64,000 nucleotides of DNA from an uncultured Clostridia bacterium (GTDB taxonomy: Bacteria > Bacillota > Clostridia > TANB77 > CAG-508). The position numbers and the translations under genes are program-made. Positions within the stretch are counted from its first letter, which is position 1; each line of letters opens with the position of its first letter. The notes below the pieces were generated by a model. It was given only the letters and a program-made list of their open reading frames with translations, searched no databases and was not told where the DNA came from. This document shows positions 1 to 64,000 of this stretch, piece by piece. The stretch lies in NCBI GenBank assembly GCA_963556825.1, contig CAUWAM010000006.1:8127-72126 (forward strand). Direction: 5' to 3'.

Positions 1-1
1 G

Positions 2-154
2 AATATTTCTGATGAAAATAAATTAAGTAATTTATCAATAGAAGAACATTATAAGTATTATGAAAATAAAGGTTATGAAAAAAAAGAAATTATTAAATTA
101 ATTGCTAAAGATAGAAATGTAAATAAAAATGAAATTTATAAATTATTTATTTAA
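2..154 (+). CDS. rsmI: 3' end of a CDS entering from the left edge; tail resembles 16S rRNA 2'-O-methyltransferase RsmI (YabC)
   Basis: Open frame from window edge to TAA 152-154 (...EEHYKYYENKGYEKKEIIKLIAKDRNVNKNEIYKLFI*). Convergent with abrB, as yabC-abrB is in Bacillus. Only 50 aa are visible. Confidence 0.45.
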   Translation, partial: NISDENKLSNLSIEEHYKYYENKGYEKKEIIKLIAKDRNVNKNEIYKLFI

Positions 155-158
155 AATA

Positions 159-200
159 AAAAAACAAATAAAAATATTAATTATTATTTTATTTGTTTTT
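159..200. terminator. Bidirectional A/T-rich hairpin between convergent rsmI and abrB
   Basis: aaaaacaaataaaa ... ttttatttgttttt inverted repeat flanked by A/T runs. Confidence 0.5.
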
Positions 201-216
201 TATTTTTTATTTTTAA

Positions 217-477
217 TTATTTTTTTGATTCTTCATGTAAGGAATTAAGTAAATTTGCACATTTATCACACACCAATTTATTTTTATATTCTATTAAATT
301 TTTAGTATTTCCGCAAAAGATGCAATTTGGTTCATATTTTTTTAATACAATACATGGTCCGTCTACATATATTTCGACGGGATCTTTTTCGACAATATTG
401 AATTGATTTCTTATTTCCATTGGTATTACGACTCTTCCCAATTCATCAACTCTTCTTATAATTCCAGTAGATTTCAT
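217..477 (-). CDS. abrB: Transition-state regulator AbrB (SpoVT/AbrB swapped-hairpin domain) with Cys-rich C-terminal tail
   Basis: MKSTGIIRRVDELGRVVIPMEIRNQF... is the canonical AbrB N-terminus. ATG at 477 follows AAGGAGGAAA. The upstream 20 codons of the tracked ORF lack an RBS. The tail carries CIFCG...CDKC. Confidence 0.9.
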   Translation of the reverse strand: MKSTGIIRRVDELGRVVIPMEIRNQFNIVEKDPVEIYVDGPCIVLKKYEPNCIFCGNTKNLIEYKNKLVCDKCANLLNSLHEESKK

Positions 478-589
478 GTTTTTCCTCCTTAATGTTAAGT
501 ATATAATATTTATATCATAAATCATTCTTTCGGTCAATTAAAAGTAATAAAAAAATCATATGATAATAAGATTAATTAAGGTGATATTA

Positions 590-1169
590 ATGTTAAATAT
601 AGTTTGGCCATTTTTTATAATAATATCTATTTTATATGCTATTTGTTTTGGAAATTTAGAAAATTTAAATAATTCTATTTTTGAAAGTACTGCTTCAGCA
701 GTTAATTTGTCTATTACTTTAATCGGTACAATGTGTTTGTGGAGTGGAATTATGAAAATTGCAAGTGAAACATCTTTTGCACAGAAAATAACAAAATTTT
801 TAAGTCCATTAATGAAAATATTGTTTCCCAAAATAAAAAAGACAAGTAAATTATACAAAGAAATTTCCATGAATATGGTAGCAAATATATTGGGACTTGG
901 AAATGCAGCAACACCATTACGGAATTAAAGCGATGAAAACTATGCAGGAAAATAATTCAAATAAAAAAGTTTTAACAGATGAAATGGCTATTTTTATAGT
1001 ATTAAATACAGCATCTATACAATTAATTCCTACAACCGTTATTGCTATAAGGAGTTCTTTAGGATCACAAAATCCAGTAGCAATAATTTTTCCCGTATGG
1101 ATTGCTACAATTTGTGCTGCTATTGCAGGAATAGTTGCCACAAAAATATTTATAAAGATAGGGAAATAA
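590..1169 (+). pseudogene. spmA: Spore maturation protein A, split by a 1-nt insertion near 920
   Basis: ORF 560-928 ends ...GLGNAATPLRN*. ORF 897-1169 continues in the +1 frame with GIKAMKTMQ...; deleting C920 restores the conserved GNAATPLGIKAM. RBS aaggtg lies 6 nt before ATG 590. Confidence 0.8.
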
Positions 1170-1194
1170 AATATTAATTTGGAGAATATAGTAA

Positions 1195-1722
1195 ATGCAA
1201 TTTATTAGTTTTATATCAAATATGGCAATGCCGTTAATAATAATTTTAATTATAATATATGGAATTTTAGAAAGAAAAAAAGTTTTTGATATTTTTTTAG
1301 ATGGAGCAAAGGAAGGGGTAGGAATTGTTTTTAGTATATTTCCTACTTTAGTAGGATTATTTGTTGCAATAGGTTTACTTAGAAGTTCAGGAATAATTGA
1401 TTTGATTGTTAAATTTATAACACCATTATTTGATTTTATAAATTTTCCATCAGAGATACTTCCTCTTGCAATTATAAGACCAATTTCAGGAAGTGCTTCT
1501 ATTGCTGTTGCTACTGATATTATGAAAAATTTTTTCGTTGATAGTAAAATAGGATTAATAGCATCTGTGATTATGGGGTCTACAGAAACCACAGTATATA
1601 CTATTGCTGTTTATACTAGTAGTGTGGGAATAAAGAAAACAAGATTTGTGTTATGGGCTTCTTTAATTGCTGATTTTGTTGGGATTACAACTAGCATTTT
1701 GGTTTGTCAATATTTAATGTAA
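1195..1722 (+). CDS. spmB: Spore maturation protein B
   Basis: 175-aa polytopic nucleoside-recognition-type membrane protein directly after spmA; a typical spmAB pair. Confidence 0.85.
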   Translation: MQFISFISNMAMPLIIILIIIYGILERKKVFDIFLDGAKEGVGIVFSIFPTLVGLFVAIGLLRSSGIIDLIVKFITPLFDFINFPSEILPLAIIRPISGSASIAVATDIMKNFFVDSKIGLIASVIMGSTETTVYTIAVYTSSVGIKKTRFVLWASLIADFVGITTSILVCQYLM

Positions 1723-1730
1723 GTATCAGA

Positions 1731-1748
1731 TGTCAGTTTTTGTCGAAA
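1731..1748 (+). promoter_or_regulatory. 18-bp motif TGTCAGTTTTTGTCGAAA (copy 1) containing a perfect Spo0A box, TGTCGAA
   Basis: Exact duplicate of 7525-7542 in the same orientation. TGTCGAA is preceded, after a 3-bp gap, by the degenerate box TGTCAGT. Confidence 0.6.
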
Positions 1749-1784
1749 GTTTATATTTTAACTCTTTCTTTTTTTCTAATTCAA

Positions 1785-1793
1785 TGTTATAAT
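1785..1793 (+). promoter_or_regulatory. Extended -10 element TGTTATAAT with no ORF behind it
   Basis: TGnTATAAT match about 37 bp downstream of the 18-bp motif. No convincing -35 and no RBS-preceded ORF before the hairpin at 1996. Confidence 0.3.
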
Positions 1794-1995
1794 CTTTTTG
1801 ACACATATTATGATTATACTTCAATATATATATAACATTTTTATCAAAGAAAAATTTAGTATATCATATTATTATTATTGTGGAAGAAGGGAAGGAATAG
1901 GAGACTTAATTATATAAAGAGTGTATTTCCAAAGGTATTGATAGTCACATTTTTTAATTATTTTTTATCAAAATTAGAAAATATTAATAAAAAAT

Positions 1996-2027
1996 AACAA
2001 CCGAGATTTTTTAAAATCTCGATTGTT
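1996..2027 (-). terminator. Rho-independent terminator of the 2032-3831 minus-strand genes
   Basis: aacaaccgagatttt / aaaatctcgattgtt stem (one G:U pair) followed by a T-run on the minus strand. Confidence 0.7.
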
Positions 2028-2031
2028 ACAA

Positions 2032-2625
2032 CTATTTTAGAATTTCATCAACTTTAACACTTAATTCACTATCATTTTTTATTTCTATACTATGACTTTC
2101 TAAGAAATCTTTTAATAAAGAAACTTCTTCATCAGAAAGATTTTCTTTTTCTATTTCTATAATTTTTATTACTAAGTTGTATAATCTTTTTTGATTTTCT
2201 GTTAATGGTGTATTTTTTATATCTACTACTTTAGTTGAATTTTGTTCATTTTCTAAATTATTAGTTATTTCATCAAATTCGCTTGCATAATATTTTTTTA
2301 TAACATTAGCAGTATCATCAAGCTTTTTGCTAATTTCTTTAGCTTGTTCAGTATCAGCAATTTCATCCTCGTTATTTTCTGACATTGTAGACATTGTTTG
2401 AGGTATATCTATTGATGTTCCTGCTTTGTTTTGGTGTTCTTGAGCAAACTTTTCTTTTTCAGATAAAAGTCGTTCTCCTTCTTTTTTATTAGCTTCTGCT
2501 ATACTAGCATCATCCATAATAGGAATATTTAATATTGCTTTAGCAACTAATAAAGATAAAGGAATTATTAATAATACTGCTAAAAATATTATTAGAGCGA
2601 CAATTTTTTTATTTTTAATTTTCAT
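2032..2625 (-). CDS. Membrane-anchored acidic helical protein, function unknown
   Basis: N-terminal TM segment (IVALIIFLAVLLIIPLSLLVA), then an E/D/K-rich soluble part. AAGGAGGAAT RBS. Starts 34 nt after the ricin/amidase gene on the same strand. Confidence 0.7.
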   Translation of the reverse strand: MKIKNKKIVALIIFLAVLLIIPLSLLVAKAILNIPIMDDASIAEANKKEGERLLSEKEKFAQEHQNKAGTSIDIPQTMSTMSENNEDEIADTEQAKEISKKLDDTANVIKKYYASEFDEITNNLENEQNSTKVVDIKNTPLTENQKRLYNLVIKIIEIEKENLSDEEVSLLKDFLESHSIEIKNDSELSVKVDEILK

Positions 2626-2658
2626 ATAAGATTCCTCCTTATATATAATAATTATACA

Positions 2659-3831
2659 CTATATCATTTTTAAAAACAAGAAGTATTCATTAGGATTAGC
2701 TCTACATATATCTAATAAACTTTTTGATAATGTATCAGAAGAATGATAAGTAAGCAAATAAGTATTATTAGTACCATCATTTAAGTAACCAGTAACATAC
2801 ATTGTATGATGTGGGTCTGCAGCAGAACCAAATTTGGATTCAGCCATTTGGATAATACAACCTTGAGAAATTGGTAAATTCCAAGCTAAAGATGGATTAT
2901 TAACTATATCAGAACCTTTGGCTTGATAAATATTAGAAATTCTTGCTCCCCAGTAGTTTTTGAAATTTGGTGCACTTAACCATGGACCAGGTACAGAAGT
3001 ATCCCAACTATATTTTAATTGGTCATTTTTATTTATATCAGTATTATATTTATCATTTTTTCTGTAAATTTGCCAATCATTTTGATAGTGAAATCCAGAG
3101 GCTAATAAACATTGAGAAGCAAAATTTGTACAGTCAGCTGAGCATCTTGGGTATGCAGAAACTGTTTGATTGTAATTGTCTACTGCATATTTTGCACCAA
3201 GGTCAACATCAATAGAAACAGGTTCTAAAATCCATAAATCGTTCCAAGATTTATTATAATCATGTTGTATAACATTTCCTTCATCTGAACAACTTCTGTT
3301 TTCAACTACTAGGCATCTTTCGTAATTACTAATTTTTGAAGCTATTTTATAAACAGAATTATCTGTATAGTATATTTTGAATTTTTCGGAATCTCCTCCA
3401 TGGTTTGTCCAAAGATTAATATTAGCATAGTTACCTGAATTAGCACCGTATACATCTAAAGCAAAATTAGTATTAATTTGTGATAAAAATGTAAAAGTAC
3501 CATCACCATTGTAATTAATATACCATTTTTGATTATTACCACCATTGAATGAACATTGTTGTACATTAGCACCATCAGAAGCATTTCCACGATACACATC
3601 CAAATATCTTCCTGAATAAGCATTTTTTATATAAAAAGTTTTATTCATTATATGTTGAACTATGTTTCCTGGTGAATTTCTAGAAATACTATTTTGAGTA
3701 GAAGTTGAAGATAAATCTTTGGAAATATCATAATCTGCTTTGGATTGTACAGGTAAAAAAACAAAAGAAGTAAGTGCAAATATGGTAGTAAAGACTATGA
3801 TTAAATTTTTTGCTTTTGAAAATTTTTTCAT
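2659..3831 (-). CDS. Secreted ricin-B-lectin plus Amidase_6-type (Cys/His, papain-like fold) putative cell-wall amidase
   Basis: Signal peptide MKKFSKAKNLIIVFTTIFALTSFVFLPVQSKA. Three beta-trefoil subrepeats end in QKW / EKF / DLW. The C-terminal part carries SADCTNFASQCLLASG and DPHHTMYVTGY, the Cys and His motifs of the putative amidase domain family. Confidence 0.75.
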   Translation of the reverse strand: MKKFSKAKNLIIVFTTIFALTSFVFLPVQSKADYDISKDLSSTSTQNSISRNSPGNIVQHIMNKTFYIKNAYSGRYLDVYRGNASDGANVQQCSFNGGNNQKWYINYNGDGTFTFLSQINTNFALDVYGANSGNYANINLWTNHGGDSEKFKIYYTDNSVYKIASKISNYERCLVVENRSCSDEGNVIQHDYNKSWNDLWILEPVSIDVDLGAKYAVDNYNQTVSAYPRCSADCTNFASQCLLASGFHYQNDWQIYRKNDKYNTDINKNDQLKYSWDTSVPGPWLSAPNFKNYWGARISNIYQAKGSDIVNNPSLAWNLPISQGCIIQMAESKFGSAADPHHTMYVTGYLNDGTNNTYLLTYHSSDTLSKSLLDICRANPNEYFLFLKMI

Positions 3832-4106
3832 ATATAAAACCCCCTTTTAATTATTTTATAGAGATACCAAGATGGCTATAAACAAAAATTCACCTCCTTT
3901 ATTTAAACTACAATATTGCAAAATAAATTCTACAAATATATTGTTTTTTAGAAAGTGAATGTTTACTATTTGCAAAGTTCAATTTGCATATATTTTTTAA
4001 TTATATATATCATAAAAAAATAAAAATGTATAAAAAGATAAAAAAAGATAAAATATGCAACTATTTTATATAAATATATCATCTTATAAATGATAAGGAG
4101 GGGGTT

Positions 4107-4829
4107 ATGGTAAATATATTAGTAGTAGATGATAATTTTAGTTATTCTAAATGTTTAATAAATAAATTAGTATCAGATAATGTCAATATAAGAATATCGT
4201 ATATAGCTACCAACGGATGTGAAGCATTAAATAAAATAAAAGAACCTAATAATGATATAGATGTAATATTATTAGATTTGGTTTTACCTCAGATTAGTGG
4301 TTTTGAAATTTTAAAATATATAGAGGAAAATAATATTACTAAATATAAAGGTTCTGTAATAGTTTTATCTGGAGAAGTTAATAATTTCCCTAAGAATAGT
4401 TGGGTTCATTCAAGTATATCCAAAATAAGAGGATTTAATTTTGTAATAAATGAAATTGAGGATTTAATAAAAACAAAAGAGTATTGCAAACTTCCAATAG
4501 AAAAAAAAGTAAAAAATGAATTAGAAAAATTAAATTATAATTTTAAATACGTAGGAACTACATATTTATTAGAAACAATAATATTATTGTACAACCAAGA
4601 AACAAATAACAGAATTAAACTTGAAAAAAATATATATCCTATAATTGCAAAAAAATATAATACCACTGTACATAATATAAAAATAAATATAATAAATTCA
4701 ACTAAAGAGATGTATTTTGACTGTGCAGAATCAACGTTATTTAAAACTTTAAAATTGGTTCAGGGGGAAAAGCCAAAACCCAAAGATGTAATCTCATCAA
4801 TAATTGCAAAATTAAAAAATTTTGAATAA
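4107..4829 (+). CDS. Orphan response regulator with a Spo0A-type C-terminal DNA-binding domain (divergent Spo0A paralogue)
   Basis: Receiver domain with VVDDN and ILLDLVLP acceptor-Asp motifs. The C-terminal [10 protein letters not shown]...[26 protein letters not shown] aligns to Spo0A YLREAI...[28 protein letters not shown], but the recognition-helix residues differ. AAGGAGGGGG RBS. Confidence 0.75.
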   Translation: [240 protein letters not shown]

Positions 4830-4832
4830 TAA

Positions 4833-4860
4833 AAAGAGTTCTCTATCAACAGAACTCTTT
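4833..4860. terminator. Hairpin between convergent genes 4107-4829 and 4900-5409
   Basis: aaagagttct / agaactcttt 10-bp stem with an 8-nt loop. Confidence 0.6.
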
Positions 4861-4899
4861 AGAATTAGGAAGATAAATGTTAATTTGGGTAAGAAATTA

Positions 4900-5409
4900 T
4901 TAATTACCTACATAAATCTCATATTTTACCCAAGCGCTTCTATAAAATCCTGGTGGATTACTAATACTACTTGCATCAACAAAAACCTGTATTCTACGAC
5001 CTGGATAAACATTAGCAAATCCTCCTATAAAGCTAGTTGATGTAGTCCCGTCATTATGCAAATCCTTGATTACTGTGCTAGACAAAATTTCGCCAGTATC
5101 ATAATCTCTTAGCTGAATAGTTAACTGAATCTGACTATTTGAAGAATCAGCTCGTCTAAACTCTCCAGTAAGAAAAATGTAACTTCCAGAATCAACTACT
5201 TTATATGGAGTTAGATTATTATTGTTGAATGTATATTCAGATGCATAGGTCTTTCCAGCTTGCCAATGAGTAGTTGCTCGAGCTTCAACAGAATTTTCAG
5301 CTACGAGCGGATTTTCTTGTGCAAACACATCAAAACTTGATAATGATAAAATCATTATTGTGGTTAATAACAAACTAAGAACTTTTTTTATATTTACTGC
5401 TTTTTTCAT
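4900..5409 (-). CDS. Small secreted protein, function unknown (last gene of the ECF sigma operon)
   Basis: Internal ATG at 5409 gives MKKAVNIKKVLSLLLTTIMILSLSSFDVFAQE (signal peptide) preceded by GGGAGA. The mature part reads as beta-rich by composition. The upstream 31 codons of the tracked ORF have no RBS. Confidence 0.65.
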   Translation of the reverse strand: MKKAVNIKKVLSLLLTTIMILSLSSFDVFAQENPLVAENSVEARATTHWQAGKTYASEYTFNNNNLTPYKVVDSGSYIFLTGEFRRADSSNSQIQLTIQLRDYDTGEILSSTVIKDLHNDGTTSTSFIGGFANVYPGRRIQVFVDASSISNPPGFYRSAWVKYEIYVGN

Positions 5410-5515
5410 AATATGTCTCCCTTCGTTTGAAATCTTCCTAATTCTCATGTAGAACACGATAATATTTTTACATACTCTTTCTAATTTTTCAAGAAAAGAC
5501 AAAAAAAGACAAAAT

Positions 5516-6742
5516 TTATTCTTTTTCTAATTCAATTTTAATATCTTTTTCTAGATATTTAAAATGTAAAATTAAATTGTCAGTAGCATCTTTTTTTGTT
5601 AAATCTATAGTTTGAAAAAAGTTAAAATCTCCATTGGAAGAATATATATAATTAGTGTCAGTATCATTACTTGATGTAGCATAAAACTTATCATTGTTTT
5701 CGTTAATAATATAGATATCTGAAAATGGATTTTTGTGTGAATATTTTTCAAATAAATCTTTTAAATCTTTTTGATTGTTTATTTTCATATTTAATTCATC
5801 AATTTTATTTTGTTTCGTTTCAAAATCATCATCGATATTTATATAAGATTTTATGAAATTTATCATATCTGATGTGTTATTATTTTCAATTTTTGTAAAT
5901 AATTCTAATTTTGTTCCAGTATCAGTAACTTGTAATTTTTTTAATTCAATGTCACTATTATTAGATTTTATACTATAAGAAATAATTTCACGATTATAAA
6001 ATTGTTCAGGAACATCTAAAACAAAACTCCATTCTCCATTTGTACTTTCATTTTCTATATTATTAAAGATAATTTTTTTAATATTAATATATAGATATTT
6101 ACTTTTTGGATAATTAAGTGATGTAAAATTATAAATGCATTCAAAAGAATTTGACTTCTTGCTTTTGATATAACTATTTACACCACTATTAGAAAATGAG
6201 TTGTTGAATTTTTCAGAGTTGAATTCTATTCCATTATTGTTACAAAAGGCTTGTATCAGTTTAATATTATCACTATAAATAATATTATTATTTTCATCTG
6301 TTATAATAAAATCTTTTAAGCTAATATTTTTAACTTTTCCTAAACTTTTATTAGTAGTTGAAGTTATATAGAATGTAAAATCCAAGTTGTTATCATCCAT
6401 CAAAAAATTCTCAATACTTATTTTTATGTTATTGGATTCAGCAATAGCATTTTTTGGATTTTCTAAATACCCATTTTGAATGGCTGTATCAATTCCAGTA
6501 TTAAAATTAAAAAAGTTATGTACAAATTGAGATATATCTTTTGCAAAGACAACACCTCCAGTTATTGTAAAAAGACCAGTTAAAATTATTATTATTTTTT
6601 TTAATACTAATGATAGAGTTGGTTTATTTTTTTTATTTTTTAGCGCAGAATCTATTCCTTCAGATATAATAGTAGGTATTTTTTGATTATTTTTAAAATA
6701 ATCAAATAGAAAATTATCAATTTTATCATAATTATTATACAT
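5516..6742 (-). CDS. Putative single-pass anti-sigma factor
   Basis: Start overlaps the sigma gene stop by 8 nt. About 60 aa cytoplasmic N-terminus, one TM (IIIILTGLFTITGGVVFA), large N/K/I-rich extracytoplasmic domain. No HxxxCxxC zinc motif. The role is inferred from architecture and position only. Confidence 0.5.
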   Translation of the reverse strand: MYNNYDKIDNFLFDYFKNNQKIPTIISEGIDSALKNKKNKPTLSLVLKKIIIILTGLFTITGGVVFAKDISQFVHNFFNFNTGIDTAIQNGYLENPKNAIAESNNIKISIENFLMDDNNLDFTFYITSTTNKSLGKVKNISLKDFIITDENNNIIYSDNIKLIQAFCNNNGIEFNSEKFNNSFSNSGVNSYIKSKKSNSFECIYNFTSLNYPKSKYLYINIKKIIFNNIENESTNGEWSFVLDVPEQFYNREIISYSIKSNNSDIELKKLQVTDTGTKLELFTKIENNNTSDMINFIKSYINIDDDFETKQNKIDELNMKINNQKDLKDLFEKYSHKNPFSDIYIINENNDKFYATSSNDTDTNYIYSSNGDFNFFQTIDLTKKDATDNLILHFKYLEKDIKIELEKE

Positions 6743-7268
6743 TTAAAATTCCTCCTTCAAATTCTTTTCTTATTTTTTCTTTTGCTCTTGCAATTTTACT
6801 TTTTACAGTATTAATGTTCATATTTAAAATTTTTGAAATTTCACTACATGAATAATTACTGTTATAGAATAATGTAATTATTAATTTTTCGTCTGTAGAT
6901 AGACTATATAATAATTTTTCAAAGTCTAATTTCGAGTCAATATAATGAATAGAATCTTCATTATATTCCATAGAATTACTTTTGTAGATTTTATTGATTA
7001 GAGAATTTTTTTTGCTTTTCTTTCTATAAATTTGATTACATTCATTTATAAGTATTTTTATAATCCAAGATTTAAAAGTATCGATATTTTTTAGTTTATT
7101 TAACTTTTTGTATGATTTTATAATGGTTTCTTGAATTGCATCATTTATATCATCTAAATCACTCAACTTACTTCTAGCAATTCTATATAAATCATTTTGT
7201 ATTAGTTTAATTAATTCAGTATAAGCTTCTTTATCTCCATTTTGGGAACGAAATATTAATTCTTTCAT
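6735..7268 (-). CDS. ECF-type RNA polymerase sigma-70 family factor
   Basis: Region 2 (DAIQETIIKSYKKLNKL...FKSWIIKILINECNQIYRK) and region 4 HTH (YSCSEISKILNMNINTVKSKIARAKEKIRKE); 177 aa. Confidence 0.85.
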   Translation of the reverse strand: MKELIFRSQNGDKEAYTELIKLIQNDLYRIARSKLSDLDDINDAIQETIIKSYKKLNKLKNIDTFKSWIIKILINECNQIYRKKSKKNSLINKIYKSNSMEYNEDSIHYIDSKLDFEKLLYSLSTDEKLIITLFYNSNYSCSEISKILNMNINTVKSKIARAKEKIRKEFEGGILNV

Positions 7269-7524
7269 CTTTTTTCTCCTTTCATACTAATAAGATGATA
7301 ATTTCTTATATTTTGGGTGCATAACATAGAAAATTATAACAAAAAGTTATATATAAATTTCTGATTGTTTTTTTACATATTATAGATTATTTTTTTCTAT
7401 TCTTCTATTATATAAAATTGCGAAAATTTATTTAAATAATAATATAATAAAGTTGTAGTTTTTTTCGATATAATAGTAAATAAGATTATAAAAATAAAAA
7501 AGAAACTACTTTTTAATTTATGCT

Positions 7525-7542
7525 TGTCAGTTTTTGTCGAAA
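7525..7542 (+). promoter_or_regulatory. 18-bp motif TGTCAGTTTTTGTCGAAA (copy 2), 8 bp upstream of a consensus -35
   Basis: Exact duplicate of 1731-1748. The perfect 0A box TGTCGAA sits at 7535-7541. Confidence 0.6.
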
Positions 7543-7550
7543 TTTTCTTG

Positions 7551-7579
7551 TTGACAAATTAAAAATTACGTTGTAAAAT
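7551..7579 (+). promoter_or_regulatory. SigA-type promoter (TTGACA, 17-bp spacer, TAAAAT)
   Basis: TTGACA 7551-7556; TAAAAT 7574-7579. Confidence 0.6.
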
Positions 7580-7624
7580 TATAACACAAATTTGGACAAA
7601 TTATTTTTTACATTAGGAGGTTTT

Positions 7625-7720
7625 ATGATTTTTAAAATCGTATTATTTTTTTCAATTTTTTTTATTGTCAAAAAAATAATTGCTAAAGTATTAGCAATTA
7701 TAATCTTAAAAAATCAATAA
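7625..7720 (+). CDS. 31-aa hydrophobic/basic peptide (MIFKIVLFFSIFFIVKKIIAKVLAIIILKNQ), below the ORF-track cutoff
   Basis: AGGAGG lies 5 nt before the ATG, about 45 nt downstream of the promoter at 7551-7579. One predicted TM helix with a Lys-rich centre. Confidence 0.45.
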   Translation: MIFKIVLFFSIFFIVKKIIAKVLAIIILKNQ

Positions 7721-7885
7721 TTAAAATTTTATAAAAATTGTTTTTAATCTTGTAGGGAAAATATGATCCCCCCATTTTTATTGTAATATAGATTAAGATT
7801 TTTTGTTATATTGTTATCACGTCCCACATTTAAATCAAAATCATTTTAAATCAATAACATATTTTCTCTACAATACATTTATATA

Positions 7886-8365
7886 TTATTTATGATATGT
7901 TTCTCCATTTATTATTTTAAAAGCTCTAAAAATTTGCTCTAATAAAAATACACGTATTAATTGATGGGGAAATGTCATTTTTGAAAAACATATTTTTTGA
8001 TTAGATAAATTTAAAAGCTTTTCATTAATTCCAAGTGAGCCACCAATAATAAAAGTAATATTACTATGTTGCATAGATATGTCTTGAATATCTTGTGCAA
8101 ATTCCTCAGAAGAAAATTGTTTGCCTTTTAGGTCAAGACATATTACATATGTATCTTTTTTTAGATGATTTATTACATTTTCACTTTCTATGTTTTTGAT
8201 TTCGTTTTCTATAGTTAAATTAGATTTATCTGGAATTTTTTTATCCGGTAATTCTAAAATATTTAATTTACAAAATTTAGAAAGTCGTTTTGAATATTCA
8301 TCTATAGCATCCTTTAAATATTTTTCTTTTATTTTTCCTGTACATATTATATTTATTGTTATCAT
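7886..8365 (-). CDS. rlmH: 23S rRNA (pseudouridine1915-N3)-methyltransferase RlmH
   Basis: 159-aa SPOUT protein (MITINIICTGKIKEKYLKDAIDEYSKRL...IIGGSLG...MTFPHQLIRVFLLEQIFRAF). Confidence 0.9.
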   Translation of the reverse strand: MITINIICTGKIKEKYLKDAIDEYSKRLSKFCKLNILELPDKKIPDKSNLTIENEIKNIESENVINHLKKDTYVICLDLKGKQFSSEEFAQDIQDISMQHSNITFIIGGSLGINEKLLNLSNQKICFSKMTFPHQLIRVFLLEQIFRAFKIINGETYHK

Positions 8366-8403
8366 TTTTATTTACCTTTAATATATTTAAGTTTTATAAA
8401 AAC

Positions 8404-9192
8404 TTATAAACTTATTTTGTTTCCTGGTATGTCACGACTTGCTACACTTAATTTTAGTGAGTTTTCATTATATTGCGTACACATTATCTCGTCTACTACT
8501 GTTTTATACGCTAGTTCTGGAAAGTTGCTTTGTTTACTTAAATGTCCTAAAATAGCTTGTTGTAAACCAGAATGAAGAAGATGAGAAATTGTTTTTCCTG
8601 CGGATTCGTTTGATAAATGCCCTACTGGACCTGCAATTCTTGTTTTTAGTTGATATGGATATTTTGAATATTTTAGTACTTCAGGATCATAATTAGACTC
8701 TAACATGATAAAAATACTATCTTCTAAATTTTTTAATACACCATTTGTCATATGTCCAATATCTGTTGCGATACTTATTTTTTTATTATCTTTAAAAATA
8801 TTAAAACCACAAGGATTTGCAGCATCATGTGGAATTGAAAAAGGCTTAACATTGAAGTCGCCTATTTCAAAGTTTTCATCAATATTAAATAAATTTATAT
8901 TTTTTTCTAATATTTTTTCTTTTTGTTTTGGCATAGCATCTAATGTCTTTTGATTTACAAAGACTGGTAAATTGAATTTTTTTGCAAAAGTACCAAGTCC
9001 TTGTACATGATCTGAATGTTCATGTGTTACTAATATTCCATTTATAGAAGATGGATCAATTTCTAAATTTGTTAAAGCTTCTTCAATTTTTTTACTACTA
9101 ACACCGGCGTCAATTAAAAGTTTTGTGTTTTCTGATTCTATAAATAGACTATTACCACTACTGCCACTATATAAACTACAAAAATTAAACAT
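8404..9192 (-). CDS. MBL-fold metallo-hydrolase, YycJ/WalJ-like
   Basis: HEHSDH motif, 262 aa, directly upstream of rlmH as in Bacillus. Confidence 0.8.
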   Translation of the reverse strand: MFNFCSLYSGSSGNSLFIESENTKLLIDAGVSSKKIEEALTNLEIDPSSINGILVTHEHSDHVQGLGTFAKKFNLPVFVNQKTLDAMPKQKEKILEKNINLFNIDENFEIGDFNVKPFSIPHDAANPCGFNIFKDNKKISIATDIGHMTNGVLKNLEDSIFIMLESNYDPEVLKYSKYPYQLKTRIAGPVGHLSNESAGKTISHLLHSGLQQAILGHLSKQSNFPELAYKTVVDEIMCTQYNENSLKLSVASRDIPGNKISL

Positions 9193-9211
9193 GTTTGATT
9201 TCTTCCTTTGA

Positions 9212-10471
9212 TTATTCTTCTACTCTTTCAATATTTGCACCTATTTTTCTAAATTTTTCTTCTATTTTTTCGTAACCTCTATCAATATGAGAAAGGTTAT
9301 ATACTTCTGTTGTTCCAGTTGCAGAAACACCAGCTATAATTAAAGCTGCTCCCGCTCTTAAGTCTGTTGAATAAACAGGTGCACCAAATAATTCATCTAC
9401 TCCTTCAAATATTGCAGATTTTCCTTGTGCTGTTATTTTGGCTCCCATATTATTTAATTCTGCTGTGTATTGAAATCTAGATTCCCAAATGCTTTCATTT
9501 ATAATACTTGTACCATTAGCAGTTGCTAGAACAACTCCCATTTGTGGTTGTAAGTCTGTAGGAAATCCAGGATATGGTAATGTTTTTATATTTGTTTTAT
9601 TTGGTCTTTTACTATACCAAACTCTTATACTATCACCATAATCTTCAACATTTCCACCAATTTCTAATATTTTAGCAGTTAAGGCTTCTAAATGTTTTGT
9701 TATACAATTTTTTATTAATAAATCACCTTTTGAAGCTATTGCGGCAAGCATAAATGTTCCAGCTTCTATTTGGTCAGGTACAACTGAATATGTAGCGTTT
9801 CCATGCAATTTTTCTACACCAGTAATTTTTATAACATCTGTACCTGCTCCTCTAATGTCTGCTCCCATTGTATTTAAAAAGTTTGCAACATCAACTACAT
9901 GAGGTTCTTTTGCAGCATTATCTATTGTTGTTACACCTTTTGCTAAAACAGCTGAAAGCATAATATTAATTGTTGCTCCAACAGAAACAATATCCATATA
10001 TATAGAATTACCAGTAAGTTTATCTGCTTTTGCATGAATTGTTCCTTTTTCTACTGTTACATTAGCTCCTAATAATTCAAATCCTTTTATATGTTGGTCA
10101 ATAGGTCTTGCTCCTAAATTACAACCACCAGGCATTCCTACTTCTATTTCACCCATTCTTCCAAGCATTGCACCAATAACATAATAAGATGCTCTAAATT
10201 TACTTGTTAAATCTAGAGGTGCTTGAGTAGTATTAATATCTCTTGTATCTATTGTTATTTCATTTGGAGTATTCCATGTTATTTTTGCTCCTAATTTTTC
10301 TAATATTGTGCAACAAATTTGAACATCACTTATATTTGGTAAGTTATTAATTGTACAAACTCCATCTATAAGTAATGTTGCTGGTAATAGTGCTATTGCT
10401 GCATTTTTTGCTCCATTTATTTCAACTACACCTTTTAAAGGTGTAGGTCCTGTTATTACTAATTTTTCCAA
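9212..10471 (-). CDS. murA: UDP-N-acetylglucosamine 1-carboxyvinyltransferase
   Basis: INGAKNAAIALLPATLL and the active-site loop GGCNLGARPIDQHIKG; 419 aa. Confidence 0.95.
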   Translation of the reverse strand: MEKLVITGPTPLKGVVEINGAKNAAIALLPATLLIDGVCTINNLPNISDVQICCTILEKLGAKITWNTPNEITIDTRDINTTQAPLDLTSKFRASYYVIGAMLGRMGEIEVGMPGGCNLGARPIDQHIKGFELLGANVTVEKGTIHAKADKLTGNSIYMDIVSVGATINIMLSAVLAKGVTTIDNAAKEPHVVDVANFLNTMGADIRGAGTDVIKITGVEKLHGNATYSVVPDQIEAGTFMLAAIASKGDLLIKNCITKHLEALTAKILEIGGNVEDYGDSIRVWYSKRPNKTNIKTLPYPGFPTDLQPQMGVVLATANGTSIINESIWESRFQYTAELNNMGAKITAQGKSAIFEGVDELFGAPVYSTDLRAGAALIIAGVSATGTTEVYNLSHIDRGYEKIEEKFRKIGANIERVEE

Positions 10472-10547
10472 TTGAATTCCTCCTAGTTAGGTATAAATAT
10501 TTGCTTAAAATATATCATAAACTAGAGAGTATTGCAATAGCAAATAT

Positions 10548-11213
10548 TTAATTTTTAGCAGTAATTAGTCCAGAATTTGCAAACATTTCTAATAATTTAA
10601 ATTTAAATTTTATTCCGTAATTAGAATCATTTGAAATTAGGGAGTATTCTTCATGAGATAAATTGTTCTTTAATTCTTCTTTTGATTCTTCTGGAACTAT
10701 TCCAGAAGATATATCTACAAAGCAGAGAGAAGGAAACATTACACACCACCAGTTTCTTCCTTTAGCTTCTCCGATTTCGACTTTTAAAGCATCATAAAAA
10801 CCAGCAGGTAATGAAATATCACCATAGTTCTTTGTAGGAAATTCAAAATTTCCTATTTCTATATTTACATTGTAAGAATAACCTTCATTATGAATTGTTT
10901 GTAATGCTATATTTTTAAATTCTTCTTGGTGTTTAGTTACAATTTCTATAGCTTCTTCTTTTGAACTACAATTGTCACATAAATTATTCATATATTTTAA
11001 TAAGCTATCTCTAACTTTATATTTTAAATTTTGGTCTTCATCACTATTACTATTTGCAATTACGTGAAGTCTAAAAACGCTTTCTGCTATATCTGAAGAA
11101 GTTGTTTGTGCATAAGAAATTGCACAAATTCCAGTATACAATATTAGAAGAAAAGTTAATATAAGTGTAATTTTAAATTTGGGATTTTTAATAAATTTTA
11201 AAAATTTTTTCAT
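10548..11213 (-). CDS. spoIIR: Stage II sporulation protein R
   Basis: Signal/TM segment, then FRLHVIANSNSDEDQNLKYKVRD..., the SpoIIR signature. Confidence 0.9.
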   Translation of the reverse strand: MKKFLKFIKNPKFKITLILTFLLILYTGICAISYAQTTSSDIAESVFRLHVIANSNSDEDQNLKYKVRDSLLKYMNNLCDNCSSKEEAIEIVTKHQEEFKNIALQTIHNEGYSYNVNIEIGNFEFPTKNYGDISLPAGFYDALKVEIGEAKGRNWWCVMFPSLCFVDISSGIVPEESKEELKNNLSHEEYSLISNDSNYGIKFKFKLLEMFANSGLITAKN

Positions 11214-11314
11214 GAGTTACCTCCAATAAACTTTTTTGTTAAAATATTCTTTAATTTAATTATTTACCAGTTTTATAAAAATATACATATACTTAAACGT
11301 CGAAAAAACACGAT

Positions 11315-11347
11315 GAAATATTCTTGAAATATTCTTGAAATAATATT
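11315..11347 (+). repeat. Three tandem 11-bp units (gaaatattctt x2, then gaaataatatt) abutting a -35
   Basis: Read directly from the sequence. The helical-turn periodicity continues upstream with cgatGAAA and gtcGAAA. Confidence 0.7.
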
Positions 11348-11374
11348 GACATATTGAAATAAAAATGGTAAAAT
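11346..11374 (+). promoter_or_regulatory. SigA-type promoter (TTGACA, 17-bp spacer, TAAAAT)
   Basis: TTGACA 11346-11351; TAAAAT 11369-11374. Confidence 0.6.
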
Positions 11375-11444
11375 TTACCAGTGTTCAAAAATAGATAATC
11401 AAAAGAAAAAATTAGTGTTTGAAACTGAAAGGGTTGAGAAAATC

Positions 11445-11915
11445 ATGTTAAAGAAAAACAAAAGTAAAGAAAAAAATTGCTTATTTTTTGCAAGTGACTA
11501 TCATTTTGAAATGATAAGTTTACCATATATTAATAAGAGTATAAAAGAAAATAAAGAGGTTGTTGTAATTTCAGAAAACAATTTAGAAAATACTATTAAT
11601 AAATTATTATTACGAGTAAATTTACAAGAAGAAGAAAGAAATAAAATTTTAAAAATTAACTGGAATAATAATGATTTTGATAAATTTAAAGAAATAAAAG
11701 AAGCTAATAAAGAAAGAAAAAATACAATTGTATTTATAAAAGGAAAAGAAAATTATATAAAAAATGTTAATAAAAATATAGAAAATTGGATTAATGAAAA
11801 TAATAAAATAGAAATAATTGATTGTTATGATATTAATGAAGTGGAAGAAAATATAGGAGAAATAACTAAAAAATATAATAATGTATTAATAACATCTGGA
11901 ATGAAAAAATTATAA
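11445..11915 (+). CDS. Hypothetical cytoplasmic protein (about 156 aa)
   Basis: The tracked ORF begins at 11415 with a non-ATG codon. ATG 11445 (MLKKNKSKEKNCLFFASDYHFEMISLPYI...) is the more plausible start. No recognisable family. Confidence 0.6.
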   Translation: MLKKNKSKEKNCLFFASDYHFEMISLPYINKSIKENKEVVVISENNLENTINKLLLRVNLQEEERNKILKINWNNNDFDKFKEIKEANKERKNTIVFIKGKENYIKNVNKNIENWINENNKIEIIDCYDINEVEENIGEITKKYNNVLITSGMKKL

Positions 11916-12012
11916 ACATGATAAATATTTGATGAATACTTGATAAATTTCAAAATTTGGTGTATAAATATATAAAAAAATGCAAAAGTAAATGTTGAAA
12001 GGATATGAAAAT

Positions 12013-13263
12013 ATGGAACATACATTAGAAGAAGCAAAAAGTATATTAAAAAAATATAATCAAGAACATATTTTAAATGGATATGATAAATTAGATGATA
12101 ACAAAAAACAAATATTATTAGATCAAATTTTTGATACAGACTTTGAATTAATAAAGAGCTTATACGCTAATACAAAAAAGCAATTAAATGAAAAAAGCGA
12201 TAAAATTGAGCCAATGGATTATATGGACAAGTTTAAATTAAATGAAAAATATAAATATTATGAAAATATAGGAAAAGAAGCAATTAGACAAGAAAAACTT
12301 GCTGCTGTTACTATGGCAGGTGGACAAGGTACAAGACTTGGTCATAATGGACCAAAAGGAACATATGATATTGGACTTGACTCACATAAATCTTTATTTG
12401 AATTATTAGCAGATGGATTAAAAGAAGAAGGAAAAAAATATGATGTAACAATACCATGGTTCATTATGACAAGTAGAGAAAACAATGTTGAGACTATTGA
12501 ATTTTTTGATAAACATAAATATTTTGGATATCAAAAAGATAGAAATCTTTTCTTCTTTATACAAGGAGAATTGCCAATGGTTGATACAGAGGGAAAAATA
12601 CTAATTGGTGAAGATGGACTTATAAAAAAAGCTGCAGACGGACATGGAGGAATTTATGAATCATTAGTAAAAAATGGCATGACAGAAAAAATGAAACAAT
12701 TAGGAGTTGAATGGGTATTTATTGGAGGAGTAGATAATTGCTTAGTAAAAATGGTCGACCCTGTATTAATGGGAATAGCTATAGATAAAAAAGTTACAGT
12801 AGCATGTAAATCTATTGTAAAAGCAAATCCTCATGAAAAAGTAGGAGTGTTTTGTAAGAGAAACGGAAGACCAAGTGTTATAGAGTATTCAGAAATTACA
12901 GATGAGATGGCTGAAGCTGTTGATGAAAATGGAGAGCTTTTATATGGAGAATCTCATATTCTTTGTAATTTATTTAATATTGAAGCAATAGAAAGAATGG
13001 GAGCTAATCCATTACCATATCATAGTGCTTATAAAAAAGCTAAATATATAGATAAAGATGGAAATTTAGTTGTTCCTACATCTCCAAATGCATATAAGTT
13101 CGAAGCATTTTTATTTGATGCTTTTGGAAAAGTTGATGATATGTCAATATTAAGAGTGAGACGAGAAGAAGAATTTGCACCTGTAAAAAATTCAGATGAA
13201 GCAGGAGTTGATTGCCCTAGAACAGCTAGAGAACTATACCAAAATTTCTATCATTTAAAATAA
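12013..13263 (+). CDS. UDPGP-family (eukaryote-type UAP/UGP-like) UDP-sugar pyrophosphorylase
   Basis: MAGGQGTRLGHNGPKGTYDIGL nucleotide-binding loop; about 416 aa. ATG 12013 has an AAAGGA RBS; the alternative start is 11992. Confidence 0.8.
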   Translation: MEHTLEEAKSILKKYNQEHILNGYDKLDDNKKQILLDQIFDTDFELIKSLYANTKKQLNEKSDKIEPMDYMDKFKLNEKYKYYENIGKEAIRQEKLAAVTMAGGQGTRLGHNGPKGTYDIGLDSHKSLFELLADGLKEEGKKYDVTIPWFIMTSRENNVETIEFFDKHKYFGYQKDRNLFFFIQGELPMVDTEGKILIGEDGLIKKAADGHGGIYESLVKNGMTEKMKQLGVEWVFIGGVDNCLVKMVDPVLMGIAIDKKVTVACKSIVKANPHEKVGVFCKRNGRPSVIEYSEITDEMAEAVDENGELLYGESHILCNLFNIEAIERMGANPLPYHSAYKKAKYIDKDGNLVVPTSPNAYKFEAFLFDAFGKVDDMSILRVRREEEFAPVKNSDEAGVDCPRTARELYQNFYHLK

Positions 13264-13267
13264 AAAT

Positions 13268-13306
13268 AAAAGTTGTAAAATATAAGAAATGTTTTACAAC
13301 TTTTTT
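13268..13306 (+). terminator. Rho-independent terminator
   Basis: aaagttgtaaaa / ttttacaacttt stem followed by a T-run. Confidence 0.75.
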
Positions 13307-13403
13307 GTTATATAAAGCAAATAATTTTATAAAAAACCCTTTATTTATTTTGCAATTAGTGTTATTATAAGCATACCAAAATAAGTTGTCAAAAAAGGGC
13401 GTC

Positions 13404-13423
13404 CCAATTGACACCAATTGACA
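13404..13423 (+). repeat. Perfect tandem 10-bp repeat, ccaattgaca x2, in the pgcA leader
   Basis: Read directly from the sequence. An inverted copy TTGTCAA lies at 13386-13392. Confidence 0.7.
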
Positions 13424-13442
13424 AAAAGAAAGGACTGATAAA

Positions 13443-15173
13443 ATGAAAGATTATTTAGAAGAATATCAAAAATGGATAGAAAGTTCAGATTTTGATGAAG
13501 AAACAAAAAGTGAATTAAAAGCAATTAAAGATGATGAAAAGGAAATAGAAGACAGATTTTATAAAGAATTAGAGTTTGGTACAGCTGGGCTTCGTGGAGT
13601 TATTGGGGCTGGAACAAATAGAATGAATAAATATACTGTTGGAAAAGCAACACAAGGTTTAGCAAATTACATATTGGAACAAGGTACACAATATAAAGGA
13701 GTTGCGATAAGTTATGATTCTAGAAAAATGTCAAAAGAATTTAGTATGCAAACAGCGTTAATATTAAATGCAAATGGAATAAAAACATATTTATTTGAAA
13801 GTTTAAGACCAGTACCAGAATTATCTTTTGCAGTAAGAGAGTTAAAATGTACAGCTGGAATAATGATTACAGCAAGTCATAATCCACCAAAATATAATGG
13901 ATATAAAGTTTATTGGGATGATGGTGCGCAAATAGTTAGCCCAAGAGATAAAGATATAATTGCAAAAGTAAGAGATGTTAAAGAATATAGTGAAATTAAA
14001 GAAATTTCAAAAGAAGAGGCAATTGAAAAAGGTTTATTTAATGTTGTTGGAACTGAAATGGATGATAAATACATAAATACTTTGAAATCATTAATATTAA
14101 ATCCAGAGATTGTAAAAGAACAAGGAAAAAGTTTAAAAGTTGTATATACTCCTCTACACGGAACAGGAAATATGGTTGCTGAGAGACTTTTAAAGGAAAT
14201 AGGAATTGAAAATTTATATGTTGTTCCTGAACAAAAAGAACCAGATGGAAATTTTCCAACAGTAGATTATCCAAATCCAGAAGACAAAAAAGCATTTAAA
14301 TTAGCTCTAGAATTAGCTAAAAAAGTTGATGCTGATGTAGTACTTGCAACAGACCCTGATGCGGATAGATTAGGAATATATGCCAAAGATAATAAAACTG
14401 GTGAATATATGACATATACAGGAAATATGTCTGCATTATTAATTGCAGAATATAGAATTTCTCAAATGCAAGAAAAAGGGCTTTTACCTGAAAAAGGAAT
14501 GTTTATTACAACAATAGTTTCATCAGATTTAGCTAAAGCAATTGCTTCAAATTACGGATTAGAATGTTTTGAAGTTTTAACCGGATTCAAAAATATTGGT
14601 TCTATTATGAAAAGGGAAGAAGAAAAAGCTGATGGAGATAAATATGTATTTGGTTTTGAGGAAAGTTATGGTTGCTTAATAGGGGATTATGCGAGAGATA
14701 AAGATGGAATAGCAGCTGTAATGGCATTATGCGAAGCGGCTTGTTATTACAAATCTAAAGGTGAAACTTTATGGGATCAGATGATAAATATATATGAAAA
14801 ATATGGATATTATAAAGAATCTCAAGTTTCTATAGTTTTAGAAGGTGCCGAAGGGGCCGAAAAAATTCAAGAAATGATGACAAATATGAGAAATACACCA
14901 ATAGAAAAAATTGGAAAATATAAAGTATTAGAATTTAAAGATATAGACAAAGATTATGTAAAAAATATGATAACAGGAGAAGAAAGCAAATCTGGATTAC
15001 CAAAATCTAATGTTTTATATTATGGATTAGAAGATAATAATTGGTGTTGTGTTAGACCATCTGGAACAGAACCAAAAATTAAATTATATATGGGAATTAA
15101 AGGAAAATCTGAACAAGATGCTAATACAAAATTAGAAGAATTAAAAGATGCAATGGTTGCAATAGTTAAATAG
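13443..15173 (+). CDS. pgcA: Phosphoglucomutase/phosphomannomutase family protein (PgcA-like)
   Basis: ITASHNPPKYNGYKVY phosphoserine loop and ATDPDADRLG metal loop; 576 aa. Confidence 0.9.
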   Translation: MKDYLEEYQKWIESSDFDEETKSELKAIKDDEKEIEDRFYKELEFGTAGLRGVIGAGTNRMNKYTVGKATQGLANYILEQGTQYKGVAISYDSRKMSKEFSMQTALILNANGIKTYLFESLRPVPELSFAVRELKCTAGIMITASHNPPKYNGYKVYWDDGAQIVSPRDKDIIAKVRDVKEYSEIKEISKEEAIEKGLFNVVGTEMDDKYINTLKSLILNPEIVKEQGKSLKVVYTPLHGTGNMVAERLLKEIGIENLYVVPEQKEPDGNFPTVDYPNPEDKKAFKLALELAKKVDADVVLATDPDADRLGIYAKDNKTGEYMTYTGNMSALLIAEYRISQMQEKGLLPEKGMFITTIVSSDLAKAIASNYGLECFEVLTGFKNIGSIMKREEEKADGDKYVFGFEESYGCLIGDYARDKDGIAAVMALCEAACYYKSKGETLWDQMINIYEKYGYYKESQVSIVLEGAEGAEKIQEMMTNMRNTPIEKIGKYKVLEFKDIDKDYVKNMITGEESKSGLPKSNVLYYGLEDNNWCCVRPSGTEPKIKLYMGIKGKSEQDANTKLEELKDAMVAIVK

Positions 15174-15174
15174 A

Positions 15175-15220
15175 AAAAGCTCATAAAAAGATGATATAAT
15201 TCATTTTTTTATGAGTTTTT
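15175..15220. terminator. Bidirectional terminator between pgcA and ttcA
   Basis: aaaagctcataaaaa / tttttatgagttttt stem. Confidence 0.7.
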
Positions 15221-15230
15221 ATAATATAAT

Positions 15231-15944
15231 TCATTGTTTTATTTCCCAATCTGGAAGGTTTCTTTGTATTGCACCAAAAAGATTAGCTCTAATTATAGGA
15301 ATATCTTTTTGAAGAGTAAAAATCATTTGTTTCATAGATTCTCTTTTGGAAGTACCGTCCATTGGACATACTTTTGGCATAACATTTAAATTATTTTTCT
15401 TAACAAAACGTTTTGTTTCTTTTTCAGGTGTATAAATTAATGGTCTAATTAAAGTTATGCCAGAGCGGTCCATATAACTTACAGGTGAAAATGTATTAAT
15501 ACTACCAGTATAAAGTAAGTTTAATAAAAAAGTTTCTAAAACATCATCTTGATTATGACCTAAAGCGATTTTATTACATCCTTCTCTTATTGCAACAGAG
15601 TTAATAGCACCTCTTCTTAAATTTGCACATAATGAACACGGATTTTTTTCTTTTCTTATCTCGAAAACAATTTCTTTTGCATTGCTTTTTTCGATGAATA
15701 ATGGGATTTCTAAATTATTACATATGTTTTGTAGGAAAGTTTTATCAAAAAATTCGAATCCTGGATCTATACTAATTGCTATTAATTCAAATTTTTTGGG
15801 ATAAAATCTTTGTAATGCCTTAAAAGCGTGTAATAAAGTGATGGAATCTTTTCCTCCAGAAAAACATACTGCAATTTTATCGTTTTCTTCTATCATATGA
15901 TATTCTTCTATGGCTTTTCTCATGTAACTTAATATTTTTTGCAT
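15231..15944 (-). CDS. ttcA: PP-loop ATPase, tRNA 2-thiocytidine biosynthesis TtcA family
   Basis: CFSGGKDS PP-loop, CSLCANLRRG, HNQDD; 237 aa. Confidence 0.8.
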   Translation of the reverse strand: MQKILSYMRKAIEEYHMIEENDKIAVCFSGGKDSITLLHAFKALQRFYPKKFELIAISIDPGFEFFDKTFLQNICNNLEIPLFIEKSNAKEIVFEIRKEKNPCSLCANLRRGAINSVAIREGCNKIALGHNQDDVLETFLLNLLYTGSINTFSPVSYMDRSGITLIRPLIYTPEKETKRFVKKNNLNVMPKVCPMDGTSKRESMKQMIFTLQKDIPIIRANLFGAIQRNLPDWEIKQ

Positions 15945-16063
15945 TGTTTCCTCCTAAATTATTTTATTAATATTATAACATTTCTTGTCAAGAGATATAA
16001 ATACTTTTTAATTGACAAAAATTTGAAAAAATAGTATTATATTTAAGAATATAAATTATATAT

Positions 16064-16139
<76 letters not shown>

Positions 16140-16154
16140 ATATAATATATTTTA

Positions 16155-16925
16155 TTGGAGGACAAATTGAAAGAAAAAATAAAACAAATAATAGATACAA
16201 AACAATTTCATATATGTATGGTTATTTTTATAATTATAGCAATAATATGTGCTGTTGGATTAATAACATTAAAATATAATGTTGAGGGTGAAAATAATCT
16301 TCCATTCGAATTATCTAAAATAGCAGTAATAAGCACAATTGAAGGAAATGACAATGAAGATGTAAATAATAAGTGGAATTTAACAGTAAATCAAAATAAT
16401 GATATTTATTTATATATAAAAAAAAATGGAAACTATAAAACAACAGAAGCTATTCATAGTATTACTTTAAGTAACTTTACACAAGAACAAGAATCTAAAA
16501 TTGGCGAAAGAAAAATGTATAAACCAGATGCAAAGGCTGATAGTGTATTATTTAAAAATATAGAAGAAAATAGTGTTGAAAAAATAGAATATACAGGAGC
16601 ACTAGATTCAAGTATTAAAGAATTAAAAGTATCAAATCAAGGTGGATTAGTTGTTTTTAGATATGCACTTACAAATGTTGCAAATTATGTGTCAAATGAT
16701 GATATAGAAATAAATCATGGTGAATTATTAAAAAAATTAAATATAAATAATGAAGACTTAAAAGAAAAAATTAGTTTTGATGTTATTTTAAAGTTAGAAT
16801 CGGGAAAAACATTTAAGTCTAATATAAAATTAGAATTACCAATTGATAATGTTGTTGAAAATGGAACACAAAGTAAAGAATATACAGATTTAAAAGATAT
16901 TGTATTTAAAAGAATAAATGAATAA
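16155..16925 (+). CDS. Membrane-anchored hypothetical protein
   Basis: TTG start after GGAGG. One N-terminal TM (ICMVIFIIIAIICAVGLITL), then a beta-rich extracellular part. No family recognised. Confidence 0.65.
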   Translation: MEDKLKEKIKQIIDTKQFHICMVIFIIIAIICAVGLITLKYNVEGENNLPFELSKIAVISTIEGNDNEDVNNKWNLTVNQNNDIYLYIKKNGNYKTTEAIHSITLSNFTQEQESKIGERKMYKPDAKADSVLFKNIEENSVEKIEYTGALDSSIKELKVSNQGGLVVFRYALTNVANYVSNDDIEINHGELLKKLNINNEDLKEKISFDVILKLESGKTFKSNIKLELPIDNVVENGTQSKEYTDLKDIVFKRINE

Positions 16926-16949
16926 TTAAAAAACTTAGATTAAAAGTAC

Positions 16950-16978
16950 TTGCTAAATTTCTATTTACAGTATATAAT
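16950..16978 (+). promoter_or_regulatory. SigA-type promoter of ffs (TTGCTA, 17-bp spacer, TATAAT)
   Basis: TTGCTA 16950-16955; TATAAT 16973-16978. Confidence 0.6.
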
Positions 16979-16983
16979 AGGGA

Positions 16984-17125
16984 TGGTATGAAATATAATC
17001 TTTGTATAGAGGGCAATCCAATAGAGACCTATGAACCTTGTCAGGTCCGGAAGGAAGCAGCAATAAGTAGAAAATCTTTATGTGGAGTGCTCTCTGTAGA
17101 GAGATTAAATTTCACACCATTTTTT
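16984..17125 (+). ncRNA. ffs: Signal recognition particle RNA (small, 4.5S-like form, about 140 nt)
   Basis: Conserved domain IV core ccttGTCAGGTCCGGAAGGAAGCAGCaa. The 5' ggtatgaaatataatct pairs with the 3' agattaaatttcacacc to close one long helix. T-run at 17120-17125. Sits directly upstream of dnaX, as is usual in Firmicutes. Confidence 0.8.
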
Positions 17126-17148
17126 AAGATATAAAGGATGTGAGATAT

Positions 17149-18759
17149 ATGGCATACACAGCTCTTTATAGAAAATTTAGACCTACAACATTTGCGGATG
17201 TGGTAGGACAAGAGCATATAACAAGAACATTAAGAAATCAAATTATTGCAAATAGAGTTGGACATGCATATTTATTTAATGGTGGTAGAGGAACAGGAAA
17301 AACATCTTCTGCAAAAATTTTGGCTAGAGCAATAAATTGCTTAAATCCAAAAGATGGAGAACCATGCAATGAATGTGAAATTTGCAAAGGAGCATTAAAT
17401 GGCTCACTTACAGATATAGTTGAAATGGATGCTGCTTCAAACAATAGTGTTGAAGATATAAGAAGTATTAGAGAAGAAGTAAACTTTTTACCAACAAAGG
17501 CAAAATATAGAGTATATATTATAGATGAGGTTCATATGTTATCACCAGGTGCATTTAATGCATTGTTAAAAACATTAGAAGAACCACCAGAACATGTAAA
17601 GTTTATTTTAGCAACAACAGAACCACAAAAATTACCTGCAACAATTCTTTCAAGATGTCAAAGATTTGACTTTAAAAGAATTTCAAATGAAGATATAATA
17701 AAAAGGTTAAAAATCGTTTGTAGCGAAAGTAATATAGAAATAACAAATTCTGCATTAAATATTATTGCTGTATTATCTGAAGGAGCAATGAGAGATGCTT
17801 TATCAATATTAGAGAGATGTATTCAAGATGGAGAAAATAAAATTGATGAAGATAAGATAAAAGATTTAGTAGGGATTCCTAAAATTGCATTTGTGAATAG
17901 TATAACAGAAGCAATTATAGAATATGATGTAGATAAAGCATTAAAAAGTATGGATGATATTTTAAGTGAGGGAAAAGACTTAAATAACTTTTTATGGGAA
18001 ATTATAAAATATATAAAAGATATTTTAATATATAAATCTTCTAAAAAAGCGGATTTATATAGTGAAGAGGAAATTGCTAATATAAATGTAATTGCTGAAA
18101 AAGTAACTAAAGAAAAATTAGTTAATTTAATTTATCAATTATCAAAATTAGAATCAGATATGAAGTGGTCAACTCAAAAAACTATTATGTTTCAAGCAGG
18201 TATAATAAAATTATGTAGTAACGAATTTGAATTTTCTACTAATATAGAAGAAAGAGTAGATAAAATAGAAAAATATCTAAAATCTGGTAAGGTAGCGATA
18301 AGAACTAGTCCAGAACAAATTTCTTCAACACCTATTAATAATGTATCAAATACTTTAAATACAGAAAGTATACCTGTAAAGAAAACAGAAGTCAAAGTAA
18401 ACACTTCAAAACAGTATTCTAAAGATTTAAATAAAAGTTGGCCAAAAATTGTAAATGATTTAAAGCAAAATGGAAAAATTGTTTTATATACAAATTTAAT
18501 GAATACTAAAGCAGAAGAAATTAATGATATGACAGTTGGAATAAAGTTTCCAAATGGATTATCTGCTTTTGGAAAAACAGTATTAGAAAAACAAGAAAAT
18601 ATTAAAGAAATATCAACATTAGTTTCAATGGCTTGTGGAAAAGAAATGCAAATAAAATATATAACAGAAGCTCAAAATCAAGTAAGACAGCATAGGCCAG
18701 AAGATGATATACAAAAATTAGCAAATCAATCTAATATACCATTTAATGTAATTGATTAA
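17149..18759 (+). CDS. dnaX: DNA polymerase III subunits gamma/tau
   Basis: YRKFRP...GHAYLFNGGRGTGKTSSAKILARAINC, zinc module CNECEIC, DEVHMLS. ATG 17149 is preferred over the tracked GTG 17140. Confidence 0.95.
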   Translation: MAYTALYRKFRPTTFADVVGQEHITRTLRNQIIANRVGHAYLFNGGRGTGKTSSAKILARAINCLNPKDGEPCNECEICKGALNGSLTDIVEMDAASNNSVEDIRSIREEVNFLPTKAKYRVYIIDEVHMLSPGAFNALLKTLEEPPEHVKFILATTEPQKLPATILSRCQRFDFKRISNEDIIKRLKIVCSESNIEITNSALNIIAVLSEGAMRDALSILERCIQDGENKIDEDKIKDLVGIPKIAFVNSITEAIIEYDVDKALKSMDDILSEGKDLNNFLWEIIKYIKDILIYKSSKKADLYSEEEIANINVIAEKVTKEKLVNLIYQLSKLESDMKWSTQKTIMFQAGIIKLCSNEFEFSTNIEERVDKIEKYLKSGKVAIRTSPEQISSTPINNVSNTLNTESIPVKKTEVKVNTSKQYSKDLNKSWPKIVNDLKQNGKIVLYTNLMNTKAEEINDMTVGIKFPNGLSAFGKTVLEKQENIKEISTLVSMACGKEMQIKYITEAQNQVRQHRPEDDIQKLANQSNIPFNVID

Positions 18760-18782
18760 AAAATATAAAGGAGGAATAAAAA

Positions 18783-19127
18783 ATGGCAAAAAGAGGAGGA
18801 TTCCCAGGAGGAATGGGAGGATTTGGCGGAATGAATATAAATAATTTAATGAAAGAAGCCAAAAAAATGCAAGCAGACATGCAAAGAACACAAGAGGAGT
18901 TAGCATCAAAAGAATTTGAGGTATCAGCTGGTGGTGGTGCAATAAATGTAAAAGTAACAGGAGAAAAAATTATTAAAGAAATAAAAATAAATAAAGATGT
19001 AGTAGACCCTGATGATGTTGAAATGTTAGAAGATTTAATATTAACTTGTGTAAATGAAGCTTTAAGAAAAGTTGATAGTGCACAAAATCAAGAGTTTGGA
19101 AAATTCAATATACCAGGATTAATGTAA
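18783..19127 (+). CDS. ybaB: Nucleoid-associated protein YbaB/EbfC
   Basis: 114 aa, MNINNLMKEAKKMQADMQRTQEEL...; follows dnaX. Confidence 0.9.
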   Translation: MAKRGGFPGGMGGFGGMNINNLMKEAKKMQADMQRTQEELASKEFEVSAGGGAINVKVTGEKIIKEIKINKDVVDPDDVEMLEDLILTCVNEALRKVDSAQNQEFGKFNIPGLM

Positions 19128-19155
19128 AGTGAATAATATAATGTGAAAATAATTA

Positions 19156-19189
19156 ATAGGAGTATTATAATAATATTCCTATTTTATTT
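19156..19189 (+). terminator. Hairpin plus T-rich tract after ybaB
   Basis: ataggagtatt / aatattcctat stem (one G:U pair) followed by tttattt. Confidence 0.55.
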
Positions 19190-19285
19190 GCAAAAAATGT
19201 TGAAAAATAATATTTTTGCAAGTGTGATTGCAAAAATATTGACAAAAGAATAATAGAGTGTTATCATTAAGAGGGTGGTAAATAA

Positions 19286-20488
19286 ATGATAATTAGACAG
19301 GCTTATTTAAATTTATTAATTCAAGCTAAAGATACGGAATTTATAAAAGTAATAACTGGAGTAAGAAGAAGTGGAAAATCAACATTATTAAAGATGTTTA
19401 AAGAGTATCTTTTAGAAAATGGAGTAGATGAAAAAAATATAATACATATGAATTTTGAATCAGCAATGTATGATGAAATTAAAGATTATAAAGAGTTATA
19501 TAAAAAAGTGAAAAATAATATTTCTAAAGAGAAATGTTATATATTATTAGATGAAGTACAAAATGTAGAAAAATGGGAAAAAGCAGTTAATTCAATAAAT
19601 ATTGATTTTAATGTTGATATTTATATAACAGGCTCTAATGCATATCTATTATCTAGTGAACTTGCAACATTGTTATCAGGAAGATATATAGAAATAAAAA
19701 TGTTTCCATTATCATTTAAAGAATTTTTAGAATTTAATAATTATGATAGAAATAATATAGAAGATAAATTTTATGAATATCTAAAATATGGAGGATTACC
19801 TGCTATATCACAAATAAAAGACAAAAATGATTTAGTACTGACCTACTTAAATGATATATATAATACAATAGTAAAAAAAGATATAATAGAAAGAAATGGA
19901 ATAAAAGATATAGCTCTTTTGGAAAATATAGTAAAATATGTTGCTTCAAATATAGGAAGTTCAATATCTGCAAATAAAATAAGTGACTATTTAAATAGTA
20001 ATAGAATAGTAGAAAAAACCAATCATCAAACTATAGATAATTATTTAAAGATGTTAGAAAATGCTTTTATTGTGTATAAAGCAGATAGGAGTGATATAAG
20101 AAGTAAAGCAATATTAAAGACTTTAGGTAAATATTATTTGACAGATATGGGAATTAGGAACATAATTTTAGGTTATAGAAATATAGATGAAGGGCATTTG
20201 CTTGAAAATGTTGTATATCTTGAATTATTAAGAAGAGGGTATAAGGTTAATATTGGAAAGACTCAAAATTATGAAGTGGACTTTGTTGCCGAAAATATTG
20301 AAACTGTTAAATATTATCAGGTATCTAGATCCATAGTAGATGATGCGGTAAGGGAAAGAGAATTAAGAAGTTTAGAAAGTATATCAGATAATTATGAAAA
20401 ATCAATATTAACAATGGATAAAACAATAAATAAGGATTATAATGGAATAAAAATTATAAATATAATAGATTTTTTATTAGAAGATTAG
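19286..20488 (+). CDS. AAA_14 / DUF4143-type ATPase
   Basis: Walker A GVRRSGKST, Walker B ILLDEVQ, then a C-terminal DUF4143-like region (YYLTDMGIRN...LLENVVYLELLRRGY); 400 aa. Own TTGACA promoter at about 19241. Confidence 0.8.
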   Translation: MIIRQAYLNLLIQAKDTEFIKVITGVRRSGKSTLLKMFKEYLLENGVDEKNIIHMNFESAMYDEIKDYKELYKKVKNNISKEKCYILLDEVQNVEKWEKAVNSINIDFNVDIYITGSNAYLLSSELATLLSGRYIEIKMFPLSFKEFLEFNNYDRNNIEDKFYEYLKYGGLPAISQIKDKNDLVLTYLNDIYNTIVKKDIIERNGIKDIALLENIVKYVASNIGSSISANKISDYLNSNRIVEKTNHQTIDNYLKMLENAFIVYKADRSDIRSKAILKTLGKYYLTDMGIRNIILGYRNIDEGHLLENVVYLELLRRGYKVNIGKTQNYEVDFVAENIETVKYYQVSRSIVDDAVRERELRSLESISDNYEKSILTMDKTINKDYNGIKIINIIDFLLED

Positions 20489-20578
20489 AATAGTAGATTT
20501 TAAATGAAATATATTGATAAAATATGTAAATTGTGATAGATTATTTAAAATAAAATAAAAATAAAAAGGAGAAGGCAT

Positions 20579-21178
20579 ATGTCACTTTATTCACCATCAA
20601 TAGAAAAACTAATAGAAGGTTTTGAAAGGTTACCTAGCATTGGGCATAAAACAGCTGCTAGACTTGCTTTTTATATTTTAAATTGTTCTGAAGAAGAAAC
20701 AAATCAATTTATAAAATCAATCCAAGATGCAAAGAAAAATTTAAAATATTGTAGTAAATGTTATAATATATCAGATACAGATCCATGTCCAATATGTTCA
20801 AATCCGAAAAGAGATCAAAGTTCAATTTGTGTTGTAGAAGATGTTAGAGATATAATAGCAATGGAAAAAACACATGAATTTAAAGGAGTTTATCATGTTT
20901 TACACGGTTCAATATCACCAATGAATGGAATTGGACCAGATGATATAAAAATAAAAGAACTACTTGCAAGATTAATGGATGGAACTATAAAAGAAGTTAT
21001 ATTAGCAACTAATCCTAGAGTTGAGGGAGAAGCGACAGCGATGTATTTGTCAAAATTAATAAAACCATTAGGAATAAAAGTTACTAGAATAGCACATGGA
21101 ATTCCTGTTGGCGGAGATTTAGAGTATACAGACGAAATTACTTTAACAAAAGCTTTAGAGGGTAGAATAGAAATTTAG
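20579..21178 (+). CDS. recR: Recombination protein RecR
   Basis: HhH N-terminus, C4 zinc finger [16 protein letters not shown], Toprim domain; 199 aa. Confidence 0.95.
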
Positions 21179-21360
21179 CAATTATTATTTTCAGATTTTT
21201 GAGTTGCTATTATTGCTAAATTATCACCTAATGCGGTTACGAAAGCAGCTAAAGATGTTACATCATCTATAGATAAGTTTTTTCCAATAGTTATCGCAAG
21301 ACTACTTGCAAGACTAATCAATTCACAGCTAGATAAATCAGAAAAACACATAAAATACAC
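21175..21360 (-). CDS. Small conserved-looking hypothetical protein (61 aa)
   Basis: AGAGGTG RBS. The sequence ...[39 protein letters not shown] resembles small clostridial proteins of unknown function. Stop overlaps the recR stop by 4 nt on the opposite strand. Confidence 0.55.
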
Positions 21361-21393
21361 CTCTAAGTATTTTATGTGTTTTTTAAATTATTG

Positions 21394-22524
21394 TTAATTA
21401 TTTGATAAACATATTTTACAAATATCTTCGGTAGAATGTTTCTTTGCTAAATTATTGGTGCTTTCTTTCATTTTTTGTAATTTTTCTGAGTTAGAAAGAA
21501 TTTCTTCAAAGATTTTATCTGGATTATCATGTTTTCTAATCCAAATTCCTACATTATGAGATTCTAAAAATTCTGCATTTTCTTCTTCTTGACCAGGAAT
21601 AGGATTAATAATAATCATAGGTAGGTTAGAAGCTAAACTTTCTGAGGTTGTTAGTCCACCAGGTTTTGATACTACTAAATCTGATATAGACATAAGTTCA
21701 GGAACTTTGTCTGTATATTCTAAAATTTTTACAACATTCTCTTTATTATATTTTTTTACTATGGTATTAAGATCTTCTTTCATTTTTAAATTTTTTCCAG
21801 AAATAGCAATAACCTGAAAATCATCGAAATTCTTAATTAAACTTTCAAAAATTTCAACAGTTCTTGTTTTTCCTAAACCAAATTCTCCACCACCAAAAAA
21901 TAATATTGTTTTTTTATCTTTTTGAAGGTCAAATTCTTTTAAAATTTCATCTTTATCATATTGTTTTAAAAAACGTGAAGATATTGGGATACCAGTTGTA
22001 AAAATTTTTTCTGATGATATGTTTTTTGAAATTAAGTAATCTTTCATTTTATTATGTGCAACAAAAAAATAATCTGTAAAATCACTTCCAACAAGCCATT
22101 GATCATGTGGAGAAAAATCTGTCATTATCGTTGCAATTTTTGCATTTATTTTATCTTTTCTTTTTAAATAACTACACATCTGGCTTCCAAATGGATGTGT
22201 TGAAATTATTATATCAGGTTGTTTTTCTCGTAATAATTTCAAAAGTTTTATTGCAAAAATTTTATTTGATCTAGAAGAAATATGTGCTAAAGGACCTTTT
22301 TGGGAATCTGAATAAATTTTTCCCCAAGCCCAAGGAATTTTTTTTGCCATTTCTCTGTAAGCTGCTGTTGTTATTTTTTCTATGGGTTTATTTATGTATT
22401 TCATACAATCAATTAATTCTGTTTCATAATCTGAATAATTTGTATCTATGCATTCTTTTATTGATTTTGCTGCATTTAAATGTCCACCACCATATGATGC
22501 ATAAAAAATTAAAACTTTTTTCAT
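21394..22524 (-). CDS. ugtP: MGDG-synthase-family diacylglycerol glycosyltransferase (UgtP-like)
   Basis: MKKVLIFYASYGGGHLNAAKSIKE... N-terminal MGDG_synth domain plus a GT28 C-terminal domain. ATG 22524 follows AAGGAGT. Confidence 0.8.
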   Translation of the reverse strand: MKKVLIFYASYGGGHLNAAKSIKECIDTNYSDYETELIDCMKYINKPIEKITTAAYREMAKKIPWAWGKIYSDSQKGPLAHISSRSNKIFAIKLLKLLREKQPDIIISTHPFGSQMCSYLKRKDKINAKIATIMTDFSPHDQWLVGSDFTDYFFVAHNKMKDYLISKNISSEKIFTTGIPISSRFLKQYDKDEILKEFDLQKDKKTILFFGGGEFGLGKTRTVEIFESLIKNFDDFQVIAISGKNLKMKEDLNTIVKKYNKENVVKILEYTDKVPELMSISDLVVSKPGGLTTSESLASNLPMIIINPIPGQEEENAEFLESHNVGIWIRKHDNPDKIFEEILSNSEKLQKMKESTNNLAKKHSTEDICKICLSNN

Positions 22525-22684
22525 ATAAAAACTCCTTGCATTTAATTTATATAATTTTAACATAATTTATATTTAGTTGGCAAGTTCTTCAGATGAAATA
22601 AAAAATCTACAAAAATGAAAAAATAGTATATAATTTATAAATTTGTAAAGAATAAAAATAAAATTTTAAATAAAGGGTGATATT

Positions 22685-23158
22685 GTGAAAAAATTATTAA
22701 GGATAAGTTTAATATTATTTTTATTAGTATTATCCACAATTTGTATATTTATTGTGGACAAAGATGGTAAAAATAATGTTTCATTAGCACAAGCAACAAG
22801 TTCGTCTGATATCCAATTAATGGCAAGAGCTATAAATGGAGAAGCAAGAGGCGAACCATACGAAGGACAAGTTGCTGTTGGTGCAGTTATTTTAAATAGG
22901 GTAAAAGATTCTAGATTTCCAAATTCAATATCTGGGGTAATATATCAAGCTGGAGCTTTTACAGCTGTATCTGATGGCCAAATAAATGTTGCAATAAAAG
23001 AGGACTCTACAGTATATAAAGCTGCACGAGATGCAATGAATGGATGGGATCCTACTGGGGGTTGTGTGTATTATTTTAATCCAAATACTGCAACAAATAA
23101 ATGGATATGGTCTAGACCATTAGTTAAAACAATAGGAAAACATAGATTTTGTAAATAA
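22685..23158 (+). CDS. sleB: Spore cortex-lytic enzyme, SleB/CwlJ hydrolase_2 family (catalytic domain only)
   Basis: MARAINGEARGEPYEGQVAVGAVILNRVKDSRFPNSISGVIYQAGAFTAV; GTG start; followed by ypeB. Confidence 0.85.
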   Translation: MKKLLRISLILFLLVLSTICIFIVDKDGKNNVSLAQATSSSDIQLMARAINGEARGEPYEGQVAVGAVILNRVKDSRFPNSISGVIYQAGAFTAVSDGQINVAIKEDSTVYKAARDAMNGWDPTGGCVYYFNPNTATNKWIWSRPLVKTIGKHRFCK

Positions 23159-23183
23159 ATTTTAAAAAGGAAAGGTGTATAGT

Positions 23184-24557
23184 ATGAATAAATTAAAAGA
23201 TTGGGTAGGCAGATTAAGAAAAGGTCATATGTTAAGTGTAATTTGTGTTTTTTTAATTATAATTGCAATTTTAATAGTTGTTTTAATAAGAAAGGAACAA
23301 GAATCAAAACAAGCATCAGAAAATTCTTACAATATGGCATTTTATTCTTTAGTTGATTATGTAGAAAATGTAGAAACATATCTTGCAAAATCGTTAATAT
23401 CAAGTACTCCAGAACATGGGGCAGAAACATTAACAAATGTATGGAGAGAAGCAAATTTAGCTCAAGCATATTTATCAAGACTACCAATAGAAAGTCAAGA
23501 ATTAGAAAATACAGAAAAATTTTTAAATCAAGTTAGTGATTATAGTTATTCATTATCAAGAAAAAATATTTATAATGAAAGTTTATCTGTAGATGATTTG
23601 AAAAATTTAAAAGATTTACACAATTATAGTGTCGAGTTAGAGAATACATTAAATCAATTATCAGATGATATAAATTCCGGAAGAATAAAATGGAATGAAC
23701 TTTCTAATAAAGGAACAATAGCATTTGCACAACAGGTAAGTACGCAAACAAATGATAGTTTTAGTAATTTAGAAGAAAATTTCCATGAATATTCAGGATT
23801 AATATATGATGGAGCATTTTCTGAACATATGACAAGTAGTGAGAAAAAAGGATTAACAGGAGAAGATATAGATGAAGAAGTAGCAAAACAAAAAGTAGTA
23901 GAATTTATAGGACAAGAAAATATAAAAGAAATACAAAATTTAGGATATTCAGAAAATGCAACAATACCAGAGTATAATTTTTCTGTAAAAACAAATTCAG
24001 AAAACGAAATAACAATATCAATTGCTAAAAAAGGAGGTCATATTATTTATATGAACTCAAATAGAACAGTAAATTCCGAAATTATATCTCAAGAAGAAGC
24101 AAACGAAAAAGGAAAAGAATTTTTAAATAGCAAAGGATTAAATAATATGAAAGAAACATATTATTTAAAACAAGATGGTATAGTTACTATAAATTATGCA
24201 TATACACAAGATAATGTTGTTGTATATTCTGATTTAATAAAAGTAAAAGTTGCTTTAGATAATGGGGAAGTTTTAGGAATAGAAACAACAGGTTATTTAA
24301 ATAATCATACCCAAAGAGATACTTCAAAAGTAAAAATTACTAAAGAAGAGGCAAAAAAGACATTAAATAAGGATTTAGAAATAATGGCAGAAGGATTAGC
24401 AATAATTCCGACTGAATATAATACAGAAATTTTATGTTACGAATTTAAAGGAAAAGTTGACAATAAGGAATTTTTAGTTTATATAAATGCAGAAAATGGA
24501 AGAGAGGAAGATGTTTTAATTATAACAAATACTCCAAATGGAACATTGACAATGTAA
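23184..24557 (+). CDS. ypeB: Germination protein YpeB
   Basis: N-terminal TM, YpeB N-domain, C-terminal PepSY repeats; immediately downstream of sleB. The start could also be GTG 23175. Confidence 0.85.
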   Translation: MNKLKDWVGRLRKGHMLSVICVFLIIIAILIVVLIRKEQESKQASENSYNMAFYSLVDYVENVETYLAKSLISSTPEHGAETLTNVWREANLAQAYLSRLPIESQELENTEKFLNQVSDYSYSLSRKNIYNESLSVDDLKNLKDLHNYSVELENTLNQLSDDINSGRIKWNELSNKGTIAFAQQVSTQTNDSFSNLEENFHEYSGLIYDGAFSEHMTSSEKKGLTGEDIDEEVAKQKVVEFIGQENIKEIQNLGYSENATIPEYNFSVKTNSENEITISIAKKGGHIIYMNSNRTVNSEIISQEEANEKGKEFLNSKGLNNMKETYYLKQDGIVTINYAYTQDNVVVYSDLIKVKVALDNGEVLGIETTGYLNNHTQRDTSKVKITKEEAKKTLNKDLEIMAEGLAIIPTEYNTEILCYEFKGKVDNKEFLVYINAENGREEDVLIITNTPNGTLTM

Positions 24558-24592
24558 AAAAGGAAGAGGGGTTCATAGCCCCTTTTCCTTTT
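24558..24592. terminator. Bidirectional GC-containing terminator (ypeB / vanW)
   Basis: aaaggaagagggg-ttcata-gccccttttccttt. Confidence 0.8.
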
Positions 24593-24613
24593 TATATTTT
24601 AACTTTTTTAGTA

Positions 24614-26200
24614 TTAATGTCTTTTATATACATCTTTAGAAATAGTTTCAGTACTAACTATGCGACCATCTCTTTTCAAAGTTTTATAACCTTCTGAATA
24701 AATATAATTAGCATTAGAACGAGTTATTTTTGAAGAAAGAACAACCTCATAATCATTATCAGATTTTAATCCCCAAATTTTAAAATTAGCAATACCTTTT
24801 GAAACAGAACAAGTTATTTTAATTGGGTATTCACGATTATTTTTAAATTTAAAATCAATAGCACCATATACAACAGTTGCATCTCTACTAGCATTTGAAT
24901 AAGATGGAATAAATTGATGGTTACTTCTTTCTATAATTTCTAAATTAGAAAGTAAAACAGCATTATATAATGTAGTAGTTATTTGGCAAATTCCGCCACC
25001 TAAACCATCAACGACTTTACCATTAAGATATATAGGAGCTTCTTTATAGCCAGCAGAAATAGTTCTAGCTCCAACAACTTTATTATAAGAAAATATTTCT
25101 CCAGGCATTAAAACAGTTCCATTTATTTTATTTGCTGCTAATATTAAATTTGTAGTACGATTTTTATCGCTTACTATATAATTAGTTGAAAAATCAGATA
25201 ATAAATCTGGAAATGCTTCAGTACCAATCATGTTAGTAGTAATACTTGGGTAAAGAACCTTTAAGGGTATTGTACATTCGTTAGAATCTGAATTTAATAA
25301 TTTTTTTGCTTCATCAAGAGATATAGCAAAGTCAACACCATTTTCACTTGGGTATACACCAAATGGATTTTGTGTATAGTAAGCATTTACAGGTTCTTTG
25401 TGAATTTCATTATAAATATTATCTAAATTAATTTCAGATGGAGATTGCTCAACTGTTGATACTTCAATAGAATTATTGATATTTAAATTATAAATTTTAT
25501 CTCTAATAATTTTAATAGATTCATCTATATTTACAATATATCCAGTAGTGCCTTTAGTAATTATAAGATTTGTACCATCAATGTAATAAGAACTATCAAT
25601 CATTTTATCTGGTAATTTTGCAGAAATATCTTTTAATTCAGATGAAAGTTGATCTTCATTGATAGAAAATGCGGGTTCTATATTTACATTAAAAATTGCA
25701 GTTTTTATAATGTTAAAATTATTTTCAAAAATATTTCCGTTTCTTCCGATATCATAAGCAATATTTACAGCTTCTTCTATGTTAAAATTGATGTCTATAT
25801 TTGTAGATGGGATTGAAGTTTCGTAAGTATCATGTGTTAAAGTTATTTCTTCTGGAATAGCAGTATCAATTTCTTCAGAAATTTTTTTAAGAGCTTCTTC
25901 TTTTGACAAATTAGATACATCGAATCCTTTTATATAGATGCCTTTTATTGTTTTATCATTTTTAGTATTAACTATTGTAAAAGTACAATAAGCAATTAGT
26001 AATAAGATAATAAATGTAAATGATAAAAATGCAAAAAGTGTTAATATATCTGATGAAGTATTTTTATTGTTGTAATTATTTGGTAAAGGTTTAAATTCTT
26101 CATTTTTAACAATTTTTTCGTTATTTTTCAATTCAATATTTGTAATATTATTATTTGTATCTTCAATTATAGATGTTTCTTCTTTTTCTTTTAATTCCAT
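24614..26200 (-). CDS. VanW-family protein (membrane-anchored)
   Basis: GGGICQITTTLYNAVLLSNLEIIERSNH VanW core; N-terminal TM. ATG 26200 follows AAGGAGT. Confidence 0.85.
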   Translation of the reverse strand: MELKEKEETSIIEDTNNNITNIELKNNEKIVKNEEFKPLPNNYNNKNTSSDILTLFAFLSFTFIILLLIAYCTFTIVNTKNDKTIKGIYIKGFDVSNLSKEEALKKISEEIDTAIPEEITLTHDTYETSIPSTNIDINFNIEEAVNIAYDIGRNGNIFENNFNIIKTAIFNVNIEPAFSINEDQLSSELKDISAKLPDKMIDSSYYIDGTNLIITKGTTGYIVNIDESIKIIRDKIYNLNINNSIEVSTVEQSPSEINLDNIYNEIHKEPVNAYYTQNPFGVYPSENGVDFAISLDEAKKLLNSDSNECTIPLKVLYPSITTNMIGTEAFPDLLSDFSTNYIVSDKNRTTNLILAANKINGTVLMPGEIFSYNKVVGARTISAGYKEAPIYLNGKVVDGLGGGICQITTTLYNAVLLSNLEIIERSNHQFIPSYSNASRDATVVYGAIDFKFKNNREYPIKITCSVSKGIANFKIWGLKSDNDYEVVLSSKITRSNANYIYSEGYKTLKRDGRIVSTETISKDVYKRH

Positions 26201-26351
26201 ATATAACTCCTTAAAAATTAAAAAGATTATAACATAAAAAGACAAAATTTTCTATAATTATTTCATAAAATTACTAATGTAAAAAAAAATTTTTTGCAAA
26301 TAATAATATTAATAAATCTTTAATAAGGTTTATTAGAAAGAGGAGGATGTT

Positions 26352-34136: not shown

Positions 34137-36101
34137 ATGAAATTTTTGAAAATAAATAAATTAAAAATAAATTCATATGGAAAATTAAAAGAAAAAGAAA
34201 TAAATTTAGAAAATGGAATAAATTTAATATATGGAGAAAATGAAGCAGGAAAATCAACATTAATAAAATTTATTATTAATTCTTTTTATGGAATTTCTAA
34301 AAATAAAAAAGGAAAAGAATTTTCAGATTATGAAAAATATAAACCTTGGAATGGAGAAGAATTTTCTGGAAAAATTGATTATGAATTAGATAATAATGGA
34401 AAATATCAAATATTTAGAGATTTTAATAAAAAAAATCCAAAAATATTTAATGAAAAAATGGAAGAGATTTCAAAAGAATTTAATATTGATAAAAATAAAG
34501 GAAATGAATTTTTTTACGAACAAACAAAAATAGATGAAGATTTATTTTTATCGACACTAGCTATTAATCAAAAAGAAATAAAATTAGAAAAACAAACTCA
34601 AAATATATTAATACAAAAAATTGCTAATTTAGTTGGTACAGGAGATGATAATATTTCATACAAAAGAGCGATAGACAGAATAAATAGAAGACAATTAGAT
34701 GAAATTGGAAGTGATAGGTCTAGAGAAAAGCCAATTAATTTAATTAACAGAAAAATAGAAGAGTTAGAAAATGAAAAACAAAAATTAGAAAAATATAAAG
34801 AATATAAATATGATTTCGAAGATGAAGAAAATAATTTAAATGAAGAAATTTTAAATTTAGAAAATGAAAATAAATTTTTAGTAGAAATAAAATTATTAAA
34901 TGAAAATCAAAAAATAGAAAAAGAAAAAATAAATATAAAAGAAAATATAAAAAAGGAAAATTTAGAAAAAATAAATGAAATAAAAAATAAAATAAATGAA
35001 ATAAAAAATGATAATAAAAATATTTATGAAAAATACTCAGAAAAAAAGGAAATAAAAAATAAAAGAAAAAATAAATTAAATAAAAAAATAATATTAAATT
35101 TAATAATATTAAGTTTGATTAATTTTTTACAATTTAAAATAATAAAAAATAAAATATTTAATTATATTTTTCTTCTTACAGTACCAATTGATTTAATTAT
35201 TTCATTATTTTTAATAAATAATAAAAATAAAAAAATAAAAAATAAAGAAAAAATAGAAAAAAAATTTTTTGAAAAAATAAATCAAGAAATAAATAATTTA
35301 AAAAATGAAATAAATATATTAGAAAATAATAATGATAAATTAGAAAATGAAATAAATAAATTAAAAAATAATTTTAATTTAAAAATTAATTTGGAAAAAG
35401 AAAAAATAAAAAATAAATATTTAAATAAAATACAAAAAAATAAAATAAATAATTATTTAGATTTAATTGAATTAGAAAAAATAAATTTTGAAATAGAAAA
35501 TATAAAAAATAAAATAAATAATTTAAAATTAAAATTACATTCATTAGATTTAGATAAAAAAAATATAGAACCCAAATTAGATGATTTATCAAAAATAGAA
35601 GAAGAATTAAGTTGCAATAATGAACAAAAGTTAAGTTTGCAAAAATTAAATTTAAGTATTATGCTTGCAAAACAAATTTTAGAAAAATCTTATGATGAAA
35701 TGAAAAACTCAGTAACTCCTAAGTTTACAGAGAATTTATCTAATAACATTTCTAAAATTACAAATGGAAAATATAACAAAGTTAAGTTTAATGAAGAAAC
35801 TGGACTAGTTGTAGAATTAGAAAATGGAGATAATGTATTAGCAGAGAAATTAAGTGTAGGAACAATAGACCAATTATATTTGTCATTAAGACTTTCAATG
35901 GTAGATGAATTATCTGAAGAAAAAGTTCCGATTTTATTAGACGAAGCTTTTGCATTTTATGATAATTCAAGATTAGAAAATATTTTAAAATATTTAAATA
36001 ACAATTATAAAAATAGACAAATAATTATTTTTACTTGTACAGATAGAGAAAAAGATATATTAAATAAAAATAATATAATATTTAATTATATACAATTATA
36101 A
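34137..36101 (+). CDS. SbcC/Rad50-like AAA ATPase (YhaN-like) with a hydrophobic hairpin inside the coiled coil
   Basis: Walker A GENEAGKST, long K/N/E/I coiled coil, signature-like LSVGTIDQLYLSLRL, Walker B PILLDEAF. Two hydrophobic stretches are encoded around 35087-35222. Confidence 0.8.
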   Translation: MKFLKINKLKINSYGKLKEKEINLENGINLIYGENEAGKSTLIKFIINSFYGISKNKKGKEFSDYEKYKPWNGEEFSGKIDYELDNNGKYQIFRDFNKKNPKIFNEKMEEISKEFNIDKNKGNEFFYEQTKIDEDLFLSTLAINQKEIKLEKQTQNILIQKIANLVGTGDDNISYKRAIDRINRRQLDEIGSDRSREKPINLINRKIEELENEKQKLEKYKEYKYDFEDEENNLNEEILNLENENKFLVEIKLLNENQKIEKEKINIKENIKKENLEKINEIKNKINEIKNDNKNIYEKYSEKKEIKNKRKNKLNKKIILNLIILSLINFLQFKIIKNKIFNYIFLLTVPIDLIISLFLINNKNKKIKNKEKIEKKFFEKINQEINNLKNEINILENNNDKLENEINKLKNNFNLKINLEKEKIKNKYLNKIQKNKINNYLDLIELEKINFEIENIKNKINNLKLKLHSLDLDKKNIEPKLDDLSKIEEELSCNNEQKLSLQKLNLSIMLAKQILEKSYDEMKNSVTPKFTENLSNNISKITNGKYNKVKFNEETGLVVELENGDNVLAEKLSVGTIDQLYLSLRLSMVDELSEEKVPILLDEAFAFYDNSRLENILKYLNNNYKNRQIIIFTCTDREKDILNKNNIIFNYIQL

Positions 36102-36124
36102 ATTTGTTAAATAATACTAATTAC

Positions 36125-36153
36125 TTGAAAAAAACGAAAAAAAATAGTATAAT
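36125..36153 (+). promoter_or_regulatory. SigA-type promoter (TTGAAA, 17-bp spacer, TATAAT)
   Basis: TTGAAA 36125-36130; TATAAT 36148-36153. Confidence 0.6.
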
Positions 36154-36184
36154 ACATAAAGTTTAAAAGTAAAGGAGAATATTT

Positions 36185-37246
36185 ATGTTTGAAAAATTAG
36201 AAGCAGTAGAAAAAAGATATGAAGAATTAACAAAAATGATTAGTGACCCAGAAGTAATATCTAATCAATCAGAATGGCAAAAATTAATGAAGGAACATGC
36301 AAGCATAGAAGATATAGTATTAAAATTTAGAGAATATAAAAAAGCAAAAGAAGCTATGGAAGAAGCAAAAGAAATGATGGAAGATAAAGAACTAAAGGAA
36401 CTAGCAGAGGTTGAATATTATGATAATAAAGAAAAATTACCCAAGCTAGAAGAAGAACTAAAATTTCTTTTAATTCCTAAAGATCCAGATGATGATAAAA
36501 ACATTATTTGTGAAATAAGAGCAGGAGCTGGTGGAGAAGAAGCAGCATTATTTGCAGGAACATTATTTAGAATGTACACAATGTATTCAGAAAGAAAACA
36601 TTGGAAAATAGAAGTGTTAAATGAAAATGAAACAGGACTTGGTGGTTATAAAGAAATTACATTTATGATTACAGGTAAAGGTGTTTATAGTAGATTAAAA
36701 TTTGAAAGTGGTGTACATAGAGTACAAAGAGTTCCAGATACAGAAAGTAGTGGAAGAATACATACATCAACAGCAACTGTAGCAGTACTTCCTGTTGTTG
36801 AAGATGTTGAGATAGAAATAAATCCAGCAGATATAAAAATGGAAGTTTTCCGTGCCTCAGGTGCAGGAGGACAACATATTAATAAAACATCCTCAGCTGT
36901 AAGACTTATACATGAACCAACTGGAATTGTTGTTGAATGTCAAACTGAAAGATCTCAATTCCAAAATAAAGATAATGCGATGAGAATGCTTAGAACTAAA
37001 TTATATGAAATAGAAAAACAAAAACAAGATAGTGAAGTTGCTAATGCAAGAAAATCTCAAGTAGGTTCAGGAGATAGAAGTGAAAAAATAAGAACATATA
37101 ATTACCCTCAAGGAAGAATAACAGACCATAGAATTGGAATGAGTATTTATCAAATGGAAAATTTCCTAAATGGAGATATTGATGAAATGATAGACAATTT
37201 AATTGCAGCAGATAGAGCTGAAAGATTAAAGGGTGAAGAAGAATAA
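36185..37246 (+). CDS. prfA: Peptide chain release factor 1
   Basis: [24 protein letters not shown] (PxT region) and [16 protein letters not shown] (GGQ); 353 aa. Confidence 0.95.
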
Positions 37247-37277
37247 GATGTGTACTAAAATACACATCTTTTTTTAT
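37245..37277 (+). terminator. Rho-independent terminator
   Basis: aagatgtgta / tacacatctt stem followed by a T-run. Confidence 0.85.
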
Positions 37278-37349
37278 AATAAAAATAAAGTAATAAAATA
37301 AGAAAACAAAAATAAACTAGTATAAAAAGTAAAAAAGGAGATTTTGAAA

Positions 37350-38093
37350 ATGAGCGAAATCTTAAAAACAACATTACTAGGTTTGTTTTTTGGAACATTT
37401 GGAACAACAATAGGTGGAATATTAGGAATAATAATAAAGAAAAATTCAAACAAATTTTTAAGTTTTATTTTATCATTTGCATCAGGACTGATGATGGCTA
37501 TTATATGTTTTGATTTAATACCAGAAGCTTTAGGAATTAGTAATATTTATGGAGTCATTTTTGGAGTATTAATAGGAATAATTTCAATGATTTTTTGCGA
37601 TATTATAGTTCAAAGAAATTTTAATCTAAAAGAAAAAAAGTATAAGGCAAGTAATGATTTATTAAAAACAGGAATAATTGTTTCAATAGGATTAGCAATA
37701 CATAATTTCCCAGAAGGATTAGCAATAGGTTCTGGTTTTGAAGCATCTTTAAAATTAGGATTAAGTTTAGCAATTGCGATATGTTTGCATGATATACCAG
37801 AAGGAATATCAATGTCAGTACCTATGAAAAATGGAGGAATGTCAAAAATAAAAGTTATTTTTTATGTAATATTATCTGGAATAACAACAGGATTAGGTGC
37901 ATTTTTTGGAGCAATTGTTGGTTCAATATCAGAAAATGTAATAGCTATTTGCCTAAGCTTTGCAGCTGGTGCAATGTTATATATTGTGTCAGGAGAATTA
38001 ATACCAGAATCAAATAAGCTATATAAAGGTAGAATGTCTGCTATTGGAAATATGATTGGATTTATTATTGGTATTTTTGCCACTCAATTATAA
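37350..38093 (+). CDS. zupT: ZIP-family divalent metal (zinc) transporter, ZupT-like
   Basis: HNFPEGLAIG and HDIPEGISM motifs; 8 TM. ATG 37350 lies 9 nt after AAGGAG. Confidence 0.85.
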   Translation: MSEILKTTLLGLFFGTFGTTIGGILGIIIKKNSNKFLSFILSFASGLMMAIICFDLIPEALGISNIYGVIFGVLIGIISMIFCDIIVQRNFNLKEKKYKASNDLLKTGIIVSIGLAIHNFPEGLAIGSGFEASLKLGLSLAIAICLHDIPEGISMSVPMKNGGMSKIKVIFYVILSGITTGLGAFFGAIVGSISENVIAICLSFAAGAMLYIVSGELIPESNKLYKGRMSAIGNMIGFIIGIFATQL

Positions 38094-38110
38094 AAAAATA
38101 AAAGTTTTGT

Positions 38111-38147
38111 TGTAAATTAACAAAACTTTATTTTTTTATATAATAGA
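38111..38147. terminator. Bidirectional terminator (zupT / 38117-39838)
   Basis: aaagttttgtt / aacaaaacttt stem with T-runs on both sides. Overlaps the last codons of the minus-strand gene. Confidence 0.7.
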
Positions 38148-39838
38148 TATATTAAATAGCTAATAAAAGTAATACTAGAAATAACAATACAAATTTTATG
38201 AAGTTTAGTAGCATGAAAAGAAACTTCAAAAATTCCATTAATATCAGAACCTAGATTAACTTGAATTAAACCATGTTCAGATTCTGTACATTCTAAACTA
38301 ATTGATTTGTTGCTATCAGATGGGATATATTTTACTACATATCCTTTATAGAACAAGAAAGGTAATTCTAGAGTAGTATTTTCAGCCACATTATCAATAT
38401 TAAATTTTAATGTTCCATTTTTTTTATTTTCATTATAAATATTAGCGGTGCCACATAAAACATGTACTTTATTATCATGATTTACAACATAGTTTATAGA
38501 ATCAATTGCTTTTTGAGGCCAATATTCTAAAAATGATGAATATCTACTTACTTTGTAATTTGTATCAATAATTTCTTTTTCAGTAAAATAAGAATAATCA
38601 AGTTCTCTAAAATTTAAGTTTTTAACAAAACTTAGACTATATAAGCAACTTAACATGTAAATTATTAAAAATGGTATTGTTAGTAATTTAATTTTTTCTT
38701 TATTTTTTAATTTTTTAATAATTAATTCAATTAAAATTCCTAAATTAACTCCACCAATAATAGAAAAACATAAAATAATAATTCCTAGTAATCTCCATGG
38801 AAATTGAATCATTAATAAAATATTTGGTAATATATGCCATGGAAATAAATTTGTTGACATTATTGTTGCTATAATTCCTAAAATAAATAGAAAATTATAA
38901 ATTTTTTTATATTCTATAGAAATTTTATTTTTGATAAAAGGATATAATAATACACATATTATAATTGGTAGACCAATACAAAAATATAGGCTTGAATCTG
39001 GACCAGGTGCATTAGAATATAATAATTGTAAAGGGTTTAATGCATGAGAAGATACTAAACTTTTACTATACATTTTTCCATATCTAAATACTTCATAGTC
39101 AGATGAGGATTTTTGTTCTAATAATGGAATTTCAAAAAATAATACACATAAAATTATTATTAATGCAGAAGATATTAAAGATTTTAAAATTTTAGTATTT
39201 TTTAATTTTTTGAAATTTACTAATACAAATGCTATACCTATAAAAAAAGTCATTAGAGTGCTAATATTATGTGAAAGTATTAGTCCAATAGTTCCAAAAA
39301 CAAACAAGTAAGATTTTTCTGTTTTTCCTTGAAATATAAGATAAATACCATGTAATACAATAGGGATAAATACAAAACCAAGTATTTCTCCAACAGCAAC
39401 TCTATTGTAGGCATTTAAAATTCTATAAGGAGCTATTAAATATAGTATGCTAGATATTAATGAAATTAAATTATTTTTTGTTAATGTATTAACAAATTTG
39501 AACATTGCTATTCCAGATGCAACAAAAGTAAAAAATAAAAATAATTTCATACCAAGTATAATGTTATTAGTTAAAAGAGAAAATATCATAGTTATAATTG
39601 TTGAAATTGGTGGATAAAATAAATTCCATCCAAATCCTAAATTATTTGAAAATCTAGAGATTACAAATGGTGAGTTTCCATTTATAATTTGTTCAACTGT
39701 TCCAAATACTCTTGAAATATGAAATTCCCCATCATGTCCTGTATGAATTCCATTTTGAAAAAGAGGAATACACATTATTATTGAGGTAATGAGTATTATA
39801 GAATAACATATAAATTTCTTTCTTGTTATTTTTTTCAT
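38117..39838 (-). CDS. Polytopic membrane protein, probable GT-C-type glycosyltransferase (YfhO/ArnT-like) with a C-terminal extracytoplasmic domain
   Basis: At least 12 predicted TM segments. N-terminal loop GIHTGHDGEFHISRV resembles the D-x-x-FH-x-x-R loop of YfhO-type proteins. The functional call is tentative. Confidence 0.55.
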   Translation of the reverse strand: MKKITRKKFICYSIILITSIIMCIPLFQNGIHTGHDGEFHISRVFGTVEQIINGNSPFVISRFSNNLGFGWNLFYPPISTIITMIFSLLTNNIILGMKLFLFFTFVASGIAMFKFVNTLTKNNLISLISSILYLIAPYRILNAYNRVAVGEILGFVFIPIVLHGIYLIFQGKTEKSYLFVFGTIGLILSHNISTLMTFFIGIAFVLVNFKKLKNTKILKSLISSALIIILCVLFFEIPLLEQKSSSDYEVFRYGKMYSKSLVSSHALNPLQLLYSNAPGPDSSLYFCIGLPIIICVLLYPFIKNKISIEYKKIYNFLFILGIIATIMSTNLFPWHILPNILLMIQFPWRLLGIIILCFSIIGGVNLGILIELIIKKLKNKEKIKLLTIPFLIIYMLSCLYSLSFVKNLNFRELDYSYFTEKEIIDTNYKVSRYSSFLEYWPQKAIDSINYVVNHDNKVHVLCGTANIYNENKKNGTLKFNIDNVAENTTLELPFLFYKGYVVKYIPSDSNKSISLECTESEHGLIQVNLGSDINGIFEVSFHATKLHKICIVISSITFISYLIYLLYKKIKFC

Positions 39839-39935
39839 ATTTATCTCCTTATTTTTGGCTATATTATATAGTATAACTAAAAAAAATGCAAATTTTACTC
39901 ATGCGAAAAAATGTTTGTGAAAATTAAAAAATCTA

Positions 39936-39964
39936 TTGACTTTTAATGAGAGGAATTATATAAT
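39936..39964 (+). promoter_or_regulatory. SigA-type promoter (TTGACT, 17-bp spacer, TATAAT)
   Basis: TTGACT 39936-39941; TATAAT 39959-39964. Confidence 0.6.
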
Positions 39965-40000
39965 TTGAAAGAAAAAATATAATAAGAATGGAGAACAAAA

Positions 40001-42301
40001 ATGCAAGAAATATTAAAACAATTAAATGATAAACAGTACGAAGCCGTAGTAAATACAGAAGGACCATGTTTAGTAATTGCAGGTGCAGGAAGTGGAAAAA
40101 CAAAAGTATTAACACATAAAATAGCATATTTGATAGATGAAAAAGGAGTTTTGCCATGGAATATATTAGCAATAACTTTTACAAATAAGGCAGCAAATGA
40201 AATGAAAGAAAGAATAGAAACATTAGTAGGAGATGTTGCAAAAGATATTTGGATGGGAACATTTCACTCAGTTTGTGTGCGTATTTTGAGAAGATTTATA
40301 GATAGAATTGGATTTGATTCTTCATTTATAATATTTGATACAAGTGACCAAAGAACATTAATAAAAACATGTATAAAAAATATTGGTTTAGATGATAAAA
40401 TGTTTACTGACAGATCTGTTCAATCTGAAATTAGTAATGCAAAGAATGAAATGCTTGAACCAGAGCAATATACAGTAAGAGCAAATGGAGATTTTAGAAA
40501 AGAAAAAATAGCATTAGTTTATGAAATGTATCAAAAGAGATTAAAAGAAAACAATGCAATAGACTTTGATGATATTATAAATTATACAATAAAAATTTTA
40601 ATGGACAATCCAGATGTATTACAATATTATGCAGATAAATTTAAATATGTTTTAGTTGATGAATATCAAGATACAAATAAATCGCAATTTACATTAGTAA
40701 CTTTGTTAGCATCAATAAATGGTAATATAACAGTAGTTGGAGATAATGATCAAGGTATTTATAGCTTTAGAGGAGCTGATATTTCAAATATTTTGAATTT
40801 TGAAAGAGATTTTCCTGGAACAAAAATAATCAAATTAGAGCAAAATTATAGATGTACAGGAAATATATTAAAAGCTGCTAATTCTGTAATAAAAAACAAT
40901 GAAGTAAAATATAAAAAACAACTATGGACTGAAAATGACGAAGGTAATTTACCAAAAGTATATTCAGCAAAAAATGAGTATGATGAAGGAACATATATAG
41001 CAACTCAAATTGAGCATTTAAGAAGAGAAGAAAACTATAATTATTCTGATTTTGCTATTTTATATAGAATGAATACACAATCAAGAGCAATAGAGGAGAT
41101 TCTAAGAAGAGAGGGAATAGCTTATAAAATTATAGGAGGATTAAAGTTTTATGAAAGAAAAGAGATAAAAGATATTATTTCTTATTTAAGATTAATACAA
41201 AATCCATCAGACAATATAAGTTTAAAGAGAATAATAAATGAACCTAAAAGAGGAATTGGAAAAACAAGTTTAGAAAATATAGAAAAAATAGCAGAAGATA
41301 CTGGAATATCAATGTATGAAATTATAAAAAATGCAGATCAATATGGATTAAATAGGGTATTTTTAAATTCTAGAGAGTTTGTAAATGTAATAGAAGAATT
41401 AAGAAGTAAAAAAGATGATATGAAAATATCAGAATTAATAAAAGAAACATTAAAAAAATCAGGATATACAAAAGCATTAGAAGAAGAAAATACAATAGAA
41501 GCTGAAAATAGAATAGAAAACTTGGATGAATTTTTAACTGTAGCAATCGAATTTGAAGATGAATCAGCTGAAAATAAATTAAGTGACTTTTTGGAAGGAA
41601 TAACTTTATCAAGTGACATAGATAATATGGAAGAAACAGATGATACTGTTACACTTATGACATTACATAGTGCAAAAGGTTTGGAATTTCCTGTGGTATT
41701 TTTAGTAGGAATGGAAGAAGGTATTTTTCCTGGTTATAAATCTATTTCAGAGCCAAAAGAATTGGAAGAGGAAAGAAGACTTTGTTATGTTGGGATTACA
41801 AGAGCTAAGAAAAATCTATTTTTGACATGTAGTAAGCAAAGAACAATTTTTGGTTCTACAAGTTGTAATCCAATATCTAGATTTTTAAAAGAAATTCCAG
41901 AAGAATTATTAGATGGTTATGATGAGGCACTTGGTGATAATAGAAAAAGTGATAATTTTGCAGATTCAAAATATACATGGACATATGGTAGTAAAGATAA
42001 TGGAAATATAAAAACATATAAAATTGATAAAAAAGAACCAGTATCTGTGGCATCTAATGTTGCTGGATTTGCATTTAGAACTGCAGAAAGTTTCTTGAAT
42101 TCAATAAATAAAAAAGCAACGGGTTTAAATGTAGACCTGTCACAATATAAAGCTGGAGTTAGAATCTTCCATAAAAAGTTTGGAGAGGGAACAATTAGCG
42201 TAGTTGAGCCAGAAGGAGATGATTTAAAAGTAGATATAAATTTTGATAAAGTAGGACATAAGAGATTAATGGCTAGATATGCTAATTTAGAAGTAATTTA
42301 A
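40001..42301 (+). CDS. pcrA: ATP-dependent DNA helicase PcrA (UvrD family)
   Basis: AGAGSGKTKVLTHK, VDEYQDTN, TLHSAKGLEFPVVFL, VGITRAK; 766 aa. Confidence 0.95.
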   Translation: MQEILKQLNDKQYEAVVNTEGPCLVIAGAGSGKTKVLTHKIAYLIDEKGVLPWNILAITFTNKAANEMKERIETLVGDVAKDIWMGTFHSVCVRILRRFIDRIGFDSSFIIFDTSDQRTLIKTCIKNIGLDDKMFTDRSVQSEISNAKNEMLEPEQYTVRANGDFRKEKIALVYEMYQKRLKENNAIDFDDIINYTIKILMDNPDVLQYYADKFKYVLVDEYQDTNKSQFTLVTLLASINGNITVVGDNDQGIYSFRGADISNILNFERDFPGTKIIKLEQNYRCTGNILKAANSVIKNNEVKYKKQLWTENDEGNLPKVYSAKNEYDEGTYIATQIEHLRREENYNYSDFAILYRMNTQSRAIEEILRREGIAYKIIGGLKFYERKEIKDIISYLRLIQNPSDNISLKRIINEPKRGIGKTSLENIEKIAEDTGISMYEIIKNADQYGLNRVFLNSREFVNVIEELRSKKDDMKISELIKETLKKSGYTKALEEENTIEAENRIENLDEFLTVAIEFEDESAENKLSDFLEGITLSSDIDNMEETDDTVTLMTLHSAKGLEFPVVFLVGMEEGIFPGYKSISEPKELEEERRLCYVGITRAKKNLFLTCSKQRTIFGSTSCNPISRFLKEIPEELLDGYDEALGDNRKSDNFADSKYTWTYGSKDNGNIKTYKIDKKEPVSVASNVAGFAFRTAESFLNSINKKATGLNVDLSQYKAGVRIFHKKFGEGTISVVEPEGDDLKVDINFDKVGHKRLMARYANLEVI

Positions 42302-42311
42302 AAAACAAAAA

Positions 42312-42348
42312 AACGGAAAATGAAATTATTTATTTTCTGTTTTTTTTT
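42312..42348 (+). terminator. Rho-independent terminator
   Basis: aacggaaaat / attttctgtt stem followed by a long T-run. Confidence 0.75.
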
Positions 42349-42409
42349 GTATATAAAAATAAAAAAAGGAAATAATGAAAAGAGATTATAAATGAAAGGA
42401 ATGATAAAA

Positions 42410-42598
42410 ATGGCAGAATTAACACAAGCAGAACTACAACATTTAAGACATTTAATAGGAGGACACGAAACAGTGTATCAAAAATTAAACACATATTCAT
42501 CTCAAGCAGTAGATCCACAAATAAAACAAATATTTACAAAAGCTGCTCAGGATAGTTTAAATACAAAACAAAAATTAATGTCTTTTTTAAATAATTAA
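42410..42598 (+). CDS. Small helical protein upstream of a CotF-like gene (possible coat-associated partner)
   Basis: MAELTQAELQHLRHLIGGHETVYQKLNTYSSQAVDPQIKQIF...; translationally adjacent to the next gene. Confidence 0.55.
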   Translation: MAELTQAELQHLRHLIGGHETVYQKLNTYSSQAVDPQIKQIFTKAAQDSLNTKQKLMSFLNN

Positions 42599-42614
42599 TT
42601 AAGGAGGAGAAAAA

Positions 42615-42860
42615 ATGGACGAAAAAACAATGGTAAATGATATTTTATCAGGAGTAAAAGCTGATTTAACTGCTTATCAAACAGCAATATCAGAATCAGA
42701 AAATATGAATTTAAGACAAACATTTCAACAAATTAGAAATAATGATGAAAGTTTCCAATTTGAATTGTTTAAAATAGCTCAAACAAAAGGATATTATAAA
42801 CCAGCTCAAAAGGCAACAACAACAGAAATTGAAACTGTTAAAACAGAATTACAACAATAA
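42615..42860 (+). CDS. Coat F domain (spore coat protein F-like) protein
   Basis: MVNDILSGVKADLTAYQTAISESENMNLRQTFQQIRNNDESFQFELFKIAQTKGYY matches the Coat_F layout. AAGGAGGAG RBS. Confidence 0.7.
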   Translation: MDEKTMVNDILSGVKADLTAYQTAISESENMNLRQTFQQIRNNDESFQFELFKIAQTKGYYKPAQKATTTEIETVKTELQQ

Positions 42861-43045
42861 TAGAAGTGTGTTACTTAAAGTAACATGCTTTTTAAATTTA
42901 AAAAATTAAAAATATAGAAAATAAAAATAAATAAAAGATAAAATGAAAAAAACTTAAAAAAGTTACGGAAATTTATTAAAGAGGGTCTTGCAAAAAAATA
43001 AAAAAAGATATAATATTATAACATAATTTGATAAGGAGAAATATT

Positions 43046-44041
43046 ATGTTTAAAAAATTATTGATACATACAAGAAGATCAATAAAGTTAATAATATTAA
43101 TATCTTTAGCAGCATTACTAATTTTAGCATGTATAGCATCATTTTATAAAATAAGTTATAGTGTAACTATAAATGGAGAAATGATAGGATATACAGACAA
43201 TAAAAGTAAATTACAAACAAAAATAAATGACTATATTGAAAATGGTGAAAATGAAAATACAGCATTTGTACAAGTTGATAATTTACCAGAATACAAAGTA
43301 TGCTTGTTAAAAAGAGATGTAGAAGCAAGTGATGACGATATTTTTAATACAATAAAATCAGAAGGAACAACATATTATAGATATTATTCAATAAATGAAA
43401 ATGAAAATGAAAAATTATATGTTGCAAATTTTTCTGAAGCAGAAGATATTGTTAATCAATTAAAAGAAAAAAATAGCAAAAATATGAATGAAATAACAAT
43501 TTCTGAAAAATACGAAACACAAATTCAAGATTTCACTTCTGTAGAAGATGCAGTTTCTAAGTTATATGTAGAAAAGCCAAAAGTTGTAGTAGCAAAAGCT
43601 GATAGAAACTCTAGTGGAAAAGTAAATACTGCAACAACCATATCTGGGGGAAAAGTAAGTTTGGGAATTTCTTTAGCTAAACCAGTATCTGGAATTATTT
43701 CTTCAAGATTTGGTGCAAGAAGTAGTATAAGGAGTTCAGCACATACAGGATTAGATATTGCAGCATCAACAGGAACACCAATTTTTGCAGCTGCTTCAGG
43801 AACAGTAACATTCTCAGGACGTAAAGGATCATATGGAAACTTGCTTGTTATTACTCATAGTAATGGAGTCCAAACATATTATGGACATTGTAGTAAATTA
43901 TATGTTCCAGCAGGTACAACAGTATCACAAGGACAAAAAATTGCAGCTGTGGGAAATACTGGTAATTCAACTGGACCACATTTACACTTTGAAATAAGAG
44001 TTAATGGAGTGGCATATAACCCACAAAATTATTTATATTAA
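43046..44041 (+). CDS. Membrane-anchored M23 (LytM-type) metallopeptidase
   Basis: HTGLDIAA (HxxxD), GNTGNSTGPHLHFEIR (HxH); N-terminal TM. ATG 43046 follows AAGGAG. Confidence 0.85.
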   Translation: MFKKLLIHTRRSIKLIILISLAALLILACIASFYKISYSVTINGEMIGYTDNKSKLQTKINDYIENGENENTAFVQVDNLPEYKVCLLKRDVEASDDDIFNTIKSEGTTYYRYYSINENENEKLYVANFSEAEDIVNQLKEKNSKNMNEITISEKYETQIQDFTSVEDAVSKLYVEKPKVVVAKADRNSSGKVNTATTISGGKVSLGISLAKPVSGIISSRFGARSSIRSSAHTGLDIAASTGTPIFAAASGTVTFSGRKGSYGNLLVITHSNGVQTYYGHCSKLYVPAGTTVSQGQKIAAVGNTGNSTGPHLHFEIRVNGVAYNPQNYLY

Positions 44042-44046
44042 TAGAG

Positions 44047-44084
44047 AACAATCCACAATATATTACAAATTGTGGATTGTTTTA
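44047..44084. terminator. Bidirectional terminator (M23 / mecA)
   Basis: aacaatccacaat / attgtggattgtt 13-bp stem. Confidence 0.8.
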
Positions 44085-44087
44085 TAT

Positions 44088-44699
44088 TTATTTATTAAAA
44101 ATATTAATTGTTTTATTAATAGCATTTTTCTTAAAAATTAATTTCCCATGTTCTTTCAATTTTAATTCAAAGTTTTTTGAAAATTGTTTATATGTAAAAA
44201 ATTCAGAAATATAATTGTTAAATTTTTTAAAATTTGATTCAGAGACATTTATATTTTCTAATATTAAATAGTAAGTGTTATTGTATAAGTATAAAGAATT
44301 GTTTTTACAAAATGTATTAATATTTATATTAGTATTTAAAAGCATTTCACAAAAATAACAAAAATCTTCAAATTCATTAAAATTAATTATTTTAAATAAT
44401 GTATTTGAATTATTGTTTGATTTTTTCTTGACTTTTAGTTTTTTTGATTCATTATCTAGGTATTTGGTTATAGTAAAAATAAAAATATCATCAGAAGAAG
44501 AAAAAGTTTCAATTAGAAGTTTATAGCCATCAATATCAAAGTCAAATTCTTCTTTAGCTTTATTTAGTATTTTTAGAAAAAGACTTTGTGATTCAATGCT
44601 TTTTAAAACAAATTTATGTAGGTCAATATCATTAGATTCCATATCTTCTTGTTTAATAATTATTCTTATTTTATTTTCAGTTAATTTTTCAATTTTCAT
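44088..44699 (-). CDS. mecA: Adaptor protein MecA
   Basis: MKIEKLTENKIRIII.., FNEFEDFCYF...SLYLYNNTYYLIL and LKEHGKLIFKKNAINKTINIF align to B. subtilis MecA landmarks. Confidence 0.65.
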   Translation of the reverse strand: MKIEKLTENKIRIIIKQEDMESNDIDLHKFVLKSIESQSLFLKILNKAKEEFDFDIDGYKLLIETFSSSDDIFIFTITKYLDNESKKLKVKKKSNNNSNTLFKIINFNEFEDFCYFCEMLLNTNININTFCKNNSLYLYNNTYYLILENINVSESNFKKFNNYISEFFTYKQFSKNFELKLKEHGKLIFKKNAINKTINIFNK

Positions 44700-44791
44700 T
44701 ACAAAACCTCCAGTAATCATTAATTATATTATACTACTATTATTATTATATTTAAATGCACAATTTTTGGTAATAAAATTATTGAAATTAC

Positions 44792-44820
44792 TTGAAAAAA
44801 AAGCAAAATCAAGATATAAT
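44792..44820 (+). promoter_or_regulatory. SigA-type promoter (TTGAAA, 17-bp spacer, TATAAT)
   Basis: TTGAAA 44792-44797; TATAAT 44815-44820. Confidence 0.6.
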
Positions 44821-44841
44821 ATCAATATCATAAAATTTACA

Positions 44842-44855
44842 TTTCCCTAGGGAAA
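44842..44855. repeat. Perfect 14-bp palindrome TTTCCCTAGGGAAA in the leader of the DUF4321 gene
   Basis: Read directly from the sequence. Lies between the -10 and the RBS. Confidence 0.7.
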
Positions 44856-44878
44856 GAAGAAAAACGGGAGGTATAAAA

Positions 44879-45136
44879 ATGGCAACAAGAGATAAAAGTA
44901 TATGGATATTGTTAATATTTATTTTATCAGGATTAGTAATAGGGGGATTACTAGGAAAATTAGCAGGAAGTGTACCTTGGCTTTGGTGGCTTTCATTTGA
45001 ACAAGAATTTGGTTTAGAAAATCCAATAGTACTAGATTTAAATATATTAAAATTAACATTTGGATTAATGTTCAAAATAAATATAGCTAGTATAATAGGA
45101 ATGATAATAGCAGTATTTATATATAAAAAGATATAA
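44879..45136 (+). CDS. DUF4321-family small membrane protein
   Basis: 85 aa, two TM segments, GGLLGKLAG...PWL motif. Typical position upstream of radC-mreB in Clostridia. Confidence 0.7.
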   Translation: MATRDKSIWILLIFILSGLVIGGLLGKLAGSVPWLWWLSFEQEFGLENPIVLDLNILKLTFGLMFKINIASIIGMIIAVFIYKKI

Positions 45137-45182
45137 TAAAGATAAATGTGGGACAAATTAAATAAAGAAAGGATGATTTAAT

Positions 45183-45911
45183 TTGTCATTAAAAATTAAA
45201 GAATTACCAGAGACAGAAAGACCATATGAAAAATTAGAATTATATGGAGAAAGAGCATTATCAAATGCGGAATTATTAGCAATTATAATTAAAACTGGAA
45301 CAAAAACAGAAACTTCAGTTCAAATTGCACAAAAAATATTGAATTTAAATTATGACCCTCAAATGGGTGATTTAAATTTTTTAAAAAATCTTAGCTTACA
45401 AGAGTTAATGCAAATAAAAGGAATTGGAAGAGTTAAAGCAATTCAACTAAAAGCAATATGTGAGTTATCTATAAGGATGTCAAAACCATCTAATTATAAA
45501 AAAATAAAAATATGTTGTACAAGAGATTTAGCGAAAATAGTAATTGAAGAAATGAGATTTGAAAAGAGAGAATTAGTAAAATTATTTTTATTAAATGTAA
45601 AAAATGAAATCCTTAAAGAAATAAATATCGCATCAGGAGGTACAAGCTCTGTAAATATAAGCATTAAAGAAATTGTAGGAGAAGCATTAAAAATAAAAGC
45701 ACCCAAAATGATATTAGTTCATAATCATCCAACAGGTGATCCAACACCAAGTGAGGCAGATATACATTATACAGATAGATTATACAATGCTGCCAAAATT
45801 TTTGATATAGAATTAATGGACCATGTTATTATTGGTGGTAGTAATTTTAAAAGTGTTTTTTTAGAAACAGCGAAACTAGCACAAAATGCTAGAAAAGTAA
45901 TGGAAAAATAA
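45183..45911 (+). CDS. radC: RadC-like JAB-domain protein
   Basis: HhH N-terminal region and JAMM motif VHNHPTGDPTPSEAD; TTG start. Confidence 0.9.
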   Translation: MSLKIKELPETERPYEKLELYGERALSNAELLAIIIKTGTKTETSVQIAQKILNLNYDPQMGDLNFLKNLSLQELMQIKGIGRVKAIQLKAICELSIRMSKPSNYKKIKICCTRDLAKIVIEEMRFEKRELVKLFLLNVKNEILKEINIASGGTSSVNISIKEIVGEALKIKAPKMILVHNHPTGDPTPSEADIHYTDRLYNAAKIFDIELMDHVIIGGSNFKSVFLETAKLAQNARKVMEK

Positions 45912-45934
45912 GAAAAAGAAAGGGAGAAAATTAA

Positions 45935-46966
45935 ATGAAATTTTTTACATTTGGTTCAAAAGATATAGGGATTGATTTAGGAACGGCCAATGTTTTAGTA
46001 ACAATAAAAGGAAAGGGAATAGTATTAAAAGAACCATCAGTTGTAGCAATTGATAGAAAAACTGGAAATATTATGGCAACAGGAAATGAGGCCAAAGAAA
46101 TGCTCGGGAGAACACCAGATCAAATAAAAGCAGTAAGACCATTAAAAGATGGAGTTATAGCTGATTTTACAGCAACCCAATTAATGCTTAAAAATATTAT
46201 AGGAAAAGTGGAAAAAAGATATAGTATAGGAAGACCAAGAGTAGTTGTAGGTGTTCCATCAGGTATAACAGAAGTAGAAGAAAGAGCAGTTGAAGAAGCT
46301 GTAATGCAAGCTGGAGCAAAAGAAGTTTATTTAATCGAAGAACCAATGGCAGCTGCTATAGGAGCTTCATTAGATGTTGCTGAACCAAGTGGTAGCATAA
46401 TTGTAGATATTGGTGGAGGAACAACTGAAGTTGCTGTTATTTCCTTAGGGGGAATTGTATTAAGCCATTCTCTTAGAGTTGCAGGAGATAATCTTGACGA
46501 AGATATAGTAAATTACGTAAAAAGAGAAATGAACTTAGTAATAGGAGAAACAACTGCTGAACAAATAAAAATTCAAATTGGTTGTGCAATGCCACTTATG
46601 ACTGATATAGAAATGGAAATAAGAGGTAGAGACTTAACAGACGGATTACCTAGAAATGTAAAAATAAGATCATCACAAGTAGAAGAAGCAATACAAGAGT
46701 CAATTTTTAAAATAGTTGATGTTGTTAAAATGACACTTGAAAAAACACCACCAGAATTGTCATCAGACATAATGCAAAAAGGAATAGTTCTTGCAGGTGG
46801 TGGAGCATTAATAAAAAATTTAGATAAATTATTAAGCATTGAAACTGGAATGCCTGTATATATTGCAGATGAACCACTAGACTGTGTAGTAAGAGGAAGT
46901 GGAAAAACACTAGAAGACTTAGAAAGATTAAAAACAGTATTAGTAACTGCAAGAAAAAGAAAATAA
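45935..46966 (+). CDS. mreB: Rod shape-determining protein MreB
   Basis: DIGIDLGTANVLV..., actin-fold motifs; 343 aa. Confidence 0.95.
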   Translation: MKFFTFGSKDIGIDLGTANVLVTIKGKGIVLKEPSVVAIDRKTGNIMATGNEAKEMLGRTPDQIKAVRPLKDGVIADFTATQLMLKNIIGKVEKRYSIGRPRVVVGVPSGITEVEERAVEEAVMQAGAKEVYLIEEPMAAAIGASLDVAEPSGSIIVDIGGGTTEVAVISLGGIVLSHSLRVAGDNLDEDIVNYVKREMNLVIGETTAEQIKIQIGCAMPLMTDIEMEIRGRDLTDGLPRNVKIRSSQVEEAIQESIFKIVDVVKMTLEKTPPELSSDIMQKGIVLAGGGALIKNLDKLLSIETGMPVYIADEPLDCVVRGSGKTLEDLERLKTVLVTARKRK

Positions 46967-47000
46967 TATTTATTGTAAAAAATAGAAAGTGAGGAAAAAT

Positions 47001-47816
47001 ATGTATAGAACCAAAAAAACAGGTGTATTAGGAATAATAATTACAATAGCGATTTTGATTTTAATAGTTGTTTTTTCTAATATAGAAGATAATACATCTT
47101 TTTTCGAAAATGTTGCAAATAAATTAGTAATGCCTGTACAAAATGGGCTAACATATTTAAAAAATAAAATAAGTGGAAATTCTACATTTTTTACTGATAT
47201 TAGTAATTTAAAAGCTGAAAATCAAGAACTTAAAAACAAAAATAGTCAATTAGAACAATCATTAAGAGAATTAGAAAATATTAAATCTGAAAACGAAACA
47301 TTAAAAGAATATTTAAATTTAACAGAAAAATATGGAGAATATAAAACAATACCAGGTTATGTAATAAATAAAGATATTAGTAATTATTCAAAAACAATTA
47401 TAATAAATATCGGAAAAAAAGACGGAGTTCAAGAAAAAATGACGGTAATAGCTGATGAAGGATTAGTTGGAAATGTAGTTTCTGTAACAGATACAACTGC
47501 AAAGGTTAGAACCATTGTAGATACAGCAAGTTCAGTAAGTTGCTTAATGAGTACAAATAAAGATAGTATTGTATGTAAAGGAACATTAAACAACAATTCA
47601 GAATTGAAAGCAATGTATATATCAACAGATGCTAATATAGTACAAGGTGATAGCGTAGAAACATCAGGGTTAGGTGGAATTTATCCAAAAGGAATACATG
47701 TTGGAACAATAAGTAAAATAGTACCAACAAAAAATATTACAGATAGATATGCAATAGTTAATACAGCTGTAGACTTTAATAAATTAAACACTGTTTTAGT
47801 AATAAAAAATAATTAA
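47001..47816 (+). CDS. mreC: Rod shape-determining protein MreC
   Basis: TM segment, coiled coil (LKAENQELKNKNSQLEQSLRELE), beta-barrel domains. ATG 47001 follows GTGAGG. Confidence 0.9.
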   Translation: MYRTKKTGVLGIIITIAILILIVVFSNIEDNTSFFENVANKLVMPVQNGLTYLKNKISGNSTFFTDISNLKAENQELKNKNSQLEQSLRELENIKSENETLKEYLNLTEKYGEYKTIPGYVINKDISNYSKTIIINIGKKDGVQEKMTVIADEGLVGNVVSVTDTTAKVRTIVDTASSVSCLMSTNKDSIVCKGTLNNNSELKAMYISTDANIVQGDSVETSGLGGIYPKGIHVGTISKIVPTKNITDRYAIVNTAVDFNKLNTVLVIKNN

Positions 47817-47834
47817 TAAAAAGGAGTGAATCAT

Positions 47835-48368
47835 TTGAAAAAATTTCTAATTAATATAAGTTTAATTTTAATAGTTATTGTAATATATTTTTTGCAATCT
47901 AATTTTTTTAGTTGGTTCACAATTGCTGGTGTAAAACCTAATCTTTTTATAGTTTTTGTTTTATTTATAGGATTATTTGGTAATAGAAGTTTAGGAACAA
48001 TTTATGGAGGATTAATAGGAATATTTTTAGACTTATTAATGGAAGAAAAAATAGGAGCAAATTTAATTGGTTTAGTAATAATTGGGATTTTAGCTGTTAT
48101 ATTTGATAAAAACTTTTCAAAAGATAGTAGAATGACATTGATATTTATGGTGTTTGGCTCAACCATTGTATTTGAAGTTATATCATATTTGACAAAATAT
48201 ATTTTATATTCTATGAATGTAGAAATATTTAACTTTATAATTATCCTTTTAATAGAAGTACTATATAATATTATATTGACTATTATTTTATATCCATTGA
48301 TTCAAAGATTTGGGTATTATATAGAAAATGAATACAAAGGAAATAAAATACTAACAAGATATTTTTAG
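47835..48368 (+). CDS. mreD: Rod shape-determining protein MreD
   Basis: Small polytopic membrane protein after mreC. The start is uncertain (TTG 47835 or GTG 47826). Confidence 0.8.
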   Translation: MKKFLINISLILIVIVIYFLQSNFFSWFTIAGVKPNLFIVFVLFIGLFGNRSLGTIYGGLIGIFLDLLMEEKIGANLIGLVIIGILAVIFDKNFSKDSRMTLIFMVFGSTIVFEVISYLTKYILYSMNVEIFNFIIILLIEVLYNIILTIILYPLIQRFGYYIENEYKGNKILTRYF

Positions 48369-48411
48369 TATTTTACATTAGAATATATGCTAGATAGAAG
48401 AAGGTGATAAA

Positions 48412-50529
48412 TTGGCAAAAAAAATAAATAGAAAAAGTATTAACCTTAGATATAATATAATGACGGTTTTTACATATATAATTGGAATTATATTAATAGT
48501 TCAATTGTTTAATTTACAGATTATACATGGCAAAGAATATAGAGAAGAATCTAATGCTAGATTAACTAGAGAAAGTATATTACTAGCAGCTAGAGGAGAA
48601 ATTTTAGATAGATCTGGAAATGTATTGGTTAGTTCTAATCAAAGATTTAATGTTGAATTGTATAAAAGTAAAATAGATAATAATACATTAAATAATTCTA
48701 TATTAAAAATTGTAAATGTTTTAGAGAAATATCAAGTTAGTTATACTGATTCTTTTCCAATTGATATAAATCCTTTTTCTTTTAAATTATCAGACGAAAC
48801 TTTGAAAAATTGGAAAAAAAGTTATGATATTGATGAAAATGCTACTGCAGAGGAAGCATTTTACAAATTTAAAAATAAATACAAGATAGAAAATGAAGAT
48901 GTTTCAGAAGTAAGAAAAATAATAGCAATTAGATATGCAATAACAAAAGAAGGCTATAGTAGTACAAAATCTCTTACAATTGCAAAAGATGTGCCAAGAG
49001 AAGCGGTTGCAGAGTTTAGCGAAAATGGTAATGAATTTCCTGGCATAAGTGTTAGTGTTGAACCAATAAGAAAATATAATGAAGGAACATTAGCATCACA
49101 TATATTAGGGTATGCTTCAAAAATACAAGGTACAGAATATGAAACGAGAAAAGATACATATACCCCAAACGATATTATAGGAAAAACAGGTATTGAATCA
49201 ATTTTTGAGGAGTATTTAAAAGGAAAAAATGGAAAGAAACAAATAGATATGGCAGTTGATGGAACAACAACAGCAGAAGTTGTTGAAAAAGAAGCTATAG
49301 CTGGTGATAATATAGTTTTAACAATAGATTCTAAATTACAAAAAGTAGTAGAAGATGCTTTAAAATCAAATATAGAAAAAATAAAAAATGGTGGATTTGG
49401 AAAAAAATATAATGCCAAAGGTGGAGCTGGTGTTGTTATGAATGTAAAAACTGGAGAAGTTTTAGCAATGGCAAGTTATCCAGACTATAATCCACAATCA
49501 TTTGCAAATGGAATTGGTACAGAAGAATGGAATAGTTATTTAAATAATGAGTCATATCCATTAATAAATAAAACAATTCAAAGTGCATATGAACCTGGTT
49601 CTATATTTAAAATGGTTACAGCAATAGCAGGGTTAGAATCTGGAAGTATAACATTAAATGAGAGAATTAATGATGTTGGACAATATAAAAAATATGGTGC
49701 AACATGGAATTGTTGGTATTATACAGATTATCACAGAGGACATGGTTCATTAAATGTTATAGGCGCAATAGAAAAATCTTGTAACTATTTCTTCTATGAA
49801 ACTGCAGATAGAATGGGAATAGACAACTTAAACAAATATGCAAAATATTTTGGTTTAGGAACAAAAACTGGAATAGAATTACCAGAAGAAACAGCAGGAA
49901 CTTTAGCAAGTAAAGAATATGTAAGTTCAATAAAACAAAACTGGAATCCAGGTGATACATTAAATGCTGCAATAGGGCAAGGTTATAACAGATTTACTCC
50001 ATTACAAATGGCACAATATATTAGTATTATTGCTAATGGAGGAAATAAAGTTGATACAACAATTGTTAAAACAATACAAAAAGCAGATGGAACAGAAGTA
50101 TCTAAAGATGAAATTAATAAGTTTGTTTCTGAAAAATTAGGAACAAAAACAGATGATGATTCTGATGATATAACTTTAAATAAAGAATATGTTAATGCGG
50201 TAAAACAAGGTATGAAATCAGTTACAACTGATGAATCAGGTACGGCATATGTAAGATTTAAGAATTTTAATATCGAGGTTGGTGGAAAAACTGGTTCAGC
50301 AGAAGCTGGAAAAGATGCCAATGGAGGAGATATTGTAAATGCTTGGTTTGCAGGATTTGCACCATATGACGACCCAGAGATAGCAGTTGTAATTATGGTT
50401 GAAAATGGTGGACATGGAAATTATACAGCAGAAGCGGTAAGAGATATTATGGCAGAATATTTTGGGATGAATACACAAAATGTTGCAGAAGATATGACAG
50501 CAACACCTTATATTGAAAATATGAGATAA
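48412..50529 (+). CDS. mrdA: Penicillin-binding protein 2 (elongasome transpeptidase)
   Basis: SIFK (SxxK), SCN (SxN), KTGSAE (KTG); N-terminal TM; TTG start. Confidence 0.9.
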   Translation: MAKKINRKSINLRYNIMTVFTYIIGIILIVQLFNLQIIHGKEYREESNARLTRESILLAARGEILDRSGNVLVSSNQRFNVELYKSKIDNNTLNNSILKIVNVLEKYQVSYTDSFPIDINPFSFKLSDETLKNWKKSYDIDENATAEEAFYKFKNKYKIENEDVSEVRKIIAIRYAITKEGYSSTKSLTIAKDVPREAVAEFSENGNEFPGISVSVEPIRKYNEGTLASHILGYASKIQGTEYETRKDTYTPNDIIGKTGIESIFEEYLKGKNGKKQIDMAVDGTTTAEVVEKEAIAGDNIVLTIDSKLQKVVEDALKSNIEKIKNGGFGKKYNAKGGAGVVMNVKTGEVLAMASYPDYNPQSFANGIGTEEWNSYLNNESYPLINKTIQSAYEPGSIFKMVTAIAGLESGSITLNERINDVGQYKKYGATWNCWYYTDYHRGHGSLNVIGAIEKSCNYFFYETADRMGIDNLNKYAKYFGLGTKTGIELPEETAGTLASKEYVSSIKQNWNPGDTLNAAIGQGYNRFTPLQMAQYISIIANGGNKVDTTIVKTIQKADGTEVSKDEINKFVSEKLGTKTDDDSDDITLNKEYVNAVKQGMKSVTTDESGTAYVRFKNFNIEVGGKTGSAEAGKDANGGDIVNAWFAGFAPYDDPEIAVVIMVENGGHGNYTAEAVRDIMAEYFGMNTQNVAEDMTATPYIENMR

Positions 50530-50554
50530 TATACTTAGAAAGTAGGATGTAAAA

Positions 50555-51166
50555 ATGAATAATTGTATTAGTGTAAATTTAAAGAAAAATGAAATTATAA
50601 TAAAAATAGCAGAAGATGCTAAACAAGAACAAATTTTAAATGCTTTGAAAAAGAAATTAACAGAATTAAAAAAATTATATAAAAATGAGAAAACACCAAT
50701 TAGAGTTGTTGGGAAAATATTAAAAAACAAAGAAATTGATGAAATTCAAGAACTAATTAAAGAATCAATAGATGTAGATATAGAATTTGATATGCCTAAA
50801 ACCTTAGGGCTTTCTAGTATAAAAAGAACATTTGAACAAGAAGTTGAAATTTCTGAAACGGAATTCCATAGAGGTTCTTTAAGATCTGGACAAAGATTGG
50901 AAGCTGAAAGAAGTATTGTAATATTAGGAGATGTAAATTCTGGAGCAGAAGTAATTGCGTCTGATAATATAGTTGTTTTAGGAAATTTAAGAGGGTTGGC
51001 ACATGCAGGAGCAAAAGGAAATAAACAAGCGTTTATATCAGCTGGAAATTTAGACGCGGTACAAATTAGGATTGCTAACATTGTGAAGGAAATTAACAGA
51101 GATGAAGAACCTATGCACAAACAAGCCTATGTAAGCATAGATGGAGATAAAATAATAATAGAATAA
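50555..51166 (+). CDS. minC: Septum site-determining protein MinC
   Basis: C-terminal beta-helix VILGDVNSGAEVIASDNIVVLGNLRGLAHAGAKGN; 203 aa. Confidence 0.85.
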   Translation: MNNCISVNLKKNEIIIKIAEDAKQEQILNALKKKLTELKKLYKNEKTPIRVVGKILKNKEIDEIQELIKESIDVDIEFDMPKTLGLSSIKRTFEQEVEISETEFHRGSLRSGQRLEAERSIVILGDVNSGAEVIASDNIVVLGNLRGLAHAGAKGNKQAFISAGNLDAVQIRIANIVKEINRDEEPMHKQAYVSIDGDKIIIE

Positions 51167-51171
51167 GAATG

Positions 51172-51462
51172 CTAGGAAAACAACAATAAAAATAAAATTA
51201 TATAAAGCATATCATCTTTAACATCTTCTTTATATAAAAAATAAAGAATTCCTAAGATAATAAGGTCATCTAAATATAATTTTATACCAAAGATTTCAAA
51301 AATAGCTTGGTCACAAGAATTAGAAGAAGAACTAGTTTGACGTGGTTCATCAGGAATCACAGTACTAGTACTTTCTTCTTTTTTTTCAGTGTAATAATAT
51401 TTATTTGGGTATTTATAATAAGGGTATCCATAAGGGAAACCTCTATAAGGAAACCTAAACAT
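51172..51462 (-). CDS. Tyr/Pro-rich small protein with a C-terminal hydrophobic segment
   Basis: MFRFPYRGFPYGYPYYKYPNKYYYTEKKE...; AAGGAG RBS. The start codon begins 1 nt after the stop of the upstream gene. Confidence 0.6.
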   Translation of the reverse strand: MFRFPYRGFPYGYPYYKYPNKYYYTEKKEESTSTVIPDEPRQTSSSSNSCDQAIFEIFGIKLYLDDLIILGILYFLYKEDVKDDMLYIILFLLLFS

Positions 51463-51463
51463 T

Positions 51464-51946
51464 TTATTTCTCCTTGTTCATATTATTATTTTTCATGATT
51501 TCAGCTATTTTAGAAACATTTAATAAATTCATATAATTATCTAATTGACTTTTTTTACTGTCTCTTAAATATGGCTTTAAAGATGCTAATAAATTAGCTC
51601 TTGGGTCATTTTTTGTATTATTCATATTTCCCATTATAGAAGATATATTTTTGATAGTATTTATATCTATATTATCCATATTAAAATTGAAATTGTTGTT
51701 TTGTGATTGTGAAGAGTTTTGAGAAGCAGAATTAGTATTATTATTAGAATTTAAATTAGGGCTATTAGGCATTTGGGAATTGTTATTTGTTTGATTTTCG
51801 CTTTTTTGATTTGACAACATTTTTGAAAAGTTTTCAATCATTTCCGGAGAAATTTGAGAAATTGCCTCAGAAATATTGCCACTATCAACAAGATTTTTAA
51901 TGTTTTCCATAGATTGATTATTTGAATTTATTGAATTATTATTCAT
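51464..51946 (-). CDS. Asn/Ser/Gln-rich low-complexity protein with a conserved-looking C-terminal helix
   Basis: ATG 51946 follows AGAGGTGA. C-terminus DPRANLLASLKPYLRDSKKSQLDNYMNLLNVSKIAEIM. Confidence 0.6.
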   Translation of the reverse strand: MNNNSINSNNQSMENIKNLVDSGNISEAISQISPEMIENFSKMLSNQKSENQTNNNSQMPNSPNLNSNNNTNSASQNSSQSQNNNFNFNMDNIDINTIKNISSIMGNMNNTKNDPRANLLASLKPYLRDSKKSQLDNYMNLLNVSKIAEIMKNNNMNKEK

Positions 51947-52098
51947 ATTTATCACCTCTAATAAAGTATATTAATTTATGTATGATATATGTAATATCAT
52001 AATTATTATATTCAGATGATAAAAAAATGTTACAATTTTTGTTAATTAAAAAGTAAACCAAAAGAATAACAAAAAACTACAAAAATAATCAAAAAACA

Positions 52099-52127
52099 TT
52101 GAAAATACGTTAAAAAGGTGTTATAAT
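52099..52127 (+). promoter_or_regulatory. SigA promoter with extended -10 (TTGAAA, 17-bp spacer, TGtTATAAT)
   Basis: TTGAAA 52099-52104; TG 52119-52120; TATAAT 52122-52127. Leaves a leader of about 215 nt. Confidence 0.6.
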
Positions 52128-52347
52128 ATATTCTGAAATAATTATGTAAAAAAGATTATTTTTTTGTTTGTAATAAAAATTTAATAAAAATTTAAAGAAA
52201 TTGAAATATTTAGCTTTTTTGCAGTTCCGTAGATAGCTTAAATACTTGAAAATGTGTTAATAAATATTGATATTGACTTTAAATATATTAAAAATATATT
52301 ATATATAAAATTAAATATAAAAAATTAAATGTTTTAGGAGGAATATT

Positions 52348-55300
52348 ATGAAGGAGAAAGTCTTACAAATTATTACAGTTTTAGCACTAATTGTTACATT
52401 AACAATGGCAAATGTTTTATTATTATGCAATAGCATAGTATCTTATGCAGCAAGTGCTATAAATGAAGATAAGAGTACAAACCATAAAAATGTAGAATTT
52501 ATGGCATATTTTAAAGATTCTAATGGAAATAAAGTAAATGCATTAGATAGCAAAACAGATTCACAAGATACAAAAGTTTATTTTCAAATATCTGTAAAAC
52601 AAAATGGATATTTTAATGGTCAAATAACATTAAAAGATTCTAATTTTAAATTTAAAACAGATATTTTAAATGATGCTGTAAGCAAAATTGATGAAAAAAA
52701 TATATATTTAAATCAAATAAATGCTGGAGATACAGTGGAAATAGAAATTGGAATCGAAATTTTAGAAAATGATGAATTTGATTTGAATTTAATAAACAGT
52801 GAAACAAAAATAGATTTAAGAGGTATTTATAAAGACGAAACAGAGAAAGATATTTCTATAACATCAGAAAAAGATGTTAGGTTACATATGGTAAGCCCTT
52901 ATCAAAAAGGTGATAATATATTAACACAAGAAGTAATAACAAATAAAATCTTAAATTATAATGGAGAAGATAAAAAAGTTGTACAAATAAAAGTAGCATC
53001 TGGAATAAAAAATAATTTATTCCCAATTAAATCTACTTCATTAGAAATTGTAGCTCCTAAAATTTTAAATAAATTTCCTGAAAAAGTATTAGTAAATTCT
53101 GTTGATAATTTAGTAACTAATGGTAAAAAGTTATCAGAAGATATGTGGAATTACAATAATGAAACAGGAACAATAACAATAAATGTAAATAATGATAGTG
53201 TTGAAAATAAAGTTTCTTGGGTAAAAAGCGGAAATGATACATTTATTGTAACATATATATTTGATGAAATAGAAAACTTTGAAGAACAATTAAATAAAGT
53301 AAGTTCAAAAATAAATCTTTATGATGATAACAAAACAGTATTTACAGCAGCTCATGAAATGGGATTAAGTAATGAAGAAAAAGATTCTATTTATACTGTA
53401 GAACAATTACAAAATGAAACAAGCATATATAAAGGAAAATTATATTATGGAATAGGTAGAGATTTTACATATAAAACAATTATAAATGCGAATCTATTAG
53501 GAGTTTCTTCTGGTGTAAATATATTAGAAAATGATGCAAATAGTGAGATAAAATCAACTTATAAAACAACAAGAATTAACAAACAAAATATGTTGAATGT
53601 ATTGGGAGAAAATGCTAAGGTAATAATTATAAATTCTGATACAAATGCTCAAATTGCATATATAGATGAACAAACAGAGACAGATGAAGATGGAAATATT
53701 ATAATTGAATATCCAGAAAATGTAGAAAATATAAAAATATCATTAACACAACCAGAAAAATTAGAAAAACTAGAAATAGAAAATACAAAAACAATAAAAG
53801 ATGTTAACAAAAATACAATAAAAAATGTACAAGAAATAGTTTCTAATGTAGAAACTACATACACATCTGTTGGTAAAGAAAATAAATTAGCTGAAGTAGA
53901 AAGCAAAATAGAATTAAAAGAAACAGAAACATCAGCAAAATTAGAAATTAATAAAAAAGAACTTTCAACAATGGCAACAAATCAAAATGTTGAATTTAGA
54001 GTTACTTTAGAAACAAAAGAAGAAAGTAATGAATTATTTAAAAAACCAGTAATAAAAGTTCAATTACCAGAAAAAATAGAAAACATAAAAATCAATTCTA
54101 TTAATTTAATATATGATGATGAATTAAAAATAAAACAATCAGTATTAAATGGAAAAACAATAGAAATAACATTAGATGGAGAACAAACAAAGTATAAAAA
54201 CGAAGCAATTGATGGAGCGGTATTAATAATAAATACAGATTTAACAATAAATAAAATGGCAACAAGCAGTACGGAAACAGTTAAATTAACATATACAAAT
54301 GAAAATGTAATAAATTATAAAAACGGAGCAAAGATTGGAACAGAACAACAAGAAATAAATATAGTTTCTTATGCAGGACTTGTAACAACAAATCAAATTT
54401 TAGATTACGGAATTAATGTTATAAATAATGAAGGAGAAAAAACAGCAAAACTAAAAACTTCAGAACAATCTAAAAATGTAACAATAGAAAAAAATATTAT
54501 AAATAACACTCAAGGTAAAATTTCAAATGTTACTATTTTAGGAACATTCCCAACAAAAGACGCTGTTGAGCAAATAAACAACATTGATACTTCTATAAAT
54601 AAAGGAATAACAGTATCTGGAATAAATGCTAATAAAGTAAAAATATATTATTCAGAAAATGCAAAAGCAACAAGAGATTTAGAAAATAAAGAAAATGGAT
54701 GGAAAGAAAATATAATAGATAGTTCAAAAGTTAAAAAATATTTAATTATTGTAGATGAATTAGATATATTAGAAGAAATGAATATTGATTATATTGCTAC
54801 AATTCCAGAAAATCTAGAATATAACAAAGTGGCTCAAGAAGGTTATGAAGTATATTATACAAATGTTGCAACAGGAGTAGAATCAAAAGTTGATTTAGAT
54901 AAAATAACATTAGAAACAGGAAAAGGACCAGTAGTTGAAACAACTTTAAATGCCTTTGTAGCAGGGGAAGAAAGAACTAAAGAAGTAAAAGAAGGAGAAA
55001 TTATTAAATATACAGTTACTATATCTAATACAGGTAGTGAAGATATATCAAATGTTAATGTTGTAGGAAAAGTACCAGAAGGAACAATATATGTAGAAAA
55101 AAATGGTGCACCAAAAGAAAATGGAAGTGACGATTCAGAATACAAGCCATTTGAGGAATACGAAAATAAAAAGAATGCAGAATTTAATATTGAAAAATTA
55201 TCAGTAGGAGAAACAATAACAAAAAGTTATTTAGTAAAAGTTAAAAAAGGAACTAAAAATACAACAATAACAAATGTATTAACTTCTAAATATGGTGAAG

Positions 55301-64000: not shown

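Follow-up and report, generated by a model that had tools for sequence, protein, structure and literature searches.

A cargo fragment of a conjugative element bracketed by two copies of an operator-like 18-bp sequence beside spmB in an uncultured Clostridia bacterium

Introduction

Cis-mobilizable elements (CIMEs) are decayed derivatives of ICEs and IMEs, described in streptococci with a classical size of 1.2-13 kb (PMC7563491). ICEs and IMEs enter the 3' ends of conserved genes (e.g., rpmG, rpsI, fda, tRNA genes) with direct repeats of 10-60 bp (PMC7563491). The 0A box recognized by Spo0A reads TGTCGAA; its positions G2, C4 and G5 are contacted, and the specificity is common to a clostridial Spo0A (PMC3485338). 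A pair of boxes with 3 bp between them is jointly protected by Spo0A (PMC2731898), and tandem 0A boxes bound by Spo0A~P are known from the phi29/Nf A2c promoter region and from abrB (PMC2731898, PMC3485338). SigV/RsiV-type ECF modules carry DUF4179 anti-sigma factors (PMC4183432, PMC6066255).

The locus described here lies in a 64-kb stretch of DNA from an uncultured Clostridia bacterium, referred to as the window. In this species, a 5.8-kb cargo piece sits exactly at an operator-like 18-mer (TGTCAGTTTTTGTCGAAA), an identical copy of which stands on either side. As with CIMEs, the block is a cargo-only conjugative-element remnant within the CIME size range, lacking conjugation and recombination genes and flanked by direct repeats, of which the empty site has one copy; in sister species, the ancestral target overlaps the 3' end of spmB, a conserved gene. 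Unlike CIMEs, both its boundaries are internal to the parent element, a tandem partner element is absent, the target doubles as a predicted transcription-factor operator, and the repeats are only candidate att sites. The 18-bp direct repeat, the position of the target (on or beside a conserved gene's stop codon) and the precise empty site in relatives are shared with ICEs and IMEs of 3' ends, whereas the block has no integrase. The 18-mer resembles the phi29/Nf A2c and abrB sites in its TGTCGAA core, its imperfect same-orientation box 3 bp away (10-bp register) and its adjoining sigma-A promoter; in contrast to those sites, the predicted boxes are situated upstream of a near-consensus promoter, not over or after it, and the upstream box has three mismatches in the window's species. 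Similarly to SigV/RsiV modules, an ECF sigma gene overlaps a membrane anti-sigma gene with a DUF4179-like region, and a neighbor acts on the cell wall (amidase), but here the DUF4179 match is below the cut-off, a Spo0A_C-type regulator is included, and the module is conjugative-element cargo.

We read this locus, with a probability of roughly 0.6, as what decay has left of a conjugative element, a CIME-like remnant whose insertion at the operator duplicated 18 bp. It would represent an ordinary kind of genomic island in unusually clean detail, and a clean natural case in which mobile-element insertion into a control region leaves that region intact, because the target was duplicated.

The 18-bp repeat and its empty site

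1731-1748, + strand: left 18-mer copy; keeps the ancestral spmB-side flank and now faces block DNA
7525-7542, + strand: right 18-mer copy (TGTCAGT-TTT-TGTCGAA-A), at about -61 to -44 of the peptide promoter; working operator-like element

The 18-mer occurs exactly twice in the window, and no further site is found in the 64 kb at up to 3 mismatches, for chance expectations of 0.01 (up to 2 mismatches) and 0.14 (up to 3). Identity around the copies can be extended to 22 nt with one mismatch, exact identity ending at the 18-mer, and significant similarity is absent from the 120 nt before and after both copies. TGTCGAA is observed three times in the window against 1.5 expected, two of these being the perfect cores of the copies (1741-1747 and 7535-7541). 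Among 185,579 species representatives, no genome carries two copies on one contig. The original prediction, made from the letters of the window, described a same-orientation repeat beyond low-complexity coincidence, a perfect 0A box with a degenerate TGTCAGT 3 bp away, a right copy ending 8 nt before a consensus -35, and conserved flanks (spmA/spmB on one side, rlmH on the other); all of this was borne out, with the tandem layout in both copies and TTGACA at 7551-7556.

The comparison with relatives that it proposed yielded a single-copy empty site in another strain of the same species (L009) and in four sister species. In L009, SpmB is identical, one 18-mer is present, and the left and right flanks are directly joined, the block being absent. 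All four sister species sampled (SpmB identity 82-93%) are likewise empty, with the order spmB, one 18-mer copy, promoter, small ORF and rlmH; in the outgroup L023, the 18-mer is likewise single, and identical in sequence. L009 lacks the SNPs that part the block-carrying L005/L127 lineage from the window, and this block-free strain would most likely have arisen by recombination between both 18-bp repeats. The polarity of its allele is read from few SNPs only, and recombination could confound it.

That the repeat is an AT-rich coincidence, or the empty-site contig an assembly artefact, is practically out of the question. Low genome complexity, and nothing more, speaks for it; against it, a second similar place exists, and the identical junction is found in every sister species. 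Logan assemblies are built with k = 31, and the 18-bp repeat, being shorter than this k-mer, cannot collapse the 5.8-kb interval. Together with the chance expectation of 0.01, repeat length and sister-species junctions effectively refute this reading.

A conserved operator-like element and a small peptide gene

1705-1722, + strand: relic of the ancestral operator at the 3' end of spmB (TGTCAATATTTAATGTAA, stop codon included), recognized by sister-species comparison
7551-7579, + strand: sigma-A-type promoter, with TTGACA, a 17-nt spacer and TAAAAT (7574-7579), conserved in the alignment
7625-7720, + strand: small ORF of 31 aa, hydrophobic, with a KK motif and an AGGAGG ribosome-binding site

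Sequence comparison shows the 18-mer to be a conserved, operator-like element directly 3' of spmB across this uncultured gut Clostridia group, upstream of a predicted sigma-A-type promoter that would drive the gene of a conserved 31-aa membrane peptide (orthologues of 31-37 aa in six species). All six species share the 18-mer, an 8-nt T-rich spacer and TTGACAAAT without any change, whereas the neighboring intergenic DNA has diverged. In other gut Clostridia, three further independent loci out of 79 distinct contexts (about 0.02 expected by chance) have the exact 18-mer, an 8-nt spacer and TTGACA in front of unrelated genes. The element comprises two 0A-type boxes in a 10-bp register, with the perfect TGTCGAA in the promoter-proximal position; the variants of sister species (TGTCGAT-TTT-TGTCGTA and TGTCGTT-TTT-TGTCGAA) indicate that both halves are 0A-like.

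In sister species, an intact operator (TGTCGATTTTTGTCGTAA) occupies the position of the relic and overlaps the last spmB codons, and the C-terminus of SpmB reads VCRFLS in most homologues vs. VCQYLM in the window protein. Only where no second copy exists is the one at the spmB 3' end perfectly conserved. The right copy retains the promoter at the native 8-nt spacing, and the control region of the peptide gene is therefore intact. A gene for a 31-aa peptide, so far unannotated and with a 0A-type promoter that is strongly conserved, adjoins spmAB in a large uncultured gut Clostridia group, and the peptide is a candidate for a new early-sporulation or Spo0A-controlled function.

Gene content and origin of the block

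1749-7524, no strand: inserted block of 5,776 bp, cargo-region fragment of a conjugative element, without recombinase or conjugation gene
1749-1806, + strand: left junction segment, unmatched in related conjugative elements, with an extended -10-like TGtTATAAT (1785-1793)
1817-1985, + strand: DUF5697 pseudogene remnant (about codons 81-139, frameshifted, with deletions), by blastn and tblastn
1994-2029, no strand: hairpin terminator, possibly bidirectional, downstream of the 197-aa gene (fold z-score -4.5)
2032-2625, - strand: membrane-anchored acidic protein, 197 aa, no family
2659-3831, - strand: secreted RicinB-lectin and Amidase_6 protein, 390 aa (domain matches)
4107-4829, + strand: response regulator with a Spo0A_C-type output domain (Pfam: Response_reg, Spo0A_C)
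4900-5409, - strand: secreted protein, 169 aa, no family
5516-6742, - strand: membrane anti-sigma factor with a DUF4179-like region (25.4 bits, below the Pfam cut-off of 30.1)
6735-7268, - strand: ECF sigma factor (domain match)
7484-7524, + strand: right junction segment, unmatched in related conjugative elements

The six genes are those listed in the original prediction; no recombinase, relaxase, coupling protein or VirB4 is found among them, and the intergenic gaps measure at most 283 bp. Positions 1960-7483 of the window match 4852-10375 of the related element L155 at 97.2% identity over 5.5 kb, and this match extends to L155-L158. In L155 the matching stretch sits among VirD4/TraG, DUF5697, DnaG-like primase and PcfJ genes, and L159-L162 bear a variant module in the same slot. 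The DUF5697 remnant shares 85.7% identity (blastn) with L155 4547-4625, and the L155 protein gives two tblastn matches in different frames; dS amounts to 0.04-0.12. These similarities support the derivation of the block from the cargo module of a conjugative element that other genomes carry. They point to Spo0A-like regulators of one family travelling as conjugative-element cargo with ECF sigma/anti-sigma pairs and cell-wall amidases.

The two copies compared

The right copy is best read as the remaining working operator and the left copy as a by-product, which would have no regulatory target of its own. Alternatively, both copies could be maintained as working operators, one regulator co-ordinating the peptide gene at the right edge with a transcript from near 1795 at the left. 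The two copies are still identical and TGtTATAAT follows the left one, but 3' of it lie only the frameshifted DUF5697 remnant and the terminator, with no ORF and no stable structure, and its -35 at native spacing matches just 3/6 positions (TTTAAC). Furthermore, with a neutral divergence of at most about 7% (dS), the 18-mers would be identical by chance about 1/4 of the time, so that their identity is no evidence of selection; we consider this alternative very improbable. The duplicated operator of the original prediction hence stands for the right copy, which is conserved and operator-like at a conserved promoter, but is not supported as control of both edges, since nothing but a pseudogene remnant and a terminator lies ahead of the left copy.

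Route of insertion

A circular conjugative element would have integrated by a crossover inside the 18-bp core, either site-specifically or in a Campbell-type event via matching element sequence. Its later reduction by internal deletions to a recombinase-less CIME-like remnant is given slightly less than even odds. Both homology ends are internal to the element, and integration followed by decay therefore needs one integration and two deletions. No integrase, excisionase or attP was found for the block or in the parts of related elements that were read, the 18-mer is absent from roughly 35 kb of this sequence, and a 10-kb walk to one side did not reach the element end. The junction segments, which match nothing, and the lack of any two-copy contig among the species representatives likewise speak against our main reading. 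The att-like insertion originally put forward is consequently upheld as regards target duplication, decay and lack of an integrase (L009, the four sister species, the 97% cargo match, the pseudogene), but not as regards site-specificity, as neither integrase nor attP was found.

The block may, in fact, have arrived either by att-type integration and subsequent decay or by one-step fragment capture. In the latter, which we regard as unlikely, a linear element fragment would have been ligated into a staggered double-strand break with nicks 18 nt apart at the operator, fill-in producing the 18-bp duplication, in an end-joining-type repair without integrase or att site. A single event would be enough, and it would suit the homology boundaries inside the element (one of them mid-gene), the unmatched, filler-like junction segments (58 and 41 nt) and the apparent earlier duplications of these 18 bp, in which short fillers of unrelated sequence separate the copies (40 nt in the L150 lineage vs. 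8 nt in the present one). Against it, no enzyme is known for an 18-nt stagger in such a context, kilobase-fragment insertion by end joining is rare in bacteria, and sequence-specific recognition would explain better than random breakage why precisely these 18 bp were used repeatedly. They bear the marks of three or more duplications spread over two lineages, suggesting a regulatory site that is a recombination hotspot.

Integration with later decay remains our preferred account. A bolder version of it, in which the 18-bp operator is also the chromosomal attachment site of a conjugative-element family and its occupancy by Spo0A~P gates integration or excision, seems to us a long shot. If true, island mobility would be tied to sporulation entry, and the extra 18-mers separated by the 8- and 40-nt fillers would be footprints of earlier integration/excision cycles.

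A DDE transposon with target-site duplication was rejected: there is no transposase, and the sole inverted repeat is weak (23/30 matches, 20-25 nt inside the block ends, p about 0.004-0.016). The usual DDE target-site duplication is 2-14 bp, shorter than 18 bp. One IMG/VR phage (L049) holds the exact 18-mer between serine integrase and lysis genes; no prophage flanked by the 18-mer and no phage relatives of the block were found.

The Spo0A-like regulator and the predicted binding protein

4033-4050, - strand: candidate paralogue box (TATCTTTTTTTATCTTTT), in the intergenic region from which the regulator and amidase genes diverge
5494-5511, - strand: candidate paralogue box (TGTCTTTTTTTGTCTTTT), upstream of the 169-aa gene, with a TTGAAA -35 following after 1 nt

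Judged by its sequence, the 4107-4829 protein is a member of a Spo0A-paralogue family. Spo0A proper was rejected as its identity: it scores 58.3 bits against the TIGR02875 equivalog (cut-off 200), and its recognition helix (HNIKINIINSTKEMY) differs from the conserved SRVERAIRHAIEVAW of true Spo0A, including the 1LQ1 sequence. It appears to have a candidate tandem box of its own.

The protein predicted to bind the 18-mer is probably Spo0A~P, given the TGTCGAA core, the same-orientation box 3 bp away and the fixed, conserved distance to the promoter. The -35 and -10 hexamers of the peptide promoter are near consensus; an activator is thus not obviously needed, which counts against this view. A different regulator of TGTC-N6-TGTC direct repeats, be it a response regulator or a Spo0A_C paralogue, is a rather unlikely occupant. 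Though TGTCAGT makes a poor 0A box, several unrelated promoters carry it unchanged, the genes downstream of the operator are not classical sporulation genes, and the candidate box of the paralogue family has the same 10-bp tandem geometry. However, the promoter-proximal half is a perfect TGTCGAA wherever coding constraint is absent, the TGTCGAT and TGTCGTA of sister species are each one mismatch off consensus, the operator is present in species and strains without the block and its paralogue, and the paralogue candidate box has TCTTT vs. TCGAA in the 0A box. Of the originally suggested control of the edges by Spo0A or by the paralogue of the block, the second option looks unlikely, considering the different recognition helix and the separate candidate box. 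Spo0A_C paralogues are common in these bacteria.

A Decayed Island Bracketed by an Exact Repeat

Judged from its sequence, the locus is an island of conjugative-element origin, now decayed, with a copy of the same 0A-type operator at each end. The element TGTCAGTTTTTGTCGAAA occurs as two exact copies on the + strand (1731-1748 and 7525-7542), and no third site with three or fewer mismatches was found in the whole 64-kb window. In dinucleotide-preserving shuffles, 0.01 chance matches arise when two mismatches are allowed and 0.14 when three are allowed; a low-complexity or chance repeat is ruled out by the former value. The likeness of the two copies stops with the 18-mer (22 nt including one mismatch), and a larger duplicated promoter was rejected, as the 120 nt on either side match no better than shuffled sequence. 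The block is flanked by spmA (split, two ORFs) and spmB on the left and by rlmH on the right, and its genes code for a membrane-anchored acidic protein, a RicinB plus Amidase_6 protein, a regulator with receiver and Spo0A_C domains, a secreted protein, a DUF4179-like anti-sigma factor and an ECF sigma factor. Both the window search and the gene calls confirm the arrangement from which the original prediction started, namely an exact 18-bp repeat bracketing non-core genes between spmAB and rlmH. No paralogues of the block genes were found elsewhere in the window, nor any known RNA families within positions 1-12000.

The spmA gene consists of two overlapping ORFs (560-928 and 897-1169) in every strain of the window's species and in the L150 group, and is uninterrupted (190-192 aa) in L023, L139, L140 and L144; the split reflects a frameshift that became fixed or else a gene in two parts. 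The window's third TGTCGAA (388-394, - strand) is situated within an AbrB/SpoVT-type gene of MazE_antitoxin fold (217-537, - strand), divergent from spmA.

The Empty Site

An exact SpmB sequence look-up returned 19 contigs, most of which carry the six-gene block. Samples with this species include ERZ1764580, SRR7530112 and DRR842954. In a strain of the same species, L009 (Logan SRR7530112), and in one similar place, spmB leads directly to rlmH without the block, L009 being, base for base, the left flank of the window, one 18-mer and the right flank. Logan assemblies are built with 31-mers and would not collapse at a repeat of only 18 bp; the empty site of L009 is thus a real allele. Sister species were sampled as 49 contigs from four species (SpmB identity 93, 92, 83, and 82%), all of them with the order spmA-spmB-(330-480 bp)-rlmH-lactamase_B-murA-spoIIR and without the block, and the outgroup L023 (SpmB 60%) carries one identical 18-mer right behind spmB. 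The predicted empty site with a single motif copy does therefore exist, in L009, the sister species being block-free as well; together with L023, they identify the block as a lineage-specific insertion, and the duplication of the 18-mer as having arisen with it. Nine positions in 7585-8204 and seven in the block separate the block-carrying lineage L005/L127 from the window, and the changes specific to this lineage are absent from L009; this weakly suggests that L009 once carried the block and lost it when the repeats recombined. Another strain, L006, lacks, in frame, 15 bp of the regulator gene (leaving 235 aa; equivalent to window 4550-4564) and 41 bp upstream of the AbrB-like gene (equivalent to window 53-93).

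A Promoter-Coupled Operator and Its Small Peptide Gene

In every species the element leads, over 8 T-rich nt, into TTGACAAAT; a TAAAAT-like -10 comes 17 nt later, then a ribosome-binding site and a small ORF. An intergenic alignment with a mean identity of 62% shows no variation at all in the columns of operator, spacer and -35. The sister-species versions of the element (TGTCGAT-TTT-TGTCGTA-A or TGTCGTT-TTT-TGTCGAA-A) reveal both halves as near-consensus 0A boxes in a 10-bp register. Across 596 Gb of genomes, the exact 18-mer has 36 matches against roughly 17 expected at random, and never two copies on one contig; with this count at about the random level, the abundance in unrelated contexts that would have spoken against the original prediction was not seen. 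Another 69 matches come from metagenomes. Outside the window's species, TTGACA lies exactly 8 nt downstream of the 18-mer in four of 79 distinct contexts (about 0.02 expected by chance), representing three independent gut Clostridia loci (L023, L032, and the CAG:389 group) with unrelated genes behind the promoter (TasA-like secreted protein, coiled-coil protein), and it is the AT-rich Clostridia subset of the matches that shows such coupling. By comparison of these contexts, the 18-mer behaves as a promoter-linked binding site of a transcription factor. The 0A box is TGTCGAA, with G2, C4 and G5 as contacted bases, and a clostridial Spo0A has the same specificity (PMC3485338); furthermore, two 0A boxes 3 bp apart are protected jointly (PMC2731898). 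On these published grounds, Spo0A~P would most likely be the ligand of the 18-mer. The candidate 0A boxes are located upstream of the promoter, at about -61 to -44, and the core promoter is already near consensus. In IMG/VR, the sister-type operator has only two unrelated GC-rich matches, and the operator-plus-promoter pattern none. A perfect tandem 0A pair, TGTCGAA-TAT-TGTCGAA, is also present within the PcfJ gene of the related conjugative element (L155 14675-14691, - strand).

The gene behind the promoter is as follows:

7625-7720, small ORF (window copy)

Its product starts with MIFKI, and spans 31-37 aa across species with conservative substitutions only. No homologues of the 31-aa peptide were found among 1.84 billion representative proteins, and no family in Pfam or NCBIfam. 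A type I toxin-antitoxin system, based on an antisense promoter inside the small ORF, was considered and rejected, as the minus-strand TTGACA is not conserved in L150 and L023. The segment 3' of the ORF (7740-7773, GTTTTTAATCTTGTAGGGAAAATATGATCCCC) is strongly conserved in six species, and its only fold is a weak hairpin with a run of T behind it (fold z-score about 0).

Repeated Duplication at the spmB End

In most relatives the operator overlaps the last spmB codons (TGT CGA TTT TTG TCG TAA; C-terminus VCRFLS). Among the roughly 6,500 spmB homologue contexts, C-termini of the VCNVI and VCQYMM type also occur. The spmB end of the window's species holds a degraded operator at 1705-1722, TGTCAATATTTAATGTAA (C-terminus VCQYLM), with the intact 18-mer 8 unrelated nt further on; the L150 lineage likewise has a degraded copy (about 9562-9582; VCKFLYS), and an intact operator after 40 unrelated nt. 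Thus, the 18 bp gained an extra copy with unrelated filler at least two times independently, besides the 5.8-kb case. The spmB-end copy is perfect only where it is the sole copy, which, together with the repeated extra copies, speaks for an operator role and for a site that is targeted recurrently. The left copy next to spmB faces only a pseudogene and a terminator, and no structured sRNA was found after it by fold test. The proposal of a duplicated operator steering both edges of the block is supported for the right copy alone, with its conserved operator-promoter. The identity of the two copies was dropped as proof of selection, because dS between the block and its closely related element copy is only 0.04-0.12.

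The Spo0A-Like Regulator

The block regulator aligns full length with Spo0A (22% identity), keeps the receiver aspartates, and scores 58 bits where the Spo0A equivalog cut-off is 200. It carries HNIKINIINSTKEMY at the place of SRVERAIRHAIEVAW, which is common to all true Spo0A proteins compared; this set includes the PDB 1LQ1 sequence, to which the B. subtilis Spo0A sequence is an exact match. Relatives of the regulator form a clade with its own helix consensus, recurring beside ECF sigma/anti-sigma pairs or Amidase_6 genes. A tandem box in 10-bp register, T(A/G)TCTTTTTTT(A/G)TCTTTT, occurs at only two window sites, both inside the block (chance 0.06):

4033-4050, - strand, candidate paralogue box in the regulator/amidase intergenic region
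5494-5511, - strand, candidate paralogue box abutting the -35 of the secreted-protein gene

The box is also found beside regulator homologues in three divergent loci (L137 about 6247, - strand; L133 2000 and L135 132, + strand), and is a candidate operator of the Spo0A_C paralogue family. The encoded paralogue had been suggested to act through the 18-mer, which it probably does not, as it differs in the recognition helix and has candidate boxes of its own; control of the block would probably be exerted from within. The conserved peptide promoter, the recurrent operator duplication and the paralogue box may outweigh the repeat itself in value. At L138 10134-13293 lies a module distantly related to that of the block (ECF sigma, DUF4179 anti-sigma, and a Spo0A_C protein without receiver aspartates); two large serine recombinase genes stand side by side 6 kb away.

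Origin and Insertion of the Block

Regulator P0001, 98% identical to that of the window, is much commoner than the window allele (indexed in 161 blocks of the collection), and is found in four contigs with a conjugative element (L155-L158) inside the same six-gene block. Window 1960-7483 and L155 4852-10375 share 97.2% identity, with per-gene dS of 0.04-0.12 over the block, which is flanked in L155 by genes for a VirD4/TraG coupling protein, a DUF5697 protein, a DnaG-like primase and PcfJ. The related backbone of L159-L162 additionally carries an M23 peptidase, a sortase and a SpaA/TED adhesin, and downstream of DUF5697, in the slot that the block fills in L155, it has a variant module built on the same plan. 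Contigs with the related element include ERZ28593630 scaffold_6 (513 kb) and ERZ28614647 scaffold_40 (328 kb). This position among conjugation genes in L155-L162 identifies the block as conjugative-element cargo, and the frameshifted, deleted DUF5697 remnant kept in the window (1817-1985) shows that the transfer went from the element into this chromosome. Base composition is the same in block and flanks. No recombinase and no convincing terminal inverted repeats were found in the block, no relatives of it in IMG/VR, phage or plasmid records, and no window recombinases related to those of L049 or L138.

Homology to the element stops short of the repeats, by about 58 nt on the left and 41 nt on the right, and neither junction segment has matches in available sequences; a 26/29 resemblance between the left junction and the anti-sigma gene's 3' end was discarded as probably not significant given the AT-richness. 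We assign a probability of about 0.45 to a model where a complete circular element would integrate by crossover within the 18-bp core, two later deletions then shrinking it to a cargo-only, CIME-like remnant. This agrees with known biology, including the definition of CIMEs and the common integration by ICE integrases at 3' ends of conserved genes (PMC7563491). The model also fits the repeated use of the same 18 bp, but requires three events and lacks an integrase and an attP; a walk along the related element reached neither its end nor an integrase. Capture of an element fragment at a break with an 18-nt stagger would need a single event and account for the internal breakpoints and fillers, but we know of no enzyme for it and regard it as unlikely. 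Under integration and reduction as under capture, the duplication leaves the peptide gene with operator and promoter unbroken, and spmB with a spare copy beside it. Of the att-like event originally proposed, insertion, duplication and decay are thus borne out by the empty site, the conjugative-element cargo and the DUF5697 remnant, its integrase or attP not having been found.

The exact 18-mer is also present in the temperate phage L049 (IMG/VR UViG_3300011008_000161; S24 repressor, large serine integrase, holin, endolysin) at 5103-5120, between the integrase and lysis genes; at 5217-5260, a second TGTCGAA lies 5 nt ahead of a TTGACA-17-TATACT promoter driving a 27-aa hydrophobic ORF. Within the window, a lone VirD4/TraG-type coupling gene (31411-32937, with 30127-30675 and 30942-31433), amid DnaJ-like, metallophosphatase and prfA genes, may be another conjugative-element relic in the same genome.

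Follow-up and report, generated by a model that had tools for sequence, protein, structure and literature searches.

Is the Spo0A-like response regulator encoded at positions 4107..4829 (+ strand, 240 aa) of the DNA analysed here, a stretch of 64 kb referred to as the window, the sporulation master regulator of its lineage, or a copy of that regulator which has taken up another task? The question arises from the architecture of the protein, in which a receiver (residues 1-125) is followed by a Spo0A_C domain (residues 135-234), a domain in common use as a single marker for the sporulation master regulator and described as the one which 'uniquely distinguishes Spo0A' (PMC6136694). An earlier interpretation made from the letters alone (the sequence-only reading) also regarded this architecture as specific to the master regulator, a view contradicted by reports of paralogues and of mobile-element and phage Spo0A_C genes. 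For example, Spo0A paralogues have been found in 11 Clostridiales genomes, ten of them with two copies and that of Anaerostipes hadrus with three (Galperin et al., 2022, bioRxiv 10.1101/2022.02.25.481979), and PF08769 has been shown to be enriched on mobile elements of gut Firmicutes (Jiang et al., 2019, PMC6907783). The present gene resembles these in being an extra Spo0A_C gene of gut Clostridia, where such genes are often on mobile elements, although both reports consist of gene counts only, with no subfamily, altered helix, ECF partnership or cis-element described. In addition, human-gut phages carry receiver-less spo0A homologues (Schwartz et al., 2023, PMC10294663); these share with the present family the location of Spo0A_C on mobile elements and the existence of receiver-less members, whereas the receiver of 4107..4829 is complete and its carrier is a conjugative element.

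The regulator and its family

An AGGAGG ribosome-binding site lies 6 nt 5' of the ATG with which the open reading frame begins, and the product shows the domain order of Spo0A, with a match to Pfam Response_reg (PF00072; 42.6 bits, residues 4-93) followed by one to Spo0A_C (PF08769; 34.5 bits, residues 135-234, model positions 1-102 of 104). The latter, obtained in the HMM search that the sequence-only reading had proposed as a check, lies above the gathering cutoff of 25 bits and covers nearly the whole domain. The two alignments quoted in that reading were recovered both by HMMER against PDB 1FC3/1LQ1 and by BLASTP against canonical Spo0A, with 25% identity end to end. When the PDB was searched with a profile of the family C-domain, the Spo0A C-domain was the only match (E=4e-10, full length). 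Foldseek with a full-length model returned receiver-domain matches only, and the C-domain was therefore modelled alone; the resulting AlphaFold2 model (pLDDT 88.5), another check that had been proposed, has six helices and matches 1LQ1/1FC3 at TM 0.79-0.87 and rmsd 2.0-2.3 Å, with no other PDB fold under E=1. Together with one conserved 10-residue segment and the KP..-F/I-...KL C-terminal helix, these are the features shared with Spo0A (P06534), and they bear out the proposal of a divergent paralogue with a true Spo0A_C fold.

The differences are concentrated where DNA is contacted. In the recognition helix (about residues 188-199), the canonical SRVERAIRH, kept by the canonical proteins in the common alignment, has become HNIKINIIN, which in B. 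subtilis numbering means R211->N, E213->K, R214->I and R217->I; the replacement of DNA-contacting residues had thus been correctly noticed. The sigma-A-activating region is not conserved either, and, owing to a short interdomain linker and a truncated alpha4, the protein falls 23-27 aa short of the canonical length (about 30 had been claimed). On the other side of the protein, the receiver retains the acidic pocket and acceptor Asp that had been pointed out (D8, D9, D57), as well as S88 and K106, and by these residues it looks able to be phosphorylated. The score against the NCBIfam equivalog TIGR02875 is 58.3 bits, below the cutoff of 200. A tblastn search with canonical Spo0As across the 64-kb window gave 4107..4829 as the sole match, and in a scan of genome contigs the best among the matches listed was 52% identical, the window's own species being absent from them. 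The gene is under purifying selection (dN/dS 0.10 against a copy in a conjugative element). Judged by its sequence, 4107..4829 is a real diverged copy of Spo0A with an altered DNA-reading helix, and not the Spo0A orthologue.

About 350 clusters (50% identity) make up the unnamed family of which the protein is a member, and whose profile gathers 349 clusters at E<=1e-30 and reaches canonical Spo0As at E 1e-17 to 1e-23. Among 152 family representatives, the helix motif N-I-K-x-N-I-x-x-A-T is conserved, while 77% retain the acceptor Asp (about 23% thus lack it) and 72% the Lys. Some members lack the receiver altogether (P0024, P0025, L027, L029 and L030), and the low-GC relatives P0027-P0029 retain the textbook canonical Spo0A helix. 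A metagenome scan was also used, whose patterns derive from the receiver domain and return mostly unrelated response regulators, loci L045-L050 being the informative ones. The carriers are integrative conjugative elements, and their hosts are uncultured gut Clostridia with a very low GC content. Some 350 clusters with the same fold and a different helix, located on mobile elements and coupled to ECF sigma factors, would be a source of trouble for the use of Spo0A_C as a marker, and the family can inflate spo0A counts and mislead predictions of sporulation from metagenomes.

A strain-variable island

The regulator gene lies in a six-gene block, held by an island of 5,794 bp (1731..7524) that varies between strains. 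At the left edge of the island is an 18-nt direct repeat, TGTCAGTTTTTGTCGAAA (1731..1748, + strand), of which an exact copy stands 5,794 nt further on, at the right edge (7525..7542, + strand); in 100 shuffles, two matches never occurred. In fact, contigs of the canine 'transcriptomic' runs X1 and X2 have the empty site, joining 1730 to 7525 with 18 letters shared, and the occupied form is found in a contig of X4 (1618-2661) and in locus L005. The empty-site strains are conspecific, come from dog gut and are otherwise 99.8% identical at the site. These contigs show that the 4107..4829 gene is dispensable, and the accessory nature of the block, already suspected in the sequence-only reading, is further apparent from its origin: positions 1960-7483 are 97% identical to L001:3852-9375, a segment inside a conjugative element, and in L001-L004 the related block has TraG/VirD4, PcfJ and primase genes on its flanks. 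A remnant of the DUF5697 gene of that element persists at 1814..1897 (86% identity to L001:3547-3625, which lies within the gene). No integrase, relaxase or type IV secretion/coupling gene is present within 1731-7524, which makes the island a remnant of a conjugative element, yet all six genes are intact (dN/dS 0.10-0.53 against the conjugative-element copy).

Remnants of this kind are known as CIMEs, cis-mobilisable att-flanked derivatives of conjugative elements without integrase and transfer genes, and they have reportedly been described for relatives of ICESt1 of Streptococcus thermophilus. The island resembles them in its flanking direct repeats, in the absence of recombinase and transfer genes, in a gene content that stems from a conjugative element and in its presence/absence polymorphism; it differs in that its att-like repeats are candidate att sites only and a mobilising element is hypothetical. 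Alternatively, the empty form could have originated by deletion between the 18-nt repeats. A plasmid or phage origin is unsupported, as tblastn of the protein gave no match in 72,556 plasmids or 50,697 phage records. PADLOC found nothing meaningful among the island proteins, which therefore form no known defence system, and PHROGs gave generic receiver and sigma matches only. A perfect 0A box occurs within the 18-nt repeat; no meaning was attached to it, three perfect boxes in 64 kb not differing significantly from the 1.5 expected.

Neighbouring genes, promoters and tandem boxes

As had been stated, the regulator gene is not in the spoIVB context, its neighbours being ECF sigma and lectin-amidase genes. 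The left part of the island encodes, on the - strand, an intact protein of 197 aa, anchored in the membrane by its N-terminus and lacking known domains (2032..2625, cluster c12, dN/dS 0.53) and a secreted lectin-amidase of 390 aa (2659..3831; RicinB_lectin_2 91.5 bits and Amidase_6 65.2 bits in Pfam; dN/dS 0.17), a cargo gene divergent from that of the regulator. To the right, a hairpin terminator (4833..4860) separates the regulator gene from a convergent gene for a small secreted protein (4900..5409, - strand, 169 aa) which starts with a signal peptide and fits none of the known families; searches of PDB and Pfam with proteins of this type found no relatives. Further to the right, on the same strand, are the gene for a single-pass membrane protein of 408 aa (5516..6742) and, upstream of it and overlapping by 8 nt, that for an ECF sigma factor of 177 aa (6735..7268) with Sigma70_r2 and Sigma70_r4_2 domains, which scores 78.2 bits against TIGR02937 (sigma70-ECF; cutoff 42.9). 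The membrane protein is a putative anti-sigma factor, on the strength of domain matches: its own to DUF4179 falls short of the cutoff (25.4 against 30.1 bits), and its counterparts in other loci have zf-HC2 (33.6 bits, above cutoff) or PepSY domains. The convergence of the + strand regulator gene with this - strand operon had been described correctly, and so had the lack of an adjacent cognate kinase, none of the six island genes coding for one.

The gene is, on the other hand, no functional orphan, as it had been called, since 26 of the 29 genome loci have an ECF sigma/anti-sigma pair beside the family gene, in most cases together with a small secreted protein; among the metagenome loci L045-L050, a sigma gene was found within 5 kb in only three of six. 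The genes of this neighbourhood are arranged in four or more different ways across the 29 genome loci, and where sigma, anti-sigma and regulator genes are co-directional the gaps between them are 0-43 nt. Clustering of the neighbours of these 29 loci revealed no conserved kinase-like gene. Small secreted proteins flank the genes in most loci, similar in size and unrelated in sequence; comparison of profiles of their three largest clusters gave a match confined to the signal peptide. We propose that the ECF sigma factor, the membrane anti-sigma factor, the Spo0A-like regulator and the small secreted protein would make up a mobile cassette of four parts, the window copy of which would survive, only in some strains, in a 5.8-kb island without conjugation backbone. 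The secreted-protein gene at 4900..5409 is the probable output gene of the cassette.

Predicted promoters of ECF type link these genes. That of the regulator gene (4056..4086, + strand) reads TGCAAC-N19-ATCTTA, the same form as that of the sigma operon (7291..7321, - strand; TGCACC-N19-ATCTTA), whose predicted -35 is of the AAC type, an apparently autoregulatory form. A search with TG[CT]A[AC]C-N17-20-TCT[AT]A placed the motif 4-94 nt upstream of the start codon of the regulator in 8 loci and of sigma in 11, these starts accounting for 19 of the 40 matches in 512 kb.

Two tandem boxes accompany the promoters. Box 1 (GATAAAA-AAA-GATAAAA; 4037..4053, + strand), the predicted operator of the regulator, ends 2 nt 5' of the -35, and box 2 (GACAAAA-AAA-GACAAAA; 5498..5514, + strand) stands 89 nt upstream of the start of the secreted-protein gene in the opposite orientation; they are the only two matches of GAYAAAAAAAGAYAAAA in 64 kb, with 0.01 expected. 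The 17-mer of box 1 is also found upstream of regulator genes in L001, L007, L008, L010, L011 and L022, and the placement of box 2 is repeated in L001, L007, L008 and L011. Overall, cassette zones (108 kb) contain 20 matches and the DNA outside them (362 kb) contains 3, and when only intergenic DNA is counted the figures are 19 in 19.7 kb and 2 in 54.6 kb, respectively (p about 1e-9). The boxes precede regulator, sigma and secreted-protein genes, and the DNA flanking them is otherwise unalignable across loci. No more than about half of the loci have clean tandem boxes, and related loci have variant boxes in which the 10-bp period is unchanged. This period is that of paired 0A boxes, Spo0A sites consisting of two such boxes 3 bp apart (PMC2731898). 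The predicted site thus resembles that of Spo0A in comprising two 7-bp direct repeats with a 3-bp gap next to a -35, and differs in its sequence, GAYAAAA instead of TGTCGAA. If so, the family would offer a natural experiment on a change of specificity in a deeply conserved DNA-binding domain, where G/C-reading arginines have given way to Asn/Lys and the box to one of A/T only. Helices with IIN occur with GATAAAA and those with IIK with GATAACA, a suggestive pairing that was set aside as evidence, being confounded by phylogeny: it follows two clades and is not independent.

A proposed private regulon and competing explanations

The reading that we favour, and hold to be moderately probable, is that of a transcription factor with a private regulon, coupled to an ECF sigma factor in the mobile four-part cassette and no longer serving sporulation. 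The regulator probably controls its own cassette, rather than sporulation, and such a regulon, one of the options raised in the sequence-only reading, fits with the conserved tandem boxes and the common predicted promoters inside the cassette. An envelope signal would free the ECF sigma factor from the anti-sigma factor, and the freed sigma would transcribe the two units that have the promoter TGCAMC-N19-ATCTWA in common, namely the regulator gene and the operon of sigma itself. The regulator would then bind head-to-tail, as a pair, to two 7-bp boxes with a 3-bp gap (GAYAAAA-AAA-GAYAAAA), with the geometry of Spo0A on paired 0A boxes; both this binding and the sign of the regulation are inferred. 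Box 1, abutting the -35 of the regulator's own promoter, would provide autoregulation, and box 2 precedes the secreted-protein gene, the likely output. The substitution of Asn, Lys and Ile for the Arg and Glu that read the G/C core of TGTCGAA would suit a box of A/T only. Contact of the regulator with region 4 of sigma, as made by Spo0A with sigma-A, is possible and speculative. Since the predicted operator and promoters are of small size and clearly delimited, they lend themselves to direct tests.

A more far-reaching version, which we offer tentatively and consider unlikely as a whole, is that Spo0A_C has been re-used as a dedicated co-activator of ECF sigma factors, giving a portable two-key (AND-gate) promoter system spread by conjugative elements among gut Clostridia. 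In this version, the regulator would bind the tandem A/T boxes next to the -35 and would touch region 4 of its partner sigma, as Spo0A touches sigma-A and sigma-H, and the receiver may read host phosphorylation, for example by sporulation kinases, timing the secreted payload to host development. The family may also stand for a previously undescribed combination of ECF sigma factor and response regulator on one promoter. Several ECF systems with response regulators are known, namely PorX-SigP (ECF228), PhyR-NepR-EcfG (ECF15) and the association of ECF39 and ECF246 with two-component systems (Casas-Pastor et al., 2021, PMC7826278). The cassette resembles all of them in the genetic coupling of a response regulator to an ECF sigma/anti-sigma pair and differs in its Spo0A_C output domain and in having no linked kinase; the main text of that classification makes no mention of Spo0A.

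Among these systems, PorX-SigP sets the precedent (PMC7826278) for an alternative in which the regulator would work through protein contact with the ECF sigma, for example as a stabiliser or anti-anti-sigma factor, in place of sequence-specific DNA binding, and the boxes would be phased A-tracts or UP-like elements. It agrees with the tight linkage of family genes to sigma and with the loss of the canonical DNA-contacting arginines. The boxes could act instead through DNA curvature or the alpha subunit of RNA polymerase, since they are A-rich, phased at 10 bp and, at the regulator promoter, in the position of an UP element (about -43 to -59). Nevertheless, we regard protein contact as rather unlikely, given that the model retains, at high confidence, a helix-turn-helix fold whose recognition helix has a conserved N-I-K-x-N-I motif of its own, and that the non-A positions of GAT/GAC are conserved across loci whose regulators are only 40-57% identical. 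Moreover, the distance between box and -35 varies from 2 to about 50 nt and both orientations occur, which is un-UP-like, and the A-tract is broken in the GATAACA variant.

Less probable still is a phosphorelay decoy or modulator of sporulation, through which the element would sense or alter sporulation of its host by competing for kinases or by binding Spo0A targets. The complete active-site quintet of the receiver (D8, D9, D57, S88, K106), the lack of a dedicated linked kinase, the spore-forming host (SpoIIE, SpoIIR, YpeB and SpmA/B genes are in the window) and the proposal that phage spo0A homologues manipulate sporulation (PMC10294663) are all in keeping with it. Against this, alpha1 differs from the canonical NRELVSLLxxYI, and the T-A-F-G loop and K-P-F motif differ too. 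These three regions set partner specificity in established two-component work. Furthermore, the acceptor Asp is missing in 23% of the representatives, receiver-less members exist, the helix is unable to read TGTCGAA canonically, and the conserved partner is an ECF sigma factor and no sporulation gene. The decoy option of the sequence-only reading is thus left unsupported, with both the alpha1 and the beta5-alpha5 surfaces altered, and we find it improbable.

The same low standing is given to the regulator as a controller of the conjugative element itself (excision, transfer or entry exclusion), which in the window would be a leftover without a current role. The cassette does sit between the coupling-protein gene and the primase/PcfJ genes in L001-L004, and conjugation-backbone genes are near it in at least nine loci. 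In the window, however, the backbone is gone and the six genes are nevertheless intact under the dN/dS range given above; boxes and promoters are found inside the cassette, before regulator, sigma and secreted-protein genes, and none before the backbone; and many loci have no backbone genes within 10 kb. Control of the element is therefore improbable as well, and the private regulon remains the preferred reading. Finally, that 4107..4829 is the fast-evolving Spo0A orthologue of the lineage is scarcely credible in spite of its two-domain architecture and of the absence of another spo0A in the window, because conspecific strains lack the gene at a nearly identical site, the block is shared at 97% with a conjugative element, the equivalog score (58 against 200) is below the cutoff, low-GC relatives (P0027-P0029) keep the textbook helix, and Spo0A is conserved in every characterised spore former (bioRxiv 10.1101/2022.02.25.481979).

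Fold and recognition helix of the regulator

The open reading frame at 4107-4829 (+), preceded by a good ribosome-binding site, codes for a 240-aa regulator with a receiver domain (42.6 bits, Pfam) and a Spo0A_C domain (34.5 bits against a gathering score of 25, covering model positions 1-102 of 104). Its identity to canonical Spo0A is 25% end to end (BLASTP), and both Spo0A alignments proposed by the sequence-only reading were recovered, by HMMER against the PDB and by BLASTP against canonical Spo0A. That reading had also suggested profile searching and structure modelling, and both point to the same domain. A profile made from the C-terminal halves of 19 relatives had no PDB matches other than the Spo0A C-domain structures 1LQ1 and 1FC3 (full length, E=4e-10), and the AlphaFold2 model of residues 126-240 (pLDDT 88.5, six helices) matched only these two (TM-score 0.79-0.87, rmsd 2.0-2.3 Å; next PDB entry at E>1). 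Since Pfam score, profile and model agree, the Spo0A_C fold of the C-domain is established as far as computation allows. In the receiver, D8, D9, D57, S88, and K106 are all retained, the acidic pocket and acceptor Asp remarked on earlier among them; and the protein is, as had been noticed, shorter than Spo0A, owing to a short interdomain linker and a helix alpha4 cut to a turn. Spo0A_C outside the master regulator is already known, since extra spo0A paralogues in Clostridiales (bioRxiv 10.1101/2022.02.25.481979), enrichment of PF08769 on gut mobile elements (PMC6907783), and phage spo0A homologues without a receiver (PMC10294663) have been published; the initial view of this architecture as specific to the master regulator therefore does not hold. 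The searched literature contained no account of this regulator subfamily, its altered helix, its ECF sigma/anti-sigma coupling or the tandem boxes described below.

The rewriting of the recognition helix is confirmed, with R211, E213, R214, and R217 (B. subtilis numbering) replaced by N, K, I, and I. A word-indexed search returned ~26 related clusters (identity 33-98%), nearly all from gut metagenome assemblies, and when 1.84 billion representatives were searched exhaustively with a profile, 349 clusters scored E<=1e-30. Canonical Spo0As reached only E 1e-17 to 1e-23 on the same profile, so the family of diverged relatives is cleanly apart from them. The helix consensus of 152 full-length representatives is N(64%)/T-I-K(85%)-x-N(71%)/D-I(95%)-x-x-A-T, and on this alignment it is a new conserved motif rather than decay. 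The receiver of the same proteins is under looser constraint than the helix (acceptor Asp 77%, Asn instead 16%, Lys 72%), and some family members are receiver-less.

A strain-variable island

The regulator gene lies, as proposed, in an accessory block, a 5,794-bp island that is absent from some strains of the same organism. When contigs of four canine-gut sequencing runs were aligned to window 1-9000, single contigs in two of them (X1 and X2) connected 1730 straight to 7525, with 18 letters common across the joint and ~2 mismatches per 1.4 kb in the flanks, whereas the occupied form was present in a third run (X4) and in an independent Logan contig (L005). The island is bounded by an exact 18-nt direct repeat, TGTCAGTTTTTGTCGAAA, at 1731-1748 and 7525-7542. 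Long metagenome contigs, the largest of 513 kb, carry a block with 97% identity to window 1960-7483, and its neighbours there code for a TraG/VirD4-type coupling protein, a DUF5697 protein, a primase-like protein, and PcfJ; judged from these neighbours, the block is conjugative-element cargo. A leftover fragment of the DUF5697 gene is found at 1814-1897, and the island contains no recombinase or transfer genes. Its six genes are nevertheless intact, here and in the conjugative-element copy; dN/dS between copies is 0.10 in the regulator gene and 0.17-0.53 in the other five.

Sigma factor linkage, tandem boxes and possible circuits

Open reading frames were called and proteins clustered in 31 loci, namely the window, one conjugative-element copy, and 29 among the matches listed in species-representative genomes, all from uncultured gut Clostridia, with hosts including goat, rabbit, and human. 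An ECF sigma gene adjoins the family regulator in 26/29 family loci (among the matches listed) and canonical spo0A in neither of the two canonical loci; the regulator is thus hardly the orphan it was first called. A single-pass membrane protein invariably adjoins the sigma factor (zf-HC2 in one cluster, PepSY in another, a weak DUF4179 in that of the window), and most loci also code for a small protein (150-190 aa) that bears a signal peptide. Sigma, anti-sigma, and regulator genes may be co-directional with gaps of 0-43 nt, or follow the order regulator, sigma, anti-sigma; in the window the regulator gene is convergent, as originally described, with the sigma/anti-sigma/secreted-protein operon. 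The linkage outlasts this rearrangement and a protein identity of 30-50%, which argues for a functional unit of partners rather than bystanders. Among six additional metagenome loci, four have the secreted protein after the regulator and three have a sigma gene, so the sigma link is strong, not absolute. Several contigs carry two family regulators, at times in divergent orientation, each accompanied by a sigma/anti-sigma set of its own (L008, 8894-10735; L010 and L018, 17 kb apart on one contig; L016, 2323-3045 and 6993-7709; L048), indicating that the cassette duplicates or accumulates.

The sigma operons are preceded by the ECF-type promoter TG[CT]A[AC]C-N17-20-TCT[AT]A (11 sites), and in 8 loci the same motif stands 10-44 nt 5' of the regulator's start codon; of the 40 matches to the motif in 512 kb, these sites make up 19. 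The window copies are TGCAAC-N19-ATCTTA at 4056-4086 (+) for the regulator and TGCACC-N19-ATCTTA at 7321-7291 (minus strand) for the sigma operon. Tandem box 1, GATAAAAAAAGATAAAA (4037-4053), ends 2 nt upstream of the regulator -35, and tandem box 2, GACAAAAAAAGACAAAA (5498-5514), is oppositely oriented and precedes the secreted-protein gene by 89 nt. Each consists of two 7-mers 3 bp apart, the same architecture as Spo0A sites, which are two 0A boxes (TGTCGAA) with 3 bp between them (PMC2731898). The pattern GAYAAAAAAAGAYAAAA matches the entire 64 kb only at these two boxes (expected 0.01). Allowing one mismatch across 28 non-redundant loci, 20 matches fell in 108 kb of cassette zones and 3 in 362 kb outside; for intergenic DNA only, the counts were 19 in 19.7 kb and 2 in 54.6 kb (binomial p ~1e-9). 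The matches invariably precede regulator, sigma or secreted-protein genes, in DNA that is otherwise unalignable, and other loci use variants of unchanged period (GATAACA, TGTAAAA, AGTAAAA, GTTAAAA, GGTAAAA). In 1LQ1, a 0A-box pair is occupied by two Spo0A C-domains arranged head to tail. When proteins recognise DNA, arginine generally prefers guanine and asparagine adenine, so the change of helix arginines to Asn, Lys or Ile would be in keeping with a predicted box that lacks the C-G core.

Given the observed gene linkage, promoter sharing, and box distribution, we lean slightly towards a sigma-driven circuit, in which the ECF sigma factor, once its anti-sigma factor lets go, would drive both its own operon and the regulator gene, and the regulator would bind the tandem boxes and so govern its own promoter as well as the secreted-protein gene, the direction of this control and any role of Asp57 being conjectural. 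The main alternative, rather unlikely, has the regulator acting on the sigma factor through protein contact, as PorX does with SigP (PMC7826278), and takes the boxes for phased A-tracts; however, the GAT/GAC positions of the boxes and the recognition helix itself are conserved, while box distance and orientation relative to the -35 vary. The phosphorelay decoy first imagined is improbable, since docking surfaces are altered, the acceptor Asp is often lost across the family, and the conserved neighbours include no sporulation gene. Control of conjugation by the regulator is just as improbable, the cassette persisting intact without the backbone. Finally, a fast-evolving Spo0A orthologue is effectively excluded by the empty site; strains without the gene and a score of 58 bits on the NCBIfam Spo0A equivalog (cutoff 200) uphold the initial assignment as a paralogue. 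By gene content (SpoIIE, SpoIIR, YpeB, SpmA/B in the window) the host is a spore former, and a conserved Spo0A is present in every characterised spore former (bioRxiv 10.1101/2022.02.25.481979); canonical spo0A is thus presumably located elsewhere in the genome.

Insertion site, cargo and other features

The direct repeat of the island contains a perfect canonical 0A box, and only three such boxes occur in the 64 kb. Directly to its right lie a near-consensus sigma-A promoter (TTGACA-17-TAAAAT, 7551-7579) and a 31-aa hydrophobic open reading frame, MIFKIVLFFSIFFIVKKIIAKVLAIIILKNQ (7625-7720), with a ribosome-binding site in front, and the island may have inserted at a promoter under Spo0A control that drives a small membrane peptide. 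Another perfect 0A box (388-394) is in the coding region of an AbrB-type transition-state regulator gene (217-477, minus strand; MazE_antitoxin/SpoVT-AbrB fold). The small secreted protein gene of the cassette (4900-5409, minus strand) has equivalents in L007, L008, L010, L011, L017, L019-L024, L031, L032, L035, and L046-L050. These proteins are similar in size (~140 aa mature), unrelated in sequence between clusters and without relatives in Pfam, NCBIfam or PDB, and may be a fast-evolving payload, e.g., an adhesin, toxin or signal. A secreted ricin-B lectin and Amidase_6 protein is coded divergently to the regulator gene (2659-3831, minus strand) and kept together with it in L001 (the conjugative-element copy), L010, and L013; it may be a cell-wall-active cargo enzyme that shares with the regulator the intergenic control region housing tandem box 1.

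Elsewhere in the window, ~30100-39840 resembles a second, distinct mobile-element remnant, with a TraG/VirD4-type coupling protein (31411-32937), an AAA_27 protein (34137-36101), several open reading frames without family, and GC down to 16% at 34-36 kb. Two adjoining giant proteins of 1,621 and 1,357 aa (52348-57213 and 57232-61305), coded directly upstream of spoIIE (61530-63968), have DUF11, SdrD_B, and SpaA-type domains and are probably surface adhesins or pilus-like. Canine metagenome runs X1, X2, X7, and X9, labelled TRANSCRIPTOMIC, contain 85-kb contigs of this organism with the empty site; either they act like DNA libraries or the labels are unreliable. In another low-GC organism (L043 and L044, 6001-6759), the canonical-type Spo0A P0029, with its recognition helix intact, is coded between tpiA and gpmI in a gap-pgk-tpi glycolytic cluster, away from spoIVB, a location unusual for the master regulator.
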